From assembly GCF_058153355.1 (NCBI RefSeq), contig NZ_CM177019.1: DNA of 64,000 bases; one strand, 5' to 3'. The notes under the pieces are model-generated. The model saw only the letters and a list, made by a program, of their open reading frames with translations, was not told the origin of the DNA and made no database searches. Every line of letters begins with the position of its first letter. Positions within the stretch are counted from its first letter, which is position 1. The position numbers and the translations under genes were made by a program. This document shows, piece after piece, positions 1 to 64,000 of the stretch.

Positions 1-318
1 ATCCGCCCATTTTGCGTTATCGCGCAGGGTAAAAGTCCAGATACGGTTGTCATTACTTTTCCACTGAGTCGCAACGCCGGGGACAATCTCCCCTTTCTCG
101 TTCTGATTCACCAGTCCTTCAAACAGATCGCGAATGACCTGAATCTCCGGCAGGCCCACGGCTTTAGCGGGATCCAGCGACGCAGGCTCATCTTTAATGT
201 GGCGCACCAGCTCCTGCTTCTCTGCCAGTACTGTGCCGCTCGGAACTTCTGCAGCATACGAAAGAGAAATGCTGCTGACCAACAGCGCACAACACGTGAC
301 TGAAACAGAGTGCTTCAT
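1..318 (-). CDS. mppA: Periplasmic murein tripeptide-binding protein MppA, N-terminal part only (gene runs off the window start)
   Basis: Minus-strand translation from ATG at 316-318 reads MKHSVSVTCCALLVSSISLSYAAEVPSGTVLAEKQELVRHIKDEPASLDPAKA... (signal peptide plus OppA/MppA-type N-terminus) with no stop before position 1; absent from the ORF track because it is truncated. Confidence 0.8.
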   Translation of the reverse strand, partial: MKHSVSVTCCALLVSSISLSYAAEVPSGTVLAEKQELVRHIKDEPASLDPAKAVGLPEIQVIRDLFEGLVNQNEKGEIVPGVATQWKSNDNRIWTFTLRDNAKWAD

Positions 319-375
319 AAGTTTCCCTCTAACCGACATTAAAATTGATGCGTAATTATTTGTTTCGCCTTAAAG

Positions 376-410
376 AAATGCAAACAACTTCCATCAAAAA
401 AGTGACAAAG
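376..410. repeat. Copy A of an imperfect ~35-bp direct repeat (aaatgcaaacaacttccatcaaaaaagtgacaaag), in the mppA upstream region
   Basis: Aligns with 4372-4408 (aaatacaaacaacttccggcaaaaaagtgatacaag) with about 30 of 35 positions identical, same orientation. Confidence 0.6.
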
Positions 411-654
411 GAAGCATCAAATGTTTTAAGTATCAATATATCAAATCAGATTTAGTGTAAATAATAGTCTCCAAAATGCGGTAAAGCACATAGAACTCCG
501 AACACTACGTTCGGGCTTCGCACGTTCAAACCCGTTTTCGGTATCATAATCAGCATCTGTCGCCATTGTACGAAGAATAAAAAATAACCAAAACGTTGAA
601 AGGAACTGAGAATACGTTAAGAGAAGAATTAAATTAATGTATCAGCAAGTAGTG

Positions 655-1554
655 CTAAACAGCACCTTTATACTTCAGCCTATCTATAAATAATGAGAAT
701 GCCGAGCCAGCATGTCGACGGTGTGGATAGTACAGGTGATAACCGGGTAAATCTGGTGTGAATTTATCCAAAACACGTATCAGTTTTTTTTCTTTAATAG
801 CCCGCTCAACCTGATCATAAGGTAGATACGCCAATCCATGCCCATCAATTGCAGCATCAATGATCAGGTCTATCGTATTCAGTAAAAGCTGACCTTCCAT
901 GCGAACACGAACTTCACGTCCACCGCGTATTAATCTCCAGCGATTTGCTGTACCCGATGTGGGAAGATACAAATTAATTGCCTGATGATCTATTAATTGT
1001 GACACTGACGTTGGAGCACTTCGACGAGAAAAATAATCCGGTGAGCCAACAATAGCCATTGGTATATCTGGCCCGATTCGAATGGCGATCATATCTTTAT
1101 CCATCTCCCCACCCAGACGGACGCCTGCATCAAAACGTTCAGAAACGACATCGGTCAAACCATAATCAATGGTAAGCTGGATATCAATTTCAGGATGCGA
1201 TTTCAGGAATGTGCGCATAGCTGGTAACAATATCGTTTTTGCTGCATGTTCTACAGTAGTAATACGTATTGTCCCGGATGGGCGGTTCTGCAGATCGCTC
1301 AGGGATGTCAGGGCAGAATCTATGTCATGCAACATAGGGCCAAGAACAGACAAAAGATGCTCGCCCGCTTCAGTGGGTACAACGCTGCGCGTGGTTCGCG
1401 TCAGAAGCCGCAATCCCAATCGTTCTTCTATACGGCGCACTATCTGGCTTAAAGCTGACTGCGCCATGCTCAGGCGGGCTGCTGCGCGAGTGAAGCTACG
1501 CTCCTCTGCAACGACGACAAACGCCATCAGATCAGCGATTTCTTCACGCTTCAT
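655..1554 (-). CDS. ycjZ: LysR-family transcriptional regulator
   Basis: 299-aa ORF with N-terminal winged-HTH (MKREEIADLMAFVVVAEERSFTRAAARLSMAQSALSQ) and LysR substrate-binding-type C-terminus; divergent from the hydrolase genes as in E. coli ycjZ/ycjY. Confidence 0.9.
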   Translation of the reverse strand: MKREEIADLMAFVVVAEERSFTRAAARLSMAQSALSQIVRRIEERLGLRLLTRTTRSVVPTEAGEHLLSVLGPMLHDIDSALTSLSDLQNRPSGTIRITTVEHAAKTILLPAMRTFLKSHPEIDIQLTIDYGLTDVVSERFDAGVRLGGEMDKDMIAIRIGPDIPMAIVGSPDYFSRRSAPTSVSQLIDHQAINLYLPTSGTANRWRLIRGGREVRVRMEGQLLLNTIDLIIDAAIDGHGLAYLPYDQVERAIKEKKLIRVLDKFTPDLPGYHLYYPHRRHAGSAFSLFIDRLKYKGAV

Positions 1555-1679
1555 TCAGTATCTCCATACAATCTATTAATCATTTAAATGATAGGTCTAA
1601 TCATAATTTAGGGTCTAATCAACTTAATGATCAATATCTATAGTGATATCACCAACCGTCAAAACGAACCGACAACTCC

Positions 1680-2612
1680 ATGAGGAACGGAATGATGAAT
1701 AATAAAGTCAGCTTCACTAACAGCAATAATCCAACCATCTCTTTGTCTGCAGTGATCTATTTCCCTCCAAAATTTGATGAAACCCGTCAGTATCCGGCAA
1801 TTGTGGTATCTCACCCAGGTGGGGGCGTTAAAGAGCAAACGGCCGGAACCTATGCCGAAAAACTGGCGGAAAAGGGATTTGTCACTATTGCTTATGACGC
1901 ATCTTATCAAGGTGAAAGCGGCGGCGAGCCGCGTCAGTTAGAAAACCCATACATTCGTACTGAAGACGTCAGTGCCGTGATTGATTACCTGACAACGCTT
2001 TCTTATGTCGACAATACCCGAATTGGTGCGATGGGAATTTGTGCCGGTGCAGGATATACAGCCAATGCTGCAATTCAGGATCGCCGCATCAAGGCCATCG
2101 CTACCGTTAGTGCGGTCAATATTGGTTCGATGTTCCGTAATGGTTGGGAAAACAATGTGAAATCTATTGATGCCCTACCATACGTTGACGCGGGTTCAAA
2201 CGCCCGAACCAGCGATATTAGCAGCGGAGAATACGCCACTATGCCACTGGCACCAATGAAGGAGTCCGATGCGCCGAACGAAGAACTGCGTCAGGCCTGG
2301 GAGTATTACCACACCCCTCGCGCGCAGTATCCAACAGCACCGGGTTACGCTACTTTGCGCAGCCTTAACCAGATTATTACCTATGATGCTTACCATATGG
2401 CGGAAGTGTACCTGACTCAGCCGATACAGATTGTGGCGGGCAGCCAGGCAGGGAGCAAATGGATGAGTGACGACCTGTACGATCGAGCATCAAGCCAGGA
2501 TAAACGCTATCACATTGTTGAAGGCGCAAACCATATGGATCTTTATGACGGCAAAGTCTATGTGGCTGAATCAATTTCAGTATTAGCTCCGTTCTTTGAG
2601 GAAACTCTGTAA
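1680..2612 (+). CDS. Alpha/beta-hydrolase (dienelactone-hydrolase-like), ycjY-family, copy 1
   Basis: 310-aa ORF; paralogous to the next gene (shared FPPKFDE..QYPAI..AYDAS.QGESGGEPR..RIGxxGxCxGxGY blocks). True start may be one of the ATGs at 1692-1697 (AGGAA upstream). Stop TAA overlaps the next ATG (taATG at 2610-2614). Confidence 0.8.
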   Translation: MRNGMMNNKVSFTNSNNPTISLSAVIYFPPKFDETRQYPAIVVSHPGGGVKEQTAGTYAEKLAEKGFVTIAYDASYQGESGGEPRQLENPYIRTEDVSAVIDYLTTLSYVDNTRIGAMGICAGAGYTANAAIQDRRIKAIATVSAVNIGSMFRNGWENNVKSIDALPYVDAGSNARTSDISSGEYATMPLAPMKESDAPNEELRQAWEYYHTPRAQYPTAPGYATLRSLNQIITYDAYHMAEVYLTQPIQIVAGSQAGSKWMSDDLYDRASSQDKRYHIVEGANHMDLYDGKVYVAESISVLAPFFEETL

Positions 2613-3551
2613 TGAAACATATTCAAATCCGTAATAGTGATATGGCCTGGCATATTGCTGCCAATATTCAGTTTCCACCAAATTTTGATGAGTCAAAACA
2701 GTATCCGGCGATTATCAGCGTCCATCCTTTTGGCAGTTGTAAGGAGCAGACGTCTGGCAATATCTATGGCAAGGCATTGGCTGAAAAAGGCTATGTCGTT
2801 CTCGCTTATGACGCCAGTTTCCAGGGAGAATCTGGTGGGGAGCCTCGTTGGATAGAAGATCCGACACAGCGCGTAGAGGATATTAGCCGTGTTATCGATT
2901 ATGCAGTAACTCTGCCATATGTTGATGCTGAACGCATTGGCGTGCTGGGTGTGTGTGTGGGGGGGGGGGGGTGGCTATGCCATTAATGCCGCGCTGACAG
3001 AAAAACGAATTAAAGCTGTAGTGAGTATTACGGGTGTTAATATCGGGCGTCTTTTTCGGGAAGGTTTCAGCAATTACGATCCGATTGGCGCATTGAATGC
3101 AATGGCGTCGCAACGAACCAAAGAGGCTCGTGGTGGAGAATTACAGATCAACGAATTACTTCCCGCCAGCCTGGATGCAGCAAAAGCCCATGGACTGACC
3201 GAACGCGATGTTTATGAAGCAACTGACTACTATAAAACACCACGCGGGCAACAACCGGGAGGTGCGACAAAAATGTTGTTCTCACATGCACAGAAAACGC
3301 TGGCCTGGGATGCCTTCGCATTTACTGAAGTGTTACTGACTCAGCCGGTGATGGTAGTAGTTGGTGAAAAAGTCGGTGCCTTCGGTGCTTATCGTGATGG
3401 ACTGGAAGTCTATGGCCGGGCGATGGTTTCGCAGGATCGTCAGTTAGTTTCGTTACCCGATTTCTCACATTATGAACTGTATGACAAACCGGAAGCAGTT
3501 CAGGAGGCGCTGGAAAAAGTTATTCCTTTTTTCAACACCCATCTGGGATAA
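2612..3551 (+). pseudogene. Alpha/beta-hydrolase, ycjY-family, copy 2, interrupted by a +1 frameshift in a 13-G homopolymer (2959-2971)
   Basis: ORF track splits it into 2612..2986 (ends ...GVCVGGGGWLCH*) and 2919..3551 (reads ...WVCVWGGGGGYAINAAL...). Removing one G gives a continuous ~312-aa frame, GVCVGGGGGYAINAALTEKRIK, collinear with copy 1. Confidence 0.75.
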
Positions 3552-3556
3552 GTTTC

Positions 3557-4207
3557 ATGAGAAATATTATGAAAAAAGTACTCATTCTTGGTGCTGGCGG
3601 TCAGATAGCCCGCCATGTGATTAATCAACTGGCAGATAAACAAACCATTAAACAAACTTTATTTGCTCGTCAGCCAGCAAAAATACACAAACCCTATCCA
3701 ACTAATAGCCAGATTATTATGGGGGATGTACTGAATCATGCAGCACTGAAGCAGGCCATGCAGGGACAGGATATTGTGTATGCCAACCTTACGGGGGAAG
3801 ATTTAGATATTCAGGCAAATTCAGTGATCGCTGCGATGAAAGCCTGTGATGTTAAACGTCTGATCTTTGTTCTTTCCCTCGGCATTTATGATGAAGTTCC
3901 AGGAAAATTTGGCGAATGGAATAATGCAGTTATTGGTGAGCCCCTAAAACCATTCCGCAGGGCTGCGGATGCAATTGAGGCTTCTGGACTGGAATATACA
4001 ATTCTTCGCCCTGCCTGGCTGACTGATGAAGATATTATTGATTATGAGCTTACCTCACGCAATGAACCATTCAAAGGTACGATCGTATCACGTAAGAGTG
4101 TCGCAGCATTAATCACAGATATCATCGATAAACCTGAGAAACACATTGGTGAGAATATAGGCATCAATCAACCCGGGACTGATGGTGATAAGCCCTTCTT
4201 CATGTAA
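3557..4207 (+). CDS. NAD(P)-binding Rossmann-fold protein (NmrA/SDR-like); probably the intact form of the locus annotated ymjC in K-12
   Basis: 216-aa ORF with N-terminal KKVLILGAGGQIARHV glycine-rich dinucleotide-binding motif; position between ycjY and mpaA. Confidence 0.7.
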   Translation: MRNIMKKVLILGAGGQIARHVINQLADKQTIKQTLFARQPAKIHKPYPTNSQIIMGDVLNHAALKQAMQGQDIVYANLTGEDLDIQANSVIAAMKACDVKRLIFVLSLGIYDEVPGKFGEWNNAVIGEPLKPFRRAADAIEASGLEYTILRPAWLTDEDIIDYELTSRNEPFKGTIVSRKSVAALITDIIDKPEKHIGENIGINQPGTDGDKPFFM

Positions 4208-4225
4208 ATCAATTATATAGCTACC

Positions 4226-4257
4226 ATCGTACTGTACTATGTGCAGTACGATTTATT
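4226..4257 (+). terminator. Hairpin (atcgtactg / cagtacgat) followed by ttatt
   Basis: 9-bp inverted repeat with 9-nt loop starting 19 bp after the stop at 4207, followed by a T-rich run. Confidence 0.55.
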
Positions 4258-4371
4258 AAACTTATTAAGGTGAACTGATCAATCAGATGCGATTAACATG
4301 TGTAGAACCAGTAAGAATAAAATACGCCATGTATATAACATTACGACAATTCTAATATCTGCACATCAATG

Positions 4372-4408
4372 AAAATACAAACAACTTCCGGCAAAAAAGT
4401 GATACAAG
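4372..4408. repeat. Copy B of the imperfect ~35-bp direct repeat, upstream of mpaA
   Basis: See 376-410. Confidence 0.6.
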
Positions 4409-4497
4409 ATCGATAACATAGCGTTGAAGAAAAGGATTTGATAATCCGCAAAATTTGCACAACACTGCCTGTAATACTTCCTGAACCAGAGACGATT

Positions 4498-5226
4498 ATG
4501 ACCGTAACCCGCCCACGCGCCGAACGCGGCGCATTTCCGCCCGGAACAGAACATTACGGACGTTCATTATTGGGCGCGCCGTTAATCTGGTTTCCGGCCC
4601 CTGCAGCCAGTCGCGAAAGTGGTTTGATTCTGGCTGGCACTCACGGTGATGAAAACTCTTCGGTCGTCACGCTCTCCTGTGCTCTGCGGACTTTGACACC
4701 GTCTTTGCGCCGCCATCATGTAGTGCTGTGTGTGAATCCTGACGGCTGCCAGTTAGGGTTACGGGCCAATGCTAATGGTGTGGATTTAAACAGAAACTTT
4801 CCGGCGGCGAACTGGAAGGAGGGTGAAACGGTTTATCGCTGGAACAGCGCGGCTGAAGAACGTGATGTCGTATTACTGACAGGTGACAAACCTGGCTCCG
4901 AACCTGAAACCCAGGCGCTGTGCCAGCTTATACACCGCATTCAACCTGCCTGGGTGGTCTCATTCCACGATCCACTGGCCTGTATTGAAGATCCCAGACA
5001 CAGCGAATTAGGCGAATGGCTGGCCCAGGCGTTTGGATTGCCTCTGGTAACCAGCGTCGGTTATGAAACTCCTGGCTCTTTCGGCAGTTGGTGTGCGGAT
5101 CTCAACCTGCATTGCATCACCGCAGAGTTTCCACCTATCTCCTCCGACGAAGCCAGCGAAAAATACCTCTTTGCGATGGCTAACTTGCTGCGCTGGCATC
5201 CTAAAGATGCAATGCGCCCGTCGTGA
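4498..5226 (+). CDS. mpaA: Murein peptide amidase A (gamma-D-Glu-Dap amidase, zinc carboxypeptidase family)
   Basis: ORF 4438..5226; internal start MTVTRPRAERGAFPPGTEHYGRS... gives 242 aa matching E. coli MpaA; HGDE zinc-binding motif present. Confidence 0.9.
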   Translation: MTVTRPRAERGAFPPGTEHYGRSLLGAPLIWFPAPAASRESGLILAGTHGDENSSVVTLSCALRTLTPSLRRHHVVLCVNPDGCQLGLRANANGVDLNRNFPAANWKEGETVYRWNSAAEERDVVLLTGDKPGSEPETQALCQLIHRIQPAWVVSFHDPLACIEDPRHSELGEWLAQAFGLPLVTSVGYETPGSFGSWCADLNLHCITAEFPPISSDEASEKYLFAMANLLRWHPKDAMRPS

Positions 5227-6166
5227 ATTGAAGCGCTGGTTCCACATCTACCGCCAGCCAGGTCGGTCCGTCAAGATCAGCAAAACTGACCTGCGGCACC
5301 AGCGGTAAAGCGGCGCTAATGGCACGAGAGGTACACAACATGCAGCCCAGCATCAGACTGAAACCTTGTGCACGCGCTTCGGTCGCCAGCGCCAGCGCTT
5401 CCGTCAGGCCACCCGTTTTATCGAGCTTAATGTTAACCATCTCATAGCGCCCTTTCAGCGCCTTCAGATTGCTACGAGTATGACAACTTTCATCTGCACA
5501 AATCGGTAACGGATGAATAAAATTCTCCAGTGCCGCATCGTCCTGCGCAGGAAGCGGTTGTTCAAGCATCGCAACGCCTAAATCCGCCAATAGCTGGCAA
5601 CGCGCCGCCAACCCTTCTGCACGCCAGGATTCATTTGCATCAACGATTAGCGTCGCATCGGGTACAGCCGTGCGAATTGCTACCATCCGCTCACTGATAA
5701 GATGGTTATCCAGCTTCACTTTCAGTAATTTCGCGCCTGCCTGCCAGAGTGTTGATGCACTATTGGCCATCTGATCAGGCGTACCGATGACTACCGTCTG
5801 GGCAGTGGTGACTGTCTCGGGAAGCGTTATGCCGATCAAATCAGCCAGCGATTGCTGCTGTTTTCGCGCCGCCAGATCCCACAATGCACAATCCAGCGCA
5901 TTACGTGCTGCGCCGGCAGGGAGAATTTTTTGCAACTCCTCCCGTGTCAGCCCTTTCTCTAATTGCGGCACGACGCTCATAATTTGCGCCATTACCGAGG
6001 CATCACTTTCTCCATAACGCGGATACGGCGTGCATTCACCGGTGCCTTTAATACCTTCTTCTTCCAGTTCAACCACCACCACGCGCGCTTCACTACGACT
6101 TCCCCGAGCAATCACAAACGGGGTATGTAAGGGCCAGGCTTCCTCAAATACCTTAACGATTCTCAT
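5201..6166 (-). CDS. ycjG: L-Ala-D/L-Glu epimerase (enolase superfamily)
   Basis: ORF 5201..6208; start at MRIVKVFEEAWPLHTPFVIARGSR gives 321 aa; convergent with mpaA and overlapping its 3' end by 26 bp. Confidence 0.9.
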   Translation of the reverse strand: MRIVKVFEEAWPLHTPFVIARGSRSEARVVVVELEEEGIKGTGECTPYPRYGESDASVMAQIMSVVPQLEKGLTREELQKILPAGAARNALDCALWDLAARKQQQSLADLIGITLPETVTTAQTVVIGTPDQMANSASTLWQAGAKLLKVKLDNHLISERMVAIRTAVPDATLIVDANESWRAEGLAARCQLLADLGVAMLEQPLPAQDDAALENFIHPLPICADESCHTRSNLKALKGRYEMVNIKLDKTGGLTEALALATEARAQGFSLMLGCMLCTSRAISAALPLVPQVSFADLDGPTWLAVDVEPALQFTTGALHL

Positions 6167-6284
6167 CTTTACTCCTTGTTGTCGCGGTGGTCTGCGGATT
6201 AAGCGCAAATAGCGTTTGCTGTGTTATTGACAGTTAGCATAAACTAGGTGTGACGTTAACTATATGTAAACAGGAAAGATAATC

Positions 6285-6788
6285 ATGTCACAAACCGTTC
6301 ATTTCCAGGGCAACCCGGTTACAGTAGCCAATTCCATCCCGCTGGCGGGTAGCAAAGCGCAGACTTTTACTCTCGTGGCAAAAGATCTGTCTGACGTCAC
6401 CCTCGGTCAGTTTGCGGGTAAACGCAAAGTGCTGAACATTTTCCCGAGTATTGATACCGGTGTTTGCGCCGCATCAGTACGTAAGTTTAACCAACTGGCA
6501 ACTGAGATCGACAACACCGTTGTGCTGTGTATCTCTGCCGATCTGCCGTTCGCCCAGTCTCGTTTCTGCGGCGCAGAAGGTCTGAACAACGTTATCACCC
6601 TCTCCACTTTCCGTAACGCTGAATTCCTGCAAGCCTACGGTGTGGCAATTGCTGATGGCCCACTGAAAGGTCTGGCAGCGCGTGCCGTTGTGGTTATCGA
6701 TGAAAATGACAATGTGATTTTCAGCCAGCTGGTTGATGAAATCACCACCGAGCCGGATTACGAAGCAGCTCTTGCTGTACTGCGCTAA
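6285..6788 (+). CDS. tpx: Thiol peroxidase (atypical 2-Cys peroxiredoxin)
   Basis: 167-aa [38 protein letters not shown]...; recognised as E. coli Tpx. Confidence 0.95.
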
Positions 6789-6796
6789 ACAACTGT

Positions 6797-6835
6797 GCCG
6801 TTCACTGAATCACCACCGGTGAACGGCAGTTTTTG
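6797..6835 (+). terminator. Rho-independent terminator of tpx
   Basis: gccgttcac - 12-nt loop - gtgaacggc followed by agtttttga, 9 bp after the tpx stop. Confidence 0.75.
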
Positions 6836-6929
6836 ATCTACCAATCCCACTATTTTCCAGAGTTCCTGCCACTATTCCCCCTAACCGTTGTGCATTAAGA
6901 TTGTTCTTTGCCATTATTAGCCCAGCGGA

Positions 6930-8984
6930 GTGATGACTATTATGGATGATAAACAAATTACGGTCTGGCTTAAACACAATTGCTGTTCAACGGACATTCC
7001 TGCCATTGCCGAGGCACTAACGAACCATGCAGAATGGCTTTTAGAGCTAGCGCCAGATCCTATTGAACAAGGTAGTTCATGTTTACCGCCGACAGCTGCA
7101 GCCGGTATTTTTCTTGGCGCAGCGGCGATGGTTCACTGCGGCGAGGCTAGTGGTGCAGAAACCTGGCTCGAAGCAGCCATTACTGATTACCATTTCTTTA
7201 ATCCAAATGGATATAGTTCATGGAGAGGCAGTACGCCTGTTTTTACAGCATTATCGCGTTACCCGGCATTAAGAATGGTGTTATTTAACGCCGCTTGCGC
7301 AATGGAAGACTGGAATAAAGCATCCGCTGTTCTTGAATCGCTTTTCCATGCCGGCGATGTCCCGGAAGATAACCCTGTCGCCCCAAATTTTACCCCTTAT
7401 GCGCTGAAAGCGTTTATCGCGGATTACCACCCGTTAGGGCCTGCTTATTATGATGAAACCTGGTTGCTGGCAAAACAAGCGTGGTTAATTAATGCGGGCG
7501 TTCTGGATGAGCGAACCTGTAATACCTGGAAGCAATATACCCGCCACTTGCGCCATTTGATCCACAATACACAGTTTGCCGATGCGCTCTCTTTTGTACG
7601 CAGTAAAAAAGAACCGTTAAATCATATCCATACCTACTCAGACTTTTATCTGTATGCGATTGGTTTATTTTCTTATACTAGTCAGCTAAATGAAGCGCTG
7701 ACCTGGATAAAACAGTTAATCCACAACAATGATGGTCATTTCTGTGATCTTTTCGTTTCAACTGGCAAAGAGCGCCGAATAAAGCCTGAACTTAGTACCT
7801 TGCTGAATAATCTCTTGCACAGCGCAGAGTTTCAGGCGTTGCAGGATAAATATCTCACCGTCGGACATGATGTTGTGTATTCTGGTCCCTTCATGTCACT
7901 TTATGAAAAGGTTCTTGGCGGTAAGTCCCGAAAGCGCTGCGCGATTAGTCGAAAATTAATCTCGCCCGGCGAAGCGGTTTATGAATATCGTCAGCTGGAT
8001 AGTGTGGAATATATTGCAGCAAAAGCGGCCTTTCAGACATCTGAGCTAAATAATATCGCCCACCGGCATCATAATGATAGTTATCAGTGGCATGAATTTG
8101 CTGCCCAATGGCCTCGTCGGGGTTCACTTTCTCACCCAGATATTGCCCGTTATTTGTTTGAGCGCCAGGAAGGAAAATGCTTTGATGCCGCAGAGTTTAT
8201 ACAACTGATTGCGGAACCGTTTGTCTTTCCGATGCGTTTCATATGGGTTGCCGGGTTGTCCTTTGAATTACATCAGTATCCGGATGCCTATTTCGTAAAT
8301 GACAATATGGCGGGTGAATTTGTTAATCTCTGCTGGATGGCTATGAAATGCGGACATGCTGGAGACATTTTCAAACAACTGGCCCACGAGCCGCATGACG
8401 TTGCTGACCCTATTTACGCCATGCTCGCCACGTTTGACCGCGCTGATTGCCGTAGCGCCGCCGCCGCGCACTTTGGACAACCGGAACTACCGGAAATAAT
8501 GGCACTGGCTTTCAGTTCGAGGTTATCGCTGGACAGCGTCCTTACCATCGCTGAGTTTGGTAAAAATCAGCCGCGATTTTCACATGCGCTAGCAACGGCC
8601 CTCCTGCGTTACAACCTGCACATCTACTCAAACTATATGCCGCAGGTTAACTGGTTCCTTCAGGGGCTGGAACACTATGCTTTGGCAAAAGGCGGTCAAC
8701 TTTTAAATTTCTTTGTGCATATTCCAGAACAAATTCCCGTTCTGGCGACCATGCTGGAACATGGCGTATTAGTGCGTGGGATCGGTGAAGGTGCCTACGA
8801 TGGTTATGATAATTCAGCAAATTCATTTCATCATGCCGCCGTGATGCACTGCCTCACGCACGCGCCGGAAAAAGTCCGCTACTGGATGGAAACACCCTGG
8901 ATTCAGAACTATTTAGTGAATGCGCCGCTGCGTCAAACGGCGCGCCATGTGGAAGCCTGGCATAAAAAGTTTGGCATCAAATGA
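6930..8984 (+). CDS. Orphan 684-aa ORF of unknown function; predicted cytoplasmic, aromatic- and His-rich, no motif I can assign
   Basis: Uninterrupted 2055-nt ORF; GGAG at 6922-6925 just upstream of ATGs at 6930/6933/6942; no signal peptide or TM segment evident; no canonical Walker A (only a near-miss LGGKSRK); sits between tpx and tyrR where K-12 has only a short spacer. Confidence 0.75.
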   Translation: MMTIMDDKQITVWLKHNCCSTDIPAIAEALTNHAEWLLELAPDPIEQGSSCLPPTAAAGIFLGAAAMVHCGEASGAETWLEAAITDYHFFNPNGYSSWRGSTPVFTALSRYPALRMVLFNAACAMEDWNKASAVLESLFHAGDVPEDNPVAPNFTPYALKAFIADYHPLGPAYYDETWLLAKQAWLINAGVLDERTCNTWKQYTRHLRHLIHNTQFADALSFVRSKKEPLNHIHTYSDFYLYAIGLFSYTSQLNEALTWIKQLIHNNDGHFCDLFVSTGKERRIKPELSTLLNNLLHSAEFQALQDKYLTVGHDVVYSGPFMSLYEKVLGGKSRKRCAISRKLISPGEAVYEYRQLDSVEYIAAKAAFQTSELNNIAHRHHNDSYQWHEFAAQWPRRGSLSHPDIARYLFERQEGKCFDAAEFIQLIAEPFVFPMRFIWVAGLSFELHQYPDAYFVNDNMAGEFVNLCWMAMKCGHAGDIFKQLAHEPHDVADPIYAMLATFDRADCRSAAAAHFGQPELPEIMALAFSSRLSLDSVLTIAEFGKNQPRFSHALATALLRYNLHIYSNYMPQVNWFLQGLEHYALAKGGQLLNFFVHIPEQIPVLATMLEHGVLVRGIGEGAYDGYDNSANSFHHAAVMHCLTHAPEKVRYWMETPWIQNYLVNAPLRQTARHVEAWHKKFGIK

Positions 8985-8992
8985 ACGTTGCC

Positions 8993-9013
8993 GCTGCGCC
9001 TGAACGGCGCAGC
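8993..9013. terminator. Short GC hairpin (gctgcgcc-tgaac-ggcgcagc) between the convergent orphan ORF and tyrR
   Basis: 8-bp stem, 5-nt loop; no U-run on either strand, so at best a weak or bidirectional pause/terminator. Confidence 0.4.
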
Positions 9014-9021
9014 CAGCACAA

Positions 9022-10563
9022 TCACTCTTCGCTTTTCTTCTGGTTTAAGCCATATTCCCGCAACTTATTGGCAATCGCGGTATGCGAAACGCCGAGACGT
9101 TTTGCCAGTTTGCGCGTGCTGGGATAATTGCGATAAAGCTGAGTTAATACCGAGCGTTCAAAACGGCTGGTAATTTCGTCCAGCGAACCTTCCATCGCAT
9201 CTTCGCCCACGGCTACCGTTGCGGCGTCATAATCCGGCAACAAAATATCCTGAGGACGCAGCTCATAGCCGTCCAGTTGTGTCAGTGCGCGATAGATAGC
9301 GTTCTTTAACTGCCGCACATTTCCCGGCCACGCATAACGCGTAAGTACAGTATTCAGGTCAGCGGCCAGTTTCGGACGCGGCACGCCCTGCTCGTCGGCA
9401 AAGCGAGCGACGAACAGTTCAGTTAACGGCATGATGTCCTGCGGACAGTCACGTAACGGCGGCAGATTGAGCGTCAACACGTTCAGACGATAATAGAGAT
9501 CTTCACGGAACACGCCTTTTTGCACCAGTTCGACCAAATTCTTCTGCGTAGCGCAAATAACCCTTACATCGACATGCACTTCATGATCTTCACCAACTCG
9601 ACGGAAAGTACCATCATTAAGGAAACGCAGTAATTTCGCCTGCATCCTTGGCGACATCTCGCCTATCTCATCTAACAGCACCGAACCACCGTTCGCCTGC
9701 TCAAAGAACCCTTTTTTACCTTCCGGAGCATGACCAAACAGTTCACTCTCGACCGCATCTTCCGGTATAGACGCGCAGTTCAGCGCCAGGTAAGGTTTGC
9801 CCGCTCGTGGGCTTGCCTGATGGCAGGCGTAGGCAAAGAGATCTTTACCTGTACCGGTGTCACCCGTAATCAGCAACGGCGCGCTTAGCATCGCCAGTTT
9901 CTGCGCCTGTTCGACAACATGCTTCATTTTCGGGCTGACGGCGACAATTTGACTGAAGGCACTGACGTCCTGTGCAGCGACATTCTGCAACTGACGGCCC
10001 ATACGAATCGTCGAGCGCAACATCACCACCGCACCGGTCAGAACGTGTTGATCATTTTCATCCTGAAGATAAACAGGCGTAATCTCCATCAGGAAATTCT
10101 GCCCATTAATAACGACATGCTCGTTATGCGAGTCTTGCGGTTCGCTTTCCAGCCAGCGTAAAAAATTAAAGCCGTTAATTAATTGCGCGGCGGTATGGTT
10201 GCGCAGGCGATCCAATTTTTGCCCAAAAAGCTGACAGCTCGCCGGGTTCGCCATATCCACTTTGCTTTTCATATCAACAGAAAGCACAGGTTCAGGCAAC
10301 GCCTCCAGTAACGCGCTCAACGCCAGATGCTCACGTTCGGAAGGCATCCACGGGACAGTACGCACATCGGTAACACCTGCAATACGGCGTATTTCGGCCA
10401 TCAGACTGCTGAAGCTCTCAAACTCCAGTTCAGCAAAATTGAGGTAGATTCGCCCAATGGGGTCAATCTCAATACCGCGTAAATCAATGCCTCTCAGCAC
10501 CAGTAAATCGAGTAATTCGCGGGTCAGACCAAGTCGGTCTTCACAAAAGACTTCCAGACGCAT
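9022..10563 (-). CDS. tyrR: Transcriptional regulator TyrR (sigma-54-interaction-type AAA+ domain, C-terminal HTH)
   Basis: ORF 9022..10590; start at MRLEVFCEDRLGLTRELLDLL gives 513 aa; GDTGTGKD Walker A and C-terminal HTH present; recognised as E. coli TyrR. Confidence 0.95.
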   Translation of the reverse strand: MRLEVFCEDRLGLTRELLDLLVLRGIDLRGIEIDPIGRIYLNFAELEFESFSSLMAEIRRIAGVTDVRTVPWMPSEREHLALSALLEALPEPVLSVDMKSKVDMANPASCQLFGQKLDRLRNHTAAQLINGFNFLRWLESEPQDSHNEHVVINGQNFLMEITPVYLQDENDQHVLTGAVVMLRSTIRMGRQLQNVAAQDVSAFSQIVAVSPKMKHVVEQAQKLAMLSAPLLITGDTGTGKDLFAYACHQASPRAGKPYLALNCASIPEDAVESELFGHAPEGKKGFFEQANGGSVLLDEIGEMSPRMQAKLLRFLNDGTFRRVGEDHEVHVDVRVICATQKNLVELVQKGVFREDLYYRLNVLTLNLPPLRDCPQDIMPLTELFVARFADEQGVPRPKLAADLNTVLTRYAWPGNVRQLKNAIYRALTQLDGYELRPQDILLPDYDAATVAVGEDAMEGSLDEITSRFERSVLTQLYRNYPSTRKLAKRLGVSHTAIANKLREYGLNQKKSEE

Positions 10564-10633
10564 GGGAACCTTCACCTGAAAAAAGAACAATTAATATGAT
10601 GATATGACACTATTTGGATAGCAGGAAGGTTTC

Positions 10634-10651
10634 TGTCAACAATCATTGACA
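10634..10651. promoter_or_regulatory. Candidate TyrR box (TGTCAA-N6-TTGACA) in the tyrR promoter region
   Basis: Palindrome tgtcaacaatcattgaca about 70 bp upstream of the tyrR start; resembles the TyrR-box consensus TGTAAA-N6-TTTACA (tyrR is autoregulated). Confidence 0.5.
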
Positions 10652-10710
10652 CAAAGACGGAAAAACGGGCACTTCGGCGTAAAGATATCCGGTCAGCACC
10701 CGATATTGCA

Positions 10711-11772
10711 TTATTTTTCGCTGGGCGTTTTGCCTTTTTGCAGCGTCTCTTTCACCTGACCGATAAGCTGACGACGGAAATCCCCGAGGCGAGGTTTGTC
10801 ATCGTCAATCCACGGCAGCGGGCGGCAAAGCTCCATAGCTTTAATCCCCAGTCGCGCCGTCAGAAGTCCAGCACCAATCCCCTGAGCTGCGCGGGTAGAC
10901 AAACGCGCAGCGAGATCTTGCGACATCCAGTCCATCCCCACTTCGCGCACCAGTTCGCTGGCTCCGGCGAAAGCGATATTCAGCAATACCAGCTTAAACA
11001 GGCGCAAACGGCTGTAATATCCCAGTTCAATGCCATACAGCGTGGCGATGCGATTGATCAAACGCAGATTGCGCCAGGCGATAAATGCCATATCCACCAG
11101 CGCCAGCGGGCTAACGGCGATCATTAACGTTGATTCCGCCGCTGAGCGACTGATTTCGCGCCGCGCCTGAGCATCTAAAACCGGCTGGACCAGATGAGCA
11201 TACAGGCTGACCACTTCACGATCGTTCTGCGTTTCATGGATTGACGCATACCAGCGTTGCAGCGCCGGATGGGACTGATCAATACCCGCCTGCTGCGCCA
11301 GTTTTTCACAAAATGCGCGGCCTTTGCCCGTGCCGTGGCTGTGCAATAAATCACGCGCTTCGTCGCGTTCATGGGCGCGCTGTCGCAAGCGCCATAAGCG
11401 CCGCCACTCTGTTACCACAGAACCTACGCCAGCGCCGATAATCAATGCCCCAGCGGCACATCCACCCAGCGCTACCCAATCCTGAGTTTGCCAGGCATTC
11501 ATCGTCCACTGCACGCCCTGTCCGACAACGCTTGCACCAAACAGAGCCAACCCGCCCATCACCATTTTGCGCCACAGGCTGCGTTTCGGACGTAACGCCG
11601 CGTCCATCACCGCTTCAACTTGCCCCTCTTCTTCCTGCGCTTCGTCGAGCGTGGCCGGGGCAAAATTTTGCGCCTGATTTTCGTCAAAGGTCTGCTGCGC
11701 CCTGAATTTTGGATTCTGATCGACCTCCAGTGGACCGTCGAAATCAATACGTGGTTTTAACGGTTCGGTCAT
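10711..11772 (-). CDS. ycjF: Inner-membrane protein YcjF (UPF0283 family)
   Basis: 353-aa [26 protein letters not shown]...; hydrophobic segments; overlaps ycjX stop (operon ycjXF). Confidence 0.9.
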
Positions 11773-13166
11773 CGCAATTTATCTCCTATTAAAAATTCCA
11801 GCGCAGCATCAAGGCGAATATGCGGCAACGGTTTGTCGACATCCATCACCTGCGGGCGAAACGCCTCAAACTGGAAGCCTTGCTTATCCCAGAACGCCTG
11901 GCCAGGCAAACGTGCGGGAACTTCGCCAGGATACACAGTGAGCGGTGCGCCATCGCTGAGTCGATTACCGCGCAGCGCCGGGATTTTCTCACCGTTAACA
12001 TCAATAATGCCGCTGGTGGTCGCCTGAACTGACGCCAGCCCCAGGCAGTCCATGCTGATCCCTTCGAACGCCGCATTTTGCCAGGCATCCTGAATCAGTT
12101 GTTGCAGTAATGAAACCATATTGGCGTGCTGATCGATGGTCACATGATCCGCTTTAGTGGCAGCAAACAATAGCTTATCGATAACCGGCGAAAACAAGCG
12201 CCGGAACAAGGTACGCTGCCCGTAGTGGAAGCTTTGCATCAGCTGCGTCAGCGCCAGACGCATATCATTGAATGCTTGTGGTCCACTGTTGAGAGGTTGC
12301 AGGCAATCCACCAGCACAATCTGCCGATCAAAGCGCAGAAAATGATTTTTATAGAACCCCTTCACCACTTTCTCGCAGTAATAATTAAACCGTTCGCGCA
12401 GCATTCCGGCATTGGTGTGCTTGTCGGCCTGTGCAAGTTTTGATTCGCCCCAGGCATCGACATCTGGCCACGGGAAGAATTGCAGCGCGGGCGCACCTGC
12501 CATATCGCCCGGCAAGACAAAACGCCCAGGCTGAATAAAGTGCAGCCCCTGCTGTTTGCAGTGGTGGAGATAATCGGTCCATGCGGCAGCAATGTCTGCA
12601 AGACGGTTTTCGTCGGCAGGTGCTAGTGGGTCCAGCCCTTCGCACATCATTCGCCATTTTGCCGACCATTCGCCGCGCTGACCATTGAGTAAGCCTGTCA
12701 TCTGGCGCGACCAGCTTAAATAGTCCTGCGCCAACATCGGCAAGTCGAGTAACCATTCGCCAGGATAATCCACTATCTCCAGATACAACGTGGAAGTGTC
12801 TTTGAAGTGACGCAACAGCGAATCGTTCGATTTATAGCGTAGCGCCAGGCGAATCTCACTGACGCCGCGTGTTGGGGTCGGCCAGGCGGGAGGATCGCCA
12901 TATAACTGCGCCAGCCCTTCATCGTAGGTGAAGCGCGGAATGCCAAAGTCACGCTGGGGAATGCGTTTTACGCCCAGCAGGCGCTCTTCACGCACCGCAC
13001 TTAATAGCGGCAAGCGTGCTCCGGCATGAATATTGAGCAACTGATTGACCATCGCAGTGATAAACGCGGTTTTGCCGCTGCGGCTAAGTCCGGTTACAGC
13101 GAGGCGCAGATGTCTGTCGACACCCCGATTCACCAGCGCATTAAGTTCATTTTTAAGTCGCTTCAT
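11769..13166 (-). CDS. ycjX: Conserved P-loop NTPase YcjX
   Basis: ORF 11769..13253; start at [35 protein letters not shown] gives 465 aa with Walker A GLSRSGKT. Confidence 0.9.
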
Positions 13167-13310
13167 TGCTGTCCTGTGGACCAGAAAAAAATCATTCGTA
13201 AGGATATGAATGTGGGGGCCATGCCCTTGATTATCAACTGCCCGTGTTGTCATCTTGAGGCGAACTCCATAAGATGTGCAGCATTCACGTTCGGACGGAG
13301 TTCCTGACCT

Positions 13311-14309
13311 ATGTCCCCTACTATTTATGATATTGCCAGGGTTGCCGGCGTATCAAAATCCACCGTATCACGCGTGCTGAATAAGCAAACCAATATCTCC
13401 CCGGAAGCGCGCGAAAAAGTGTTACGGGCCATTGAAGAATTACAGTATCAGCCAAATAAACTGGCCCGCGCGCTGACCTCTTCGGGCTTTGATGCCATTA
13501 TGGTGATTTCTACCCGCTCGACCAAAACTACGGCGGGTAACCCGTTTTTCTCCGAAGTTTTGCATGCCATTACCGCCAAAGCGGAAGATGAGGGTTTCGA
13601 CGTGATATTGCAGACGTCGCACAACCCAGCTGAAGACTTACAAAAATGTGAAAGCAAAATTAAGCAGAAAATGATTAAAGGCATTATTATGCTAAGTTCG
13701 CCAGCAGATGAGTCTTTTTTCGCCCAACTCGATAAATACGATATTCCGGTGGTAGTAATTGGCAAAGTTGAAGGTGAATATGCCCATGTTTATTCTGTCG
13801 ATACCGATAATTTTGGCGACAGTATTGCGCTGACCGATGCGCTAATTGAAAGTGGACATAAAAATATTGCCTGCCTACATGCTCCGCTTGATGTCCATGT
13901 TTCGGTTGACCGCGTTAATGGTTATAAGCAAAGTCTGGAAGATCATAATATTGCAGTGCGCAATGAGTGGATCGTTGACGGTGGTTATACCCATGAGACA
14001 GCACTACAAGCCGCGCGGGAATTATTAAGCCAGTCACCGTTGCCTGAGGCAGTGTTTGCTACTGACAGCCTGAAATTAATGAGCATTTATCGTGCGGCGG
14101 CAGAGAAAAACATTGCTATTCCGCAGCAGTTAGCGGTGGTGGGTTATAGTAATGAAACGCTGTCGTTTATATTAACGCCTGCACCGGGCGGCATCGATGT
14201 TCCGACGCAGGAGTTAGGTCAACAAAGCTGCGAGTTATTATTCCGCTTAATTGCCGGAAAACCGTCACCACAAAATATTACCGTTGCCACGCATATGTCG
14301 TTGAAATAA
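13311..14309 (+). CDS. ycjW: LacI-family transcriptional repressor YcjW
   Basis: 332-aa ORF with N-terminal HTH ([22 protein letters not shown]) and periplasmic-binding-protein-like effector domain. Confidence 0.9.
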
Positions 14310-14323
14310 ATGCCAGCTACGTT

Positions 14324-14407
14324 GCCTGAATGCCGGATGCGATGCTGGCGCATCTTATCCGGCCTACATTTATAAACCGGATAAAGTACTCGCGCCGCAT
14401 CCGGCAA
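14324..14407. repeat. REP/BIME-type extragenic palindromes between ycjW and ompG
   Basis: Two REP-like units (gcctgaatgccggatgcg...cgcatcttatccggcctaca and ccggataaagtactcgcgccgcatccggcaa) in the convergent intergenic space. Confidence 0.65.
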
Positions 14408-14419
14408 TTTAGCACATTA

Positions 14420-15325
14420 TCAGAACGCGTAATTCACACCGACACCTGCATAATGGAATTTATCGCTATCGCCTTCGTCGTGATCCTGCCACTCAAACGC
14501 GTATTCCAGCGAAACGGAAAGACCATTCTGGAAATCATAACCGTAAAACAAACCAAGACGGTTAAAATCATGGCCCTCACGTTCGATATCATCCTGCCAG
14601 TCCCAGTTACTCCAGCGATCCAACCCAATGCGCGTATACGGTGTCACCGAGTGGTTGCCGAGCGTCAGCGGTAAATAGGCGCGAATTTCTTGCGTGGAGA
14701 ATTCACCGTTATTGCGGCTGTCGTCCATATTGAAGCCGCGCTCGAGATAATAGTTCACTCGCAAGGCAACCGTTTCGTTGAAGGTATATTGCAGACCCGT
14801 TTCCGTTTCGACACGGGTATCAGCATAACCGGTTGTATTCAGATCGTTGGCAAATTTATACATCGACAGCCAACCGTTGAAACGTAAATCGTCAGTCAGT
14901 TTCACGTCCCAGTCTGGCGCGATTTTCCAGCGCTGCATATTTGCCGTGTCTTTACCCGGTTCATCAACGTAGTGATAACCATAGTTACGGAAACCACCGG
15001 TCAGGCCGAAACTGAAATCATCGCTTTCGAGAAACTGATAATGCACTTCCAGTTCCGGGCGATCAAACCAGGTTCCACGTTTACCCGCGCTATAATCTAC
15101 TGGCCCTTCCTGATAATAAGCCAGCGATATTCTCCACGGCCCGTTGGCAGCATTAAAATAGACGGAAGGCTCCGCCAGCCCGTCCATATCTTCGCCATAA
15201 CCCTCAACGTTTTCTATTTCGTACATCGCGCCGATATTAAAGTGCCAGTCGTTTTTTTCCTCAGCCTGTGCGCAGGCCATTCCCGCACACATCACCAGTG
15301 CGGTACAGGGTAATAACTTTTTCAT
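14420..15325 (-). CDS. ompG: Outer membrane porin OmpG
   Basis: 301-aa ORF with signal peptide MKKLLPCTALVMCAGMACAQA and beta-barrel-type alternating pattern ending ...GVGVNYAF. Confidence 0.9.
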   Translation of the reverse strand: MKKLLPCTALVMCAGMACAQAEEKNDWHFNIGAMYEIENVEGYGEDMDGLAEPSVYFNAANGPWRISLAYYQEGPVDYSAGKRGTWFDRPELEVHYQFLESDDFSFGLTGGFRNYGYHYVDEPGKDTANMQRWKIAPDWDVKLTDDLRFNGWLSMYKFANDLNTTGYADTRVETETGLQYTFNETVALRVNYYLERGFNMDDSRNNGEFSTQEIRAYLPLTLGNHSVTPYTRIGLDRWSNWDWQDDIEREGHDFNRLGLFYGYDFQNGLSVSLEYAFEWQDHDEGDSDKFHYAGVGVNYAF

Positions 15326-15369
15326 TATTGTTCCTTGTATTATCCTGGGGGAATGCCTTCCCCCTGTAT

Positions 15370-16452
15370 TTAGCGAATTGCTATTTCCGTTTCTGCATCA
15401 AAGAAATGACATTTGGTCATATCGAAATGAATAGTGACGTTTTCTCCTGCATGATAATCATTTAACGCACCGGCACGGACCACCAGCTCGTGCCCCCCAA
15501 CCGTGGTGTAGAGCATAAATTCCGCACCGGTTAATTCCGCCACGCTAATTTTGGCGGAAATGTTATTTTCCTCTTGCGCATCCGGATGAATATCTTCCGG
15601 GCGTATTCCCATCACGATGGGCTTATGCAAACTTTCCTGCGTTTTTAGAACCGCTAATTTATCTTCGGGAATGGTTAATTTAAGCGTTTCCGTAACGAAT
15701 TTATCACCATCGATCGTGCCGCGAATAAAATTCATTGCTGGTGACCCAATAAATCCGGCAACAAACATATTCGCCGGTTGGTTATAGACCGTTTTCGGCG
15801 CACCGACCTGCTGAACAATCCCATCCTTCATAATGACAATCCGCGTCGCCATGGTCATCGCTTCGGTCTGATCGTGGGTCACGTAGATCATGGTGGTGTT
15901 CAGTTTCTGATGCAGCTTGCTGATTTCCGCGCGCATTTGTACGCGCAGCTTGGCATCCAGGTTAGAGAGCGGTTCATCCATCAAAAACACGCCCGCTTCG
16001 CGCACAATCGCCCGTCCGAGCGCCACACGCTGGCGTTGCCCGCCGGAAAGCGCACCCGGCTTGCGTTTCAGGTACTCACGCAGGCCAAGGATTTGCGCCG
16101 CCCAGTTAACCCGCTCATCAATCACCTCTTTGGCGATTTTTTGCATCTTCAGGCCAAACGCCATGTTGTCGTAGACCGTCATATGCGGATACAGCGCGTA
16201 GTTCTGGAAAACCATCGCGATATTGCGCGCTTTGGCCGGAACGTCGTTCATTCGTTTGCCGTCGATCAACAGATCGCCGCCGCTGATCTCCTCAAGCCCG
16301 GCAATCATACGCAGGGTGGTCGATTTACCGCAGCCCGACGGACCGACAAACACGATGAACTCTTTATCGGCAATCTCCAGGTTGAAGTCCTTCACCACAT
16401 GCACCTGGTTATCGTAGATCTTTTGAATATGTTGTAACGAAAGCTGTGCCAT
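15370..16452 (-). CDS. ycjV: ABC transporter ATP-binding subunit (MalK/UgpC-like), apparently intact
   Basis: 360-aa ORF with Walker A GPSGCGKST, signature LSGGQRQR, Walker B FLMDEPLSNLD and C-terminal TOBE-like domain. Confidence 0.85.
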   Translation of the reverse strand: MAQLSLQHIQKIYDNQVHVVKDFNLEIADKEFIVFVGPSGCGKSTTLRMIAGLEEISGGDLLIDGKRMNDVPAKARNIAMVFQNYALYPHMTVYDNMAFGLKMQKIAKEVIDERVNWAAQILGLREYLKRKPGALSGGQRQRVALGRAIVREAGVFLMDEPLSNLDAKLRVQMRAEISKLHQKLNTTMIYVTHDQTEAMTMATRIVIMKDGIVQQVGAPKTVYNQPANMFVAGFIGSPAMNFIRGTIDGDKFVTETLKLTIPEDKLAVLKTQESLHKPIVMGIRPEDIHPDAQEENNISAKISVAELTGAEFMLYTTVGGHELVVRAGALNDYHAGENVTIHFDMTKCHFFDAETEIAIR

Positions 16453-16465
16453 GTTGATTCCTTTG

Positions 16466-17125
16466 CTATACGTTTTGCCAGAAGGCCGATAACCGCGGCC
16501 AGGTCAGAGATTCCGTTGAGGGCAGCAACAGTTGCGCCCCGGTTAAGCTCGTGCCGATCCCCACCGAGCGCATACCGCTGGCGTTAATGGCGTCAATACC
16601 CGCCTGCGCATCTTCAATGCCGATACATGCCTGCGGCGGCACGCCCAGCCCGGCACAGGCGGCGAGAAAGATTTCCGGATCCGGTTTCGAGTGTTTAAGT
16701 TGGGAAGCGTCCGCGCAGAAGGTGAAAAACTCGCGCAGTTCCAGCGCCGCTAAAATTGTTGGGGCATTCAGAGAGACGGAGGCCAGCCCTACCGGGATGC
16801 CTTGCGCCCGAAGATCTGCCAGCAAAGGCCGAATTCCCGGCAGAACAGCGTTAACCGTCAGTTCGCGCAGTGAGTGGACGTAGAGCAGATTTTTGCGATA
16901 CGCCAGTTGCGCCCGCTCCTGTGGGTTAAAGTCGCCCTCTTTGCCCCCGTGTTGCAGAATGCGTCGCAGGGACTCATCGCGGCTGATCCCTTTTAACGTC
17001 TCGTTAAATTGCGCATCGATGCTGATGCCGATTTCGGCGGCAATCTGCTGCCATGCCTGGAAGTGCAGATGTGCGGTGTCGGTGATCACGCCATCCAGAT
17101 CGAAAATTACCCCTTGTAGTTTCAT
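16466..17125 (-). CDS. ycjU: Beta-phosphoglucomutase (HAD superfamily)
   Basis: 219-aa ORF with HAD motif [11 protein letters not shown]. Confidence 0.9.
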
Positions 17126-19389
17126 TCATCCTCCTGATGCGTGGTAGCGGTCCCATTGAAGGGCAAAATAAAATCACCCAAACAGAAAACAGATTCCTCA
17201 GCCACGGATATAAGCTGACCGTTCAAACGCATTGAAACGGGCGCAGAAGTTCGAATCGCAATACGCTGCGCGTCGAGAGTGACCTGTAATTCGCAGCCCT
17301 GCCAGAACAGAGGGAAAGATAACTGTTGCCACTGCTCAGGTAACGCTGGGTTCAGATGTAATTCGCCGTCGCGCACGCTGACTCCGGCAAAACCCTGAAT
17401 CGCCCCCAGCCAGATAGCGCCAGTTGCGGCGGCATGGATACCGTCATCGCAGCTATGCGGATCAGCACCAAGATCGATTTCACTCCCCTCGCGCCAGAAC
17501 GGGTAACTCTGCGCAAGCAAGCCACAACGCGCGGCAACAATGCCGTGGATCGCTTTACTCAATGACGAGTCGTGAATGGTGCGCGGTTCATAAAATTGCA
17601 GATTGGCGAGACAAGAGGCCGCTGAAAATTGTTCTGGTAGCATGTAATTGAGCATCACCACATCGGCCTGCTTGAGGATCTGCATCTCGTTCACTTCTGC
17701 GCGTGAATAATCCAGCAGAATGGTTTGTTTGCCTGCTGCCGCTTTGTATTTCGCCAGATCTATCGCCGGTTTCGCCATAAACGAATCATCCTGCGGCAAA
17801 ACGCCGTCGGGCTGAATTTCTGGCATCCACAGCTCTTTGAGGAACATGTCGGCACGATGAATAAACGCATCGTCGCTACAGCCAAACTGGCGAGCAATAT
17901 TCAGTGCCTGTTGGACGTTGTAGCAGGCCATATAACTTGTGTATGCGTTATTGTTAACGTGTTCGGTATATTCGTCTGGCCCAATAACATCATGAATTTC
18001 CAGACGATCGTTAACCCTTACCGCGCGGCTAATCCAGAACTTTGCGGTCTCCAGCAGTAGCGCCATGCCTTCGTGAGCAATGAAGCTTTCATCCCCCGTT
18101 ACCTGCCAGTATTGAATAACCGCCCAGGCGATATCGGCAACCAGATGATGTTCTGCCTGCGCTGAGGCCACTTTTTGCCGCAGCCCGGTACGAATGTTAA
18201 TGGCGGCAAATTCCGGCGTTTCTTCTTCGCCGCTACGTGCGCTCTCCCACGGAAACAGCGCGCCCTGCCAGCCATTGCGTCGCGCTTTCTCCTGCGCGCC
18301 AGGCAAGTTGTGCCAGCGATAGCGCAGTAAACTTCGGGCAATCGTCGGTTCGCTAAACAGATGGAACGGCAGCAGGAACACTTCCGTATCCCAGAAAACG
18401 TGGCCTTTGTAGCCTTCGCCGGTTAAGCCTTTCGCCGCAATGCTGCTACGCTCGTCGTGGGCGGGCGTCATAATACGTAAATGATAAAGCGCATAGTCTA
18501 ACGCCCGCTGATCGTGCGCATCGCAACTGTTTACCGTGACACGACGTTTCTGCCACCATTGCTGCCAGTTTTCTGTGGATGCTGCAAGAAGTTGGTCATA
18601 ACTCTGCTGCGCGCACATTTCGAGCTGGCGAAGCGACGCACTGCCCCACTCGTCTAAAGCAGCTTGTCGGTCGTCCCGCCAGGCAATCCACACCCGCTTT
18701 TGCAAGGTCAGTGTCTCACCTGTGCGAAGTTGCGCGCTGGTATGTTGCAGCAAACGGCGCTCTTTTGCGGTATAGCACTGCTGAACGTCACCACTCGCCT
18801 GACAGTGACAACTGATTGCCACATCACTGCGCCCATCCTGGGTGGTGTAGATCCCCTGCATCAGGTGCTGACCGAACACCCGCACCTGGGTTTCGTCAAG
18901 ATGCTGGCGACCGTGGTTGGTTTGCGTGGCGTTAATGCCTGTTGAGATCAGCACTGATGCCTCGGCGTCCAGCGGGGTAATACTGATTTCCAGCGCGATC
19001 AACGGCAGTTGATCTGTCGAAACAAAGCGACGACTTGCAAGGGTGAACCCTGCGCCGTCGCTGGTGCGCCAGATAACACTGCGGCGTAATTCTCCACTGG
19101 CAAAGTCAAGCTCACGCTGCCACGCTTCGCGGGATAACGAAAAAATCTCGCCGTTTAGGGTAATTTCCATTCCCACCACGTCTGGCAGATTCACCAGTTC
19201 GTTGATTTCACCTTTCCCGGCTCGATGATAAAGCCCTGCCAGATACATGCCGCGCGTCTGCCGCGTGTAATCTTCTTCATGGCTGGCACGAAGCCCAAGA
19301 TAGCCGTTTCCCTGCGCCATTAATGAGGCATATTTATTCAGGGTATGCTGGCTGAAATGGGGTTCCGTTAATGTTACTGGCCTGGTCAT
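17122..19389 (-). CDS. ycjT: Kojibiose phosphorylase (GH65 family)
   Basis: 755-aa ORF; position and size match E. coli ycjT; 4-bp overlap with ycjU. Confidence 0.9.
17140..17156. promoter_or_regulatory. 17-bp motif cgtggtagcggtcccat at the ycjT/ycjU junction; exact copy at 27066-27082
   Basis: Exact 17-mer match seen directly; candidate operator (possibly for YcjW). Confidence 0.4.
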
Positions 19390-20441
19390 AATTCCACACG
19401 CGTCCCTGTTTCTGCGGATTGATACAGCGCCGCCACCAGTTGCTGGATGATGTACCCTTGCTCGGCGTCGGCAATCATCACTGGCTTGCCCTGTACGTGA
19501 TTGATAAAGGCTTCCATGCTGCGCAAATGACGGTTGTCGTCGGCCAGTTCCCGTTGCATCAACGTCATTAATTCACCGTTGTTGTCGGTATAGATATGCG
19601 CCGGAAATAGCGTGGCTCCCGCTTTATCGCCGCAAAAGCTGACGTTCATAATCGACTGTTCGCGGATGTTGAGTGCAAATGATGTCTCCAGCCAAAGAAT
19701 GCCGCCGTTATGAAATTCAATGGTGCCAAACAGCGAATCTTCGACGCTGTAGGTTGCCGGGTCCCACTCGCCAAATTGACCACAGCTCTTTTGCGGGCCG
19801 ATCTTTTGAAAGCTATGCGCATTCACGCTTTTCACCGCCGGAAAGCCCAGCACATACATCGCGGCATCCAGCATATGAATGCCGATGTCGATCAGCGGGC
19901 CACCGCCCTGCAGTTCTTTATTGGTAAAGACACCCCAACCGGGAACGCCGCAGCGACGCAGGGCGCGAGCGGTCGTCACGTAAATCTCACCCAAAACGCC
20001 GTTGGTCACCTGTTCACGCAGTTGTTGCGTATCAAGGGCAAAACGATGGTGAAAGTCGTAGGCCAGCACCTTGCCCTGTTTGCGCGCGGTATCGCACATT
20101 TCCCGCGCCTGTTCTGGCGTCATGGCGGGCGGTTTCTCGCACATCACATGGCAGCCTGCCTCCAGCGCCATCAGGGTATGCTCGTAATGAAAACGGTTAG
20201 GTGAACAGACGCTTATCACGTCAGGTTTTACCGCCAGCAGCATGGCCTGCGGATCGTCCCACACGGATGCGTTCCCGTATTTCTCTGCCAGCGCCTGCGC
20301 CTGGGAAAGGCGGCTGTCACAGACAGCCACCAGTTCCAGATCGTTGCGGGTGCAGTAGTACGAAGCATGAACCTTATCCGCCACCTGGCCCGCGCCTATT
20401 ATCGCGACCCGCAGCGGAGAGCTTGTCATTGCACTTTTCAC
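19386..20441 (-). CDS. ycjS: Gfo/Idh/MocA-family NAD-dependent oxidoreductase (3-keto-D-glucoside reductase type)
   Basis: 351-aa ORF with N-terminal Rossmann motif RVAIIGAGQVADKVH. Confidence 0.85.
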   Translation of the reverse strand: MKSAMTSSPLRVAIIGAGQVADKVHASYYCTRNDLELVAVCDSRLSQAQALAEKYGNASVWDDPQAMLLAVKPDVISVCSPNRFHYEHTLMALEAGCHVMCEKPPAMTPEQAREMCDTARKQGKVLAYDFHHRFALDTQQLREQVTNGVLGEIYVTTARALRRCGVPGWGVFTNKELQGGGPLIDIGIHMLDAAMYVLGFPAVKSVNAHSFQKIGPQKSCGQFGEWDPATYSVEDSLFGTIEFHNGGILWLETSFALNIREQSIMNVSFCGDKAGATLFPAHIYTDNNGELMTLMQRELADDNRHLRSMEAFINHVQGKPVMIADAEQGYIIQQLVAALYQSAETGTRVEL

Positions 20442-20450
20442 AAAGACCTC

Positions 20451-21239
20451 TTAGCAGGTGCGCAACCAGGCCAAAGAATCACGGTACGCCTGAGCAGGAT
20501 CTTCTGCCCGGATACGCCCTTCATACACCACATAGCCCTGATAGTTATCGGCGCGCAACTGTTCAAACAGCGCGTGGAAATCGAGGGTGCCGCTGCCCGG
20601 CTGATAGCGATGATTATCGGCAATATGCACATGACCAAGCAGGTCACGGTTGTCATGCAGCGCCTGCGCCAGGTTATCCTCTTCGATGTTCATGTGATAG
20701 AAATCGCCGATAATCTGCACATGTTTAAGGTTGTTTTCGACGATGTAACGACGAGCATCGGCGAGCGTGTTGATCATGTGGTCCTGATAGCGGTTTAGCG
20801 GTTCGAGATACACCACCGTTCCGGTACGCGCGGCCACCTTTTCCAGGAAACGCAGGGAATCGCTCACCATTTGACGATCGCCGTCCAGGCTGCGCGGTGA
20901 GGTCATCGGCGGTAAGCGGAAGGTAAACATGCCCCACGCAGCCGGAACGACAATACCTTTGCCGCCCACTTCCGCCAGCGCCTCAAGAATGCGCTCGATC
21001 TGCTTTAAACCATTAAGACGACGTTCTTCGATAAAGTCGCCAATCCAGCCGTCATAGCCGCCGCAGGCAGTGGTCACCGGTAAACCGGTTTCTTTGATCG
21101 CTGCTTTGACTTCTTCGATATTGTTAACCAGCAGTTTGCCGTCAATCTCAAAACCATCAAAACCCATCTCTTTGATATAACGAAATTTCTCCAGAATATT
21201 TTCCGGGAAAAAGGCCTGATTCTGTGTACCGATTTTCAT
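20451..21239 (-). CDS. ycjR: Sugar phosphate isomerase/epimerase (TIM-barrel, xylose-isomerase-like)
   Basis: 262-aa ORF; operon position matches ycjR. Confidence 0.85.
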   Translation of the reverse strand: MKIGTQNQAFFPENILEKFRYIKEMGFDGFEIDGKLLVNNIEEVKAAIKETGLPVTTACGGYDGWIGDFIEERRLNGLKQIERILEALAEVGGKGIVVPAAWGMFTFRLPPMTSPRSLDGDRQMVSDSLRFLEKVAARTGTVVYLEPLNRYQDHMINTLADARRYIVENNLKHVQIIGDFYHMNIEEDNLAQALHDNRDLLGHVHIADNHRYQPGSGTLDFHALFEQLRADNYQGYVVYEGRIRAEDPAQAYRDSLAWLRTC

Positions 21240-21255
21240 TTTTCCGTTCTTAGAA

Positions 21256-22308
21256 TTAAAAAGTTACGCCCATTTTGATGCTCTGTTCCGGATGCTGGTC
21301 GACATACTGCATGTAGCTTTCCGGGCTGTTAGCAAAGGTCACCACCGGGTCGATTAAATCTTCACAATTGAGATAACCGTTCATCAGCAGTTCCCAGCAG
21401 GTTTCTTCAATACGCTTGCGACTCCAGCGCGGATAATCCGGGTTCGGTTCACTGCACGCACGAGAGAAGACAATTTTGGCGTTGTTGAAATGCGCTTCGC
21501 GTCCGAGGTTAAAACCTTCAGCAAACGGTTTGGCAAACGCAACATAGGAGATGGTGCCGCCATAAGCCAGGCCGCGCAGTGCCGATTGCAGCGCGTCGGC
21601 GTAGCCGCTGGTTTCGATAATCACATCGGCACCCTGCTTGCCGGTCAGCGTTTTAATCTCTTTGCCTACATCCGTGCCAATGGGGTTAAGGCAGAAATCC
21701 GCGCCGTGGCGACGGGCAATATCACAGCGATGAGCGATAGGATCGACACCAATCACCACCGACGCGCCAGCGCGTTTTGCCAGTTGAATGGCAATTTGAC
21801 CAATCGCGCCAAGCCCTACCACCACCACAAAATCGCCCACGCGCACGTTGGCATCGCGCACGCCGCTCATGGCAAACTGCGCCGGGTCGTAACAGACGGC
21901 GTTTTTCCACGAGCTACCTTGCGGCATTTTGCGCAGTTTGTAGTTATTCACCGCGTTAATGATGACCGTTTCGGAAAGCGGGCCGTAGCCGCATACGCTG
22001 TCGCCCACCGCGTAGTCGGTAACCTCGCTGCCGCACTCGATAATGTCGCCAACCACCATGTTGCCAAGCTGGAACTTGCCAAACTCAATGCCGCGCGGCG
22101 CATCTGCCGGACGCGGGGTGAACATCTGCCATTCGCCATTAAAGTCTTCATTAATAAACGGGCTGGCGGCGCGGAAATCGACCACTTCCGTCCCGTGTTT
22201 CGGCGCGCCGAACCGCACGCGGATCTTCACTTCATTGGCTGAAATCGCCCTGTCTTCATACTCCACCAACGCGGCAACGCGCGGTGCTGTGGCTACTAAC
22301 TTTTTCAT
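21256..22308 (-). CDS. ycjQ: Zn-dependent alcohol/sugar dehydrogenase (MDR family)
   Basis: 350-aa ORF with GLGAIGQIAIQLAK NAD-binding motif. Confidence 0.85.
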   Translation of the reverse strand: MKKLVATAPRVAALVEYEDRAISANEVKIRVRFGAPKHGTEVVDFRAASPFINEDFNGEWQMFTPRPADAPRGIEFGKFQLGNMVVGDIIECGSEVTDYAVGDSVCGYGPLSETVIINAVNNYKLRKMPQGSSWKNAVCYDPAQFAMSGVRDANVRVGDFVVVVGLGAIGQIAIQLAKRAGASVVIGVDPIAHRCDIARRHGADFCLNPIGTDVGKEIKTLTGKQGADVIIETSGYADALQSALRGLAYGGTISYVAFAKPFAEGFNLGREAHFNNAKIVFSRACSEPNPDYPRWSRKRIEETCWELLMNGYLNCEDLIDPVVTFANSPESYMQYVDQHPEQSIKMGVTF

Positions 22309-22338
22309 GTAAAACTCCTTGTCAAGAAACTGGCCGCT

Positions 22339-23181
22339 TTAGCCCTTCACGCCACCGGCGGTCAAACCACTCTTAATAAAACGTTCCGAAAGTGCATACA
22401 TAATCACCACCGGCAATGCGGTCACCAGCGAGGCCGCCATCATTCGGCCCCAGATGTAATCAGGGGTACTGAACAGCGCGTTCAGGCCTACCGGTAAAGT
22501 GAAATTGCTGGCGCTGGAGAGGAAAATCGAGGCAAACAGATAGTCGTTCCATGCCACCATAAAGCAGTAGACGAACACGGATATCAGCCCGGACATCGCC
22601 AGCGGTACCGTGATGCGGAAGATGATTTGCAACCGGTTGAGGCCATCCATCATCGCCGCTTCTTCGATTTCATCGGGGATGGTGTCGAAGTAGCTTTTCA
22701 GCATAAACACGGCGGTAGGCAGGGTTTGCGTCACCATGGTGATGATCAGCGCCATCTCGGTGTCGTAAATGCCAAGCGCAGTGATGATTTTGAACAGCGG
22801 CACCACCAGCAAAATGCCGGAGAACATGTACACCGTGTAGAAGCTGGCGTTGATGGTCATTCGCCCTTTAAAGCGCAGGCGGGAAAGCGCGTAAGCCCCG
22901 AGAATGCCGAGAAATACTGCTATCACGGATGAAACTACCGACACCACCAGGCTGTTACGGAAATAATCGACAAACGGGAAAATCACCGGGTTAAAAATGT
23001 CGACGTAATGCTCCAGCGTCCACTGCTGTGGCAGCAGCGTAGGATGCAGCGAGATCGCCTCTTTCGCGCTTTTGAACGAGGTCATCAGCATCACAAAAAA
23101 GGGAAACAGCGTGATGATGAGAAACAGCGCCAGCCCGCAGTAAAAACCGATGCGACTGAGTGTGCGTTTATTTGTTGCCAT
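22339..23181 (-). CDS. ycjP: ABC sugar transporter permease
   Basis: 280-aa hydrophobic ORF; MalG-like. Confidence 0.85.
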   Translation of the reverse strand: MATNKRTLSRIGFYCGLALFLIITLFPFFVMLMTSFKSAKEAISLHPTLLPQQWTLEHYVDIFNPVIFPFVDYFRNSLVVSVVSSVIAVFLGILGAYALSRLRFKGRMTINASFYTVYMFSGILLVVPLFKIITALGIYDTEMALIITMVTQTLPTAVFMLKSYFDTIPDEIEEAAMMDGLNRLQIIFRITVPLAMSGLISVFVYCFMVAWNDYLFASIFLSSASNFTLPVGLNALFSTPDYIWGRMMAASLVTALPVVIMYALSERFIKSGLTAGGVKG

Positions 23182-24049
23182 TGAGGTTCACCCGTTTTCT
23201 GGTCAGCAGAATGACAGCGAAAATAATGATGAAGAGCACCACTGAGATCGCCGCCGCTTTCCCTAAGTCATTAAAGGCAAAGGCGGTTTTGTAGAGATAG
23301 ACGCCGAGAATATCGACCTTGGTCGTCAGCAAATAAACGTCAGCGAACATGTAGAACATCCAGATGGTACGCAGAGTCACCACCGTCGCCAGGACCGGCA
23401 TAATCGCGGGCAGCGTGACGATGCGAAACCGTTGCCAGGCATTCGCGCCGTCCATCTCTGCCGCTTCGTACAACGATTTATCAATGGTCTGCAAAATCGC
23501 CAGAAACGAGATAAAGGCATACGGGAAGTAGCGCCAGATGGCGAACAGCACCACCAGCACAAAACTACTGCCCGGGTTATCGAACCACAGCGGCGCCTGC
23601 TCATAGAGATGCAGAAGATCGACGCCGAGGTAGTTCACAATGCCGTAGCCGTTGTTGAACATGTATTTCCAGGCGAACACCAGCGAAATGGATGGCGTTA
23701 CGTAGGAGAGGATCACCAACGAACGCGCGGTCTTGCGCAGGCGAAACTCGCGGTTGAAAAACATCGCCACTGCCAGCCCGAGCACGGTGCTGCCCGCCAC
23801 CACCAGCGCGGTATACCAGACCGTCATCCACAGCGAGTGCCAGAAGCCGGGATCGGAGAGAATACGCACATAGTTGCTCACCCCAACAAACGTTGCCTCG
23901 ATGTTGGGATTGAGCGGCAGACGTAAAAAACTGATTTCGATATTCGACACCATTGGCCACGCCACCAGACCGCCCAGCAGTAATAAGCTGGGCGCGAGAA
24001 GCAGCAGCGCAAAGGGCATATCGGAACGACCTGAAAAAAGCCTGTTCAT
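23168..24049 (-). CDS. ycjO: ABC sugar transporter permease
   Basis: 293-aa hydrophobic ORF; MalF-like; overlaps ycjP start. Confidence 0.85.
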   Translation of the reverse strand: MNRLFSGRSDMPFALLLLAPSLLLLGGLVAWPMVSNIEISFLRLPLNPNIEATFVGVSNYVRILSDPGFWHSLWMTVWYTALVVAGSTVLGLAVAMFFNREFRLRKTARSLVILSYVTPSISLVFAWKYMFNNGYGIVNYLGVDLLHLYEQAPLWFDNPGSSFVLVVLFAIWRYFPYAFISFLAILQTIDKSLYEAAEMDGANAWQRFRIVTLPAIMPVLATVVTLRTIWMFYMFADVYLLTTKVDILGVYLYKTAFAFNDLGKAAAISVVLFIIIFAVILLTRKRVNLNGNK

Positions 24050-24069
24050 TGCGGATTCCTGTCCTGGGA

Positions 24070-25362
24070 TTAGTGCTGTTCGATCAGTTCATCCAGCTTT
24101 TTCTGGCTCGCTTGCAGCGTGGTTGAGAGATCGGCTTTCCCCACGGTGACGTTATGCACCATTGAACTCACCACACCAGAGCCCGTGACATCGCCCATGC
24201 GGGTAAAGTTTTTGTCCCCTACCGCACCAAAAACCTGAATGTTTGGCAGTTCGCTAATCAACTGATTCGGCAAGTCTCCCAGCGCCTTAATCACATCGTT
24301 ATCTTTCCAGGTGGCAGTCGTCACAACCGCTTTGTTCACCGGCAGCGCCGCGCCTGGTGACATCATCACCCAGTCGGCAATGTTGTCTGCCTGCTCCATA
24401 AAGGTGACAAATTTTTCCGCCGCTTCCGTCTCTTCGCTGTTTTGCCCGGCGGTAATGGTCAGCGAGGTCAACATGCCGTAGACCGCCGAGTTTTTCTCGG
24501 TTGGCACCACGAAACCGACATTTTTCGGGTCACCTTCTTTAATCACAGCCGGAAGGATATAGGTGGAGTAAATCGCCATCGGCGCGGTGCCGTTCATAAA
24601 GGCGTCTTTCACTTCCATAATGTCGTTAGAACCCGGCATGGTGTTGGCAGCAAGGTCGCGGTAATAGGTCAGCGCCTGCATCATCTCCGGCGTATCAAGA
24701 GTGATTTTGCCTTCGGCGTTAAAAACGTTGGCCTGATTGGATAACGCAAACTGAGAGAACGATTGTTCCGTCAGTACGCTTTCTGCCGTCGGCAGTGCAA
24801 TACCGTATTTTTTATTCGCCGGATCGTTCAGTTTCTGTGCGACATCCAGCAACTGTTGCCAGTTTTTCGGCTCATCCAGCCCGGCTTTTGCCAGCACATC
24901 TTTGCGATACCAGATACCGCCAATCCATGCGCTGACAGGAACACCGGTCCAGGCGCTACCATCTTCGGTGCGCACAATCCGCAGAACGCCGTCATAAAAC
25001 GCGCCTTCACCGACATTACTGATGACCGTAGCAACCGCTTTGCGATCGATAAGCTGTTCTTTGTCCATCACTTTCGCGTAGTCATGGCTGGTTTCGATCA
25101 CTTCCGGCAGCGAGCCGCTACGGGAAAGGGTGATGACTTTGGTGTTATAGGCATCTTCTTCCACCGGCACTTGTTTAACAGTGATGCCTGGGTTTTCTTT
25201 TTCAAAACGCGCAATTAACTGACTTATAACCGCCTGGCGTTCCTGTTCCACCGAAGAATGCATAAACTCGATGGAGACATTCGTTTTATTTTCTTCTTTA
25301 CAACCTGAAATCAGGGCGCAGGAAACCAGTGCTGATAACAGCACGATTTTAGATTTAATCAT
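24070..25362 (-). CDS. ycjN: Periplasmic sugar-binding protein of ABC transporter
   Basis: 430-aa ORF with lipoprotein-type signal (MIKSKIVLLSALVSCALISGC). Confidence 0.85.
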   Translation of the reverse strand: MIKSKIVLLSALVSCALISGCKEENKTNVSIEFMHSSVEQERQAVISQLIARFEKENPGITVKQVPVEEDAYNTKVITLSRSGSLPEVIETSHDYAKVMDKEQLIDRKAVATVISNVGEGAFYDGVLRIVRTEDGSAWTGVPVSAWIGGIWYRKDVLAKAGLDEPKNWQQLLDVAQKLNDPANKKYGIALPTAESVLTEQSFSQFALSNQANVFNAEGKITLDTPEMMQALTYYRDLAANTMPGSNDIMEVKDAFMNGTAPMAIYSTYILPAVIKEGDPKNVGFVVPTEKNSAVYGMLTSLTITAGQNSEETEAAEKFVTFMEQADNIADWVMMSPGAALPVNKAVVTTATWKDNDVIKALGDLPNQLISELPNIQVFGAVGDKNFTRMGDVTGSGVVSSMVHNVTVGKADLSTTLQASQKKLDELIEQH

Positions 25363-25375
25363 GAGATGTTCCTTT

Positions 25376-27055
25376 TTATTTAATCCACATAACCTGCCAG
25401 GGGCGCAGCGTTATTTCATTACCCACTATATCAACTTCACTAATCAGATCCCGACCGTGCAGGTCAGTAATATTTATATGCTGAATATTTTCACTGACAT
25501 TAAACAAGCCCGTCAGACAATTACCATCCGCGTTGCTTCTTTGAATACGCATTACGGATGAATTAACCGTATCGATGGTAAAATCATTATCTGGATGAAA
25601 CTCGTTATGACTGCGACGAATTTTAATTAGTCGCGACAATTCATGATATACCGCGTGCCTTAACGTCGCTTTATTGTTCAGTTCGGTCGTGATCTCTTCG
25701 CTGGTGTATTTTTTACGGTTAATCGCACGGTTATATCCCAGTTTTTCGACACCTGCGTAATCATTACGCGAGCCCAGAATACTTTGAATATATATCGCGG
25801 GCACACCGGGGAAAATTAACAAAATCGCATGGGCAAGGATAAACCTGGCGCAACGTTCTTCATCGCTACTCTCGCGGCGGCTTAACGCATCCATATAAGT
25901 GACATTCATTTCATACGGGCTACGCGTACCGTCGGGATTATTTTTCCAGTTAACTAATGCCCCTTCCTGCTGTAATGCCTCGACCAGCGCTAATATTTCG
26001 CTTTCGGGTAGCAAGCCACGCAGTGGGTTAAGCCCGATGCCATCGTGAGAGGCGAGGAAGTTAAACCAGGTGGTGTTGCTGGAAGGTAGTGTCAGGTTTT
26101 GCGCCCACGCACAAAGCGCCTCAACGTTCTGTTTTTGCACCGCATGCAGCACCAGCGGCGGCAGCGAGAACTGGTACACCATATGCGCTTCGTCATCACC
26201 GTTGCCAAAGTAAGCAATGTTGTCTTTGTGCGGAACATTGGTCTCGGTAATGATCACTGTACCTGGTGCTACGTCATCAATAATCGACCGTAACAGCTTG
26301 ATAATCAGATGTGTTTTTTCCAGATGGATGCAGCTTGTTCCCGGCTCTTTCCACATAAAGCCAACGGCATCCAGGCGGACATACTCAGCACCTTTCTCAA
26401 GGTAACACAGTAAAACATCCACCATCGCCAGTAACACTTCAGGGCTACGGTAATTCAGGTCAATTTGATCGTCGCTAAAGGTGGTCCATAAATGGCGCGT
26501 TGAATGATCGCGCATCTGGAATGGCGTTAATAACGGTAACGCACGCGGGCGAGTGACGGCGCTGAGATCGGTTTGCGGGTCAACGGCAATAAAAAAATCT
26601 TCAAAGCCTGGCTGCTGCTGTAAATAGTTTTTAAACCATTCACTTTTTGCCGACATATGGTTGCAGACAAAATCAAACATTAAATGACTGCATTCACCGA
26701 GTTGCTGAATATCCTGCCACTCCCCCGCTTCACTGGCGACCTGATGATAATCAATTACCGAAAAGCCATCATCAGATGACCATGGATAAAACGGCAACAA
26801 ATGAACATGTGAAAAAATGCTTTGCAGCCAGTGATGGTAAAACTGATTAAATGTGGGTAGTGGTTTTAAATCATTACTGTGAAATTGATCGGCATAGGTA
26901 ATTAACACGACATCACTTTCATCCCAGTGTTTTTTACGTCGTTGTGTAATTAATCTTTTCGCACTCTCAAGACGCGTTACAAGTTTCTGTAAATGAGTCG
27001 CGGTAAATGTTCCACCGTAGATTTCGTCCAGGTAATCCGTAATTTTCTGTTTCAT
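25376..27055 (-). CDS. ycjM: Glucosylglycerate phosphorylase (GH13, sucrose-phosphorylase-like)
   Basis: ORF 25376..27082; start at MKQKITDYLDEIYGG gives 559 aa. Confidence 0.85.
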   Translation of the reverse strand: MKQKITDYLDEIYGGTFTATHLQKLVTRLESAKRLITQRRKKHWDESDVVLITYADQFHSNDLKPLPTFNQFYHHWLQSIFSHVHLLPFYPWSSDDGFSVIDYHQVASEAGEWQDIQQLGECSHLMFDFVCNHMSAKSEWFKNYLQQQPGFEDFFIAVDPQTDLSAVTRPRALPLLTPFQMRDHSTRHLWTTFSDDQIDLNYRSPEVLLAMVDVLLCYLEKGAEYVRLDAVGFMWKEPGTSCIHLEKTHLIIKLLRSIIDDVAPGTVIITETNVPHKDNIAYFGNGDDEAHMVYQFSLPPLVLHAVQKQNVEALCAWAQNLTLPSSNTTWFNFLASHDGIGLNPLRGLLPESEILALVEALQQEGALVNWKNNPDGTRSPYEMNVTYMDALSRRESSDEERCARFILAHAILLIFPGVPAIYIQSILGSRNDYAGVEKLGYNRAINRKKYTSEEITTELNNKATLRHAVYHELSRLIKIRRSHNEFHPDNDFTIDTVNSSVMRIQRSNADGNCLTGLFNVSENIQHINITDLHGRDLISEVDIVGNEITLRPWQVMWIK

Positions 27056-27065
27056 GTTGCCTTTC

Positions 27066-27082
27066 CGTGGTAGCGGTCCCAT
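27066..27082. promoter_or_regulatory. Second copy of the 17-bp motif cgtggtagcggtcccat, immediately upstream of the ycjM start codon
   Basis: Exact match to 17140-17156. Confidence 0.4.
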
Positions 27083-27221
27083 GAAACGAGAGACTACTCC
27101 GCAGAAAATAAACTGTCAATTGAGCACAAGGGTTTTAGTCACGCAGGAAATCATTTTTTACCAGGGAAAAAGCGTATTTGTGAGCTGACGCAAATAATCT
27201 ATGGGGATGTAAATAAGGTGT

Positions 27222-27255
27222 GACAGAAAAAGTAAACGGCGCATAAGCGCCGCTT
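27222..27255 (-). terminator. Rho-independent terminator downstream of pspE
   Basis: On the minus strand: cggcgc-ttat-gcgccg hairpin followed by tttacttttt. Confidence 0.55.
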
Positions 27256-27268
27256 AGGGTGGATTCTT

Positions 27269-27583
27269 TTAACCTTTGACCTTCGGCATTGCGATGTCTT
27301 TCAGGCCGCCAGCGTTCTCAACGTGGGTATATCCCATCTCGCTAAGGATCTCTTTTGCCTGCCCTGACTGGCGTCCGGCATTGCAATACACTTTCACGGT
27401 GTCGTTTTTATCCGGAACGGCGGTGGCAATGCGCTCTTTCACTTCCTTCAGGGGAATATTGATGGCTCCCTGAACGTGCTCTTGCTGATACTGCTCTGGA
27501 ACACGAACATCGATCCAGTGTTCAGCGGCGAAAACGGGCAGTGAAAACACCAGTGTCAGAGCAAGTAAGCCTTTTTTAAACAT
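27269..27583 (-). CDS. pspE: Thiosulfate sulfurtransferase (rhodanese) PspE
   Basis: 104-aa ORF with signal peptide and rhodanese active-site Cys (YCNAGRQS). Confidence 0.9.
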   Translation of the reverse strand: MFKKGLLALTLVFSLPVFAAEHWIDVRVPEQYQQEHVQGAINIPLKEVKERIATAVPDKNDTVKVYCNAGRQSGQAKEILSEMGYTHVENAGGLKDIAMPKVKG

Positions 27584-27657
27584 GTAAGCGTCCTTCTATG
27601 GATGAAAATTGCCATCCATAATACGCCTTAGCTTGAACAATTTTTGCGAAACTCCCC

Positions 27658-27879
27658 TCACCTTTTATAACGCTGCGCCAGTTTATTGGCAGCCCGACTT
27701 AACAGCGGTTCCAGCGCCACGGCCAACAACATTTTCAGCGGTCGGCGAGCAACTGATTTTATCGCCCAGCCAGCCACACCCGCCGGGCCATAGCGCAGTG
27801 CAGTAAGAAGTACCAGCTTGCCTGCTAATTTGAAACCAGGCTTCATCTTTTGCCCGGCATGTTGCCAGCGAGTATTCAT
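27658..27879 (-). CDS. pspD: Phage shock protein D
   Basis: ORF 27658..27891; start at [11 protein letters not shown] gives 73 aa. Confidence 0.85.
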
Positions 27880-27887
27880 ATCTTTCC

Positions 27888-28247
27888 TCACAGTTGACGG
27901 AAACGACTACGTAACGTGAAAGTATCGGAAGTGACATAACGTTCCATCTCGCGTAAACGCGTTTCACTTGCCGCCAGTTCACGGTCGACATCATCCAGCA
28001 ATTCGCTGCTGGAAGGTAGCTGCTCACCAAAGGCCATGTTGTCCGGCATTGGATCAAGCGCAAATGACAAAATGATGTAAGCAACCAGGGTAAACAGCGC
28101 CAGGCCGAAGAAAATCGACAGCACCACCAGGATACGTACCAGTTTTACCGGTACATCAAAATAGTTGGCAATCCCGGCGCAGACGCCGCGTACCATGCCC
28201 TGCTGTGGAATACGCCATAATTTTTTATTGAGATTAATACCCGCCAT
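27888..28247 (-). CDS. pspC: Phage shock protein C
   Basis: 119-aa [33 protein letters not shown]... (PspC domain). Confidence 0.9.
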
Positions 28248-28471
28248 TAGCGATCCCTCCAGTTCGGATGTTCTGCATCAAGAATGGATTCCAGTGCCTG
28301 AATACGTTCGCGCATCCGTTTTGCTTCATCAGCCAGTTGCGCTAATCGTTGCTGCTCACTTTGCGACAATTCACCGCGACCGGAACGATTGCTGTAATGC
28401 AGCCATAACCAGATCGGTAAAACAAACAGCACAAAAATGGTTAACGGAATAGCCAGAAATAGCGCGCTCAT
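28247..28471 (-). CDS. pspB: Phage shock protein B
   Basis: 74-aa ORF MSALFLAIPLTIFVLFVLPIWLWLHY... Confidence 0.9.
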   Translation of the reverse strand: MSALFLAIPLTIFVLFVLPIWLWLHYSNRSGRGELSQSEQQRLAQLADEAKRMRERIQALESILDAEHPNWRDR

Positions 28472-28524
28472 AAGTACTCCTTAGACGATGAGCGGCGGCG
28501 CGTTCAGACGCCGCCTGGATGTTA

Positions 28525-29265
<741 letters not shown>

Positions 29266-29359
29266 TTATCTTTTTGATTTATAAAGATCTGATTGAAGAA
29301 TCAACAGCAACATGCCAGGATGAGTTAGCGAATTACACTAACAAGTGGCGAATTTCATC

Positions 29360-30337
29360 ATGGCAGAATACAAAGATAATTTACTCGGTGAGGCGAACAG
29401 CTTTCTCGAAGTGCTGGAACAGGTTTCGCATCTCGCACCGCTGGACAAACCGGTGCTCATCATCGGCGAGCGCGGCACAGGTAAAGAGCTGATTGCCAGC
29501 CGTCTGCATTATCTCTCCTCCCGTTGGCAGGGGCCGTTTATTTCCCTTAACTGCGCGGCGTTAAATGAAAATCTGCTGGATTCCGAACTGTTTGGTCACG
29601 AAGCGGGCGCGTTTACCGGTGCGCAAAAACGTCATCCAGGGAGATTTGAACGTGCCGACGGTGGTACGCTATTTCTTGATGAACTCGCTACGGCACCGAT
29701 GATGGTACAGGAGAAATTATTGCGCGTGATTGAGTACGGTGAACTGGAGCGCGTTGGCGGCAGCCAGCCATTGCAGGTGAATGTGCGGTTGGTATGCGCG
29801 ACGAATGCCGATCTCCCGGCGATGGTCAATGAAGGTACTTTTCGCGCTGACCTGCTCGACCGGCTGGCTTTCGATGTAGTGCAACTGCCGCCCCTGCGCG
29901 AGCGCGAAAGCGACATTATGCTGATGGCAGAACACTTTGCCATTCAGATGTGTCGGGAAATCAAGCTGCCTCTGTTCCCGGGTTTTACGGAGCGCGCCAG
30001 AGAAACATTGCTGAATTATCGCTGGCCGGGAAATATTCGTGAATTGAAAAACGTGGTGGAACGTTCGGTGTATCGCCACGGCACCAGCGATTATCCGCTT
30101 GATGACATCATTATTGATCCTTTTAAACGGCGTCCGCCTGAAGACGCTATCGCCGTTTCAGAAACCACCTCGCTTCCAACGCTGCCGCTGGATTTACGTG
30201 AGTTTCAGATGCAGCAGGAAAAAGAGTTGCTGCAACTCAGTTTGCAACAAGGGAAATATAACCAGAAGCGCGCGGCTGAATTACTGGGGTTAACCTATCA
30301 TCAGTTCCGCGCGTTGTTGAAAAAGCACCAGATTTAG
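29360..30337 (+). CDS. pspF: Sigma-54-dependent activator PspF (AAA+ enhancer-binding protein)
   Basis: ORF 29345..30337; start at MAEYKDNLLGEAN gives 325 aa; Walker A GERGTGKE and GAFTGA motif present. Confidence 0.9.
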   Translation: MAEYKDNLLGEANSFLEVLEQVSHLAPLDKPVLIIGERGTGKELIASRLHYLSSRWQGPFISLNCAALNENLLDSELFGHEAGAFTGAQKRHPGRFERADGGTLFLDELATAPMMVQEKLLRVIEYGELERVGGSQPLQVNVRLVCATNADLPAMVNEGTFRADLLDRLAFDVVQLPPLRERESDIMLMAEHFAIQMCREIKLPLFPGFTERARETLLNYRWPGNIRELKNVVERSVYRHGTSDYPLDDIIIDPFKRRPPEDAIAVSETTSLPTLPLDLREFQMQQEKELLQLSLQQGKYNQKRAAELLGLTYHQFRALLKKHQI

Positions 30338-30356
30338 CGAAGTTGGGCAATACAAC

Positions 30357-30440
30357 TTGCCGGATGCGGCGTGAACGCCTTATCCGGCATACATAATCAA
30401 TACGTCGTTTGCAGGCCTGATAAGCGCAGCGCATCAGACA
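30357..30440. repeat. REP/BIME elements between pspF and puuE
   Basis: ttgccggatgcggcgtgaacgccttatccggcatac and gcaggcctgataagcgcagcgcatcagaca REP-like palindromic units. Confidence 0.65.
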
Positions 30441-30456
30441 TTATTGCGTTGGGCTA

Positions 30457-31722
30457 TTAATCGCTCAGCGCATCCTGCAATATTTTCATTGCCGCATCGA
30501 ATTGCGCATCCGGGATGGTCAGCGGATACAGGAAGCGAATCACGTTGCCGTATGCGCCACAGGTCAGCAGGAGCAGCCCCTGCGCCAGCGCGCGTTGCTG
30601 GATTTTCTGTGCAATCGCCGCTGACGGCTCGTCCGTTTGCGGATCGTTAAACTCTGCCGCAATCATCGACCCCAGACCACGTACCGCCGCGATGGCCGGA
30701 ACGCTTTCTTTGGCATCAATCAACGTATTTGTCAGACGCTGGCCCAGTTGATTAGCGCGTTCGCAAAGGGATTCTTTGTCAATAATGTTGAGCACCGCGT
30801 GCGCGGCAGCCACCGCCAGCGGGTTCCCGGCGTAGGTACCACCAAGCCCGCCCGGCGCGGGCGCGTCCATAATATTCGCGTTACCGACCACGCCCGAAAG
30901 CGGCATCCCGCCCGCGAGGCTTTTCGCCATCGTCATTAAGTCCGGCTTATCGGCGTAGTGATCCATGGCAAACAGTTTACCGGTACGCGCAAAGCCGCTT
31001 TGCACTTCATCGGCAATCATCACAATACCGTGCTCGTCGCACAGGCGGCGAATGGCGGCAACCAGCTCTTTTGGCGCAACGTTGAAACCGCCTTCGCCCT
31101 GCACCGGTTCGAAAATAATCGCCGCCACCTGCTTCGCTTCAATGTCCGATTTAAACAAGCGTTCGATGGCATCGAGGGAGTCCTGCGTTGAAACGCCATG
31201 TAAATCTGACGGATAAGGTACGTGATACACCGAACCGGGGAACGGGCCGAAGCCGATTTTGTACGGCGCGACCTTTCCGGTCAGCGCCATGGTCATATAT
31301 GTACGACCGTGGAAGCCGCCGCTAAACGCAATCACGCCAGGGCGTCCGGTATGGGCGCGGGCGATTTTCACCGCGTTCTCCACCGCTTCCGCACCGGTGG
31401 TGAAGAACGCAGTTTTAGCCTGCCCGCTCACCGGGGCAAGGGCGTTGATTTTCTCCGCCAGGGTGACGTAGCTTTCATACGGCACAATCTGATACGCCGT
31501 GTGGGTAAACTGTTGCAATTGCTGCTCCACCGCCGCGACCAGATCAGGGTGGCGATGCCCGGTATTCAGCACCGCAATGCCTGCGGCGAAATCGATATAT
31601 TCGTTGCCCTCTACATCCTTCAGCGTGGCGTTTTCTGCCGACTGGGCGAAGAAGTTACACATCACGCCAACCCCGCGTGGGGTAGCAGAAAGACGACGCT
31701 GATGGAATTCATTGTTGCTCAT
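30457..31722 (-). CDS. puuE: 4-aminobutyrate aminotransferase (PLP-dependent)
   Basis: 421-aa ORF MSNNEFHQRRLSATPRGVGVMCNFFA... Confidence 0.9.
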   Translation of the reverse strand: MSNNEFHQRRLSATPRGVGVMCNFFAQSAENATLKDVEGNEYIDFAAGIAVLNTGHRHPDLVAAVEQQLQQFTHTAYQIVPYESYVTLAEKINALAPVSGQAKTAFFTTGAEAVENAVKIARAHTGRPGVIAFSGGFHGRTYMTMALTGKVAPYKIGFGPFPGSVYHVPYPSDLHGVSTQDSLDAIERLFKSDIEAKQVAAIIFEPVQGEGGFNVAPKELVAAIRRLCDEHGIVMIADEVQSGFARTGKLFAMDHYADKPDLMTMAKSLAGGMPLSGVVGNANIMDAPAPGGLGGTYAGNPLAVAAAHAVLNIIDKESLCERANQLGQRLTNTLIDAKESVPAIAAVRGLGSMIAAEFNDPQTDEPSAAIAQKIQQRALAQGLLLLTCGAYGNVIRFLYPLTIPDAQFDAAMKILQDALSD

Positions 31723-31759
31723 GTTTCACACCTTTTGACTCTTCACTGTTAATCGGAAA

Positions 31760-33040
31760 TTAAACGCCCAGACGATCGCGCAGGCTGTAATAAGCCGCGC
31801 CCATCGCGGTAAATGGCACGCGCAGCGTGCGCCCGCCGGGGAACGGGTAATGCGGCAGATTGGCGAAGGCGTCGAAGCGTTCGGCGTCACCGCGCAGCAG
31901 TTCAGCAATCAAACGCCCGGCAAGATGGGTACAGGTGACGCCGTGGCCGCTGTAACCCTGCATGTAATAGATGTTGGTATCAAGGCGACCGAACTGCGGC
32001 ATGCGCGACAAGGTCAGCAGGAAGTTGCCCGTCCAGCGGTAATCAATTTTCACGCCCTTCAGCTGCGGAAAGGTTTTCAGCAGTTTCGGCACAACAAGAC
32101 GCTCAACGTCATCCGGGTCGCGCGCGCCGTAGACCACGCCGCCGCCGTACAGCAGGCGGTTATCGGCAGTCAGGCGGTAGTAATCAAGAAGATAGTTACA
32201 GTCTTCCACACAGTAGTTTTTCGGGATCAGCGAACGGGCTAAATCTTCCGACAGCCGCTCGGTGGTGATCACCTGCGTGCCGCACGGCATGCTGCGTTTC
32301 GCCAGTTCCGGCTCTACTTTATCGCCCAGATACGCGTTGCCTGCGACAATCACATACTTCGCCGTCACCTGACCATTGGCCGTGCGCACAACGGCGGGCG
32401 TGGTGTGCTGGATCTGCGTCACCGCAGAAAGTTCATACACGCGCCCGCCGTTCAGGCGGATGGCATCGGCTTCACCAATGGCGAGGTTTAGCGGATGAAT
32501 ATGCCCACCGCTGTGATCCAGCAGCGCACCAGTGTAGCGATCGCTGGCGACCTCGCGGCGAATAGCGTTGGCGTCCAGCAGCTCCAGCTGTTTATTGCCG
32601 TAGCGTTCCCAGTTCTCTTTCTGCTCTTCGAGTGTGGCGAGTTGTTTATCATTCATCGCCACAAACAGGCCGCCGGGGCGATAGTCGCAGTCAATCTGAT
32701 AACGTTTGATACGTTCGCGGATGATCTCGCCACCCTCGAACATCATGCTGCCGAGCATACGGGCGGTATCCATGCCGTAGCTTTTTTCGATAACGTCGAT
32801 GTCGCGGCTGTAGGAGTTCACAAGCTGCCCGCCGTTGCGTCCGCTTGCGCCGAAGCCGATGCGTGAGGCTTCAAGAACCACCACGTCAAAGCCCGCTTCC
32901 GCCAGATGCAGCGCGGAGGAAAGCCCGGTATAGCCGCCGCCGACCACGCAAACGTCGCAGGAAATCGACTCATTCAGCGTGTCGAATGGCGCGTATTTAT
33001 TCGCACTGGCGGCGTAATAACTGCTAGTATGTTCGGTCAT
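31760..33040 (-). CDS. puuB: Gamma-glutamylputrescine oxidase (FAD-dependent)
   Basis: 426-aa ORF with FAD-binding motif VCVVGGGYTGLSSA. Confidence 0.9.
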   Translation of the reverse strand: MTEHTSSYYAASANKYAPFDTLNESISCDVCVVGGGYTGLSSALHLAEAGFDVVVLEASRIGFGASGRNGGQLVNSYSRDIDVIEKSYGMDTARMLGSMMFEGGEIIRERIKRYQIDCDYRPGGLFVAMNDKQLATLEEQKENWERYGNKQLELLDANAIRREVASDRYTGALLDHSGGHIHPLNLAIGEADAIRLNGGRVYELSAVTQIQHTTPAVVRTANGQVTAKYVIVAGNAYLGDKVEPELAKRSMPCGTQVITTERLSEDLARSLIPKNYCVEDCNYLLDYYRLTADNRLLYGGGVVYGARDPDDVERLVVPKLLKTFPQLKGVKIDYRWTGNFLLTLSRMPQFGRLDTNIYYMQGYSGHGVTCTHLAGRLIAELLRGDAERFDAFANLPHYPFPGGRTLRVPFTAMGAAYYSLRDRLGV

Positions 33041-33041
33041 T

Positions 33042-34529
33042 TCAGGCCTCCAGGCTTATCCAGATGGTTTTCAGTTCGGTGAATTTTTCAAGGGCGTGCA
33101 GGGATTTGTCGCGACCGTTGCCGCTCTGCTTATAGCCGCCAAACGGCACGGTCATATCACCGTCGTTGTAGTTATTGACGAAGACGGAACCGGCTTTCAG
33201 GCGGCGACTCATGCGGTGCGCGCGGGAGAGGTCGCGTGTCCATACCGCCGCGCCAAGTCCGTACTGGCTGTCGTTGGCAAGCTGTAGCGCCTGCTCTTCT
33301 GCTGTGAAACGCGTGACCACCAGCACCGGGCCGAAAATCTCTTCGCGGCTTAAGGACGCATTCGGGTCTACATCCACAAAGATGGTCGGGCCGATGGCGG
33401 CAGCCAGCTCGGCATTACGACCATCCAGCAGCAGTTGCCCTGTGCTTTCGCCTTCCCGAATAAAGCTATGCACCGAGTCAGCGTGGGCGCAGTCGATTAA
33501 GGTGCCCATGGTGGTCGCGGGATCAAGCGGATGCCCCGGCTGCCAGTTTTGCGCCTGCTGTTTTAACAGGGCTAAGAACTCATCGGCGATGCTCTCTTCC
33601 AGCAACAAACGCGTTCCGGCGATGCACACCTGGCCCTGGTTGTAGAAGATACCTGCGGCTGTCGCGCTCGCGGCTTTTTGCAGATCCGGGCAGTCAGCGA
33701 AAACGATGTTGGCGCTTTTGCCGCCCGCTTCCAGCCAGACGCGTTTCATGTTGCTGTCGCCTGCATCTTTCAGCAGTTGTTTCCCGGTGCGGGTCGAGCC
33801 GGTAAAGGCGATAACGTCGATATCGTTATGACGCGACAGCGCCTGGCCCGCTTCATGACCAAAACCCGTCACCACGTTCAGCACACCATCCGGCAGACCG
33901 GCCTCTTTCGCCAGCCCGGCAAGACGAATCGCACTAAGCGGTGATTTTTCCGACGGCTTCAGGACGACGCTGTTCCCTGACGCCAGCGCCGGGCCGAGTT
34001 TCCAGCAAGTCAGCAGCAGCGGGAAGTTCCACGGCACGATGGCGGCAATCACGCCGACCGGTTCACGCACGATCATCGCCAGCTCATGGCTACTGGTGGT
34101 CGCCACTTCGCCATACACTTTGTCGATCGCTTCGGCGTACCAGCGAATGGCGCGCGCCGCGCCGGGAATATCATCACGCAGACTGTGACGAATCGGTTTG
34201 CCGGTGTCGAGAGTTTCCAGCAGTGCCAGCTCTTCGGCGTTGGCTTCCATTAAATCGGCGAGTTTATTCAGTACCGCTTTACGTTTTGCCGGAGAAGAGT
34301 GTGACCAGTCGCCGCGTTCAAATACGCCGCGTGCTGCGCTCACCGCACGGTCGATATCGACGCTCTTGCCGCGGGCAATTTTCGCCAGCGGTGCCTGGGT
34401 GGCCGGATCAACGGTTTCAAAAGTTTCATTTTCCGCCGCAGCAGTATATTCACCGTTAATAAATAAGCGGGTTTCAATGGCGAGACTTAACGCTTTATCC
34501 TGCCAGTAAGCCAGATGATGAAAATTCAT
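33042..34529 (-). CDS. puuC: Gamma-glutamyl-gamma-aminobutyraldehyde dehydrogenase (ALDH family)
   Basis: ORF 33042..34625; start at MNFHHLAYWQDKA gives 495 aa. Confidence 0.9.
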   Translation of the reverse strand: MNFHHLAYWQDKALSLAIETRLFINGEYTAAAENETFETVDPATQAPLAKIARGKSVDIDRAVSAARGVFERGDWSHSSPAKRKAVLNKLADLMEANAEELALLETLDTGKPIRHSLRDDIPGAARAIRWYAEAIDKVYGEVATTSSHELAMIVREPVGVIAAIVPWNFPLLLTCWKLGPALASGNSVVLKPSEKSPLSAIRLAGLAKEAGLPDGVLNVVTGFGHEAGQALSRHNDIDVIAFTGSTRTGKQLLKDAGDSNMKRVWLEAGGKSANIVFADCPDLQKAASATAAGIFYNQGQVCIAGTRLLLEESIADEFLALLKQQAQNWQPGHPLDPATTMGTLIDCAHADSVHSFIREGESTGQLLLDGRNAELAAAIGPTIFVDVDPNASLSREEIFGPVLVVTRFTAEEQALQLANDSQYGLGAAVWTRDLSRAHRMSRRLKAGSVFVNNYNDGDMTVPFGGYKQSGNGRDKSLHALEKFTELKTIWISLEA

Positions 34530-34678
34530 TATGACTCCTGTTTCACGTGTATCAGATATATGCAGTTTGTGAACGTCAGGGCGCAGAGATCCCCGGGCCG
34601 TATGCCCGTTTATTTCTGGCGACATTCTTTATGGATTGCCGGGCGCATTGCGCTTACCCGGCTTACAGAACAAAAAGA

Positions 34679-35236
34679 TTAAAACGTGGTGGGCGTATGG
34701 GCGCTGATAATTCGGCAAATACCTGCCGACGTATTACTGAAACTGTGCGGGATGCCGGTATTAATGGCATAACTTTGCCCCGCGACGAGGTGGTAATCCT
34801 GACCATTAATCGTCAGAACAATTTCACCTTCCAGTACAGTGCCTATTTCCTCACCCTGATGCTTAATTCTTTCCCCAGTGGTTGTGCCCGGCTGGTAAGT
34901 TTCAAAGATCATCGCCAGCGTGCGATTCGGGTTACCGTTATGAACCAGCTTCATTGACACACCCTGACTGCCCATCTCAATTAAGTCGTCCTGATTAATG
35001 ACGACCTGTGGCTCATCAGGTTTTTCCGGCTCGGAAAAGAATTCCGAGAGTGACAGACCATACACCTTCAGCAGCTTTTGCAGCGTACTGATGGCAGGGC
35101 TGACTTTATCTTGTTCTATCGTACTGATAGCACTGTGAGTCAGCCCGGAGAGTTCGGCGGCACGACGTTGTGAAAGCCCCTGCTGCTGGCGGATTTCCGA
35201 CAAGCGTTTTCCTGGCGCCAGTCCCTCATCACTCAT
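34679..35236 (-). CDS. puuR: Repressor of the puu regulon (XRE-HTH plus cupin)
   Basis: 185-aa ORF MSDEGLAPGKRLSEIRQQQGLSQRRAAELSGLTHSAISTIEQ... Confidence 0.9.
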   Translation of the reverse strand: MSDEGLAPGKRLSEIRQQQGLSQRRAAELSGLTHSAISTIEQDKVSPAISTLQKLLKVYGLSLSEFFSEPEKPDEPQVVINQDDLIEMGSQGVSMKLVHNGNPNRTLAMIFETYQPGTTTGERIKHQGEEIGTVLEGEIVLTINGQDYHLVAGQSYAINTGIPHSFSNTSAGICRIISAHTPTTF

Positions 35237-35262
35237 ATTTGCATTTCCTTAAACTGTAGTGG

Positions 35263-36027
35263 TCAGAGTCGCTGTTTTTCAGCGATATGGTGCTGACAAG
35301 CGGTGATAAAGCCCTCGAACAATATACGCGAAAGCGCGTATTCGCTACTGTTCCATTCCGGGTGCCACTGTACGCCCAGCGCAAAAGGATGATTGATGAC
35401 GCTAACCGCCTCAACTAAGCCATCCGGCGAGCGGGCTTCAACACGCAACCGTGAGCTAACGACCTTCGCCCCTTGTCCATGCAGAGAGTTTACCCAAAAG
35501 TTGCTACATTCAGGTAACAGTGCAGACAGCAATCCCCCCTCTTCAACCTGAACTTCATGCGACGGTGCATATTGCTGTTCCACCGGCAGTTCGGGATCTT
35601 CCCGATGTTCCAGCAATTCAGGCTGTTCGCACAGCTTGCGATGCAACGAACCACCGGTTGCCACCACCAGTTCCTGTAAACCCCGGCAGATGGCGAAAAT
35701 GGGGATGCGCCTTTCGAGTGCGGCATTAATTAACGCCATGCTCAGAAGATCACGCCCGGGATCGGCGTCAGGCTCATCGCCGTTTTCACCATATAGGTGC
35801 GGCTGCACATTGCTGGGACTACCAGGAAGATAAATACCATCGAGTTTCGGCAAAAGTTGTTCAAGTAATGACGGTTCCGCCAGCGCATGTGGCAGCGCAA
35901 TTGGCAAGCCGCCTGCGTGGATGATGGCATTCAGGTACTTTTCTTGCAGAGTCTGGGTCGCATGACCCTTAAGCCTGTTCCTGCACATTACGACACCGAT
36001 AACCGGATTGTTCATTATATTTTCCAT
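35263..36027 (-). CDS. puuD: Gamma-glutamyl-GABA hydrolase (class I glutamine amidotransferase-like)
   Basis: ORF 35263..36039; start at MENIMNNPVIGVVMC gives 254 aa. Confidence 0.9.
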   Translation of the reverse strand: MENIMNNPVIGVVMCRNRLKGHATQTLQEKYLNAIIHAGGLPIALPHALAEPSLLEQLLPKLDGIYLPGSPSNVQPHLYGENGDEPDADPGRDLLSMALINAALERRIPIFAICRGLQELVVATGGSLHRKLCEQPELLEHREDPELPVEQQYAPSHEVQVEEGGLLSALLPECSNFWVNSLHGQGAKVVSSRLRVEARSPDGLVEAVSVINHPFALGVQWHPEWNSSEYALSRILFEGFITACQHHIAEKQRL

Positions 36028-36238
36028 GCTCAATCTCACAAAGTGGACTAAATTATCGCCATTACTGCGCTTTAAATGACCTTTATGTTCAATATTTTTT
36101 CAATCTAGCAGCGGGTTTTCATTTTTGCAAACTTAATTTAACATTTGACAAACATTTAGTTTGCATACGGATTCGAATGGTGGTCATTATATTTTACGCT
36201 TTGATAACGAGCGGAAAACAAACCAAAGGCGAAGAATC

Positions 36239-37657
36239 ATGGAAACCAATATCGTTGAAGTAGAGAACTTTGTTCAGCAGTCAGAAGAGAGGCGGGGTAG
36301 CGCCTTTACGCAGGAAGTGAAACGCTACCTGGAGCGCTACCCGAATACGCAATATGTTGATGTTTTACTTACCGATTTGAATGGTTGTTTTCGTGGAAAA
36401 CGTATTCCTGTTTCAAGCCTGAAGAAGCTCGAGAAAGGGTGTTATTTCCCGGCCTCGGTGTTTGCAATGGATATTCTGGGCAACGTAGTAGAAGAAGCGG
36501 GTCTGGGTCAGGAAATGGGCGAGCCGGATCGTACCTGTGTTCCTGTTCTCGGTTCCTTAACCCCATCTGCCGCCGATCCAGAGTTTATCGGTCAGATGCT
36601 CCTGACCATGGTCGATGAAGATGGCGCTCCCTTTGACGTTGAGCCGCGGAACGTTCTTAACCGCCTGTGGCAGCAGCTGCGCCAGCGCGGATTGTTCCCG
36701 GTTGTAGCGGTAGAGCTGGAGTTCTATTTACTGGATCGCCAGCGCGACGCTGAAGGGTATCTGCAACCGCCCTGCGCGCCCGGCACCGATGACCGCAATA
36801 CACAAAGTCAGGTTTACTCCGTTGATAACCTCAACCACTTCGCCGACGTGCTCAATGATATTGATGAGCTGGCGCAGTTACAGCTGATTCCGGCAGATGG
36901 CGCGGTCGCCGAGGCCTCGCCAGGTCAGTTTGAAATCAATCTTTACCATACCGATAACGTGCTGGAAGCTTGCGATGATGCGCTGGCACTAAAACGCCTG
37001 GTGCGTCTGATGGCAGAAAAGCATAAGATGCACGCCACTTTTATGGCGAAGCCGTATGAAGAGCACGCGGGCAGCGGGATGCATATCCATATCAGTATGC
37101 AAAATAATCGTGGCGAGAACGTGCTTTCTGACGCGGAAGGCGAAGATTCGCCGCTGCTGAAAAAGATGCTCGCCGGGATGATTGACCTGATGCCGTCATC
37201 AATGGCGTTGCTGGCACCAAACGTGAACTCGTATCGCCGCTTCCAGCCGGGGATGTATGTACCGACGCAGGCGTCGTGGGGCCATAACAACCGCACCGTC
37301 GCCCTGCGTATTCCCTGCGGCGATCGCCATAATCACCGCGTGGAATATCGCGTGGCGGGTGCCGATGCCAACCCGTATTTGGTGATGGCAGCGATTTTTG
37401 CTGGTATTTTGCATGGCCTTGATAACGAACTGCCATTACAGGAAGAAGTCGAAGGCAACGGGCTGGAACAGGAAGGCTTACCCTTCCCGATTCGCCAGAG
37501 CGATGCCCTGGGTGAGTTTATCGAGAATGATCACCTGCGCCGCTATTTAGGCGAACGCTTCTGCCATGTCTATCACGCCTGTAAAAATGATGAGCTGTTG
37601 CAGTTTGAGCGCCTCATCACAGAAACAGAAATTGAGTGGATGTTGAAAAACGCGTAA
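36239..37657 (+). CDS. puuA: Glutamate-putrescine ligase (glutamine synthetase family)
   Basis: ORF 36161..37657; start at METNIVEVENFVQQ gives 472 aa. Confidence 0.9.
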   Translation: METNIVEVENFVQQSEERRGSAFTQEVKRYLERYPNTQYVDVLLTDLNGCFRGKRIPVSSLKKLEKGCYFPASVFAMDILGNVVEEAGLGQEMGEPDRTCVPVLGSLTPSAADPEFIGQMLLTMVDEDGAPFDVEPRNVLNRLWQQLRQRGLFPVVAVELEFYLLDRQRDAEGYLQPPCAPGTDDRNTQSQVYSVDNLNHFADVLNDIDELAQLQLIPADGAVAEASPGQFEINLYHTDNVLEACDDALALKRLVRLMAEKHKMHATFMAKPYEEHAGSGMHIHISMQNNRGENVLSDAEGEDSPLLKKMLAGMIDLMPSSMALLAPNVNSYRRFQPGMYVPTQASWGHNNRTVALRIPCGDRHNHRVEYRVAGADANPYLVMAAIFAGILHGLDNELPLQEEVEGNGLEQEGLPFPIRQSDALGEFIENDHLRRYLGERFCHVYHACKNDELLQFERLITETEIEWMLKNA

Positions 37658-37959
37658 TACCCCTTGCGGGGTTGTTTCAGCGGCCTGAGCGGAGCCAGGC
37701 CTGACATTTGCTGGTAATCCAGACATTTCCCGGATGTCGCGTTATGGAGCGCAGGCGGCAACGGGCTTCCGTTAACGATTAAGACTGTGACGAGGAAATG
37801 AGATGATGCCGATGATTAAATCCCCGCATGGCGAGGGAGGCTGCGTATGCGCCCCTCCTGCGACTGACTGGACTCCGCCCCCTTTGCTTCCCTTGCTAAA
37901 CAGGTTTGATTTCAGGTCGATACGACCGCAAACCTTATTACGCAGGGGAGGCAGCAATT

Positions 37960-39345
37960 ATGGCTATTAATTCACCACTGAATATTGCTGCGCAACCCGG
38001 CAAAACCCGTCTGCGAAAATCACTGAAATTGTGGCAGGTCGTCATGATGGGCCTCGCCTATCTCACGCCGATGACTGTGTTCGATACCTTTGGCATCGTT
38101 TCCGGCATCAGCGACGGCCACGTTCCGGCATCCTATTTGCTGGCGCTGGCGGGCGTGTTGTTTACCGCGATCAGCTACGGCAAACTGGTTCGCCAGTTTC
38201 CGGAGGCCGGTTCGGCCTATACCTACGCGCAAAAGTCGATTAACCCGCACGTCGGATTTATGGTCGGCTGGTCATCGCTGCTGGATTATCTCTTTTTGCC
38301 GATGATCAACGTTTTGTTGGCGAAAATCTATCTCTCCGCCCTCTTCCCGGAAGTGCCGCCGTGGGTGTGGGTGGTAACCTTCGTCGCCATTTTAACCGCC
38401 GCGAATCTGAAGAGCGTCAACCTGGTCGCTAACTTCAATACCTTGTTTGTACTGGTGCAAATCTCCATCATGGTGGTGTTTATCTTCCTAGTGGTTCAGG
38501 GACTACATAAAGGAGAAGGCGTTGGCACCGTCTGGTCACTTCAGCCGTTTATCAGCGAGAACGCGCACCTGATCCCGATTATTACCGGGGCGACGATTGT
38601 CTGTTTCTCGTTCCTCGGTTTCGATGCGGTGACCACGCTTTCGGAAGAGACGCCGGACGCCGCACGCGTGATCCCGAAAGCCATCTTCCTGACGGCGGTA
38701 TACGGCGGCATTATCTTTATCGCGGCGTCGTTCTTTATGCAGCTGTTCTTCCCGGATATCAGCCGCTTTAAAGATCCGGACGCCGCACTGCCGGAAATCG
38801 CACTGTACGTTGGCGGCAAGTTGTTCCAGTCGATTTTCCTCTGCACGACGTTTGTGAACACGTTAGCGTCTGGCCTGGCGTCACATGCCAGCGTGTCGCG
38901 TCTGCTGTATGTGATGGGGCGCGACAATGTGTTTCCGGAACGCGTGTTTGGCTATGTGCATCCGAAATGGCGGACTCCGGCACTGAATGTCATTATGGTC
39001 GGGGTTGTCGCGTTGTCAGCGCTGTTCTTTGATTTAGTCACCGCGACAGCATTGATTAACTTCGGTGCTCTGGTGGCGTTTACCTTCGTTAACCTGTCGG
39101 TGTTTAATCATTTCTGGCGGCGTAAAGGAATGAATAAAAGCTGGAAGGATCACTTCCACTATTTGCTGATGCCGCTGGTTGGCGCGCTGACGGTGGGTGT
39201 GCTGTGGGTTAACCTCGAGTCAACGTCACTGACACTCGGTCTGGTATGGGCTTCATTAGGCGGCGCATATTTGTGGTATCTGATCCGCCGCTATCGCAAA
39301 GTGCCGTTGTATGAGGGTGACAGAACGCCGGTGAGCGAAACGTAA
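37960..39345 (+). CDS. puuP: Putrescine importer (APC superfamily)
   Basis: ORF 37906..39345; start at [18 protein letters not shown] gives 461 aa; multi-TM. Confidence 0.9.
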
Positions 39346-39354
39346 TAGTCGGAT

Positions 39355-39393
39355 GCGCGGCGCATTATCCTGCCTGAGGGTAATGCGCCGCGC
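39355..39393. terminator. GC-rich inverted repeat downstream of puuP (terminator or REP-like)
   Basis: gcgcggcgcattatcc ... gggtaatgcgccgcgc imperfect palindrome immediately after the puuP stop; no clear U-run. Confidence 0.45.
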
Positions 39394-39478
39394 CATTAAC
39401 TATAAAAAGATGTATGACCCGGATCACGAGTGCTATCATCCGCCCTTATGCTTAGCACATTAACCCCAGGGGCAAATA

Positions 39479-39724
39479 ATGAACCACGATATCCCGCTTA
39501 AATATTTTGATATTGCCGATGAGTACGCGACCGAATGCGAAGAGCCTGTCGCAGACGTTGAACGCACACCGCTGGCCCACTACTTCCAGTTACTGCTCAC
39601 CCGTTTGATGAACAATGAAGAGATCAGCGAAGAAGCCCAACATGAAATGGCTGCTGAAGCGGGGATTAATCCCGTACGCATTGATGAGATCGCAGAGTTT
39701 TTGAATCAATGGGGTAATGAGTAA
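39479..39724 (+). CDS. ymjA: Small protein YmjA (DUF2543)
   Basis: 81-aa [39 protein letters not shown]... Confidence 0.8.
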
Positions 39725-39758
39725 TTATTTCATTGCAGACGCTCGGTCAGTATCGTTG

Positions 39759-39788
39759 CCCGGATAAAGCGTTCACGCCGCATCCGGC
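39759..39788. repeat. REP element downstream of ymjA
   Basis: gcccggataaagcgttcacgccgcatccggc palindromic unit. Confidence 0.55.
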
Positions 39789-40036
39789 TAAAAATGACAC
39801 GCACTGCAGCGTGCTTTAATGGGTTTCTCACGATCGTACCGCTCTGCTCCTCGCTAAGTTGTTCTGTGAGTTATAGTTATAGAGAAATCACGGGTACGAA
39901 TGTTGAACAGATGGCGACGTCACCTGTTCAACGACCAACCACACGGCCCTCATTACGACCCCTGAACACAAACGGTAATGGCAAATGTCATTAAATATTA
40001 GTAAGATAGCCTCTTTACATAAAATCCCTTAATATT

Positions 40037-41680
40037 ATGCGCCAGGTATTATCGTCTCTTTTGGTGATTGCTGGACTTGTGAGTGGTCAGGCAATCGCCG
40101 CGCCTGAATCCCCCCCGCATGCTGATATCCGCGACAGCGGTTTTGTCTATTGCGTCAGCGGGCAAGTCAACACCTTTAACCCATCCAAAGCGAGCAGTGG
40201 GTTAATTGTCGATACCCTTGCCGCCCAGTTTTATGATCGACTCCTGGATGTCGATCCCTATACCTATCGCCTGATGCCGGAACTTGCCGAAAGCTGGGAA
40301 GTGCTCGACAACGGCGCGACCTATCGCTTCCACCTGCGTCGCGATGTTCCGTTTCAAAAAACCGACTGGTTTACTCCCACTCGTAAAATGAATGCCGACG
40401 ATGTGGTGTTTACCTTCCAGCGAATTTTTGACCGTAACAACCCGTGGCATAACGTCAACGGCAGCAACTTTCCCTACTTCGACAGCCTGCAATTTGCCGA
40501 TAACGTGAAAAGCGTCCGCAAACTGGATAATCATACCGTTGAGTTCCGACTCGCCCAGCCAGATGCTTCTTTTTTGTGGCACCTGGCGACCCATTATGCA
40601 TCGGTCATGTCGGCAGAATATGCCCAGAAGTTAGAGAAAGAAGATCGCCAGGAACAACTCGACCGTCAGCCGGTCGGCACTGGACCGTATCAGTTATCGG
40701 AATACCGCGCCGGGCAATTTATTCGCCTACAACGTCATGATGACTTCTGGCGCGGCAAACCGTTAATGCCGCAGGTGGTGGTGGATTTAGGCTCCGGCGG
40801 CACCGGACGTCTTTCGAAACTTCTGACAGGTGAATGCGACGTTCTGGCCTGGCCTGCTGCCAGCCAGCTATCTATTTTGCGTGACGATCCGCGCTTGCGT
40901 TTAACGCTGCGTCCGGGGATGAATGTCGCCTATCTGGCATTTAACACCGCCAAACCGCCGCTTAATAATGCCGCCGTGCGCCATGCGCTGGCTCTGGCGA
41001 TCAATAACCAACGCCTGATGCAATCCATCTATTATGGTACGGCTGAAACGGCGGCCTCTATTTTACCGCGCGCCTCGTGGGCCTATGACAACGAGGCTAA
41101 AATTACTGAATACAATCCGGCGAAATCGCGCGAACAGTTGAAGGCGTTAGGGCTGGAAAACTTAACGCTGAAACTTTGGGTGCCCACACGTTCGCAGGCG
41201 TGGAACCCCAGTCCACTGAAAACCGCCGAACTGATTCAGGCGGATATGGCGCAGGTTGGCGTAAAAGTGGTGATTGTGCCGGTAGAAGGTCGTTTTCAGG
41301 AGGCGCGGTTGATGGATATGAGCCATGATCTGACGTTATCCGGTTGGGCGACAGACAGTAACGATCCGGACAGTTTCTTTCGTCCGCTACTGAGCTGCGC
41401 AGCAATACATTCCCAGACCAACCTCGCCCACTGGTGCGATCCGAAATTCGACAGCGTGTTGCGTAAGGCGCTCTCCTCGCAGCAGCTAGCGGCGCGTATT
41501 GAAGCCTATGACGAAGCGCAAAGTATTCTGGCGCAGGAATTGCCCATTTTGCCGCTGGCGTCGTCATTGCGCTTGCAAGCCTACCGTTACGATATCAAAG
41601 GGCTGGTTCTTAGCCCGTTTGGTAACGCCTCCTTTGCTGGTGTGTATCGCGAGAAACAGGATGAGGTGAAAAAACCATGA
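40037..41680 (+). CDS. sapA: Periplasmic solute-binding protein of the Sap ABC transporter
   Basis: 547-aa ORF with signal peptide [21 protein letters not shown]. Confidence 0.9.
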
Positions 41681-42642
41681 TTATCTTCACCTTACGCCGC
41701 ATTTTGTTATTGATTGTCACCTTGTTCCTGCTGACGTTCGTTGGCTTTAGCTTGAGCTATTTCACCCCACATGCGCCGTTACAAGGCGCTTCACTGTGGA
41801 ATGCCTGGGTGTTCTGGTTTAACGGCCTGATCCATTGGGATTTTGGTGTTTCCAGCATTAACGGTCAGCCGATTGCCGAACAGTTAAAAGAGGTCTTCCC
41901 GGCGACGATGGAACTGTGCATCCTCGCCTTCGGTTTTGCGCTGATTGTTGGCATCCCCGTAGGAATGATTGCCGGGATTACGCGCCATAAGTGGCAGGAT
42001 AACTTGATCAACGCCATCGCCTTACTGGGCTTTTCAATCCCGGTGTTCTGGCTGGCGCTTCTGTTGACGCTGTTTTGTTCACTCACGCTAGGTTGGTTGC
42101 CCGTTTCAGGGCGTTTCGATCTGCTCTACGAAGTGAAACCGATTACCGGTTTTGCGTTGATTGATGCCTGGCTTTCGGACTCACCGTGGCGGGATGAAAT
42201 GATCATTAGCGCAATCCGTCATATGGTATTGCCCGTGATCACCCTGTCGGTTGCGCCAACAACTGAAGTGATCCGACTAATGCGTATCAGCACTATCGAA
42301 GTGTATGACCAGAATTATGTAAAAGCGGCGGCGACCCGCGGTTTGTCACGCTTTACTATTTTGCGTCGCCACGTTCTGCATAACGCGTTACCTCCGGTTA
42401 TTCCTCGCCTGGGCTTACAATTTTCCACCATGCTGACGCTGGCAATGATCACCGAAATGGTCTTTAGCTGGCCGGGTTTAGGGCGCTGGTTAATTAACGC
42501 CATCCGCCAGCAAGATTACGCGGCCATTTCCGCCGGAGTGATGGTGTGTGGCTCACTGGTCATTATTGTTAACGTGATTTCTGATATTTTGGGTGCCATG
42601 GCTAACCCTCTGAAACATAAGGAATGGTATGCCTTACGATAG
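41677..42642 (+). CDS. sapB: Sap ABC transporter permease
   Basis: 321-aa hydrophobic ORF; 4-bp overlap with sapA. Confidence 0.9.
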
Positions 42643-43519
42643 CGTATACAGCGAAAAGCGCCCGCCGGGCACGCTGCGTACCGCCTGGCGCAAATTTTAT
42701 AGTGATGCCTCTGCGATGGTCGGTCTGTACGGCTGCGCGGGACTGGCTGTACTGTGTATTTTTGGCGGCTGGTTTGCGCCTTACGGAATCGATCAGCAAT
42801 TTCTCGGCTATCAATTATTGCCGCCTTCATGGTCACGCTATGGCGAAGTTTCTTTCTTCCTGGGGACTGACGACCTCGGACGCGATGTTTTAAGTCGTTT
42901 ACTGAGTGGAGCTGCACCAACCGTGGGGGGGGCATTTGTGGTGACGCTTGCAGCGACGATCTGTGGCCTGGTACTTGGCACCTTTGCCGGGTCGACGCAC
43001 GGTCTACGCTCAGCGGTGCTTAACCATATTCTGGATACCTTACTGGCGATCCCTTCCCTACTGCTGGCAATTATCGTTGTAGCGTTTGCCGGACCGAGTT
43101 TGTCGCACGCCATGTTTGCCGTCTGGCTGGCGCTGCTGCCTCGTATGGTACGTTCGATTTACAGCATGGTGCATGACGAACTGGAAAAAGAGTACGTTAT
43201 CGCCGCCCGTCTGGATGGCGCATCAACGCTGAATATTCTCTGGTTTGCTGTGATGCCAAACATCACCGCCGGGCTGGTCACCGAGATCACCCGCGCACTG
43301 TCGATGGCAATTCTCGATATCGCCGCGCTGGGCTTTCTCGATCTCGGCGCACAACTCCCCTCGCCTGAATGGGGAGCGATGCTCGGTGATGCGCTGGAAC
43401 TGATTTATGTCGCCCCGTGGACTGTCATGCTGCCAGGTGCGGCAATTATGATTAGCGTGCTGTTGGTTAACCTCCTTGGCGACGGTGTTCGTCGTGCAAT
43501 TATTGCGGGGGAGGAATAA
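42629..43519 (+). CDS. sapC: Sap ABC transporter permease
   Basis: 296-aa hydrophobic ORF. Confidence 0.9.
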
Positions 43520-44511
43520 TGCCATTACTCGATATTCGTAACCTGACCATTGAATTTAAAACCGGTGATGAGTGGGTTAAAGCCGTCGACCGCGTAAGTA
43601 TGACCTTAACCGAAGGTGAAATCCGCGGTCTTGTTGGCGAATCCGGTTCCGGCAAAAGTTTGATTGCAAAAGCAATTTGTGGGGTGAATAAAGATAACTG
43701 GCGTGTTACTGCTGACCGTATGCGTTTTGATGATATCGATTTGCTGCGTCTCTCCGCACGCGAACGGCGCAAGCTGGTTGGTCACAACGTGTCGATGATT
43801 TTCCAGGAACCGCAGTCGTGTCTTGACCCTTCAGAACGTGTGGGTCGCCAGTTGATGCAAAACATCCCAGCCTGGACCTATAAAGGCCGTTGGTGGCAGC
43901 GTTTTGGCTGGCGCAAACGCCGTGCCATTGAACTACTGCACCGTGTGGGGATTAAAGATCACAAAGATGCGATGCGCAGTTTTCCCTATGAGTTGACCGA
44001 AGGTGAATGTCAGAAAGTGATGATAGCCATTGCACTGGCGAATCAACCGCGTCTGCTGATTGCTGACGAACCGACAAACTCAATGGAGCCAACAACCCAG
44101 GCGCAAATTTTTCGCCTGTTGACGCGTCTCAACCAAAACAGCAATACCACTATTTTGCTTATCAGCCATGACTTACAAATGCTTAGCCAATGGGCGGATA
44201 AAATTAACGTGCTTTACTGCGGTCAAACGGTGGAAACCGCGCCAAGCAAGGAGTTGGTGACAATGCCACATCATCCTTATACCCAGGCGCTGATCCGCGC
44301 GATACCAGACTTCGGCAGCGCGATGCCGCATAAAAGTCGCCTCAATACGCTGCCCGGCGCTATCCCACTGCTGGAACAGTTACCGATTGGGTGTCGTCTG
44401 GGGCCGCGTTGCCCGTATGCACAACGAGAATGCATTGTGACGCCACGTTTGACGGGGGCGAAAAATCATCTCTATGCCTGTCATTTCCCGCTGAACATGG
44501 AGAAAGAGTGA
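43519..44511 (+). CDS. sapD: Sap ABC transporter ATP-binding protein
   Basis: 330-aa ORF with Walker A GESGSGKS. Confidence 0.9.
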
Positions 44512-44512
44512 G

Positions 44513-45319
44513 ATGATCGAAACGCTGCTTGAAGTGCGTAATTTAAGTAAAACGTTCCGCTACCGGACCGGCTGGTTTCGTCGTCAGACCGTAGAAGCGG
44601 TAAAACCCTTGAGCTTTACGCTACGTGAAGGCCAGACACTGGCGATCATTGGCGAGAATGGTTCTGGTAAATCCACGCTGGCAAAAATGCTGGCGGGAAT
44701 GATAGAACCTACCAGCGGCGAGTTATTGATTGACGATCATCCGCTGCATTTTGGCGATTATTCCTTCCGCAGTCAGCGTATTCGCATGATTTTTCAGGAT
44801 CCTTCGACCTCGTTAAATCCCCGTCAACGTATCTCGCAAATTCTGGATTTTCCACTGCGTCTGAACACCGATCTGGAACCTGAACAGCGTCGCAAACAGA
44901 TTATTGAAACGATGCGTATGGTTGGGCTGCTACCGGATCACGTCAGTTACTATCCGCATATGTTGGCACCCGGGCAAAAACAGCGTCTGGGGCTGGCGCG
45001 CGCGCTGATATTGCGCCCAAAAGTCATTATTGCCGATGAAGCCCTCGCCTCACTGGATATGTCGATGCGTTCGCAGTTGATTAATCTGATGCTGGAATTA
45101 CAGGAAAAACAGGGCATTTCGTATATTTATGTTACCCAGCATATCGGAATGATGAAGCACATTAGCGACCAGGTGCTGGTGATGCATCAGGGAGAGGTTG
45201 TCGAGCGAGGTAGTACTGCGGATGTGCTCGCCTCTCCGCTGCACGACCTCACTAAACGACTGATTGCCGGTCATTTTGGCGAGGCATTGACGGCGGATGC
45301 GTGGCGTAAGGACCGTTAG
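44513..45319 (+). CDS. sapF: Sap ABC transporter ATP-binding protein
   Basis: 268-aa ORF with Walker A GENGSGKST. Confidence 0.9.
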   Translation: MIETLLEVRNLSKTFRYRTGWFRRQTVEAVKPLSFTLREGQTLAIIGENGSGKSTLAKMLAGMIEPTSGELLIDDHPLHFGDYSFRSQRIRMIFQDPSTSLNPRQRISQILDFPLRLNTDLEPEQRRKQIIETMRMVGLLPDHVSYYPHMLAPGQKQRLGLARALILRPKVIIADEALASLDMSMRSQLINLMLELQEKQGISYIYVTQHIGMMKHISDQVLVMHQGEVVERGSTADVLASPLHDLTKRLIAGHFGEALTADAWRKDR

Positions 45320-45325
45320 TGTTTT

Positions 45326-45368
45326 GCACCTCATCCTGACAGGCCCCCCCCCTCAGGATGAGGTGTTC
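45326..45368. terminator. Bidirectional hairpin between the convergent sapF and MFS genes, with a C10 homopolymer in the loop
   Basis: cacctcatcctga - caggcccccccccc - tcaggatgaggtg; 13-bp perfect stem. Confidence 0.6.
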
Positions 45369-45369
45369 A

Positions 45370-46533
45370 TTACTTTTGATTGTCGATTCTGGTGAGAGCA
45401 ACCAGCAATGCCAGCGTATAACACACCGTAATTGCCAGACTCATTTTTAACAGTGTTTCTCCGCCAATTCCCGACAATGGCGCGGCTATACCGCCGAAGA
45501 CAAACATGCTCATCCCCATCAACGCAGACGCCGTTCCAGATTCCTGCGTCCCTACTGCACTCATAGCCTCTGCCCCGCCAACAGTGCCGATGCCGCTACA
45601 AAATGCGATGGTGAAAAATAATGCCACCAGTGCCGGAATGGGCAATTGTACCCATGCGCATAAGACCGTGAGCAATGCACACAAAATTGCCGCTATCAGG
45701 CCACCTCGCAACAATGTCATCGCGTTAATCCGTCGCGCCAGGCGCGAGAAGATCCATGAAGCAATGATAAGTCCGATGCCGTTAAGGCCAAACACCAGGC
45801 TAAATTGCATTGGACTAAAGCCAAATTCCTTCTGCAACACGAACGACGAAGAGCCGATATACGCAAACAAACCGGCCAGCATAAAACTTTGAATCAGGCA
45901 AAAGCGCATAAAAAGGCGGTTCTGCACCACGCTTCGTCCGGTTAATAGCAATGATGAGCCCCTTTTATTTTCTGGCAAGGTCTCATTAATAAATAACAGG
46001 CAGCCCAGCAACAGTACGGTGCTAATTTCAGCCATTACCCAGAATAAAGTGCGCCAGTCAAAAGTGCTAACAATGTACCCGCCCAGCACTGGCGACAACA
46101 CCGGTGCCAGGCCATTCACCGTCATTAACAGCGCAAAAAACTGGGTCAACGTTACTCCCTGATATTTGTCACGAGCAATAGAACGAGAGAGCACCGAACC
46201 ACCCGCCCCCGCGATCCCTTGAATAAAACGCCAGACCACCAGCCAGTAAATATTGTTCGTTGTCGCGCACAAAATGGAAGAAACAATAAACAATAGCAAC
46301 GACAAGATTAACGGACGTTTACGCCCTATTTTGTCGCTCAGAGGGCCAAATAACAGTTGTCCGACGCCAAGACCGATCAGTGATGCAGTCAGGGTTAATT
46401 GCGTTATGGTCGTGGTTGCCGCCAGTTGCTCAGACATCTCCGGCAAAGCCGGCAAATAAAGATCGGTACACATCGGGCCGATACCGGCTAAAAGACCAAG
46501 AATCAATGCCCATGAAAGAGAGACTCTAGCCAT
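45370..46533 (-). CDS. MFS transporter, 12-TM drug:H+ antiporter type (Bcr/CflA-like)
   Basis: 387-aa hydrophobic ORF with MFS signature region GPLSDKIGRKRP; last gene of a co-directional efflux cluster. Confidence 0.8.
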   Translation of the reverse strand: MARVSLSWALILGLLAGIGPMCTDLYLPALPEMSEQLAATTTITQLTLTASLIGLGVGQLLFGPLSDKIGRKRPLILSLLLFIVSSILCATTNNIYWLVVWRFIQGIAGAGGSVLSRSIARDKYQGVTLTQFFALLMTVNGLAPVLSPVLGGYIVSTFDWRTLFWVMAEISTVLLLGCLLFINETLPENKRGSSLLLTGRSVVQNRLFMRFCLIQSFMLAGLFAYIGSSSFVLQKEFGFSPMQFSLVFGLNGIGLIIASWIFSRLARRINAMTLLRGGLIAAILCALLTVLCAWVQLPIPALVALFFTIAFCSGIGTVGGAEAMSAVGTQESGTASALMGMSMFVFGGIAAPLSGIGGETLLKMSLAITVCYTLALLVALTRIDNQK

Positions 46534-46541
46534 ATTATTCC

Positions 46542-47915
46542 TTACTTGAGTGATGACATGCCGCCGCCCAGCGACTGCCAGAGCGTGATTCGGTTTGTAA
46601 AATCAGTCAGTTGCAGTGCCAGCAGCTCCTGCTGTGCGCTCCACAAGCTGCGCTGCGCCGTCAACACGGTCAGGTAATCACCAACACCCGCCTGATAGCG
46701 ACGCAAGCCAACATCGACCGTTTGTTGCTCAGCTTTAACATACTGGCGCTGTGCATCCAGTTGCTCTTCAAGCGTGGTCCGCCGCGCCAGTGCGTTAGCG
46801 ACATCTTTAAATGCGCTCTGAACGGTTTTTTCATAGGTGGCAATGAGCCCACGCTTTTGTGCTTCTGCGTAACGAAGCTGCGCCAGATTACTTCCGCCAG
46901 TGAACAGCGGTAATGTGACCGATGGTGCAAATGACCAGATCTGCATTCCGTGGCTGAACAACGACGACAATGCGTCACTGCCCACACCGGCACTGGCAGT
47001 CAGCGAAATCGTCGGGAAAAAGTTAGCCCGCGCCGCGCCAATATCTGCATTGGCGCTCTTCAAATTATGTTCCGCTTCCTGGATATCCGGGCGACGCAGC
47101 AGAACATCAGATGATACTCCCGCAGGAACCAGACTTATCATTTGTTCCGGCAGGCTTTCCAGTGTTCCCGGTAGCAGATTTTCCGCAAGCGTTGTACCTG
47201 CCAGTAAGTTCAGCGCATTTTTATCCTGCATCACTTGTGTCTGATAGCTGGCAACGCTGGCGCGCGCTTGCTGATAAACACTCATCGCCTCACTGACATC
47301 TGTCGCTGCCGCCGTGCCAACCTGTTGCTGGCGCTGGATAATTTTCAATGAGTTTTCTGCACTGGCCATCGTTTCTTTTGCCAGGGCCAGGTTGCTGTTA
47401 TCGGCCGCCAGTGTCAGCCAGGCGGTGCTGATTTCAGCAATCAGCGTTAAACGAGTGTTCTGGGCTGTAAATTCACTGGCAAGCCAGGTTTCCCGCGCCG
47501 CCCGAGATAAACTCTGATTACGACCAAACAGATCTAACGTATAACTGGACACCGTGCCGTCAGCCTCGGCAGTTGTTCCCGTACCATTCGCCAGCGAACG
47601 ACTGCGAGTCGAACTTAAGGCCGCATTCACCGTCGGAAATAACGACGCATTAGTTTGCCCATAGAGCGCCCGTGCTGAGTCAATATCAGCAATCGCTTTT
47701 TGCACATCGCGGTTACTGTTCAGTGCAATGGTTACTACCTGCTGCAATCGGGGATCGTGAATCACCTGCTGCCAGTCATGGCTGATTGCCTTCCCCTGGC
47801 CCTGTGCTCCCGGCAAGGTCGCCGGGATTGGGGATTCAGGCGTACTGTAGTGAGGATCGAGCGAGACACATCCCGCACTCAACAACACCAGAAAAATAAG
47901 AGAACGACGCAACAT
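46542..47915 (-). CDS. Outer-membrane efflux lipoprotein (NodT/OprM family)
   Basis: 457-aa ORF with lipobox (LLSAGCVSL) and OEP-type repeats. Confidence 0.85.
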   Translation of the reverse strand: MLRRSLIFLVLLSAGCVSLDPHYSTPESPIPATLPGAQGQGKAISHDWQQVIHDPRLQQVVTIALNSNRDVQKAIADIDSARALYGQTNASLFPTVNAALSSTRSRSLANGTGTTAEADGTVSSYTLDLFGRNQSLSRAARETWLASEFTAQNTRLTLIAEISTAWLTLAADNSNLALAKETMASAENSLKIIQRQQQVGTAAATDVSEAMSVYQQARASVASYQTQVMQDKNALNLLAGTTLAENLLPGTLESLPEQMISLVPAGVSSDVLLRRPDIQEAEHNLKSANADIGAARANFFPTISLTASAGVGSDALSSLFSHGMQIWSFAPSVTLPLFTGGSNLAQLRYAEAQKRGLIATYEKTVQSAFKDVANALARRTTLEEQLDAQRQYVKAEQQTVDVGLRRYQAGVGDYLTVLTAQRSLWSAQQELLALQLTDFTNRITLWQSLGGGMSSLK

Positions 47916-47918
47916 AAC

Positions 47919-50900
47919 TTACTCCTGACGGCGCGGTTTACCGGCAAACAAACGTTTCACCAGTACAAAAAACAGAGGAACGAAGAAAATGGCCAGTAAT
48001 GTAGCGGTCAGCGTGCCGCCAATAATGCCCGTACCAATGGCGATGCGGCTGTTCGCCCCTGCACCGGTTGCTATCGCCAGCGGCATTACCCCCGCAATAA
48101 ACGCCAGCGAGGTCATGATGATTGGGCGTAAACGAGTCTGCGCCGCGCGTAATGCCGCACGACTCAAGGAATAACCCTCTGCAACCGCCGCTTCAGCAAA
48201 TTCCACAATCAGAATGGCGTTTTTCGACGACAAGCCGATAGTAGTTAATAGCGCTACCTGGAAGTAAACGTCGTTGTTTAAATCACGCATCCAGGCCGCC
48301 AGCGCCGCGCCAAGAAGCCCCAGAGGGATCACCAGAATGACCGAGAACGGGACTGACCAGCTTTCGTACAGTGCTGCAAGGCAGAGGAAAACCACCAGAA
48401 TAGAAACTGCATACAGACTTAATGCCTGACCGCTCGCCAGTTTCTCCTGCAATGACAAACCACTCCAGGCCCAGGTTGTTCCCGCAGGAAGACTGTTTGC
48501 CAGTTCCTCCATTTTTGTCATTGCATCGCCGGAACTAAAGCCAGTCGCGTTTTCGCCCTGAATTTCATAGGCTGCCGAGCCGTTGTAGCGCACCAGTCTT
48601 TCCGGTCCATACTGCCAGCGGGTGGTCGCAAAAGCAGAGAATGGTGTCATGGCGTTATCGCTACCGCGCACAAACCATTTACCTAAGTCTGACGGCGCAG
48701 AACGAAATTCGCTGTCGCCCTGAATGTAGACTTTTTTCACACGACCACGGTCAATAAAGTCATTCACATAAGTACCGCCCCACGCACTGGACAGGGTGTC
48801 GGTGACATCATTCAAACTCAACCCTAATGACACCGCTTTATTGCTATCAATATCTACCTGCAATTGCGGCATTTGTGGCAAATCATTGGCGCGTACAGAA
48901 TGTAACTCCGGACTTTGATTCGCTTTTTCTATCAACTGATTACGCATTTGCAGCAGTGTTTCACGATCGGTTCCACCGTTAGCTAACAATTCAAACGTAA
49001 AACCATTGCTTTGGCCCAGCCCATCAACGGCTGGCGGCGTCATCGCAAATACCGTCGCATCACGAATTGTGCCCAGCTCTTTGGTAGCCCGTAGGGCGAT
49101 AGCCTGGGCGGTGTTTTCTGCCCCTTTACGTTGAGACCAGTTTTTCAACGAAACAAACGCCATCCCGGTGTTCTGTCCGCTGCCGCTAAAACTGAAACCA
49201 TCAACGGTAAAAATGACATCGGTATTTGCTTTCTCGTTAATCAGGAACCAGTCAACAATCTGGCGATTCACTTCTGCTGTACGGGCAGCGGTCGCCCCGG
49301 CCGGCAGCGTGTACTGCACCATGATTTCGCCCTGGTCTTCAGTGGGTAAGAAACTGCCCGGCAGTTTCCACATCATCAGGGCCATTCCACCACCCAGCAC
49401 GACATAAAGCCCCATCGTTCGGGCTGCACGGCGCAGGACATAAATTACGCCTCGCTGATATTTATCTTCAGTACGGCGGTAAAAGCGGTTAAATGCGCCG
49501 AAAAAGCCTTTTTTATGTGGCGGAACATGCTGGAGGACGGAACCGCACAGGGCGGGAGTCAAGGTCAATGCCACCACCACGGAAAGCAGCATTGCGGAGA
49601 TGATGGTGATGGAGAACTGACGATAAATTACGCCCGTAGATCCCCCAAAGAAGGCCATCGGCAGGAATACGGCTGACAACACCAGCGCAATGGCAACCAG
49701 TGCGCCAGAAATCTCGCCCATTGATTTTTCCGTGGCTTCACGCGCGGGCAACCCTTCGTCACGCATAATGCGTTCGACGTTCTCCACCACCACAATGGCA
49801 TCGTCCACCAGCAAGCCGATCGCCAGCACCATTGCAAACAACGTCAGGGTATTAATCGAATAGCCAAACAACGCAAGAACGCCGAATGTGCCCAGCCAAA
49901 CGACGGGGACAGCTAACGCCGGAATCAGTGTGGCACGCAGGTTTTGCAGGAATAAATACATCACGCAAACCACCAATACGATGGCTTCAAACAGCGTCTG
50001 AATTACGTCCTCTACGGAGATTTTAATAAATTCAGTGCTGTCTTTCGGGTATGCGATGTCGTATCCCTGCGGCATGTTCCGCTGGAATTCGGCAATCTTA
50101 TCCTTGACCAGCGTCGCCGTATTCAGCGCATTCGCACCGGGCGAAAGCATTACAGCAACCCCGGCAGACGGGTGACCGTTAAGTTTGCCGATAGCGGTAT
50201 AATCTTCACTGCCCATCTCAACGCGAGCCACATCTTTTATACGAACAACTGCGCCGTCTGACTGGCTTTTCACGATAATATTTTTGAACTGATCCACCGT
50301 CTGCAAGCGAGACTGCGCACGTACCGTTGCGGTCAGTTGCTGAGTATCCGGTGAAGGCAATGCCCCTATTTTCCCGGCAGTAACCTGCACGTTTTGCGCT
50401 TCAATAGCACTTTGCACGTCTGAAGGCATCAGCGAGTAAGACGCCAGTTTGGCCGGGTCGAGCCAGATGCGCATAGCGTATTCCGCGCCAAAGACTTGCA
50501 GACTCCCCACACCTTCAACACGCGCCAGGGGGTCCTGAACGTTACTGACCAGCCAGTCGGCGATATCCGAACTGGAGGCTTTGTCAGTGGTGTCATACAC
50601 GGCAGCAATCAGCAAAAAGTTGCTTTGTGATTTCTCCACCGTAACACCCGTTTGCTGCACTTCGCTGGGTAGGCGCGACTCCGCCTGCTGAATTTTATTC
50701 TGCACCTGAACCTGTGCAGTATCTGGATCGGTACCTTGTTCAAAGGTCACATTAATACTGACCGAACCATCAGAGCTACTGGTTGAGCTGAAATAGAGTA
50801 AATTATCAAGCCCAGTGAGTTGTTGCTCGATAACCTGAGTCACGCTGTTCTCCAGCGTTTCGGCAGAAGCACCAGTATAAGTGGCTGAAATTTTAATGGT

Positions 50901-51026
50901 CGGCGGTGCAACGTCAGGATATTGCGCGACGGGTAATGTGCGAATAGCCAGAATCCCCGCCAACATAATCAAAATGGCGATAACCCAGGCAAAGACCGGG
51001 CGGCGAACAAAAAAGCGCGAAAACAT
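47919..51026 (-). CDS. RND multidrug efflux permease (AcrB/HAE1 family)
   Basis: 1035-aa ORF MFSRFFVRRPVFAWVIAILIMLAGILAI...; size and N-terminus typical of AcrB-like pumps. Confidence 0.9.
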   Translation of the reverse strand: MFSRFFVRRPVFAWVIAILIMLAGILAIRTLPVAQYPDVAPPTIKISATYTGASAETLENSVTQVIEQQLTGLDNLLYFSSTSSSDGSVSINVTFEQGTDPDTAQVQVQNKIQQAESRLPSEVQQTGVTVEKSQSNFLLIAAVYDTTDKASSSDIADWLVSNVQDPLARVEGVGSLQVFGAEYAMRIWLDPAKLASYSLMPSDVQSAIEAQNVQVTAGKIGALPSPDTQQLTATVRAQSRLQTVDQFKNIIVKSQSDGAVVRIKDVARVEMGSEDYTAIGKLNGHPSAGVAVMLSPGANALNTATLVKDKIAEFQRNMPQGYDIAYPKDSTEFIKISVEDVIQTLFEAIVLVVCVMYLFLQNLRATLIPALAVPVVWLGTFGVLALFGYSINTLTLFAMVLAIGLLVDDAIVVVENVERIMRDEGLPAREATEKSMGEISGALVAIALVLSAVFLPMAFFGGSTGVIYRQFSITIISAMLLSVVVALTLTPALCGSVLQHVPPHKKGFFGAFNRFYRRTEDKYQRGVIYVLRRAARTMGLYVVLGGGMALMMWKLPGSFLPTEDQGEIMVQYTLPAGATAARTAEVNRQIVDWFLINEKANTDVIFTVDGFSFSGSGQNTGMAFVSLKNWSQRKGAENTAQAIALRATKELGTIRDATVFAMTPPAVDGLGQSNGFTFELLANGGTDRETLLQMRNQLIEKANQSPELHSVRANDLPQMPQLQVDIDSNKAVSLGLSLNDVTDTLSSAWGGTYVNDFIDRGRVKKVYIQGDSEFRSAPSDLGKWFVRGSDNAMTPFSAFATTRWQYGPERLVRYNGSAAYEIQGENATGFSSGDAMTKMEELANSLPAGTTWAWSGLSLQEKLASGQALSLYAVSILVVFLCLAALYESWSVPFSVILVIPLGLLGAALAAWMRDLNNDVYFQVALLTTIGLSSKNAILIVEFAEAAVAEGYSLSRAALRAAQTRLRPIIMTSLAFIAGVMPLAIATGAGANSRIAIGTGIIGGTLTATLLAIFFVPLFFVLVKRLFAGKPRRQE

Positions 51027-52147
51027 CAGGCATTGCCTCCATTAGCCTGAACTTCAACAGCCTTGACGGTCTGCCCTGAAGTGACTTTGGCAGAACCTTC
51101 AACAATCAGTCGGTCGCCGTTGTGCAGGCCGTTCAGCACCAGCCATTTATCACCATACGTTTCTCCCGTTTCGAGCGTTCGCTGCTCTACTTTATTGTCT
51201 TTATTCACCACCAGCGCAGTTGCATTGCCTTTAGCATCGCGCGTAACGCCCTGTTGAGGCGCGAGAATAGCGTTTTCCATCACGCCTTCATCGACACGAG
51301 CGCGAACAAACATTCCCGGTAATAACTGCTGTTGTGGATTGGGGAAAATTGCCCGTAATGTCACCGAACCGGTAGACTCATCCACCGCGACTTCGGTGAG
51401 TTCCAGACGCCCTTTTTCGCTGTAGGTTGTGCCATCTTCCAGAATAAGTGAGACGCTCATGGTGTCACTGTTGGTCGCCAGTGACTGTTTACGCAGACGT
51501 AATAAATCGACACTGGAGCGAGTGAGGTCGACATACATTGTATCCAGACCACGAATAGTCGTTAACGCTGTATCCTGCGACGCGGTCACCAGTGCGCCAG
51601 GGGTTACCGACGAAATACCAATACGCCCCGAAATCGGTGCGGTTACCGTGGTCCAGTCAAGATTAATGCGCGCAGTTTCCAGTGCGGCTTTTTTCGCCTC
51701 TACACTGGCTTTATCTTGTGCACAGGTAGACTGAGCATCATCAGCATCCTGTTGTGAAACACCATTCTCTTTCACCAGTCGGGCATAACGCTGCGCTTTC
51801 TGGCAATCGGCTTTTACCAGTGCCTGTGCTTGTTGTAATGCTGCCCGGGCTTCATTCCATGCAGCCTGATAACTGGCCGCATCAATCTGGTAGAGAGGCT
51901 GTCCAGCCTTGACCAGATCACCTTCCTTAAATAAGCGTTTCTGGATAATTCCCCCAACTTGCGGACGTACTTCAGCACTGAGCGCAGCACTGGTGCGTCC
52001 GGTTAATTCACTGACTACCGAAACCGGTTGAGATTTGAGCGTAACAACGCCGACTTCTGTTTCTGACGGGGATGAATTGTTACTTTGCGTATTATCACAA
52101 CCCGATAAGAGCAGCATTGCCACTACAGATGTTGCTATATACTTCAT
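51026..52147 (-). CDS. Periplasmic adaptor (membrane fusion protein, AcrA-like) of the RND pump
   Basis: ORF 51026..52180; preferred start MKYIATSVVAMLLLSGC (lipobox) at 52147, preceded by GGAG; stop overlaps the RND start. Confidence 0.85.
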   Translation of the reverse strand: MKYIATSVVAMLLLSGCDNTQSNNSSPSETEVGVVTLKSQPVSVVSELTGRTSAALSAEVRPQVGGIIQKRLFKEGDLVKAGQPLYQIDAASYQAAWNEARAALQQAQALVKADCQKAQRYARLVKENGVSQQDADDAQSTCAQDKASVEAKKAALETARINLDWTTVTAPISGRIGISSVTPGALVTASQDTALTTIRGLDTMYVDLTRSSVDLLRLRKQSLATNSDTMSVSLILEDGTTYSEKGRLELTEVAVDESTGSVTLRAIFPNPQQQLLPGMFVRARVDEGVMENAILAPQQGVTRDAKGNATALVVNKDNKVEQRTLETGETYGDKWLVLNGLHNGDRLIVEGSAKVTSGQTVKAVEVQANGGNA

Positions 52148-52174
52148 TATTTTCTCCAGGGTGAGAAATACCCT

Positions 52175-52275
52175 CCTCATTGAAATTAATGAGGATATGT
52201 CAGGGATATTCAGTTATAACGAACCCGCATCGCGAAATGAATTTCGCAATGAAATAAGGGGGATTAATATCCCCC
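52175..52275. promoter_or_regulatory. Cluster of three inverted repeats between the TetR gene and the MFP gene (candidate operators / pump promoter)
   Basis: tcctcatt-gaaatt-aatgagga (52174-52195), gcgaaat-ga-atttcgc (52232-52247), ggggga-ttaata-tccccc (52258-52275). Confidence 0.5.
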
Positions 52276-52295
52276 GCTATTGGTTAATTCTGTTC

Positions 52296-52862
52296 TTATT
52301 TATTTATCAACATACTAACAATATCCTGATATATTTCCTGCAGATGTTGTGGATCGCTTTTTTGCGGTGTTAAACGACGATAAACCGTACCTTCCATCAT
52401 GGTAGCAAACACTTCAACGCAGCAATGAATGTGATCGTCGCTAAGATGGGGATGCATTCTTTTCATATGTGCACAACCGTTAGCGAACATTCTGGCGTCA
52501 GCTTCTTCAAGCATTGCCATAACCCGCGGGTTGCGTGTGGCTTCTGCAGCCACTTCCAGCATCAGCGCGTCGTCGTCCTCATTTAAGGATTTACGCAAGG
52601 CAAGGACTTCCGGGAAGTGATCGGTACGCGCGTCAATGTCCATTTGGGCAATACGAAAGTCGATGATACGGCGAACCATCTCTTCAATAATGGCGTCTTT
52701 GTTGGCGAAGTAACGATATATCTGACCCACGCTAAGCTGAGCTTCGCTGGCAATTTGCGACATACTGGCGGCATGAAATCCGCAGCGACGAAAACACCGA
52801 CGGGCGGCGTTAATGATTTCATCCTGACGCTGTTTGTGGCGTATCTCCAGCTTGCTGGTCAT
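52296..52862 (-). CDS. TetR/AcrR-family transcriptional regulator
   Basis: ORF 52296..52961; preferred start MTSKLEIRHKQRQDEIINAARRCFRRCGFHAASMSQIASEAQLSVGQIYRYFANK (HTH near N-terminus), preceded by AGGAGA; co-directional with the pump genes. Confidence 0.75.
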   Translation of the reverse strand: MTSKLEIRHKQRQDEIINAARRCFRRCGFHAASMSQIASEAQLSVGQIYRYFANKDAIIEEMVRRIIDFRIAQMDIDARTDHFPEVLALRKSLNEDDDALMLEVAAEATRNPRVMAMLEEADARMFANGCAHMKRMHPHLSDDHIHCCVEVFATMMEGTVYRRLTPQKSDPQHLQEIYQDIVSMLINK

Positions 52863-52888
52863 TTCTGTCTCCTGGCCTATCACTTGGT

Positions 52889-52904
52889 GAGAATGATCAT
52901 TCTC
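52889..52904. promoter_or_regulatory. 16-bp perfect palindrome gagaatgatcattctc upstream of the TetR gene (candidate autoregulatory operator)
   Basis: Perfect dyad seen directly, 27 bp upstream of the preferred TetR start. Confidence 0.5.
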
Positions 52905-53339
52905 ATTTTTGCTAATTATACGTTTCTCCAAAGTAATGGAAAGTATTTTTATCTTATTCATGGTGCATATTCTGATAATGAAGAGATTGTGGAGATTCTG
53001 TGAAGATAGTTGACAATATTAAGTTGGGGTCAATTCATCAGAAAGGCAGCGACTTGTTGTCGCCAGTTCTGTTTTCATCATCAAACTTATCGGAGCTAAT
53101 ACGAATAGTTTCATAGTCAGATTCTATAAGATATTTCCCCAACCTACCCCTTGCAGGCGTCAAGAGTAGATAACGCAAAATGCTCTGTACCGCAGCTTCT
53201 CTCCGGTACAGAAAGCGCAACTATAGCCACCCACAGCCAGGTTGATTATAATAACCGTTTATCTGTTCGTACTGTTTACTAAAACGACGAATCGCCTGAT
53301 TTTCAGGCACAACAAGCATCAACAATAAGGATTAAAGCT

Positions 53340-54128
53340 ATGGGTTTTCTTTCCGGTAAGCGCATTCTGGTAACCGGTGTTGCCAGCAAACTGTCCATCG
53401 CCTACGGTATCGCTCAGGCGATGCACCGCGAAGGAGCTGAACTGGCATTCACCTACCAGAACGACAAACTGAAAGGCCGCGTAGAAGAATTTGCCGCTCA
53501 ATTGGGTTCTGACATCGTTCTGCAGTGCGATGTTGCAGAAGATGCCAGCATCGACACCATGTTCGCTGAACTGGGTAAAGTTTGGCCGAAATTTGACGGC
53601 TTTGTACATTCCATTGGTTTTGCACCGGGCGATCAGCTGGATGGTGACTATGTTAACGCCGTTACTCGTGAAGGCTTCAAAATTGCCCACGACATCAGCT
53701 CCTACAGCTTCGTTGCAATGGCAAAAGCTTGCCGCTCCATGCTGAATCCGGGCTCTGCCCTGCTGACCCTTTCCTACCTTGGCGCTGAGCGCGCTATCCC
53801 GAACTACAACGTTATGGGTCTGGCAAAAGCGTCTCTGGAAGCGAACGTGCGCTATATGGCGAACGCGATGGGTCCGGAAGGTGTGCGTGTTAACGCCATC
53901 TCTGCTGGTCCGATCCGTACTCTGGCGGCTTCCGGTATCAAAGACTTCCGCAAAATGCTGGCTCATTGCGAAGCCGTTACCCCGATTCGCCGTACCGTTA
54001 CTATTGAAGATGTGGGTAACTCTGCGGCATTCCTGTGCTCCGATCTCTCTGCCGGTATCTCCGGTGAAGTGGTCCACGTTGACGGCGGTTTCAGCATCGC
54101 TGCAATGAACGAACTCGAACTGAAATAA
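53340..54128 (+). CDS. fabI: Enoyl-ACP reductase (NADH), FabI
   Basis: 262-aa [43 protein letters not shown]...; recognised as E. coli FabI. Confidence 0.95.
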
Positions 54129-54180
54129 TTTGACGGCGGTTTCAGCATCGCTGCAATGAACGAACTCGAACTGAAATAAT
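54079..54180 (+). repeat. Perfect 51-bp tandem duplication covering the last 16 codons and stop of fabI plus 2 bp
   Basis: Unit ttgacggcggtttcagcatcgctgcaatgaacgaactcgaactgaaataat occurs at 54079-54129 and again at 54130-54180 with no mismatch. Confidence 0.9.
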
Positions 54181-54322
54181 CGTTCTGTTGGTCAAGATGG
54201 GCGGCGTTCTGCCGCCCATCATCTCTGTTATACCTTTCTGATATTTGTTATCGCCGATCCGTCTTTCTCCCCTTCCCGCCTTGCGTCAGGATAACGATTT
54301 CCTTTACGACCAAGGAGCGCCC

Positions 54323-55450
54323 ATGGAACAACGCCACATCACCGGCAAAAGCCACTGGTATCATGAAACACAATCCAGTACTGCGGAGAATGACGTTCTG
54401 CCTCTGGTCCCGGAAGCCGCAAAGGTTCGCGATCCCTTTCTGCTCGACGTGATCCTTGATGAAGAAACGCTGGCCCCCTTCCTTTCATGGATGGTCCCGG
54501 CGCGCATTCTTGCAGCGGAGTTGTTCCCTGACCAGCTTACTGTGACCCGTTCACAGACCTTCACCGCTTATGAACGCTTGTCGACGGCCCTGACGGTTGC
54601 TCAGGTTTGCGGCGTCCAGCGGTTATGTAACTACTATTCGGCGCGACTTACGCCGCTCCCCGGGCCTGATTCCTCCAGGGAAAGTAATCATCGGTTGGCA
54701 CAAATCACGCAATATGCCCGCCAACTGGCCAGCTCGCCTTCTATTATCGACAACCGATCGCGCCAACATCTGAATGACGTCGGTCTTACTGCCTGGGACT
54801 GTGTGATAATCAACCAAATAATTGGTTTTATTGGCTTTCAGGCGCGGACAATTGCCACATTTCAGGCTTATCTCGGGCATTCGGTACGCTGGTTACCCGG
54901 TCTGGAGATACAAAACTACGCCGACGCGTCACTGTTTGCTGATGAATCAATACGCTGGCGAAGCAGCTATGAGGTGGAAAAACTACCTGAAGAGCACACA
55001 AAAAGTTCTAATGCAGAACTTTGCCAACTGACCGAAACACTCTCTCTCCACCCTATTTCACTTTCCCTTCTCGAAAAGTTGTTAAACAGCACACGGGTCA
55101 ATACACAGCCGGATAATAAGCTTGCGGCGTTGTTATGCGCGCGTATTAATGGCAGTCCTGCTTGTTTTGCCGCCTGTATGAATTCATCAAATGAATATAA
55201 AAAAATCAGCCCCCTTCTGCGCAAGGGCGAAAATGAAATTAACCAATGGGCTGACCGTGATTCTGTTGAGCGCGCTACCGTTCAGGCGATACAATGGCTG
55301 ACCCGAGCACCCGATCGCTTTAGCGCCGCCCAGTTCAGCCCATTACTCGAACACGAAAAATCATCAACGCAGATTATTAATCTGCTGGTATGGAGCGGGC
55401 TGTGTGGCTGGATAAATCGCTTAAAAATCGCGTTGGGTGAGACATATTAA
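54323..55450 (+). CDS. yciW: YciW (AhpD/carboxymuconolactone-decarboxylase-like putative oxidoreductase)
   Basis: ORF 54245..55450; start at [17 protein letters not shown] gives 375 aa; position between fabI and rnb. Confidence 0.85.
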
Positions 55451-55517
55451 CCTTGCTGCGTCAGACAGATTCGCGTAAAACTGTCAGCCGCTCTAATGGC
55501 CACCAAAATAGACAATT

Positions 55518-57452
55518 ATGTTTCAGGACAACCCGCTGCTAGCGCAGCTTAAACAGCAACTGCATTCCCAGACGCCACGCGCTGAAGGGGTGGTAAAAGC
55601 CACAGAAAAAGGCTTTGGCTTCCTGGAAGTCGACGCGCAAAAAAGTTATTTCATTCCGCCGCCGCAGATGAAAAAAGTCATGCATGGCGACCGAATTATC
55701 GCAGTGATCCACAGTGAAAAAGATCGTGAATCCGCAGAGCCAGAAGAACTGGTTGAACCGTTTCTGACTCGTTTCGTGGGTAAAGTTCAGGGCAAAAATG
55801 ACCGTCTGGCCATCGTTCCTGATCATCCACTCTTAAAAGACGCCATTCCTTGCCGCGCAGCCCGTGGCCTGAACCACGAGTTTAAAGAAGGCGACTGGGC
55901 GGTTGCCGAAATGCGCCGTCATCCGCTGAAAGGCGATCGTTCTTTCTATGCTGAACTAACACAATACATCACTTTTGGTGACGACCACTTTGTACCGTGG
56001 TGGGTTACCCTGGCGCGCCATAACCTGGAAAAAGAAGCACCAGACGGCGTCGCTACCGAAATGCTCGATGAAGGTCTGGTTCGTGAAGATCTGACAGCGC
56101 TGGATTTTGTCACCATCGACAGTGCCAGCACAGAAGATATGGATGACGCCCTTTTCGCTAAGGCGTTGCCGGATGACAAACTTCAGCTGATTGTGGCGAT
56201 TGCCGATCCAACCGCGTGGATTGCTGAAGGCAGCAAGCTGGACAAAGCCGCGAAAATTCGCGCATTCACCAACTATCTGCCTGGCTTCAACATCCCTATG
56301 CTGCCTCGCGAGCTTTCTGACGATCTCTGCTCACTGCGCGCCAATGAAGTCCGCCCGGTACTGGCATGCCGCATGACGCTCTCCGCTGATGGCACCATTG
56401 AAGATAATATCGAATTCTTTGCCGCCACCATCGAATCCAAAGCGAAGCTGGTGTATGACCAGGTCTCTGACTGGCTGGAAAATACCGGTGACTGGCAGCC
56501 TGAAAGTGAAGCAATTGCCGAACAAGTCCGTTTGTTAGCGCAAATTTGCCAACGCCGTGGCGAGTGGCGTAATAACCACGCACTGGTATTTAAAGATCGC
56601 CCGGATTACCGCTTTATTCTCGGTGAAAAAGGTGAAGTGCTGGATATCGTCGCCGAGCCTCGTCGCATTGCCAATCGTATCGTCGAAGAAGCGATGATTG
56701 CCGCGAACATTTGTGCGGCCCGCGTACTGCGCGATAAGCTCGGTTTTGGCATCTATAACGTGCATATGGGCTTTGATCCGGCGAATGCCGACGCGCTGGC
56801 GGCGTTGCTGAAAACCCACGGTCTGCATGTCGATGCCGAAGAAGTGCTCACGCTTGACGGTTTCTGCAAACTGCGTCGTGAACTGGATGCGCAACCAACT
56901 GGTTTCCTCGACAGCCGCATTCGTCGCTTCCAGTCATTTGCTGAAATTAGCACTGAACCCGGTCCTCACTTTGGCCTCGGTCTGGAAGCATACGCCACCT
57001 GGACTTCGCCAATCCGTAAATATGGCGACATGATCAACCACCGTCTGCTGAAAGCGGTTATCAAAGGCGAAACTGCGACGCGTCCGCAGGATGAAATCAC
57101 TGTCCAAATGGCCGAGCGTCGCCGTCTCAACCGAATGGCAGAACGTGATGTTGGCGACTGGTTATACGCACGCTTCCTGAAAGACAAAGCCGGGACCGAC
57201 ACCCGTTTCGCGGCGGAAATTGTCGATATCAGCCGTGGCGGCATGCGTGTGCGTTTGGTTGATAACGGCGCTATCGCCTTTATTCCAGCACCTTTCTTAC
57301 ACGCTGTGCGCGATGAACTGGTTTGCAGCCAGGAAAACGGCACTGTACAAATTAAAGGTGAAACGGCTTACAAAGTGACCGACGTTATTGACGTCACCAT
57401 TGCCGAAGTCCGCATGGAAACCCGCAGCATTATTGCACGCCCGGTCGCGTAA
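55518..57452 (+). CDS. rnb: Exoribonuclease II (RNase II)
   Basis: 644-aa [44 protein letters not shown]...; RNB and S1 domains. Confidence 0.95.
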
Positions 57453-57462
57453 TCTCCTTTCA

Positions 57463-57495
57463 CGGCCCATTCCTCATGAATGGGCCGTTTATTTC
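57463..57495 (+). terminator. Rho-independent terminator of rnb
   Basis: cggcccatt-cctcatga-atgggccg hairpin followed by tttatttcc. Confidence 0.7.
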
Positions 57496-57686
57496 CCCGC
57501 TCCACCTTCGCCATATCCCGGCAGATTTTTAACTGACTTTCGTTTGAAAACTGGCGTTTTTCCAAAACTGGATTACAAATAAATAGATAAAAAAAACAAT
57601 GCGTTTAGCCGCCGTTAATTTCATGTAAGTCATGTTGTTCCTTTTATTTAACCGCGGACTCCGCTGTTAACCGGAGGATATGCATC

Positions 57687-59672
57687 ATGAAAACCGTTAG
57701 GGAGTCCACAACGTTGTACAACTTTCTCGGATCGCACAATCCATACTGGCGGTTGACGGAAAGCAGCGATGTTTTGCGCTTTTCTACCACCGAAACCACA
57801 GAACCTGAACGTACGTTGCAGTTATCTGCCGAACAGGCTGCTCGCATCAGGGAAATGACGGTCATCACTTCCAGCCTGATGATGAGTCTGACCGTCGATG
57901 AAAGCGATCTTTCTGTGCATCTGGTAGGACGAAAAATCAATAAACGGGAATGGGCTGGCAACGCGTCGGCATGGCATGACACACCGGCGGTTGCTCGTGA
58001 TTTATCACACGGGCTTTCCTTTGCTGAGCAGGTAGTTTCTGAAGCACATTCCGCAATAGTGATTCTCGACAGTCGGGGGAATATCCAACGCTTCAATCGG
58101 TTATGTGAAGATTACACAGGGTTGAAAGAACACGACGTCATTGGGCAAAGCGTGTTTAAACTGTTTATGAGCCGTCGTGAAGCTGCGGCATCCAGGCGCA
58201 ATAACCGTGTATTTTTTCGAAGCGGCAATGCATATGAAGTCGAACTGTGGATACCAACACGTAAAGGCCAGCGGCTGTTTCTGTTTCGCAATAAATTTGT
58301 CCACAGCGGCAGTGGCAAGAACGAGATTTTTTTAATCTGTTCCGGCACCGACATTACCGAAGAGCGCCGCGCTCAGGAGCGACTGCGTATTCTGGCAAAT
58401 ACCGACAGTATCACCGGACTGCCGAATCGTAACGCAATGCAGGAGTTAATCGATCACGCCATTAATCAGGCAGATAACAATAAAGTTGGGGTTGTGTATC
58501 TTGATTTGGATAATTTTAAAAAGGTCAACGACGCTTATGGGCATTTGTTTGGTGACCAGCTATTACGCGAAGTGTCATTGGCCATTTTAAGCTGTCTCGA
58601 ACATGATCAGGTGTTGGCGCGTCCAGGTGGCGATGAGTTTCTGGTACTGGCATCCAATACCTCACAAAGCGCGCTGGAAGCAATGGCATCACGAATTTTG
58701 ACCCGCTTACGACTCCCCTTCCGCATTGGTTTAATTGAAGTTTATACCAGCTGTTCAGTGGGTATTTCACTCTCTCCCGAACATGGTTCGGACAGCGCGG
58801 CTATTATTCGTCACGCCGACACAGCAATGTACACAGCGAAGGAAGGCGGACGAGGACAATTTTGCGTTTTTACCCCAGAAATGAATCAGCGGGTATTTGA
58901 ATATCTCTGGCTGGATACCAACTTGCGTAAAGCACTGGAAAACGATCAGTTGGTTATTCACTATCAACCGAAAATCACCTGGCGTGGCGAAGTACGCAGT
59001 CTGGAAGCTTTAGTACGTTGGCAGTCACCTGAACGTGGGTTGATTCCACCGTTGGACTTTATTTCCTACGCCGAAGAGTCAGGGCTAATTGTGCCTTTAG
59101 GCCGTTGGGTGATTCTCGATGTCGTACGCCAGGTGGCGAAGTGGCGGGATAAAGGCATTAACCTGCGAGTGGCGGTAAACATTTCTGCACGTCAGCTCGC
59201 CGATCAAACCATTTTCACCGCCCTGAAACAGGTTCTCCAGGAACTCAATTTTGAATACTGCCCTATTGATGTTGAACTGACGGAGAGCTGCCTGATTGAG
59301 AATGATGAACTGGCACTGTCTGTTATTCAACAATTTAGCCAACTAGGTGCGCAAGTGCATCTGGACGATTTTGGTACCGGCTACTCTTCACTTTCGCAAC
59401 TGGCGCGCTTTCCGATCGATGCGATTAAACTTGACCAAGTTTTTGTTCGAGATATTCACAAACAACCTGTATCGCAGTCGCTGGTCCGGGCGATCGTCGC
59501 TGTGGCCCAGGCATTGAATCTTCAGGTGATCGCTGAAGGAGTGGAGAGTAAAAAGGAAGATGCTTTTTTAACCAAGAACGGGATCAATGAGCGGCAAGGA
59601 TTTTTGTTTGCCAAACCGATGCCCGCCGTCGCCTTCGAACGTTGGTATAAACGCTATCTGAAGCGCGCATAA
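57687..59672 (+). CDS. pdeR: c-di-GMP phosphodiesterase PdeR (PAS-GGDEF-EAL; formerly gmr/yciR)
   Basis: 661-aa ORF; degenerate-looking GGDEF region (RPGGDEF) and EAL domain visible. Confidence 0.9.
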   Translation: MKTVRESTTLYNFLGSHNPYWRLTESSDVLRFSTTETTEPERTLQLSAEQAARIREMTVITSSLMMSLTVDESDLSVHLVGRKINKREWAGNASAWHDTPAVARDLSHGLSFAEQVVSEAHSAIVILDSRGNIQRFNRLCEDYTGLKEHDVIGQSVFKLFMSRREAAASRRNNRVFFRSGNAYEVELWIPTRKGQRLFLFRNKFVHSGSGKNEIFLICSGTDITEERRAQERLRILANTDSITGLPNRNAMQELIDHAINQADNNKVGVVYLDLDNFKKVNDAYGHLFGDQLLREVSLAILSCLEHDQVLARPGGDEFLVLASNTSQSALEAMASRILTRLRLPFRIGLIEVYTSCSVGISLSPEHGSDSAAIIRHADTAMYTAKEGGRGQFCVFTPEMNQRVFEYLWLDTNLRKALENDQLVIHYQPKITWRGEVRSLEALVRWQSPERGLIPPLDFISYAEESGLIVPLGRWVILDVVRQVAKWRDKGINLRVAVNISARQLADQTIFTALKQVLQELNFEYCPIDVELTESCLIENDELALSVIQQFSQLGAQVHLDDFGTGYSSLSQLARFPIDAIKLDQVFVRDIHKQPVSQSLVRAIVAVAQALNLQVIAEGVESKKEDAFLTKNGINERQGFLFAKPMPAVAFERWYKRYLKRA

Positions 59673-59819
59673 GTAGATGAATATATATACTTAGCGATAT
59701 ATTCTGTAATTATATATCGTATTCCCGGATGATAATTAACCGTTGCTGTTAAACACTTCTCTTTTAGCGGCAATTTTTGCATTATTCATTTTCTCCCTTT
59801 TGCTATAAGGATGTCCTTG

Positions 59820-59993
59820 ATGTCTGAATTTGATGCCCAGCGCGTTGCCGAACGTATTGATATTGTGTTAGATATCCTTGTGGCAGGCGATTACCACTCT
59901 GCGATCCATAATCTCGAGATACTTAAAGCAGAACTCTTGCGCCAGGTTGCTGAATCTACGCCAGACATCCCGAAGGCACCGTGGGAGATTTAA
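59820..59993 (+). CDS. yciZ: Small protein YciZ (UPF0509)
   Basis: ORF 59811..59993; start at [28 protein letters not shown] gives 57 aa. Confidence 0.8.
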
Positions 59994-60082
59994 CAATCGT
60001 GCCTTCAGGTTTTCCTATTTGAGGATGCCCGGCGCGTCAGTATTTTTTTATTAAGTATTATAACGTTATAAGAATTACAGCG

Positions 60083-60832
60083 ATGAATTCCCGACAACAA
60101 ACTATTCTACAGATGGTCATTGACCAGGGTCAGGTTAGCGTAACCGATCTGGCAAAAGCCACTGGAGTTTCTGAAGTTACCATTCGCCAGGATCTCAACA
60201 CCCTCGAAAAACTGAGTTACCTCCGCCGTGCACATGGCTTTGCAGTTTCGCTTGATAGTGATGACGTCGAAACCCGTATGATGAGCAACTATACACTGAA
60301 GCGTGAACTCGCCGAGTTTGCCGCGTCACTGGTTCAACCGGGCGAAACTATCTTTATCGAAAATGGCAGCAGCAATGCCCTGCTCGCCCGGACTCTGGGC
60401 GAGCAGAAGAAAAATGTCACTATCATCACGGTCAGCAGCTATATTGCACATTTGCTGAAAGACGCGCCTTGTGAAGTCATTTTACTCGGTGGCGTGTACC
60501 AGAAAAAAAGCGAAAGTATGGTTGGCCCTTTGACACGTCATTGCATCCAACAGGTGCATTTCAGCAAGGCATTTATTGGTATTGATGGCTGGCAGCCTGA
60601 AACTGGGTTTACCGGTCGCGATATGATGCGTACCGATGTGGTCAATGCCGTGCTGGAAAAAGAGTGCGAAGCGATAGTCCTGACTGACAGTTCGAAATTT
60701 GGTGCTGTACATTCATACTCCATCGGCCCCGTTGAGCGATTCAATCGCGTGATTACCGATTCGAAAATACGCGCCAGCGATCTGATGCATCTTGAGCACA
60801 GTAAACTCACCGTTCACGTCGTTGACATTTAA
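60083..60832 (+). CDS. yciT: DeoR-family transcriptional regulator
   Basis: 249-aa ORF with N-terminal HTH ([35 protein letters not shown]) and sugar-binding-type C-terminal domain. Confidence 0.85.
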
Positions 60833-60849
60833 CCATTTCCCTTCTCTAC

Positions 60850-60877
60850 GGATGATTTGCTGTTTTGCAAATCATCC
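60850..60877 (+). terminator. Hairpin downstream of yciT (ggatgatttgc-tgtttt-gcaaatcatcc)
   Basis: 11-bp perfect stem 18 bp after the yciT stop; no strong U-run. Confidence 0.45.
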
Positions 60878-61100
60878 GCTCTAAGATGATTCCTGGTTGA
60901 TAATTAAGACTATTTACCTGTTATTAACACTCTCAAGATATAAAATTATTATCAGCGATATAACAGGAAGTCATTATCACCTGCGTGATATAACCCTGCG
61001 CGCGAGCGGATTTCACGGAATAATTTCACCAGGCTTATTCTTAGCTATTATAGTTATAGAGAGCTTACTTCCGTGAATCATAAATTCAGGAGAGAGTATT

Positions 61101-61319
61101 ATGTTTGTAACGAGCAAAAAAATGACCGCGGCTGTTCTGGCAATTACCCTAGCAATGTCTCTGAGTGCCTGTTCTAACTGGTCTAAACGAGACCGTAACA
61201 CCGCAATTGGCGCGGGCGCAGGTGCATTAGGGGGTGCAGTACTGACCGATGGCAGTACGCTGGGTACATTAGGTGGTGCAGCCGTCGGTGGTGTTATTGG
61301 TCACCAGGTCGGTAAATAA
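61101..61319 (+). CDS. osmB: Osmotically inducible lipoprotein B
   Basis: 72-aa ORF with lipobox LSACS and Gly-rich repeats. Confidence 0.9.
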   Translation: MFVTSKKMTAAVLAITLAMSLSACSNWSKRDRNTAIGAGAGALGGAVLTDGSTLGTLGGAAVGGVIGHQVGK

Positions 61320-61414
61320 TCGTAAATAAATGTCGATTATCGACTCGCAATTATAATACGCTTGATTCTGTTCAGTACGAAATAACTGAATAATACACAC
61401 AGTAAAATATTCTG

Positions 61415-61443
61415 AAGCCACGGATATATCCGTGGCTTTTTAT
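61415..61443. terminator. Bidirectional rho-independent terminator between osmB and yciH
   Basis: aagccacggatatatccgtggctttttat: perfect hairpin flanked by A-run and T-run. Confidence 0.75.
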
Positions 61444-61444
61444 G

Positions 61445-61771
61445 TTAACCGCCGGCGAGTTTTACCTTCATCCCTTTCGCTTCAAGCAGTGATTTTAATA
61501 AATCGCGCTTATCCCCCTGGATTTCAATAATTCCATCTTTAACTGCCCCGCCGCAGCCGCATTTTTTCTTCAGTTCCGCTGCCAGTTTTGTCAGTTCGGC
61601 ATCATCGAGATCGACACCGGTAATCAAGCAAACGCCCTTACCTTTACGTCCACTGGTCTGACGCTGAATACGCACCACACCGTCGCCTTTAGGGCGTACA
61701 GGGGCCGCTTTTGGCTCATCAATACGTCCGGTTTCCGTTGAGTAGACCAGACGGCTGTTGGAATCACTCAT
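61445..61771 (-). CDS. yciH: SUI1/eIF1-family translation factor YciH
   Basis: ORF 61445..61774; about 108 aa. Confidence 0.85.
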   Translation of the reverse strand: MSDSNSRLVYSTETGRIDEPKAAPVRPKGDGVVRIQRQTSGRKGKGVCLITGVDLDDAELTKLAAELKKKCGCGGAVKDGIIEIQGDKRDLLKSLLEAKGMKVKLAGG

Positions 61772-62508
61772 CATGCACTCCGCTGTAAAGAGGCGTTGAT
61801 CGCTTTCAGCGTTTGCGCTGGATCTACCGATTGCGTTACCGGGCGACCAATCACCATATAATCAACACCAGCCGCCAACGCCTGTTCTGGCGTCATAATG
61901 CGGCGCTGGTCACCAGCTTCACTCCCCTGCGGACGAATGCCCGGCGTAACCAGTTTGAACTCCTGACCGAATACCTGTTTAAAGCGCACAGCTTCCTGAG
62001 CAGAACACACCACACCATCAAGGCCACATTTTTGCGTCAGTGCCGCCAGACGTTCTGCATAATCTGCAGGTGACAGCGTCACGCCAAGATCGGCCAGGTC
62101 GCTGGCTTCCATGCTGGTCAACACCGTCACAGCAATCAAAAGCGGTGCATCTTTGCCAAACGGGACGAGTGCCTCACGCGCTGCGGTCATCATACGCGCC
62201 CCACCGGAGGCGTGAACATTCACCATCCACACGCCTAAGTCAGCTGCAGCAGCGACAGCGTGCGCTGCAGTGTTGGGAATATCGTGAAATTTCAGGTCGA
62301 GGAAGATATCAAAACCACGCTGTTGAAGTTCGCGTACAAATTGAGGTCCAAACAGCGTAAACATCTCTTTGCCGACTTTCAGACGACAATCGCGTGGGTC
62401 GATCTTGTCGACAAAGGCCAGCGCGGCATCACGATTATGATAATCAAGGGCAACAACCACAGGAGAATTCGTAACAGCGCGGGAAGAAGATGAAGCAGTT
62501 AACGTCAT
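61771..62508 (-). CDS. pyrF: Orotidine-5'-phosphate decarboxylase
   Basis: ORF 61771..62568; start at [27 protein letters not shown] gives 245 aa; stop overlaps the yciH start. Confidence 0.9.
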
Positions 62509-62699
62509 GACCAGACCTTCTTGATGATGGGCACCGGAAGTGGCGCGAAACAGGTAAACGGCGAGCATTCTACCCGTGGAAATAAAAAATTAACAGTTGC
62601 GATTTCCCCCCTGGCAGGCTTTTCTGCGCCCGAGTTACCGAAGCACAATGGAACATCAATAATTAGTATGTTGTAACTAAAGTCGGATTTTTTTAAAAA

Positions 62700-63869
62700 T
62701 TACAGGCCATCAAGACCGCGAATCGGTTTAATGGTTGACCAGGCCCGACAAGATGGACAATGCCAGTAGAGGGTGTATGCGGTAAAACCACATTTCTGGC
62801 AGCGATAACGAGGCTTACTACGCACCTTCTCGCCAACCATGTCACGCAGCACCATCAGACTCTCTTTGGCACGCCCTTCTTCCGCTTCATTTAAGTGGTA
62901 ATCCATTAGCTTATGGAACACACGCATGGTCGGATGACGCTGAAGCTGACGGGTAATATAGACCTGTGCGGCCTCACTACCGTCGCGCGCTTCGATGATG
63001 TCCGCAAGCATTAGTTCAGCATCGGCACCGGTGTTCTCTTCCACCGCGCGCTGCAGGAACTCTGCCCATTCGGCAGTTTTACCCAACTGCTGGTAGCAGG
63101 TTTGCAGCATTTCCAGCGTTTCGCTGACCAGTTCTCTGTCCTGGGATATCACGCGTTGCAAACTTTCGACGGCTTTGGCGTATTCTCCTTTCGCCATAAA
63201 TACGCGTCCCATCATGATGGATATGCGGGCGCTGTTTTTATCTGCCGCCGCACCTTTTTTTAACAAGGCCATGGCACGATCGAGATCGTCGCTGGCCATA
63301 TGCTGTAGGGCTAACTCGCAGTAGAAATGAGCAATTTCGACGCGCTGCTTATCTTTACCCAGCTTCACCAGGCGTTCGGCAACATCAATTGCTTTCTGCC
63401 ACTCGCTGGTAGCCTGGTAGATTTGTAGCAACTGTTGCAGCGCGCCAATGCGGAAGTCAGTTTCATCGGTCAGTTGATTGAACATGTCTTCCGCGCGGTC
63501 GTATAACCCGGCGGCCATGTAATCACGCCCTAGTTGTTGAATCGCCAACAGACGCTGTTCATAGGTCAGCGAGGCGCTTTCCATTAGGGTCTGATGGATG
63601 CGAATAGCGCGATCAACTTCGCCACGCGAACGGAACAGGTTTCCGAGCGTAAGGTGGGCTTCAACGGTACCCGTATCCTCTTTAAGCATATCGAGAAACA
63701 GGTCTACCGCTTTATCCTGTTGATTACTAAGCAGAAAGTTAACCCCCGCTACGTAATCACGCGACAAGCGGTTGGCTTCATCTTGCTTGTTTTGTTGCGC
63801 ACTTCTGCGGCCCATATACCAGCCATAGGCAGCGGCTACAGGCAAAAGCAGAAACAACAACTCCAGCAT
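62700..63869 (-). CDS. lapB: LPS assembly protein LapB (YciM; TPR repeats plus C-terminal rubredoxin-like zinc finger)
   Basis: 389-aa ORF with N-terminal TM helix, TPR-like repeats and C-terminal CQKCGF...CPSC motif. Confidence 0.9.
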   Translation of the reverse strand: MLELLFLLLPVAAAYGWYMGRRSAQQNKQDEANRLSRDYVAGVNFLLSNQQDKAVDLFLDMLKEDTGTVEAHLTLGNLFRSRGEVDRAIRIHQTLMESASLTYEQRLLAIQQLGRDYMAAGLYDRAEDMFNQLTDETDFRIGALQQLLQIYQATSEWQKAIDVAERLVKLGKDKQRVEIAHFYCELALQHMASDDLDRAMALLKKGAAADKNSARISIMMGRVFMAKGEYAKAVESLQRVISQDRELVSETLEMLQTCYQQLGKTAEWAEFLQRAVEENTGADAELMLADIIEARDGSEAAQVYITRQLQRHPTMRVFHKLMDYHLNEAEEGRAKESLMVLRDMVGEKVRSKPRYRCQKCGFTAYTLYWHCPSCRAWSTIKPIRGLDGL

Positions 63870-63875
63870 AGAAAG

Positions 63876-64000
63876 TTATTCCTTCGCCGCTGACGAATGC
63901 GGCGCTACAGCCACGTCAGTCGCGGGTGAAAGCTGGTTTTCCAGTCGCTTTATTTTACGTTCAGCGCGCGCCAGGGAAACACGAACTCGCAGCCAGAACA
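63876..64000 (-). CDS. lapA: LPS assembly protein LapA (YciS), C-terminal part only (gene starts beyond the window end)
   Basis: Minus-strand frame reads ...ARAERKIKRLENQLSPATDVAVAPHSSAAKE* with stop at 63876-63878, 7 bp upstream of lapB; gene identity inferred from position. Confidence 0.65.
   Translation of the reverse strand, partial: FWLRVRVSLARAERKIKRLENQLSPATDVAVAPHSSAAKE

Follow-up and report, generated by a model that had tools for sequence, protein, structure and literature searches.

A stable hairpin without a U-tract between the convergent stop codons of an orphan gene and tyrR, at one end of a rare accessory cassette in Escherichia coli

The question raised by this locus is how transcription ends, and whether the expression of two genes is coupled, where an orphan gene and tyrR meet tail to tail in the chromosome of Escherichia coli. 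The window analysed here comprises 64,000 nucleotides (64 kb) of contig NZ_CM177019.1 (assembly GCF_058153355.1), in which the genes around the junction are arranged in the order mpaA, ycjG, tpx, the orphan gene (X), tyrR, ycjF, and ycjX. The orphan gene encodes 680 aa on the + strand (6942–8984) when read from the start assigned by RefSeq, ATG 6942; GTG 6930, which gives the longest ORF, and ATG 6933 are alternative starts. In the ORF list, its stop codon (TGA) is located at 8982–8984 on the + strand, and tyrR (9022–10563 on the − strand; 513 aa), which was delimited by the ORF list, RefSeq annotation, and alignment with K-12, ends with TGA at 9024–9022. The convergent intergenic gap transcribed from both strands is therefore 37 bp in length (8985–9021), exactly as given in a preliminary description of this DNA. 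The gap contains a single perfect 8-bp stem, formed by GCTGCGCC (8993–9000) and GGCGCAGC (9006–9013) around the 5-nt loop TGAAC, with seven G-C pairs and one A-U pair. This core palindrome (8993–9013), characterized by fold energies, a chance test, and allele comparison, is transcribed from both sides. The helix extends over 8987–9017 in the + RNA, and in the − RNA (tyrR-sense), a longer imperfect helix (−28.3 kcal/mol) reaches both stop codons. T-runs are absent after the stem in both directions; the only U-rich sequence is a degenerate stretch, GUUCAUUU, which is found in the tyrR-sense RNA alone and begins 2 nt past the extended stem. The sequence and a terminator scan thus bear out the initial view of an 8-bp GC stem with a 5-nt loop and no U-run on either strand.

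The same description called this hairpin weak, which the fold energies contradict. The core hairpin has −15.8 kcal/mol in the + RNA and −16.7 kcal/mol in the − RNA, and the whole gap folds at −19.7 kcal/mol (+; z = −3.2) and −22.2 kcal/mol (−; z = −3.1), the z-scores being relative to dinucleotide shuffles. In a chance test, a search of the 64-kb window for perfect stems (≥8 bp, G/C in at least 7 of 8, loop of 3–8 nt) gave 4 loci, versus 0.54 ± 0.71 in shuffles; the expected number of such stems per 37-bp gap is ∼1e-4, or ∼1e-3 at the window's own observed rate. The hairpin is thus strong and occurs beyond chance. The palindrome is present in one copy in the window, and in E. coli genomes, the median number of places matched by the junction query (8925–9085) was 1. 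Identity with a repetitive extragenic palindromic (REP) element was considered and rejected, because the hairpin is single-copy and its sequence is unlike the REP copies in the window. A scan of positions 6000–11000 against Rfam (E ≤ 1) gave no match.

The complete genomes of E. coli that were compared (5,426) show two haplotypes. Just 30–32 (∼0.6%) possess the orphan gene together with this junction, and the gap hairpin was matched solely in genomes that carry the orphan gene (32 of the 5,426). In the other ∼99.4%, tpx converges directly on tyrR across 43 bp, and the two genes share one hairpin, which in K-12 has a 13-bp stem (ATGCCTGATGGTG-TTGC-CACCATCAGGCAT) and folds at −21.4 kcal/mol. Because tpx and tyrR are convergent in nearly all genomes, tail-to-tail packing is the ancestral state of the locus; such packing is also common elsewhere in the window. 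In the window, tpx (thiol peroxidase; 6285–6788 on the + strand, from the ORF list and the RefSeq annotation of near-identical loci) is followed by a canonical intrinsic terminator (6793–6834, + strand), which was recognized from the sequence, its absence from the aligned K-12 locus (L002, 2093–2135), and its terminator score. It consists of a 12-bp stem (6796–6807/6817–6828) followed by TTTTT (6830–6834) and forms the left end of a 2.2-kb cassette, which comprises the tpx terminator, the orphan gene, and the GC-rich hairpin; the 37-bp gap is the right-hand cassette junction.

The two haplotypes are unalignable from the last codons of tpx to the last codons of tyrR. As a whole, tyrR can be aligned with its K-12 counterpart without gaps at 96% identity, and its final 30 bp (9022–9051) contain 8 mismatches versus ∼1 per 30 bp farther inside the gene. 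Mismatches to K-12 also cluster in the end of tpx (last 30 bp; 6780–6788). As a result, Tpx ends in …AVLR in the cassette haplotype and in …AVLKA in K-12, and TyrR ends in …NQKKSEE (stop codon TGA) here and in …SQKKNEE (TAA) in K-12, the last ∼24 bp being different. The unalignable spacer and the divergence piled up at the gene ends indicate that the cassette took the place of the ancestral 43-bp spacer, with exchange points just inside tpx and tyrR. The position of these points within both genes suggests that the replacement was homologous and not a site-specific insertion. The cassette changed only the partner and the hairpin of tyrR, not the packing. A search of contigs for a donor with the arrangement tpx–X–tyrR found none and gave two alpha-proteobacterial relatives only. 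Among strains in general, the C-terminal tail of TyrR is variable (…NEE, …SEE, or …GEE). The two cassette ends have the 8-mer TGAACGGC in common: in the tpx terminator it belongs to the right arm (6820–6827), and in the gap hairpin it covers parts of the loop and the right arm (9001–9008). It may be shared by chance, for which we estimate a probability of roughly 2%.

The preliminary description attached importance to the junction in case the orphan gene were toxic or conditionally expressed, a suggestion that finds no backing in the protein. No match was obtained in Pfam, NCBIfam, PADLOC, or PHROGs, no toxin, defence, phage, or regulatory signature was detected, and there is no small partner ORF. 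The AlphaFold model is confident (pLDDT 87), and a fold search with it suggested only tetratricopeptide (TPR) repeats, in the N-terminal half; the C-terminal half is conserved and has no known fold. No consensus-like promoter was found ahead of the gene. In at least one strain, 90-3040, the gene has been disrupted by IS600 (positions 501–2660 of locus L010), leaving a 365-aa C-terminal ORF, and tpx is no longer located within 2.6 kb of the disrupted gene; 13 other genomes (H48–H60) carry the junction allele of this strain. Within the 3′ end of the orphan gene, the − strand has a promoter-like sequence in antisense orientation (TTGACG-17 nt-AATAGT; 8908–8936), recognized solely by its similarity to the consensus.

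The orphan family, whose uncharacterized proteins have about 680 aa, is small and patchy, with 8 clusters at E ≤ 1e-3 in a 90% database and 91 representatives in a 50% library. Its members reside at several core-gene junctions, namely tpx|tyrR, malM|ubiC (a single gene in L018), downstream of hrpA (L008 and L020, beside Tli4_C and ankyrin genes), and between mppA and ydcZ. The last case, a metagenomic enterobacterial contig (L006, 1852–6031), contains a split copy, with ORFs of 358 and 344 aa matching the N- and C-terminal halves, respectively, which is directly followed by a full-length paralogue. A further relative (L003) is found in a Salmonella island together with TsiV, DUF4034, and IS1 remnants, and some relatives of the orphan protein have ankyrin repeats. 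No match was found on phages, and the only plasmid match was a distant one from Sinorhizobium, with none on enterobacterial plasmids; the cassette itself contains no recombinase or transposase. The neighbours TsiV, Tli4_C, ankyrin, and DUF4034 resemble the immunity arrays of type VI secretion systems (T6SSs), a likeness between gene neighbourhoods that may serve as a lead. The broader idea that the terminator, orphan gene, and hairpin constitute a mobile cassette that has landed repeatedly at core-gene junctions of Enterobacteriaceae and gathered beside T6SS-immunity-like genes, with the hairpins insulating its boundaries, is speculative, and we regard it as improbable.

Within E. coli, orphan-gene alleles diverge by as much as 6% at the nucleotide level and 9% at the protein level. 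All 16 stem positions of the gap hairpin are identical in all E. coli alleles seen, the most divergent (L021) among them, and in one metagenome contig, so that these alleles and the contig, all with the same stem, show no covariation. The only changes near the hairpin are G>T in the loop, C>G at 9014, and C>T at 9019, and the change at 9014 (strain MB06171) breaks the outer helix. At 6% divergence, ∼1 change is expected in 16 positions; the invariance of the stem is thus neither significant nor informative as a sign of constraint. That the hairpin travels together with the gene was considered and rejected, as distant homologues in Salmonella and metagenomes (50–60% identity) have unrelated downstream sequences. 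Some of these distant homologues at other loci are followed by other hairpins that also lack a U-tract.

To which class of 3′-end element the gap hairpin belongs was assessed with a d'Aubenton-Carafa-type score (d), the values of which are approximate because they were recomputed with modern energies. In the orphan-sense direction, d was −44 for the core and −57 for the extended hairpin, and in the tyrR-sense direction, it was −38. The K-12 shared hairpin scored −25 (tpx-sense) and −22 (tyrR-sense), and the tpx terminator of the cassette (d = +7.4) was the sole positive among those tested. Similarly, the tail score nT was 0.02–0.54 for the gap hairpin versus 3.98 for the tpx terminator, and a consensus terminator scan did not call the gap hairpin. 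Of the two parts of an intrinsic terminator, the gap contains the GC-rich stem-loop and lacks the U-tract directly after it. Because d is negative on both strands, the element is not a canonical intrinsic terminator. What the gap does contain is a stable stem-loop with no U-rich sequence after it, a feature of the elements described by Dar and Sorek, and a hairpin-encoding element between a convergent gene pair, a feature of bidirectional terminators. Since the K-12 hairpin also fails the intrinsic score, the locus normally relies on such elements.

Sequences beyond the hairpin differ between the two directions. On the + strand, the stretch directly 3′ of the hairpin in the orphan-sense direction (9014–9093) is C-rich and G-poor (C 0.30, G 0.17) and represents a candidate Rho loading region according to the rule of Dar and Sorek (PMC6061677). 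The C/G ratio is 1.71 in these first 80 nt, and further regions with C>G follow at +160–240 and +480–600. In the tyrR-sense direction, the ratio past the hairpin is 1.21 with no clear C-rich region there, and the first bubble of C over G appears 160–240 nt on.

Published work provides two models for hairpins of this kind. Rho-dependent transcripts of E. coli have precise steady-state 3′ ends just past stable stem-loops without U-rich tails; these stem-loops shield the RNA from PNPase and RNase II, with rut sites directly beyond them (Dar & Sorek 2018, PMC6061677). Hundreds of convergent gene pairs of E. coli, on the other hand, have bidirectional terminators unlike intrinsic ones, which are Rho-independent and need the RNA hairpin to position collisions: the hairpin pauses polymerases, and head-on and trailing collisions complete termination (Wang et al. 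2022, bioRxiv 10.1101/2022.10.23.513370). The work builds on Ju et al. 2019, as cited there, with ynaJ–uspE as an example pair.

Data for K-12 bear directly on this locus. In MG1655, a Rho termination region antisense to tyrR was mapped on the minus strand at position 1387858 (Adams et al. 2021, PMC7815308, supplementary file 2), with a Rho score of 19.1 (p = 3.6e-30) and upstream/downstream coverages of 293/9 without and 225/132 with bicyclomycin (PMC7815308). Because tyrR aligns gap-free at 96% identity, this position could be mapped by simple arithmetic to ∼9424 (9400–9450) on the + strand of the window, ∼402 nt inside tyrR. The presence of a Rho region antisense to tyrR means that K-12 transcription from the tpx side proceeds beyond the shared hairpin and is halted by Rho within antisense tyrR. 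In this respect, the earlier point that a transcript reading through from one gene would be antisense to its neighbour holds as a matter of geometry, and the K-12 region shows that read-through of this kind is ancestral. In K-12 Term-seq data, the dominant 3′ end of tpx is at its stop codon, upstream of the shared hairpin (PMC7815308), so that ends set by the hairpin cannot be taken for granted here.

Taking these results together, our preferred reading, held tentatively but with more confidence than any other, is that the gap hairpin is a pausing, 3′-protecting stem-loop shared by the orphan and tyrR mRNAs, with termination completed by Rho. The hairpin would pause RNA polymerase arriving from either the orphan or the tyrR side and would block 3′-to-5′ exonucleases, so that both mRNAs would gain a defined and stable end. 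Polymerases that move past it would enter untranslated antisense sequence and be released by Rho, in the orphan-sense direction probably within the first few hundred nucleotides of antisense tyrR. By analogy with K-12, we infer that the same Rho backstop acts on read-through from the orphan gene.

The main rival shares the pausing step and dispenses with Rho and a U-tract: the hairpin would pause polymerases, and head-on or trailing collisions would release them. The anatomy of the junction fits this class, since one hairpin in a short convergent gap is transcribed both ways. Collisions, however, require appreciable transcription from both sides, and convergent traffic is probably light here, as the orphan gene lacks a consensus-like promoter and follows the canonical tpx terminator. 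In addition, tyrR is weakly expressed and autoregulated, and the K-12 data on the tpx strand show Rho dependence at this very locus. We consider this mechanism rather unlikely. Close behind it in probability, and also unlikely, is the reading that the palindrome is a functionless relic of the junction, which arrived with the cassette, e.g. as a former terminator of the orphan gene or as intergenic DNA of the donor, and persists only because the cassette is young. Its restriction to the 32 of 5,426 genomes with the orphan gene, the lack of covariation together with a stem invariance that fits the neutral expectation, the outer helix broken by 9014 C>G in MB06171, and the absence of the hairpin beside distant homologues are all as a relic would predict. 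A perfect 8-bp stem with seven G-C pairs placed exactly between two stop codons is, however, very unlikely by chance, and the stem has stayed intact while the cassette alleles diverged by 6%. Furthermore, a transcribed hairpin of about −16 to −22 kcal/mol affects 3′-end stability, whether selected or not.

Other explanations carry far less weight. The notion in the preliminary description that the boundary is deliberately leaky, coupling the orphan gene and tyrR reciprocally by interference or antisense RNA for the sake of a toxic or conditional gene, is permitted by the convergent geometry and is compatible with the lack of an efficient intrinsic terminator on either strand and with antisense transcription into tyrR in K-12. 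It is nevertheless improbable: toxin, defence, and phage families gave no match to the orphan protein, TPR repeats are the only fold found for it, no small partner ORF accompanies it, the gene tolerates disruption by IS600 and is missing from >99% of strains, and nearly all E. coli have equal packing with tpx in its place. Rho, moreover, limits antisense read-through. More improbable still is a canonical Rho-independent terminator in one or both directions. The GC-rich stem is of suitable size and has a suitable loop, and the degenerate GUUCAUUU lies near the stem in the tyrR-sense RNA, but the strongly negative d on both strands, the low nT relative to that of the tpx terminator, and the silent scan speak against it. 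An equally slim chance is given to a site acting at the DNA level, either a palindromic operator or a recombination or insertion target of the cassette. A perfect 8-N5-8 palindrome at the cassette edge, and hairpins at both cassette ends with a common 8-mer, would suit such a site. The cassette, however, encodes no recombinase or transposase, the divergence located within the 3′ ends of both flanking genes suggests homologous exchange, the palindrome is single-copy, the shared 8-mer has the chance probability of roughly 2% given above, and homologues at other loci largely lack related flanking palindromes. The TyrR box has the sequence TGTAAA-N6-TTTACA, which the gap palindrome does not resemble.

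The gap hairpin, which forms one end of a rare accessory cassette, is thus a real and non-random but ordinary 3′-end element. There is no sign of a special regulatory device or of a designed coupling between the orphan gene and tyrR, and both notions are unsupported. The junction adds another case of convergent genes with a common stem-loop that has no U-tract, the rest of termination being left to Rho or to collisions. Its wider use may lie in the comparison of haplotypes: the ∼0.6% of E. coli strains with the cassette represent a natural experiment in which tpx has received a canonical terminator and tyrR a new partner and a new hairpin. The 3′ ends of tyrR and the antisense RNA across the two haplotypes could show how much weight the shared hairpin and the convergent neighbour carry. 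Apart from the hairpin, the uncharacterized orphan gene is of mild interest in its own right.

Other convergent junctions in the window are arranged in various ways. The genes mpaA (+) and ycjG (−) overlap tail to tail by 26 bp (5201–5226) and have no intergenic terminator. A 50-bp convergent gap (45320–45369) contains one shared 13-bp hairpin, the loop of which has a run of nine C residues (nine G on the other strand), with no U-run on the minus-strand side. Two longer convergent gaps, 14310–14419 (110 bp) and 30338–30456 (119 bp), are filled by REP-type palindromes (GCCGGATGCG…).

Compared with known systems, the gap hairpin resembles REP elements in being a GC-rich extragenic palindrome between convergent genes, but unlike them, it is single-copy and has no sequence match to the REP copies in the window. 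It shares with the stem-loops of Dar and Sorek (PMC6061677) its stability, its position right after a stop codon, the lack of a uridine tail, and, in the orphan-sense direction, C-rich and G-poor sequence downstream, whereas it differs from them in serving two convergent genes and in the weakness of the C>G signal on the tyrR-sense side. With bidirectional terminators such as that of ynaJ–uspE, it has in common that one hairpin, non-intrinsic and transcribed both ways, occupies a short gap between convergent genes; unlike in those cases, transcription from the orphan side is probably low, and the K-12 data at the locus indicate Rho. The closest parallel in position is the K-12 tpx/tyrR hairpin, which is likewise located by the tyrR stop codon between convergent genes, has a similar energy, and fails the intrinsic score. 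The two hairpins are, however, unrelated in sequence, and the partner of tyrR here is the orphan gene, not tpx. Where the cassette is present, tpx is served by a canonical terminator of its own, 2.2 kb from this junction, whereas in K-12, it has only the shared U-poor hairpin.

Follow-up and report, generated by a model that had tools for sequence, protein, structure and literature searches.

An intact, ancestral-type ycjV allele in Escherichia coli, predicted to encode the nucleotide-binding subunit of the YcjNOP-V sugar importer

Introduction

One important question raised by the ycj cluster of Escherichia coli is whether ycjV, the gene for the ATP-binding subunit of a putative sugar importer, is complete in a strain other than K-12, and what a complete gene would say about the strain and about the conclusions reached with K-12. 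The E. coli YcjV protein has ATPase activity in vitro (PMC7658222), and no transport assay for it was found in the literature searched. Strain engineers are well aware that ycjV is a pseudogene in K-12 and treat the locus as a neutral site for integration (PMC10380740); the word "pseudogene" is absent from the main text of the ycj literature searched. Here, the locus was analysed in a 64-kb stretch of DNA (64,000 nucleotides of contig NZ_CM177019.1, hereafter named the window), for which an original prediction had proposed a full-length ycjV, a complete transporter and a potential utilisation pathway of the glucoside/kojibiose type.

Results

The ycjV gene and its product

In the ORF listing, ycjV spans positions 15370..16452 of the minus strand; it starts with ATG and has 360 codons plus the stop, with no internal stop codon. 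The uninterrupted 360-aa ORF of the original prediction is therefore correct in its coordinates, and its strand is the minus one. As in K-12, the gene sits between ycjU (pgmB) and ompG. A ribosome-binding site (AAGGA, 16459..16463, minus strand) was read from the sequence 6 nt 5' of the ATG, inside the 13-nt spacer that follows the ycjU stop codon. The K-12-like position, together with the strong purifying selection described below, indicates that this ORF is not a chance frame.

A motif search of the protein located six ABC motifs in the canonical order, which bears out the claim that all canonical motifs are present. These are the Walker A or P-loop (GPSGCGKS, aa 37-44, 16321..16344), the Q-loop (FQ, aa 82-83), the ABC signature (LSGGQ, aa 135-139, 16036..16050), Walker B (VFLMDEP, aa 155-161, 15970..15990), the D-loop after it (SNLD, aa 163-166) and the H-loop (THD, aa 192-194, 15871..15879), those with nucleotide positions being given on the minus strand. 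Three Pfam domains were recognised, namely ABC_tran (PF00005; aa 21-162; 110.5 bits against a cutoff of 25), OB_MalK (aa 236-288) and TOBE_2 (aa 282-351, covering profile positions 2-76 of 76). The score for the NCBIfam UgpC subfamily model NF008653 was 484.5 bits (cutoff 432), whereas the score for the MalK equivalog model was 430.3 bits, below its cutoff of 568. Its domains and subfamily score place YcjV among the CUT1-type importer ATPases of the MalK/UgpC/MsmX kind, and the score below the MalK cutoff indicates that YcjV is a paralogue and not MalK itself.

The ATPases of importers with solved structures align end to end with YcjV; the best match was MsmX (6YIR, E 1.2e-148), and AlgS, MalK and SugC were also retrieved. 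When the last 55 aa of YcjV were used alone, the C-termini of AlgS and MsmX were recovered. Codons 321-360 (15373..15492, minus strand) form the C-terminal part of the TOBE-type regulatory domain, which is conserved with AlgS and MsmX and is the segment lost by the K-12 frameshift. The single-sequence AlphaFold2 model of YcjV was too poor to be used (mean pLDDT 35.6, pTM 0.24), and structural inference was left to the Pfam limits and the alignments with homologues. The YcjV protein of the window is identical to a database protein present on 973 contigs, and 28 of the 30 cluster members examined are 360 aa long.

Comparison with the K-12 allele

The original prediction took ycjV to be a pseudogene in K-12, and this proved right. 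Between ycjU and ompG, the MG1655 sequence (NC_000913.3) has two annotated pseudogenes, ycjV b1318 (1380821-1381789) and ymjB b4524 (1381789-1381902), and the reading frame is broken by a one-base deletion. The proposed alignment of the two alleles, in which an equal length would have contradicted the pseudogene status, gave 1083 nt in the window and 1082 nt in K-12, with 54 substitutions and one gap (94.9% nucleotide identity). The gap falls in a G6 homopolymer at nt 955-960 of ycjV (15493..15498 of the window, minus strand, read as CCCCCC on the plus strand), which is G5 in K-12 and in some wild strains; this is the frameshift that creates ycjV'/ymjB. With G5, the frame shifts after Gly320 and a stop is reached after 322 aa, while ymjB persists in the next frame. 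The product thus lacks residues 321-360 and with them about the latter half of the TOBE_2 match.

The six G residues at 15493-15498 show that the K-12-type lesion is absent from the window. When one G was restored in silico to the K-12 gene, a 360-aa product was obtained that shares 357 of its 360 residues with the window protein, the differences being A232S, D264E and V339I. The two alleles thus occupy the same locus, although the window allele is synonymously divergent from that of K-12 (dS 0.25).

Partner genes of the importer

None of the twelve genes of the ycj cluster is interrupted in the window. Apart from ycjV itself, ycjM, N, O, P, Q, R, S, T and U, ompG and ycjW are full length, have no internal stops and encode proteins with 94-100% amino acid identity to those of K-12. 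YcjN, YcjO and YcjP are 98-100% identical to their K-12 counterparts. The substrate-binding lipoprotein YcjN (430 aa; ycjN at 24070..25362, minus strand) carries the lipobox LISGC with C21, a residue that was reported to be diacylated (PMC11543891). The permeases YcjO (293 aa; 23168..24049, minus strand) and YcjP (280 aa; 22339..23181, minus strand) have EAA motifs at aa 195 and aa 174, respectively. The gene set of a complete type I ABC importer, that is, a binding protein, two permeases with EAA loops and an ATPase, is accordingly present in one operon. The proposal that this strain retains a complete YcjNOPV transporter agrees with this, as the ycjN, ycjO, ycjP and ycjV genes are all intact in the window and are predicted to provide every subunit.

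The glucosylglycerate phosphorylase homologue is encoded by ycjM at 25376..27055 (minus strand), with the K-12-equivalent start (MKQKITDY) at 27055 and a longer ORF reaching 27082; the longer ORF calls for ycjM and ycjX merely reflect in-frame start codons upstream. Between the permease genes and ycjV, and also on the minus strand, lie the full-length genes ycjQ (21256-22308), ycjR (20451-21239), ycjS (19386-20441), ycjT (17122-19389) and ycjU (16466-17125), and the spacers within this stretch (16466..22308) measure -4 to 30 nt. The last gene of the operon, ompG (14420..15325, minus strand), encodes a monomeric porin and follows ycjV after 44 nt. Across the cluster the gene spacing ranges from -14 to 44 nt, as expected of one transcript. 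The LacI-type operon repressor gene ycjW (13311..14309) is in divergent orientation, on the plus strand (for the repressor role, see PMC6599011). In the genomes 2017-02-2CC and E400634, YcjT is called only "glycoside hydrolase family 65 protein" by PGAP.

Regulatory and transcript elements

YcjW is the repressor of ycjM-V and ompG and comes off its operator DNA in vitro when kojibiose is present (PMC6599011). The 64-kb window contains exactly two copies of a 14-nt imperfect palindrome, TGGGACCGCTACCA, which has CG at its centre; 0.03 copies would be expected. One copy (27068..27081, minus strand) lies just upstream of the ycjM start and the other (17142..17155, minus strand) within the 3' end of ycjT and ahead of ycjU; both are identical in K-12. 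Since two YcjW ChIP peaks were described by Luhachack et al. at positions matching these copies (PMC6599011), both are candidate YcjW operators.

A consensus scan of positions 13000-28500 for promoters and terminators gave counts no higher than those of shuffled sequence. Only two hairpins were noted in that region, one after pspE (27233-27256) and one in the 44-nt spacer between ycjV and ompG, and no internal terminator was evident in the scan between ycjU, ycjV and ompG. The spacer hairpin, GGGGGAAGGCATTCCCCC on the transcribed strand (15347-15364), is GC-rich and has no U-run downstream on that strand. This hairpin could serve as an mRNA-stability or processing element.

Frequency and selection of ycjV in E. 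coli

The gene is present in 5,001 of 5,426 complete RefSeq E. coli genomes. An 82-mer with K-12 flanks and the G6 run was found exactly in 4,378 of the 4,995 matching RefSeq records (complete genomes), and the K-12 81-mer with G5 in 369 records, most of which are K-12 laboratory derivatives. The other 248 records, the window itself among them, differ in the flanks of the G run. Since at least 4,378 of the 4,995 records have G6, a full-length ycjV says nothing special about the strain from which the window comes. Pairwise Nei-Gojobori comparisons of the window, K-12, B2 strain M1/5, O157:H7 and other alleles gave dN/dS ratios of 0.014-0.05 at dS 0.07-0.26, indicating that ycjV is kept by purifying selection across the species.

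Three annotated YcjV proteins of other E. coli were compared with that of the window. That of 2017-02-2CC (WP_000057969.1) is identical to the window protein over its 360 aa, its gene being 99.5% identical at the nucleotide level with synonymous differences only, whereas those of M1/5 (WP_000057991.1) and O157:H7 F6667 (WP_000057976.1), also of 360 aa, each differ from it at 4 aa. All three are annotated as "ABC transporter ATP-binding protein". An intact ycjV is the ordinary and already annotated state in E. coli.

At the nucleotide level, the window ycjV is about 95-96.5% identical to most other intact alleles. The divergence extends to the cluster as a whole: positions 13000-28000 are about 93.5-94% identical to most E. 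coli, with 5,001 records in the 90-95% band and only 5 at 99% or more, whereas the flanks of the cluster are about 97% identical. Against K-12, ycjT and ycjU are about 91% identical. The ycj cluster of the window is a rare, deeply divergent allele class common to few genomes, such as 2017-02-2CC and E400634.

Outside the cluster, positions 1-13000 of the window are covered to at least 80% by only about 1,275 of the 5,426 genomes. A 684-aa ORF lies there between tpx and tyrR (6930-8984, plus strand), two genes that are adjacent in K-12. It is absent from K-12 and is annotated as "hypothetical protein" in the closest genome. A search of this ORF against Pfam, NCBIfam and PADLOC gave no match.

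Inactivating lesions and loss of the cluster

Just two runs of at least six identical bases occur in ycjV, the G6 run and an A6 run at nt 311-316 (16137..16142, minus strand, read as TTTTTT on the plus strand), and the gene has been broken independently at both of them, by G6->G5 and by A6->A7.

That the G5 frameshift is a laboratory artefact of K-12 is contradicted by two wild isolates, 2014C-3051 and 08-00022, in which it is also present and which PGAP marks as "frameshifted". The wild-strain product, of 322 aa and differing at two residues from that of K-12, is found on 167 contigs. The possibility that these wild G5 alleles are PacBio homopolymer errors was rejected, as the exact 322-aa product recurs on those contigs from several sources. 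Three G5 haplotypes differ from one another by up to 21 substitutions, yet they are identical from nt 854 onward, a pattern that is better explained by a single origin spread by recombination than by recurrent mutation. From these sequences, the G5 alleles probably share one origin. Recurrent hot-spot mutation or phase variation at the G run was not supported, given this shared 3' part and the restriction of the alleles to particular lineages.

The A7 lesion, which truncates the product to 111 aa, is separate from and independent of G5. It was found exactly in 29 complete genomes, including UPEC 536, F11, ECONIH2 and MS 200-1, and the 111-aa product occurs on at least 1,000 contigs, strain 536 included. 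With A6 at 16137-16142, the window does not carry this 536-type lesion. Two BH100 assemblies disagree at the A run, which is A6 in substr. MG2014 and A7 in substr. MG2017.

Larger losses also occur. In one genome (DXMF6-3R), an IS1-associated deletion runs from ycjM into ycjV. The whole ycjM-ycjW cluster is missing from about 9% of complete genomes, 4,942 of the 5,426 covering at least 80% of it; in MRSN346647 the cluster is absent and pspE directly adjoins ycjX. Because about 9% of genomes do without the cluster, and because separate inactivations of ycjV are seen in at least two lineages, the ycj cluster is dispensable in nature. Subtracting the G5 and A7 alleles and the absences, and counting those lesions only, leaves an upper limit of about 85% for the share of complete genomes with an intact ycjV.

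Discussion

The results support, with a probability of about 0.9, the reading that positions 15370-16452 hold an intact, ancestral-type E. coli ycjV allele whose predicted product is the nucleotide-binding subunit of the type I ABC sugar importer YcjNOP-V. For the strain that carries the window this has little weight, as E. coli usually has the gene complete and it is the laboratory reference that carries a broken copy. The significance lies with K-12: what has been concluded there on the Ycj sugar system, such as the lack of growth on kojibiose, was concluded with a strain whose transporter ATPase is truncated.

It is highly improbable that the intactness of ycjV here, or the frameshifts elsewhere, reflect homopolymer errors of sequencing or assembly. 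Both frameshift sites are homopolymers and the BH100 assemblies conflict at one of them (A6 against A7). However, G6 was read in at least 4,378 independent records, the K-12 G5 recurs in 369 records that include many MG1655 resequencings, and the truncated products of wild strains are encoded on 167 contigs (322 aa) and on at least 1,000 contigs (111 aa). A second alternative is that an intact ycjV is without consequence. If another ATPase of the MalK family, MalK or UgpC, energised YcjOP, the state of ycjV would have no effect on the phenotype and K-12 would not be transport-deficient. MalK and UgpC have been reported to be interchangeable in E. coli, and ycjV has been lost repeatedly while the rest of the operon stays, both of which fit such redundancy. 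Multitask, exchangeable nucleotide-binding domains are documented in the subfamily of YcjV and can serve several importers, so that the status of ycjV need not decide the phenotype (PMC7658222). This exchangeability is limited, however, as YcjV could not replace MsmX (PMC7658222). In addition, the dN/dS ratios of 0.014-0.05 at dS up to 0.26 argue for selection that preserves ycjV itself in the majority of lineages, and MG1655 shows no growth on kojibiose minimal medium (PMC6599011). Taken together, a replacement of YcjV by a related ATPase seems distinctly unlikely.

The compound transported is a matter apart from the intactness of the subunit. At somewhat less than even odds, YcjV may be intact and functional in an importer that carries something other than kojibiose or glucosylglycerate (for instance a guloside/glucoside or another derivative), in which case kojibiose-type utilisation would not be seen. 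The notion of such utilisation rests on the enzymes YcjT and YcjM and not on the transporter: YcjN gave no thermal shift with any sugar tested, kojibiose, glucose and maltose included, a result that, as its authors point out, does not prove the absence of binding (PMC11543891). In the K-12 annotation, YcjQ, YcjR and YcjS are assigned to D-guloside/D-glucoside interconversion, whereas YcjT and YcjM, from the same operon, are annotated as kojibiose phosphorylase and glucosylglycerate phosphorylase. The regulatory data point both ways as well, since kojibiose frees YcjW from its operator in vitro and yet, in the view of Luhachack et al., may not be the natural inducer (PMC6599011).

Returning to the intact YcjV subunit as part of its own importer, a doubtful extension is that the role of the ycj system has been left unresolved partly because growth and induction work used K-12, with its incomplete importer ATPase. 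Strains with an intact allele would then take up and grow on the ycj substrate, be it kojibiose, glucosylglycerate or a guloside, and so would K-12 after repair of the G run. No physiological study of intact-ycjV strains was found in the literature on ymjB or on ycjM and glucosylglycerate. If this extension were true, the independent losses (G5, A7, the IS1 deletion and the absence of the whole cluster from about 9% of genomes) would represent niche-specific loss of the pathway. Because the K-12 ATPase is truncated, Ycj function should be tested where the allele is intact, either naturally or after repair of K-12, and the repair is easy since the lesion is a single base.

In the mechanism that we propose, ycjV would be translated from the YcjW-repressed ycjMNOPQRSTUV-ompG transcript, and a dimer of YcjV would join the permeases YcjO and YcjP and the binding lipoprotein YcjN to make up the importer. 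Homology with MalK and MsmX suggests that the two YcjV subunits bind the EAA loops of the two permeases. The dimer would close on two ATP molecules, each held by Walker A and Walker B of one subunit and the LSGGQ signature of the other, and the C-terminal OB/TOBE domains would keep the two subunits together. ATP hydrolysis by YcjV would then drive the import cycle of the permeases for whatever YcjN delivers. We infer on this basis that YcjV energises YcjNOP in this strain.

Two known systems resemble the one proposed. MsmX of Bacillus subtilis (6YIR) is built like YcjV, with a nucleotide-binding domain and a C-terminal regulatory domain, and the two proteins, which are 64% identical (PMC7658222), align over residues 1-360. 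They differ in genetic setting, as msmX is an orphan gene whose product serves several CUT1 importers, whereas ycjV lies within its own operon. In B. subtilis, YcjV was expressed and active as an ATPase but did not complement an msmX null mutant (PMC7658222). The same architecture and motifs are found in E. coli MalK (1Q12, 2R6G) and the UgpC subfamily, with MalK aligning over residues 1-352 of YcjV. MalK, for its part, makes regulatory contacts with MalT and EIIAGlc.

Follow-up and report, generated by a model that had tools for sequence, protein, structure and literature searches.

Within the LacI family, PurR and CcpA act as roadblocks when bound to operators within genes. The distance from the promoter to the PurR site in purB is a few hundred bp, and the site falls in the first gene. 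This site is cited in PMC4052901, according to which intragenic sites make up less than 1% of LacI-family sites, and lac and gal, the closest paradigms here, have an intragenic second operator. A central CG in an even-length palindrome or pseudo-palindrome is the operator rule of the family (PMC4052901, PMC6599011). The main text of Ravcheev 2014 (PMC4052901) does not mention YcjW.

Luhachack et al. 2019 (PMC6599011), who reported a 14-bp motif together with EMSA, cite Zuo & Stormo 2014 for the first test of the YcjW motif. The top two YcjW ChIP-seq regions in E. coli K-12 were upstream of ycjM and at the ycjT/ycjU junction (PMC6599011). Among the 64 sites of the YcjW ChIP-exo of Gao et al. 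2021 (PMC8464067), the S/N was 1665 for ycjU and 840 for ycjM, and 121 for the next best. The operon was derepressed 20–60 fold in K-12 ΔycjW (source data of PMC6599011). The rise by qRT-PCR (n = 3) was 28–61x for ycjM, 20–26x for ycjT, 39–58x for ycjU, and 34–47x for ompG (PMC6599011). Kojibiose at 0.5–1 mM released YcjW of K-12 in vitro (PMC6599011). The published papers on YcjW do not separate the role of the internal site from that of the site at ycjM.

The window analyzed in this study (the whole stretch of DNA, 64 kb) carries the same pair of sites in the ycj operon. Both are already known YcjW operators, mapped experimentally in E. coli K-12. The site in the ycjM leader is called O_M, and the site at the ycjT/ycjU junction is called O_U. 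The features are as follows:

13311..14309, plus strand: ycjW, LacI-family repressor of 332 aa (ORF), convergent with ompG at the distal end of the operon
14420..27055, minus strand: regulated operon ycjM-N-O-P-Q-R-S-T-U-V-ompG, from the annotation of near-identical E. coli records and ORFs
17123..17125, minus strand: start codon of ycjU (pgmB), overlapping the ycjT stop (ATGA)
17130-17135: Shine-Dalgarno AGGAGG of ycjU, between operator and ATG
17140..17156, minus strand: 17-mer, first copy; the core plus one and two flanking bases, identical in this lineage only
17142..17155, minus strand: O_U, 14-bp YcjW operator core identical to O_M, inside the 3' end of ycjT
27053..27055, minus strand: start codon of ycjM, with a Shine-Dalgarno-like GGAAAGG between operator and ATG
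27066..27082, minus strand: 17-mer, second copy, exact match
27068..27081, minus strand: O_M, 14-bp YcjW operator core, exact match, at about +4 to +17 of the predicted transcript
27091..27096, minus strand: predicted -10 hexamer TAGTCT of P_ycjM, after a 17-bp spacer and 9 nt from the operator
27114..27119, minus strand: predicted -35 hexamer TTGACA of P_ycjM (PWM), invariant in all taxa

Like the PurR operator in purB and the CcpA cre, O_U is a CG-centred pseudo-palindrome for a LacI-family dimer, within coding sequence and far from the promoter, and it belongs to the rare intragenic class (PMC4052901). Unlike the purB site, it is at a boundary between two genes of a polycistron, 9.9 kb away from the promoter, and we infer a roadblock role for it. 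As in lacO1/lacO2 and galOE/galOI, a promoter-proximal operator is accompanied by a second one inside a structural gene of the same operon, and the natural ycj operator is asymmetric, as is lacO1. The separation is 9.9 kb for the YcjW sites but 0.1–0.4 kb in lac and gal. The two YcjW sites are sequence-identical, whereas in lac and gal the auxiliary and primary operators are not the same, and YcjW is without the LacI tetramerization tail. Compared with K-12, the window shares the 14-mer, both positions, and the orientation, and the operators themselves show no difference. The K-12 MG1655 (NC_000913.3) operators carry the same 14-mer at 1370190-1370203 (upstream of ycjM) and 1380118-1380131 (ycjT/ycjU). 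In contrast, the operon interior of the window is a divergent allele (89–96% identical to K-12), and ycjV is intact in the window and a pseudogene in K-12.

The sequence CGTGGTAGCGGTCCCAT (plus strand) has two exact matches in the 64-kb window, at 17140-17156 and 27066-27082, and no third match in the window at up to 3 mismatches. The exact search thus reproduced the repeat that the preliminary description had placed near the ycjU and ycjM starts. On the gene strand the 17-mer reads ATGGGACCGCTACCACG; since the genes are on the minus strand, both copies are co-oriented relative to transcription, as had been described. The functional unit is the 14-bp core and not the 17-mer. The core reads TGGGACCGCTACCA on the gene strand, at 17142-17155 and 27068-27081, and the 3 extra bases of the 17-mer are lineage-specific: K-12 ends in CCAAAC at the ycjT/ycjU copy, the triplet after the core being AAC in K-12 and CGC in the window.

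The core consists of the halves TGGGACC and GCTACCA and is an imperfect palindrome with 5/7 symmetric pairs around CG at positions 7–8, its centre, as scored by hand. The one detail of the preliminary description that proved wrong was its remark that the motif is not an obvious palindrome, as the symmetry is of the LacI type. The automated repeat search reported no palindrome because the arms have no 6-nt exact seed. The motif TGGNANCGNTNCCA matches both sites with 0 mismatches. In the motif search that had been proposed over the window, both sites scored 19.9 by PWM and no further strong YcjW-like site was found; the two next best matches scored 12.0, and one of them has no central CG. An autoregulatory operator was looked for upstream of ycjW, and none was found. 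Symmetrised forms of the operator are TGGGACCGGTCCCA and TGGTAGCGCTACCA.

The repressor gene adjoins the operon in the window, as the preliminary description had stated, and in 11/11 comparison loci. YcjW contains the Pfam LacI HTH domain PF00356 (1.8e-20) and Peripla_BP_1/3/4. It is 97% identical to K-12 YcjW, and the HTH is identical. Residues 1–30 (HTH) are 100% conserved in all taxa, and the whole protein is 74–76% identical in distant genera. Among solved structures, the nearest relatives of YcjW are the dimers PurR and CcpA, to both of which it aligns over the full length. The YcjW chain stops near residue ~326 of LacI, short of the tetramerization helix. The product of ompG, the most distal gene of the operon, is a large open porin.

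At O_M, positions 27049-27099 of the minus strand equal the K-12 ycjM EMSA probe LL58 (51/51), with the 14-mer at the probe centre, and the ycjM leader is identical to K-12 over more than 160 nt. The earlier assignment of the repeat to YcjW, a LacI-family protein, is supported by this probe, by the K-12 ChIP peaks, and by conservation, and its statement that sites were reported at the ycjM promoter and near ycjT/ycjU holds (PMC6599011, PMC8464067). Promoters were scored with a PWM scan against a coding-sequence background (median 3–4, 90th percentile ~6, maximum ~9). The predicted P_ycjM scored 10.8–13.3 at a fixed position, exceeding the background maximum; its -10 is TAGATT in distant genera. 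The simple hexamer scan was blank at both sites, because it needs at least 4/6 matches per hexamer and the Escherichia -10 is TAGTCT. In this predicted geometry, the O_M core would start 9 nt past the -10 of P_ycjM and 2–3 nt after the predicted transcription start, and it ends 12 nt short of the ycjM ATG. Operator placement "after a predicted TSS" is given in PMC6599011, and O_M agrees with it. A conserved candidate CRP-like box is present at 27176-27197. The ChIP-exo "ycjM" peak (table position) lies ~118 bp downstream of O_M, and no YcjW-like motif was found at these coordinates or at the weak "ycjN" peak.

O_U, which matches the K-12 site at ycjT/ycjU, lies at the centre of the strongest ChIP-exo peak. 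The first 17-mer copy covers codons N745–T750 of ycjT (755 codons), and the O_U core runs from the third base of N745 to the first base of T750, ending 16 nt short of the ycjU ATG. This segment belongs to the unconstrained C-terminal tail of ycjT. O_U is located ~9.9 kb downstream of O_M and P_ycjM, and the spacing is similar in every taxon. No conserved promoter was found upstream of O_U by PWM in any taxon, and the scores (3.1–8.0) were within the coding background. O_U lies inside a transcribed region without a detectable promoter of its own, which is the mark of a roadblock-type site.

The 14-mer was unchanged at both positions in 10/11 loci. The O_M core was invariant in 9/10 loci covering the position (the window, K-12, and 8 others), as one locus (L004) stops short of it. 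The exception was lineage L009, with one substitution at each site. The exact 14-mer was present at both positions in Leclercia (two species), Enterobacter genomosp. O, and Pseudenterobacter, as well as in Escherichia and Pseudocitrobacter. In the four distant species of three other genera, the ycjT DNA is only 61–64% identical to the window, and the flanks are unalignable. No invariant run in the ycjT codon alignment is longer than the O_U core, and of the 2249 windows of 14 nt (10 taxa) it alone is fully invariant. Its four consecutive 4-fold codons (GGG ACC GCT ACC) are all invariant, versus 7% for such sites in general. Both cores were kept even by the E. coli variants that diverged most among those sampled in searches of 5426 genomes, and the flanks alone varied. 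At both sites in all taxa, the operators end 11–16 nt before the start codon with a Shine-Dalgarno between. These alignments indicate very strong purifying selection on both sites in Escherichia, Pseudocitrobacter, and the three more distant genera. Lack of conservation in orthologous loci had been named as the observation that would speak against the operators; the comparison gave the opposite result, with both copies conserved.

We believe that the data are very probably best explained as a whole by two high-affinity YcjW operators, with a promoter block at O_M, a proposed second lock at O_U, and release by a sugar. Binding of YcjW at both sites in this strain is predicted from sequence identity with K-12. 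On the identical sequence in K-12, the O_M probe was bound, both sites were occupied in vivo, the operon was repressed, and kojibiose released the repressor (PMC6599011, PMC8464067). In the proposed mechanism, YcjW would bind as a dimer, the HTH of each monomer reading one TGG-A-C half-site and the hinge region contacting the central CG. With YcjW on O_M, RNA polymerase would be kept from initiating or from escaping the promoter, and the entire ycjM-ompG operon would stay off. O_U may be a second lock, a roadblock halting RNA polymerase before ycjU-ycjV-ompG, and the polymerase stopped there could have escaped from O_M or read through from the upstream psp operon. YcjW would leave the DNA in response to a sugar; kojibiose has this effect in vitro, and the effector may be kojibiose or a related glucoside. 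That O_U acts as a transcriptional roadblock is the reading we favour over an operator of an internal promoter, although we give it only about an even chance. The ~2-fold higher derepression of ycjU than of ycjT fits an extra YcjW-dependent block at O_U, but this difference rests on qRT-PCR with n = 3 and fits an internal promoter equally. The promoter scores favour the roadblock, being 3.1–8.0 at no conserved position upstream of O_U and 10.8–13.3 at a fixed position for P_ycjM.

It is possible, but rather doubtful, that O_U is the operator of an internal promoter that lies within the 3' end of ycjT and gives ycjU-ycjV-ompG a transcript of their own, in which case both copies would be promoter-proximal with the same layout (-10, ~9 nt, operator, Shine-Dalgarno, ATG). 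The shared 11–16 nt spacing to the start codon in all taxa agrees with such a layout, as does TATTTT, which lies 9 nt upstream of O_U in Escherichia with the same gap as in P_ycjM. The K-12 sequence has TTCACT-18-TATAAC upstream of O_U (score 8.0), the derepression of ycjU is ~2-fold above that of ycjT, and a consensus scan could miss a weak or non-sigma-70 promoter inside ycjT. However, all of these scores are in the coding-background range, the candidate hexamers differ in distant genera (TCTTGC, TCATTT) with no common -35-like element, and the ChIP-exo table, obtained under repressing conditions, has no RNAP binding at O_U (PMC8464067). O_U might also be an auxiliary operator that cooperates with O_M by DNA looping, thereby concentrating repressor around the promoter. 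The presence of two identical high-affinity sites within a single operon and the precedent of lac and gal (PMC4052901) point in this direction, and a GalR-like, HU-assisted dimer–dimer contact is compatible with the sequence. We consider looping very unlikely, as the sites are ~9.9 kb apart in every taxon and YcjW resembles dimeric PurR and CcpA end to end, stops short of the tetramerization helix of LacI, and is a dimer in the model built on PurR 1vpw (Gao et al. supplement, PMC8464067).

The 14-mer could instead act in the transcript, as an RNA structure or a protein or sRNA site controlling the translation of ycjM and ycjU. The orientation to transcription and the 11–16 nt position are conserved at both sites in all genera, and the asymmetric bases are invariant, although a symmetric dimer could bind DNA without them. 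Nevertheless, the structures vary by site and taxon, with no common or unusually stable fold (most z-scores were -1 to +2), and 0 Rfam families reached the threshold anywhere in the window. YcjW binds double-stranded DNA probes and the sites are the top ChIP peaks, which is enough to explain the conservation without an RNA role. A function in the RNA thus seems highly improbable. The chance that the repeat is a functionless coincidence is practically nil, and this reading is already refuted. Under an iid model, 0.09 exact direct repeats of at least 17 nt are expected in the window and 3 were observed. One of the 3 is an 18-mer without evident meaning. The caution of the preliminary description, that such a recurrence is not vanishingly improbable by chance, was justified for the repeat alone, because 3 such repeats exist, including the apparently meaningless 18-mer. 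The doubt is removed by context and conservation: both copies are just upstream of start codons in one operon with a LacI-family gene adjoining, the sequence is that of an experimentally bound probe, and the core is invariant across genera at 61–64% background DNA identity.

Two observations stand against the explanation as a whole: the ChIP-exo "ycjM" peak is displaced by ~118 bp from O_M to a place without the motif, and a symmetric dimer leaves an asymmetric, identically oriented, invariant 14-mer at both sites unaccounted for. At the four "free" positions of TGGNANCGNTNCCA, weak K-12 sites (cyaA, narP) vary, and both primary operators are invariant across Escherichia, Pseudocitrobacter, and three other genera. 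A symmetric site would be expected to suit a symmetric dimer best, so that one of the half-sites seems to be held below its optimum or retained for some other purpose. The fixed polarity could make the roadblock dependent on direction, with the stronger half-site towards the oncoming RNA polymerase, or could reflect a second reader of the same sequence. We think it unlikely that the asymmetry itself is functional.

Overall, a validated repressor-site pair was recoverable from raw sequence without tools, which serves as a calibration point and adds little biology. The additions of this study are that the conserved unit is exactly 14 bp and that it is invariant across genera, including four consecutive synonymous positions in the ycjT tail. 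With O_U, the genome's strongest YcjW site would contribute to the silencing of ycjU-ycjV-ompG at a distance of 9.9 kb from the promoter.

The sequence CGTGGTAGCGGTCCCAT occurs on the plus strand at 17140-17156 (copy 1) and 27066-27082 (copy 2), with no third match in the window at up to three mismatches. As annotated in near-identical E. coli records, the locus contains the psp operon, ycjM-N-O-P-Q-R-S-T-U(pgmB)-V-ompG, and ycjW. The ycjM-ompG operon lies on the minus strand, on which both copies read ATGGGACCGCTACCACG in identical orientation. The repressor gene and the central 14 bp of each copy are as follows:

13311-14309, plus strand: ycjW, with LacI helix-turn-helix and periplasmic-binding-protein domains
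17142-17155, minus strand: O_U, the operator core in the 3' end of ycjT, by ycjU
27068-27081, minus strand: O_M, the operator core in the ycjM leader

Copy 1 lies inside ycjT in the frame AAT GGG ACC GCT ACC ACG, encoding N745-G-T-A-T-T750 of a protein of 755 residues. In the 16 nt between its core and the ycjU ATG stands an AGGAGG Shine-Dalgarno sequence, and this ATG overlaps the stop codon of ycjT (ATGA). Copy 2 lies outside coding sequence, with GGAAAGG in the 12 nt that separate its core from the ycjM ATG. The preliminary description, read from the sequence without tools, had proposed this 17-mer as a candidate operator of the ycj sugar operon, and its account of both positions, the shared orientation and the neighboring LacI-family repressor gene was confirmed. 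Its caution about chance recurrence was also fitting: 0.09 direct repeats of at least 17 nt were expected in the window under an iid model and three were observed, one of them an 18-mer without evident meaning. The repetition on its own did not strongly exceed chance.

Genome comparison showed that the conserved unit is only the central 14 bp, TGGGACCGCTACCA. The identity of the two copies ends at the 17-mer edges in pairwise alignment; after the ycjT/U copy, K-12 has AAC versus CGC in the window, and in distant genera the bases differ on either side of the 14-mer. A scan with YcjT as the query, one genome per species, gave nine loci. Five were close (Pseudocitrobacter vendiensis, Escherichia spp., E. 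whittamii, and a Citrobacter MAG) and four were distant (Leclercia adecarboxylata, Leclercia sp., Enterobacter genomosp. O, and Pseudenterobacter timonensis; YcjT 63-66% identical). With the exception of Escherichia sp. MOD1-EC7003, every one of the nine loci, and K-12, carried an exact 14-mer at each of the two positions in unchanged orientation; one locus (L004) is truncated and extends over the ycjT/U site only. The operators of MOD1-EC7003 carry one substitution each (TGGGATCGCTACCA and TGGGACCGCCACCA). This was the sole lineage with altered operators (2308-2321 and 12235-12248; C6T at ycjM, and T10C at ycjT/U, a synonymous GCT to GCC change), and its YcjW helix-turn-helix is unaltered. 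Among E. coli genomes, 60-bp queries centered on each core matched in 4691 and 4945 of 5426, and the most divergent matches inspected kept the core and varied in the flanks alone. In E. coli 2018-05-2CC, the sequence directly following the ycjT/U operator has been deleted between two CGCATC repeats; the ycjU Shine-Dalgarno sequence and start and the ycjT end are lost, and the operator core remains.

The conservation check that had been proposed on orthologous ycj loci found both cores kept in the distant genera, where ycjT DNA is 61-64% identical to that of the window. In the ycjT codon alignment (2262 columns, 10 taxa), the 14-mer was the longest invariant run and the sole fully invariant 14-nt window among 2249. 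Of the 185 four-fold degenerate sites in ycjT, no more than 13 (7%) were invariant, and the operator (GGG ACC GCT ACC) holds four consecutive such sites, all invariant. O_U sits in the YcjT C-terminal tail, past the last Pfam- or PDB-aligned residue (~728-732). Because this tail is unaligned and the amino acids flanking the peptide vary freely, the conserved G-T-A-T peptide is set by the DNA site and not the reverse.

The 14-mer matches TGGNANCGNTNCCA with 0 mismatches. The preliminary description had considered the motif not an obvious palindrome; it is an imperfect one, with complementary pairs at 1/14, 2/13, 3/12, 5/10 and 7/8 and a CG center. A palindrome with a central CG is a LacI-family signature (PMC4052901; PMC6599011). 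The non-symmetric positions 4, 6, 9 and 11 vary among weak K-12 sites and are invariant, in fixed orientation, in both primary operators across all genera, which a symmetric dimer does not predict. YcjW of the window shares 97% identity with its K-12 counterpart, and ycjW is intact and adjacent in every comparison locus. In distant genera, YcjW is 74-76% identical overall and 100% identical over residues 1-30 (helix-turn-helix). A weak YcjW-like 14-mer, TATTACCGTTGCCA, lies in the last ycjW codons (14276-14289; PWM 8.0 versus 19.9 for the operators) and is also found in K-12 and P. vendiensis; the ChIP-exo listing has no peak there (PMC8464067).

The binding of YcjW to these sites has been reported in K-12, where the identical 14-mer lies at 1370190-1370203 and 1380118-1380131. 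Luhachack et al. (2019) mapped YcjW by ChIP-seq and derived a 14-bp motif that agrees with what Zuo & Stormo (2014) had tested before; YcjW shifted a probe with the ycjM site, kojibiose released it, and the operon was derepressed in delta-ycjW (PMC6599011). The probe LL58 equals window 27049-27099 (minus strand) at 51 of 51 positions, with the 14-mer central (18 + 14 + 19 nt), and the cyaA and narP probes contain TGGTAACGTTCCCA and TGGTAGCGTTACCA (PMC6599011). Among 64 YcjW sites found by ChIP-exo (Gao et al. 2021; Dataset S4), the signal/noise was 1665 for ycjU, 840 for ycjM and 121 for the next best, and narP (75) and cyaA (73) were recovered (PMC8464067). The ycjU and narP intervals are centered on their own motifs, on which the NC_000913.2/.3 offset was calibrated (1977 and 1980). 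The center of the "ycjM" interval (1368320-1368355 in NC_000913.2, approximately window 26935-26970) falls 118 bp downstream of O_M, inside ycjM, and no YcjW-like sequence was found at this interval. The statement in the preliminary description that YcjW sites had been reported at the ycjM promoter and near ycjT/ycjU is borne out, and the probe match, the K-12 identity and the conservation support its reading of the 17-mer as a YcjW operator. Both sites are E. coli YcjW operators that were already known.

The operators are identical to those of K-12, whereas the window strain has a divergent operon allele. The operon interior is a mosaic (~13000-25500, spanning ycjW through the 3' part of ycjM), 96-100% identical to the P. 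vendiensis ycj operon and 89-96% to K-12. In the flanks, the window is only 73-82% identical to P. vendiensis but 96-98% to K-12 (psp, ycjX). The 95-99% class comprises only 451 of 5423 E. coli records. This pattern suggests that the operon allele was replaced horizontally. The ABC transporter ATPase gene ycjV (15370-16452, minus strand) is an intact 360-aa ORF, whereas in K-12 it is an annotated pseudogene split into ycjV/ymjB. Elsewhere, a perfect 51-bp tandem duplication (two copies of TTGACGGCGGTTTCAGCATCGCTGCAATGAACGAACTCGAACTGAAATAAT, 54079-54180) covers the last 16 codons and stop of fabI (ORF 53340-54128), so the FabI protein is unchanged and the second copy is silent 3' of the gene. 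Other repeats were a REP-like inverted 20-mer (GCCGGATGCGGCGTGAACGC, 30359-30378 and 39769-39788), a perfect 18-bp palindrome (TGAGAATGATCATTCTCA, 52888-52905), a 22-24-bp palindrome around GCCACGGATATATCCGTGGC (61415-61438), and an 18-bp direct repeat that looks like chance (CGCCTGTTCTGGCGTCAT, 20106-20123 and 61879-61896).

We are highly confident that O_M is a classical repressor site over the transcript start. Upstream of it, every taxon has a TTGACA hexamer, 17 bp from a -10 hexamer that reads TAGTCT in Escherichia and TAGATT in the distant genera, and 8-9 nt separate this -10 from the operator. This predicted promoter scored 10.8-13.3 with a simple sigma-70 PWM, versus a maximum of 9.1-9.3 in 73 coding-sequence chunks. 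If transcription starts about 7 nt past the -10, the operator would span about +3/+4 to +16/+17. A CRP-like box (27176-27197, plus strand, ATTTGTGAGCTGACGCAAATAA, TGTGA-N6-GCAAA) lies further upstream; it matches at 8 of 10 core positions in each of the 10 taxa, within non-coding DNA that has otherwise diverged. Relative to the predicted start, the box is centered at -102.5 in Escherichia and Pseudocitrobacter; in Leclercia, Enterobacter and Pseudenterobacter it sits one helical turn closer, at -92.5/-91.5. The box is weak by itself, with 36 such matches across the window.

The role of O_U is unaddressed in the YcjW papers. We believe, at about an even chance, that it is a transcriptional roadblock, in which YcjW bound inside ycjT would block transcription. 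O_U is intragenic, lacks a conserved promoter, and has the highest in vivo YcjW occupancy of any site (ChIP-exo, PMC8464067). In delta-ycjW, ycjU was derepressed 39-58-fold versus 20-26-fold for adjacent ycjT, a difference of about 2-fold (PMC6599011). The same qRT-PCR data are compatible with O_U as the operator of an internal promoter, and the operator-SD-ATG spacing is conserved, but this possibility, which we hold only tentatively, is not supported by the promoter sequences. The best scores upstream of O_U were 3.1-8.0, inside the range of the coding background (median 3-4, 90th percentile ~6), K-12 having one match at 8.0; Escherichia has TATTTT 9 nt from O_U, the same distance as at ycjM, and a PWM scan across taxa found no conserved promoter, the candidate positions and sequences not being kept in distant genera. 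Looping between O_U and O_M is very unlikely, as the distance is 9.9 kb and YcjW, modeled as a dimer, lacks the LacI tetramerization tail. An RNA-level element is extremely improbable: no conserved or stable structure and no Rfam match was found.

The closest solved relatives of YcjW are PurR and CcpA. Both of these use intragenic roadblock sites, in line with the roadblock reading of O_U, whose closest mechanistic analogues are PurR on purB and CcpA on cre sites within genes. lacO2 and galOI have a similar layout but differ in distance and in repressor oligomeric state. LacI-family sites inside coding regions, such as the PurR-purB site, are rare (<1%; PMC4052901), and O_U belongs to this rare intragenic class.

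Follow-up and report, generated by a model that had tools for sequence, protein, structure and literature searches.

The stretch of DNA analysed here (64,000 nucleotides of contig NZ_CM177019.1, assembly GCF_058153355.1; hereafter the window) carries five genes on the minus strand between sapF and fabI, whose products score 589 bits (cut-off 452) and 595 bits (cut-off 477), respectively, against their NCBIfam equivalog models. In the order of transcription, these are eefR (52296–52862), encoding a TetR-family autorepressor of 188 aa; eefA (51026–52147), a periplasmic adaptor (MFP) lipoprotein of 373 aa; eefB (47919–51026), an RND (HAE-1) permease of 1035 aa; eefC (46542–47915), a NodT/OprM-type outer-membrane factor lipoprotein of 457 aa; and eefD (45370–46533), a Bcr/CflA-type MFS transporter (DHA1) of 387 aa; all five are intact. 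A first-pass annotation, made from the raw sequence, had described five co-directional, tightly packed genes, and its coordinates proved exact to the base: eefA and eefB share 1 nt at their stop and start codons, and the following gaps measure 3 bp and 8 bp. None of the five reading frames contains an internal stop, and the same gene order, TetR, MFP, RND, OMF, MFS, is annotated in RefSeq genomes. The eefA and eefR frames could be extended to 52180 and 52961; RefSeq keeps the short starts (52147 and 52862) in other strains.

The protein families named in the first-pass annotation were likewise recovered, with all transporter assignments above curated NCBIfam cut-offs. EefA scores 274 bits against the MFP model TIGR01730 (cut-off 94.9), EefB 1552 bits against the RND model TIGR00915 (cut-off 940), placing it in the HAE-1 family, EefC 373.8 bits against the OMF model TIGR01845 (cut-off 210) and EefD 279 bits against the MFS Bcr/CflA model TIGR00710 (cut-off 200.9), while the TetR N-terminal domain of EefR is matched by many NCBIfam TetR models. 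At the finer level of equivalogs, EefB falls short of AcrB (1379 versus 2150), AcrD (1410 versus 1854), OqxB (845 versus 2200) and MdtC (490 versus 1774), and is a paralogue distinct from all four. EefD similarly stays under the Bcr (226 versus 303) and TcaB (313 versus 475) equivalog cut-offs; it carries MFS motif A as GPLSDKIGRK at residue 63, and by its family score is assigned to the Bcr/CflA subfamily of DHA1 MFS exporters. EefB retains the proton-relay residues D408, D409, K935 and T972, EefA has the lipobox LSGC with Cys17, and the EefC N-terminus reads ...LLSAGC.

Upstream of eefR lies a putative EefR operator (52888–52905), TGAGAATGATCATTCTCA, which forms a perfect 18-bp palindrome. 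It differs by one central base from the EMSA-validated sequence TGAGAACGATCATTCTCA, and none of 100 shuffled sequences gave a match; the published operator has a C at this spacer position, where the window has a T that makes the palindrome perfect. Both half-sites of the motif TGAGAA-N6-TTCTCA are intact in the window, and half-sites 37–49 bp upstream of eefR are kept in 32 of the 48 loci of our genome scan, with the window spacer TGATCA recurring in the operators of E. albertii and Phytobacter. The operator begins 9 nt downstream of the -10 element of a predicted σ70 eefR promoter (52915–52942, minus strand; -35 TTTCCA, 16-nt spacer, -10 TATAAT), which matches 10 of 12 consensus positions. 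Published work shows that ~316 bp upstream of eefR drive a GFP reporter, and that mutation of eefR at V45 or R50 abolishes repression; both residues are present in the window translation. Autorepression and five-gene co-transcription were established in ATCC 35218 derivatives, where cDNA spans every eef junction and loss of eefR derepresses the genes together, by 27- to 83-fold (Shen et al. 2025, PMC12482432), bearing out the single operon that had been suggested from gene packing.

Between eefR and eefA, the transcript would include a leader of 148 nt (52148–52295, minus strand) with three conserved stem-loops followed by the eefA ribosome-binding site. Hairpin 1 (52275–52258) resembles a terminator and is followed by UUAUUU; hairpin 2 (52251–52228) and hairpin 3 (52195–52174) lie downstream of it on the same strand. 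The leader folds with z = -3.7 in the window, and with z < -2 in all 25 orthologous leaders. Covariation could be scored for hairpin 2, which is 95% paired and has 33 compensatory cells compared with 1–11 in slid controls; MAFFT shifts the stems of hairpins 1 and 3 by 1–2 columns between genera, and these two are supported by per-sequence folds instead of alignment covariation. No Rfam family matched the leader, and a hit to Bcj14 (E = 0.078) was set aside as chance, as it falls within the coding part of eefA and scores well below its gathering threshold. This conserved structured RNA is a feature we did not find described in the two main eefRABCD papers. Hairpin 1 may terminate part of the transcription that leaves eefR.

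Both edges of the allele-specific segment were mapped. On the left, a convergent terminator hairpin (45327–45365) with a perfect 13-bp stem, CACCTCATCCTGA / TCAGGATGAGGTG, and a C-rich loop is common to sapF (plus strand) and eefD (minus strand), and a similar stem is present in the alternative allele, which carries ycjD. On the right, an AT-rich upstream region of the eef allele (52906–53189; about 44–46% GC in 1-kb windows) runs to ~53189, homology to the ycjD allele restarts at 53190, and a fabI promoter match common to both alleles (53224–53252) precedes fabI. K-12-type genomes have only ycjD here (354 nt, DUF559), as the first-pass annotation had stated. Among 5,426 complete E. coli genomes, ycjD was found in 3,378 and eef in 2,037–2,043, confirming that the operon is accessory; the sum, 5,421, shows that eef and ycjD are mutually exclusive alleles of the sapF–fabI site in a near-perfect either/or. 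In one K-12-type genome searched by blastn at word size 7, the ycjD allele matched the eef allele only in its flanking sequence and at the terminator stem of sapF, everything else having E > 1; the 'conserved operon fragments' described by Pugh et al. 2026 (PMC12817139, Fig. 3) were not reproduced in the one such genome compared.

We conclude, with a probability of about 95%, that the cluster is the published E. coli eefRABCD operon, a chromosomal locus under EefR control. The literature (Colclough et al. 2019, PMC6790063; Shen et al. 2025, PMC12482432; Pugh et al. 2026, PMC12817139) describes the operon as encoding a seventh RND-type efflux pump, an accompanying MFS transporter and a dedicated repressor, and places it in the sapF–fabI interval, where other strains have ycjD; roughly 40% of E. 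coli strains carry it. The window shares with it the five genes, their order, orientation and spacing, the sapF–fabI position and the operator half-sites, and no functional difference of the window copy is visible from sequence. Its Eef proteins are 98.9–100% identical in amino acids to those of the E. coli KE48 and STO_Bone4 alleles, and 98.4–99.1% identical to those of O157:H7. None of the 5,426 complete genomes exceeds 99.0% identity to the chromosome surrounding the operon, so the strain belongs to a poorly sampled lineage. The locus is therefore real but already described and under active study, so this main finding alters nothing; it does show that a reading of raw sequence alone recognised and correctly classed a real, strain-variable efflux operon, down to its likeness to eef-type operons, which is its actual name.

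The experiments of others establish autorepression, operator binding, co-transcription and, on overexpression, efflux, and the window copy is intact with its operator, promoter, catalytic residues and lipoprotein signals. In the model that we propose, EefR would bind the 18-bp palindrome 9 nt downstream of its own promoter's -10 element and hold expression of the five genes close to zero. Once EefR is lost to mutation or otherwise inactivated, or presumably when it is ligand-bound, transcription would proceed through eefR and the 148-nt structured leader into eefA, eefB, eefC and eefD. The EefA lipoprotein adaptor, the proton-driven EefB permease and the OprM-like EefC channel would then assemble a tripartite pump that takes up amphiphilic compounds in the periplasm and inner membrane and expels them from the cell, and EefD, a predicted 12-TM MFS antiporter, would export substrates across the inner membrane. 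EefD and EefABC probably work in sequence.

An earlier suggestion from the sequence, that such a pump could contribute to drug, bile or solvent tolerance, stands in part: pBR322 eef constructs raise MICs 8- to 32-fold in ΔacrB cells (Shen et al. 2025, PMC12482432), whereas deletion gave no phenotype and expression from pET or pACYC left antibiotic MICs unchanged, with effects seen only on ethidium and rhodamine 6G (Pugh et al. 2026, PMC12817139). There is close to an even chance that the operon serves a natural, non-antibiotic substrate in host life, such as a host-derived or endogenous metabolite, and that drug efflux is a side-effect of overexpression. Within each of phylogroups B2, D, E, F and G the operon is highly conserved, at >97% nucleotide identity, one study found no antibiotic phenotype (Pugh et al. 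2026, PMC12817139), and the dedicated ligand-type TetR repressor and its operator are strongly conserved across genera, which argues for a specific inducing signal. Some pathogens nevertheless dispense with eef, which is disrupted in S. dysenteriae and has a frameshifted eefB across O157:H7, and the neighbours at 47 loci show no metabolic linkage. The only ones to recur are an unannotated 146-aa protein and, in Enterobacter and Kluyvera, a second TetR + DHA2-MFS pair, a pattern that reflects shared synteny and offers no hint of metabolism.

A cryptic multidrug-resistance reserve, silenced by EefR and unlocked by eefR mutations when AcrB is compromised, is a serious possibility that we hold at somewhat below even odds. 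Sanguinarine selected exactly such mutations, eefR V45E and R50S, and the MICs of several drugs rise on overexpression as given above; the selection took place in an acrB-deficient strain, though, and the phenotype was shown in acrB-deficient hosts only. Dyes excepted, MICs did not change when the operon was deleted from ATCC 25922 or expressed in MG1655, with or without ΔacrB, and the claimed plasmid spread finds no support in the PLSDB records checked.

Those records merit a comment of their own, which we did not find made in the two main eefRABCD papers: the 'plasmid' eef copies examined are mislabelled pieces of chromosome. Two of the records inspected contain a chromosomal ymjA-sap-eef-fabI-rnb-pdeR block and are non-mobilizable, and a third is 4.9 Mb long. 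Given this chromosomal content, we rejected plasmid carriage for the records inspected, and if such 'plasmid' copies come from mis-assembly of the chromosome, the risk of spread by plasmids has been put too high.

A recent genomic island, inserted horizontally into a K-12-like sapF-ycjD-fabI backbone, is improbable. The fact that about 62% of complete E. coli genomes have no eef, the lack of any sequence common to the two alleles between the flanks, and the closer relationship of EefABC to Pseudomonas MexAB-OprM than to E. coli's own pumps, from which lateral acquisition has been suggested (Pugh et al. 2026, PMC12817139), would all be compatible with it. However, the GC content of the operon (0.50–0.54) equals that of its flanks, the promoter region alone being AT-rich, and the locus shows neither an integrase, an IS or a tRNA nor direct or inverted repeats at its two ends. 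Moreover, the fabI-eef-sapF synteny is identical in E. albertii, E. whittamii and Escherichia sp. MOD1, where the operon shows 90–94% nucleotide identity to the window; the same site together with divergence on the scale of species implies that any acquisition predates the genus, not K-12. A mobile island or plasmid-borne resistance cassette was likewise discarded, as mobility genes, bracketing repeats, a tRNA target, odd composition and, among the records inspected, genuine plasmid carriage are all lacking. Instead, eef looks like an old allele that was lost from K-12-like lineages, in which the younger ycjD probably replaced it; since no significant eef remnants were found in the ycjD allele of the one K-12-type genome compared, this loss is deduced from phylogenetic distribution and not from scars.

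That the window cluster is a decaying pseudo-operon is scarcely credible, and at the sequence level refuted: lineage-specific decay does exist, as a +1 G frameshift of eefB in O157:H7 and in S. dysenteriae, where an IS has taken the place of eefR and some of eefA, but the window has five full-length, uninterrupted frames, its proton-relay residues, lipoprotein signals, operator and promoter are all present, and the G-run that is frameshifted in O157 has its intact length, G5, in the window. The absence of the cluster from K-12 and the integrity of the window copy are both as the first-pass annotation had assumed.

Separately, the two main eefRABCD papers do not, as far as we found, report the eefB frameshift seen across O157:H7. 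If the whole serotype carries eefB as a pseudogene, the description 'highly conserved in pathogenic lineages' needs qualification, and lesions of this kind escape nucleotide-identity screens.

Among known systems, EefABC of Klebsiella (Enterobacter) aerogenes and K. pneumoniae is an orthologous tripartite RND pump and, like that of E. coli, stays cryptic in laboratory culture (Masi et al. 2005, 2006 and Coudeyras et al. 2008, as cited by others). E. coli and Klebsiella EefA, EefB and EefC are 78.1%, 87.3% and 74.9% identical (Shen et al. 2025, PMC12482432), and we find 78–80%, 86–89% and 73–79% against the eefRABC loci of Enterobacter, Kluyvera and Lelliottia. As described in those citing accounts, the K. 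aerogenes operon is eefABC without eefR and is silenced by H-NS, whereas the E. coli operon has its regulator first and an MFS gene last; our EefR-based scan returned no K. aerogenes or K. pneumoniae locus. AcrAB-TolC with acrR shares the tripartite RND architecture, the proton relay and a local TetR-family repressor, with EefB 57% identical to AcrB, but EefA scores 391 against an AcrA equivalog cut-off of 765, acrR is divergent, the gene for TolC is at another locus and no MFS gene is linked, so the co-directional regulator and trailing MFS gene do set the cluster apart, as first proposed. The operon for MexAB-OprM of Pseudomonas aeruginosa likewise encodes its own OprM-family lipoprotein channel. 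The best NCBIfam match of EefA is the MexA model (404 bits, below the equivalog cut-off of 750), EefB is 56.8% identical to MexB, and OprM and OprJ are the closest structural relatives of EefC; mexR, in contrast, is a divergent MarR-type regulator, and no MFS transporter is linked.

Finally, Erwinia, Pantoea, Lonsdalea and Brenneria have TetR + MFS units in which eefR is followed by a co-directional eefD orthologue and eefABC is absent, pairs that we did not find mentioned in the two main eefRABCD papers. The EefR and EefD trees are congruent. The TGAGAA-N6-TTCTCA operator is absent from the 160 bp upstream of eefR-eefD loci in Erwiniaceae and Pectobacteriaceae, and a blastn-short search for a chimeric R-D junction was not significant except beside the eefD start; direct junction alignments are suggestive and carry no statistics. 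Tentatively, at somewhat less than even odds, we regard the operon as a composite, made by insertion of eefABC into eefR-eefD, and the leader as a cis-regulatory RNA not yet catalogued that acts as a partial terminator or an attenuator; neither idea was found in the two main eefRABCD papers. An ancestral eefR-eefD operon may survive alone in Erwiniaceae and Pectobacteriaceae, and a MexAB-OprM-like eefABC cassette may have entered this unit in Enterobacteriaceae, which would account for an operon that begins with its regulator and ends with an MFS gene. Independent module losses may have given the R-ABC, R-D and R-only forms, and the leader may set the share of eefR-promoter transcription that reaches the pump genes. 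Together with the conserved leader, the series of R-D, R-ABC and R-ABC-D operons provides handles on how the operon was built up and is regulated, with a bearing on its natural substrate.

The interval between sapF (44513-45319, plus strand) and fabI (53340-54128, plus strand), both of which matched their NCBIfam models (SapF and FabI) above the curated cut-offs, holds five genes on the minus strand. These are a TetR regulator gene, eefR (52296-52862), the adaptor (MFP) gene eefA (51026-52147), the RND permease gene eefB (47919-51026), the outer-membrane channel (OMF) gene eefC (46542-47915) and the MFS gene eefD (45370-46533). Each is an open reading frame, and the last four match NCBIfam MFP, RND, NodT-type OMF and Bcr/CflA MFS models, respectively, above the curated cut-offs. 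The first-pass annotation had described five co-directional, tightly packed genes; our reading frames reproduce every coordinate exactly, with a 1-nt overlap between eefA and eefB followed by gaps of 3 bp and 8 bp. It had also suggested a likeness to eef-type operons, and full-text search showed that the locus is indeed the published E. coli eefRABCD operon. The five window proteins share 98.9-100% identity with the alleles in a pair of uropathogenic-type E. coli records, and 98.4-99.1% with those of O157:H7. On translation, none of the five genes contains an internal stop, EefB retains the proton-relay residues D408, D409, K935 and T972, EefA carries a lipobox (LSGC), and a cysteine signal of similar kind (LLSAGC) stands at the N-terminus of EefC.

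EefR has been shown to repress its own promoter and to bind the palindrome TGAGAACGATCATTCTCA; all five eef genes are co-transcribed and, once eefR is mutated, their expression rises 27- to 83-fold (Shen et al. 2025, PMC12482432). We located this operator in the window at 52888-52905 (TGAGAATGATCATTCTCA), where no chance matches are expected; it differs from the published site by one central base, its spacer being TGATCA, which makes the palindrome perfect, rather than the CGATCA of the published site and of O157:H7. The half-sites TGAGAA and TTCTCA do not vary in any of 32 loci; among these, the spacer also occurs as CGATCG, TGATCG, CGACCA, CAATCA and CGTTCA. A predicted σ70 promoter for eefR on the minus strand (52942-52915; TTTCCA, 16-nt spacer, TATAAT; 10 of 12 positions matching) ends 9 nt before the operator, so placed that operator-bound EefR would cover the transcription start. 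Translation of the window eefR shows both V45 and R50, mutation of either of which abolishes repression (Shen et al. 2025, PMC12482432). The regulatory logic of eef and the architecture of its pump are well supported.

Between eefR and eefA lies a leader (52148-52295, minus strand) whose counterparts measure 129-155 nt in 25 of the 29 loci having both genes. Folding each of the 25 aligned leaders, from 25 species, gave the same pattern of three hairpins from differing sequences (in the window, 52275-52258, 52251-52228 and 52195-52174), with fold z-scores below -2 in all 25 and a mean of -3.75. In hairpin 2, pairing reaches 95% and compensatory cells number 33, where slid controls gave 39-51% and 1-11; the frequent U·G pairs of this hairpin fit a sense-strand RNA structure rather than a DNA palindrome. 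Judged from these folds and from the strong covariation in hairpin 2, the leader is a conserved structured RNA, and an Rfam search with it returned no family match. Hairpin 1 lies past the stop codon of eefR with a U-rich tract behind it, as in an intrinsic terminator, and the two together resemble one that would stop part of the transcription after eefR; the leader may act as an attenuator. In Escherichia sp. MOD1-EC7003 (L006 10565-10842), the spacer is 272 nt compared to 148 nt in other Escherichia loci, indicating an insertion in its leader.

Of the 5,426 complete E. coli genomes searched, 2,037 had at least 80% of an 8.4-kb eef query; an 81-nt eefB probe was found in 2,043 and the small gene ycjD in 3,378, and these last two counts total 5,421, consistent with a pair of mutually exclusive alleles. 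Between the alleles, homology ends at the sapF stop codon and restarts at 53190 in the window, a short way upstream of the fabI promoter, meaning that ~7.86 kb of the window corresponds to ~0.64 kb in K-12-type genomes. Pugh et al. (2024 preprint on bioRxiv; Microbial Genomics 2026; PMC12817139) examined ~19,000 assemblies and located eef in phylogroups B2, D, E, F and G, invariably between sapF and fabI; phylogroups A, B1 and C have ycjD there instead.

At the species level, an EefR scan recovered fabI-eefRABCD-sapF also in E. albertii, E. whittamii, Escherichia sp. MOD1 and one divergent 'E. coli', at 90-94% nucleotide identity. The same arrangement at the same site in these genomes argues that the eef allele is old there. 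The eef segment equals its flanks in GC content except at its eefR and promoter end, which is AT-rich, and a search of the window for repeats, IS elements and tRNA genes bracketing the segment found none. The K-12-like state is most simply explained by replacement of the eef allele, in agreement with the loss of eef concluded by Pugh et al. (PMC12817139). When the ycjD allele of one K-12-type genome was compared with eef, matches did not exceed chance level except for a sapF terminator stem that both alleles have in similar form (CACCTCATyCTGA; window 45327-45365; 2848-2890 in the K-12-type locus L002). The loops of this terminator and its distance to the sapF stop codon differ between alleles; the window loop is a C9 run, and that of O157:H7 has another length and sequence. 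L002 has a second copy of the 3' end of ycjD (GGAGACGGTGCTGGAGAATATTC...) ~110 bp downstream of the first (3183-3240 and 3290-3336), and a GC-rich REP-like element stands between it and the fabI promoter; this hints at a past rearrangement of the site.

The genome deposited as 'E. coli SCPM-O-B-8794' (L003, whole locus) has only 91.8% identity to the window across eef, and probably represents a cryptic Escherichia lineage. For the window itself, the best-matching complete E. coli genome is a goat isolate over the puu-sap flank (30000-45300; 99.0% identity) and a different strain over the eef region (45000-53400; 99.5%); with no close match to the whole window among complete E. coli, the source strain would come from a lineage that is either mosaic or little sampled so far.

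Scanning for EefR orthologues revealed several architectures. The complete eefRABCD order occurs in Escherichia, some Kluyvera, Enterobacter soli and Kosakonia oryzendophytica; eefRABC without eefD in most Enterobacter, Lelliottia, Leclercia and Phytobacter; and eefR-eefD without the RND genes in Kluyvera georgiana, Kosakonia sacchari and every Erwinia, Pantoea, Winslowiella, Lonsdalea and Brenneria match (L009, L010, L022, L023, L026, L028, L030, L031, L037, L040, L041, L043, L045 and L048; ~10000-11900 in most). Three Kosakonia genomes had no eefA, eefB, eefC or eefD match downstream of eefR; in K. arachidis, the one Kosakonia in which reading frames were checked, the downstream genes lie on the opposite strand. 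The tree of EefR is congruent with that of EefD, eefR-eefD forms being basal, and the two trees suggest that within Kluyvera and Kosakonia this form is secondarily derived. Its spacer in Kluyvera resembles the eefR-eefA leader at the 5' end and the eefC-eefD spacer at the 3' end, as expected of a clean cassette indel. These patterns point to a modular operon that may have arisen by insertion of an RND cassette into a TetR-MFS pair.

In O157:H7, eefB carries an additional G (G5 to G6) at codon ~977, just past the proton-relay residue T972 in TM11, which shifts the frame. In RefSeq, three independent assemblies (from the USA, Japan and the UK; L001 5421-8523, L053 608-3716 and L054 614-3716) have this gene annotated as frameshifted, and the exact G6-bearing 81-mer is present in 289 complete genomes; the window has an intact G5 run (48089-48094). 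From its reading frame, eefB of O157:H7 is a predicted pseudogene; neither of the two main eef papers, Shen et al. 2025 and Pugh et al. 2026, uses the words 'frameshift' or 'pseudogene' for eefB. In some strains, eefB has an additional in-frame 6-nt deletion at the equivalent of window 50704-50709.

Three PLSDB E. coli 'plasmid' records contain eefRABCD (L051, NZ_CP141085.1; L052, CP054253.1; and NZ_CP134663.1), with sizes of 253 kb, 386 kb and 4.9 Mb, all non-mobilizable. Both inspected records (L051 and L052) hold the complete chromosomal block ymjA-sapABCDF-eef-fabI-yciW-rnb-pdeR, and by this gene content their eef copies look like chromosome fragments mislabelled as plasmids. Such mislabelling weakens the published suggestion of plasmid spread, although these records may not be among the five 'plasmid' strains listed by Shen et al. 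(their Table S6).

The physiological role of the pump is not well supported. Overexpressed from pBR322 in a ΔacrB background, eef increased the MICs of several drugs 8- to 32-fold (Shen et al., PMC12482432); deletion or expression of eef produced no antibiotic phenotype, with effects on ethidium and rhodamine 6G only (Pugh et al., PMC12817139). Conserved neighbouring genes across 47 loci offered no informative clue to substrates. The system in the window is already known and named, eefR with eefAB having first been noted in some E. coli and E. albertii by Colclough et al. 2019 (PMC6790063), and our side observations are modest refinements of that published picture.

Follow-up and report, generated by a model that had tools for sequence, protein, structure and literature searches.

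The run of cytosines at the junction between sapF and eefD lies in the apical loop of a single-copy, evolutionarily ancient stem-loop. The reading favoured here, at a probability of about two in three, is that the run is a neutrally drifting tract, carried by a hairpin whose own role would lie at the 3' ends of RNAs. The junction belongs to a window of 64,000 nt, the whole stretch of DNA that was analysed, taken from contig NZ_CM177019.1 of assembly GCF_058153355.1. The run is an ordinary, unconstrained homopolymer in a conserved intergenic hairpin, and the gene content of the junction has already been published. It is most likely that the run itself has no function.

Structure of the sapF-eefD junction

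The gene to the left of the hairpin is sapF, the last gene of sapABCDF, which occupies positions 44513–45319 of the plus strand and ends in a TAG stop codon at 45317–45319. It was identified from the list of open reading frames and from the sapF annotation of the RefSeq locus L001. On the other side lies eefD (45370–46533, minus strand), which encodes an MFS efflux transporter of 387 residues and ends in a TAA stop codon at 45370–45372; it is the last gene of eefRABCD and is convergent with sapF. The segment to the right of sapF comprises genes for a TetR regulator, a periplasmic adaptor, an RND pump, an outer-membrane factor and the MFS transporter, followed by fabI. The efflux genes between sapF and fabI are the eefRABCD operon, which has been described before. 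Neither the sap nor the eef reading frames are disrupted in the window.

The stop codons of sapF and eefD are separated by 50 nt, of which the hairpin takes up 39. It is preceded by a 7-nt spacer (TGTTTTG, 45320–45326) that runs from the sapF stop codon to the stem. The left arm, CACCTCATCCTGA (45327–45339), pairs along its whole length with the right arm, TCAGGATGAGGTG (45353–45365), which is its exact reverse complement. The initial annotation had described a perfect 13-bp stem separating sapF from the MFS gene, and both the stem and its position between the two genes were confirmed: there are 13 base pairs with no mismatch, and a G-U pair between 45326 and 45366 can extend the helix to 14 pairs. 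The loop, CAGGCCCCCCCCC, is 13 nt long (45340–45352) and consists of CAGG followed by nine cytosines. The long C run reported in the loop is therefore present, but it had been counted as ten; the homopolymer, which is the length-polymorphic tract considered below, covers 45344–45352 on the plus strand and is G9 on the minus strand. The loop guanines at 45342 and 45343 can pair with two cytosines of the run, giving two inner G:C pairs. Judging from the related sequences, this pairing appears to be the vestige of a CAGG/CCTG stem extension that is still present in the N96 and E. albertii variants.

Folding of a 101-nt region gave −34.2 kcal/mol on the plus strand and −33.6 kcal/mol on the minus strand, which is more stable than shuffled sequences in both cases (z = −2.7 and −3.1, respectively). 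Within the window, the 13-mer arm occurs without mismatches only as the two arms of this hairpin, and Rfam covariance models run against positions 44000–47000 returned nothing at E ≤ 1. When the window was shuffled by mononucleotides, 35% of the shuffles held a G or C run of at least nine. The C run alone is consequently not statistically remarkable, and it is the setting of the run, not its statistics, that calls for explanation.

Length polymorphism of the loop tract

The loop of eef-positive E. coli has the form CA-G(2–4)-A(0–3)-C(5–9) across approximately 2,000 complete genomes and 51 metagenome contigs, and nine loop alleles were found in the 19 junctions that were read individually. Junction lengths were obtained by running a 140-nt query against the complete genomes and sampling 59 genomes evenly down the ranking; the junction measured 137, 138, 139, 140 and 141 nt in 33, 10, 6, 2 and 8 of them, respectively. 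G2C6 was the most frequent allele in the metagenome contigs (33 of the 51, all retrieved with a search pattern that itself imposes the identity of the arms), followed by G3C6 (12), G4C6 and G4A3C5 (two each), and G3C8 and G4A2C6 (one each). The stem was unchanged in the 19 eef-positive sequences read individually, save for the outermost base in phylogroup-E-like genomes. Comparison with orthologous junctions, which the initial annotation had proposed as a check, thus shows C5–C8 on the same stem in other eef-positive genomes. The suspicion that such tracts are prone to slippage is supported by this range of loop alleles, by the five length classes among the 59 sampled genomes and by the G13 tract elsewhere in the window, which varies from G7 to G15 in other genomes.

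All of the loop alleles tested were predicted to fold at −27 to −33 kcal/mol, on either strand, and so the length of the tract barely affects the structure; the predicted stability of the hairpin differs by only about 1–4 kcal/mol between alleles. With stability so little affected by the length of the tract, the variation of the loop is most likely neutral. The alleles are largely clonal, a common length being found in eight of the nine O157-like genomes in the sample, and the tract largely behaves as one that mutates often on an evolutionary scale and not as a fast switch. The loop tract also provides a small and easily typed length marker for the sapF-eefD junction of eef-positive E. coli.

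A simple history would account for this pattern. The stem would be kept complementary by selection, by self-correction of the palindrome, or by both, and the loop would be unconstrained. In eef-positive E. coli the loop would have degenerated into a G run followed by a C run; these runs would gain and lose bases through replication slippage, with some point substitutions as well, and the resulting alleles would mostly be inherited clonally.

The ninth cytosine of the window allele

The G2C9 allele of the window is a singleton and contains the longest C run seen; its closest relatives, with G2C8, have one base fewer. Of the 2039 eef-positive complete genomes, none gave a full-length match identical to the window (the best was 98.6% identical), and a search of the metagenome collection for a G2C allele of at least eight cytosines found none. 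The closest relatives were found through exact protein-sequence look-ups. One of these, L042 (GCA_043012465.1), aligned with positions 44418–54526 of the window over 10,109 bases with no mismatches and one gap, which is the difference between C8 and C9. Two others, L111 (GCA_026239435.1) and L117 (ERR4303330), matched the window at approximately 99.2% identity across 11.6 kb; both are G2C8, and each showed a single gap, at the loop tract. As three independent related assemblies carry the long G2C8 tract, it is best regarded as an inherited feature of this sub-lineage.

Whether the ninth cytosine is a true +1 slippage step or a single miscall is close to an even bet. The second of these, in which a true C8 has been miscalled by one extra base in the window, so that the long tract would be real and its last base an assembly error, is the most serious alternative and is given somewhat less than an even chance. 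It would account for the G2C8 of three independent related assemblies, one of which is otherwise base-identical over 10.1 kb, and for the finding of G2C9 in neither the 2039 complete genomes nor the metagenome collection; moreover, a single error would be likeliest in the longest G/C run. However, the assembly has no general homopolymer fault (41 of the 42 runs of at least 5 nt are the same as in L042), the sap and eef open reading frames are intact and the G8 run of sapC is correct. Differences of one base in the tract also occur among other close genomes, for example G3C6 and G3C5 in contigs that encode an identical EefD, and among O157:H7 genomes, which makes a real +1 step equally plausible.

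The stem is shared by several sapF-fabI junctions

In E. coli of phylogroups B2, D, E, F and G, and in E. albertii and E. marmotae, eefRABCD always lies between sapF and fabI, whereas ycjD takes its place in E. coli of phylogroups A, B1 and C; the pattern has been attributed to the loss of an eef operon that was present in the ancestor (PMC12817139, 2026). The hairpin is not mentioned in that description of the operon. The counts obtained here agree with the published distribution: among 5426 complete E. coli genomes, 2039 have an eef-type junction and 3378 a ycjD-type junction.

The hairpin had been placed exactly at one boundary of the putative accessory efflux segment. This holds for BLAST homology between the window and K-12, which ends at 45326, but not for the stem itself, which is common to eef-type, ycjD-type and E. 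albertii junctions. The K-12 junction, which leads into ycjD, reads CACCTCATTCTGACA-AAAGATTAAATCTT-TGTCAGAATGAGGTG; it contains the same stem with a double change from C:G to T:A, and another loop. The stem of the N96/ST69-like ycjD variant is CATTCTGACAGG...CCTGTCAGAATG, that of the L118 variant is CACCTTATTCTGACAAGA...TCTTGTCAGAATAAGTGG, which has a further double change, and the junction of E. albertii, in which eef is present, is CATTCTGACAGGGAGATAATCTCTGTCAGAATG. A stem common to all these junctions argues that the hairpin in the sapF 3' flank is ancestral and not a scar of eef insertion, and comparison of the junction sequences indicates that it predates the presence-absence polymorphism of eef and ycjD. 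A hairpin older than that polymorphism would constrain the breakpoints of the loss or replacement events.

The complementarity of the arms was examined in an alignment of nine sequences (A2). Over a 17-pair helix, 86% of the cells were paired, compared with 35–45% when the partner columns were slid, and compensatory two-sided changes were present at three pairs. In a DNA palindrome, compensatory changes can arise without selection, via template switching, with one arm serving to correct the other. Covariation is therefore no proof of an RNA function here; it shows that complementarity is maintained, but not the reason. Quasipalindromes are reportedly hotspots of template-switch mutation in E. 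coli, in work attributed to Ripley and to the Lovett laboratory. The hairpin resembles them in that it is an imperfect palindrome, its centre mutates often, its arms stay complementary and compensatory changes are found in both arms, but its homopolymer indels are more simply explained by slippage.

The eef-type element was found in one place per genome in the complete E. coli genomes. For the ycjD-type element the median was two places per genome, which was read as a single palindromic locus that is hit once on each strand. A scan of the genome-contig collection with a pattern covering both arms returned 0 Escherichia loci, though every eef-positive and ycjD-type junction fits the pattern, and its hits were long palindromes from Methylobacterium and other Alphaproteobacteria plus a single Enterobacter locus; since fitting E. 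coli junctions went unreturned, absence from that scan does not amount to absence from a genome. Homologues of EefD at 67–82% identity, in Kluyvera and others, lie in other genomic contexts with no sapF beside them, and so yielded no extended comparison.

These results also bear on a possible role of the hairpin at the level of DNA, as a target of recombination or insertion, or as a REP/MITE-like repeat, that mediates the exchange of eef and ycjD cassettes. Every cassette type opens with a hairpin variant directly after sapF, contigs with identical SapA carry three cassettes with a break in homology to the window at the sapF stop codon, and in Enterobacter sp. kpr-6 a gene for an rpn nuclease is preceded by a similar hairpin with a partly similar upstream flank. 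Nevertheless, such a role is improbable: there is one copy per genome and no second copy at the fabI-side boundary, the segment contains no transposase or integrase, and the published account is of loss of an ancestral eef operon (PMC12817139). In addition, the Enterobacter sequence has no BLAST match to E. coli, and the likeness is short enough to be a coincidence.

A repeat matching the hairpin was sought at the fabI-side boundary and none was found, and identity with a REP or MITE repeat was rejected, the element being single-copy. As with REP/BIME elements, the hairpin is an extragenic palindrome at the 3' end of an operon that could stabilise the upstream mRNA; unlike them, it is single-copy and does not contain the REP consensus.

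Several further junctions and palindromes were recorded. Contigs L111–L120, in which SapA is identical to that of the window, hold three different cassettes between sapF and fabI: eefRABCD, a type encoding a 120-residue DUF559/ycjD protein, and a third type in which no gene is called. In these contigs the homology with the window breaks off at the sapF stop codon (45318), and each cassette has its own hairpin variant. The hairpin of Enterobacter sp. kpr-6 (L028, positions 2057–2090) reads CACCTCATTCTGA-CAACGA-TCAGGATGAGGT, with a T-G wobble; it is flanked by an MFS gene and by an rpn gene for a YhgA-like nuclease, and may reflect either homology or coincidence. Long palindromes with outer arms ACCTCATCCTGAGG...CCTCAGGATGAGGT and variable interiors were found in Methylobacterium and other Alphaproteobacteria (L008–L027); two of the Methylobacterium genomes hold a pair of sites each, and the other genomes a single site. 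Their outer 12 nt coincide with the Escherichia stem, and they probably represent an unrelated family of repeats.

A putative role at RNA 3' ends

As the stem is a perfect palindrome, the hairpin would form in the transcripts of both sapF and eefD. For sapF it could bring about weak intrinsic termination, and for eefD it could shield the 3' end of the transcript as a stem-loop lacking a U tract. Considered together with the features of the flanking tails, the most likely role of the hairpin would be to mark or protect RNA 3' ends, perhaps with some intrinsic termination for sapF.

On the plus strand, the tail that follows the stem, UUCAUUACUUUUG, is moderately U-rich and provides a weak U tract, with four U in the first eight nucleotides (UUCAUUAC). 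The corresponding tail on the minus strand, CAAAACAC, is A-rich and contains no U. No U tract follows the stem on the plus strand in the K-12 and E. albertii variants, and a consensus terminator scanner picked up only a 5-bp sub-hairpin at the junction. The hairpin resembles an intrinsic terminator in being a stable, G+C-containing stem-loop, at about −28 to −31 kcal/mol on either strand, with a perfect stem of 13–14 bp that starts 7 nt past the sapF stop codon, in the presence of some U residues in the plus-strand tail, and in its location between convergent genes. It differs in the size of its loop, which at 10–14 nt is above the usual, in the absence of a U tract on the minus strand, and in its tail, which the ycjD-type and E. 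albertii variants do not preserve; nor does it have the layout of a bidirectional terminator, with an A tract upstream and a U tract downstream. Because the U tract is weak on the plus strand, missing on the minus strand and missing in K-12 and E. albertii, the hairpin fits poorly with the canonical picture of intrinsic termination.

In E. coli, Rho-dependent transcripts have steady-state 3' ends that are set by stable stem-loops lacking a U tract, which shield them from 3'-5' exonucleases (Dar & Sorek 2018, PMC6061677). The junction hairpin has the defining feature of this class, a stable stem-loop that is not followed by U-rich sequence, on the minus strand, and the K-12 and E. albertii variants have it on the plus strand as well; its stem is also conserved and lies just 3' of a stop codon. 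It is unlike the members of the class in that one palindrome would serve two convergent transcripts. If correct, a 3'-end element shared by two convergent operons would be a tidy, though unsurprising, case of a known class. A search of the literature for sapF and a terminator found only a paper on co-transcription of sapABCDF and fabI in Dickeya.

The variable tract might instead be a contingency (phase-variation) locus, the length of which tunes termination or the interference between convergent sap and eef transcription. Like the poly-G and poly-C tracts of contingency loci in Neisseria, Haemophilus and Campylobacter, it is a G/C mononucleotide tract, of 5–9 nt, the length of which differs among strains, and it lies within a structure that both transcripts must traverse. 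However, the C run is located downstream of both genes, with a stop codon on either side, and outside any promoter spacer or reading frame, so that there is no open reading frame or promoter to switch and no on/off effect; a scan for a promoter-like site overlapping the C tract found none. The shift of about 1–4 kcal/mol in predicted stability is small, and the alleles are mostly clonal: besides the single length of eight of the nine O157-like genomes, G2C8 has been stable over approximately 0.8% divergence. A high rate of switching is disfavoured by this clonality, and phase variation is accordingly a very unlikely explanation.

The sap genes are associated with putrescine export and peptide resistance, and the eef genes with RND efflux. 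It is conceivable, at long odds, that the palindrome is a shared bidirectional 3'-end element of the two convergent operons in which the loop tract slowly tunes read-through or antisense interference, giving rise to heritable differences in cross-talk between lineages. A hairpin with a 3'-end role and a neutrally drifting loop is the reading retained.

Other G/C runs in the window

The C run had been grouped with two other long G/C runs. The G13 run was correctly located at 2959–2971, and the G8 run in sapC, which had been given as 42926–42933, occupies 42925–42932. The latter results from two synonymous changes (GGT GGC to GGG GGG), and ten independent assemblies share it unchanged. A second alpha/beta hydrolase gene (2612–3551), beside ycjY, contains the G13 run and is split by it into two open reading frames (2612–2986 and 2919–3551). 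In other E. coli the tract is G7, G8 (with an intact gene encoding 310 aa), G9, G10 or G15, or has the interrupted form GGGGGTGGT, in which the gene is intact; the gene is annotated as 'frameshifted' in O157:H7, O55:H7 and other genomes. On this comparison, the coding G13 tract is a truly hypervariable poly-G, and it is the more interesting of the three runs. The corresponding locus of L042 was not retrieved, as a look-up with the open reading frame at 1680–2609 gave no record and the gene for the LysR-family regulator is ubiquitous.

The initial annotation had raised systematic homopolymer error across the assembly as the source of all three runs, and this is very improbable: although G13 splits the hydrolase gene and C9 is unlike every other genome, the loop tract is the sole difference from L042 over 10.1 kb (where 41 of 42 runs agree), only one of the four indels relative to L001 (98.6% identical over 18 kb) is in a homopolymer, namely the loop tract, the sapC G8 is in frame and common to ten assemblies, and the hydrolase tract is frameshifted or variable (G7–G15) in many independent RefSeq genomes. 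The long G/C runs can be taken as real features of the lineage and not as signs of a poor assembly, and the neighbouring gene calls as trustworthy.

Two further observations concern the window as a whole. A perfect 51-bp tandem duplication at 54079–54180 takes in the last 50 nt of fabI (53340–54128) and one further base; L042 has it too, and it is missing from both L001 and K-12. For positions 1–25000, the best match among the 5,426 complete E. coli genomes was only 94.9% identical over the full 25 kb; positions 2061–5707 and the sap-eef region are 98–99% identical to E. coli assemblies. These identities suggest that the window has a mosaic structure, in which common E. coli-like segments are combined with divergent ones.
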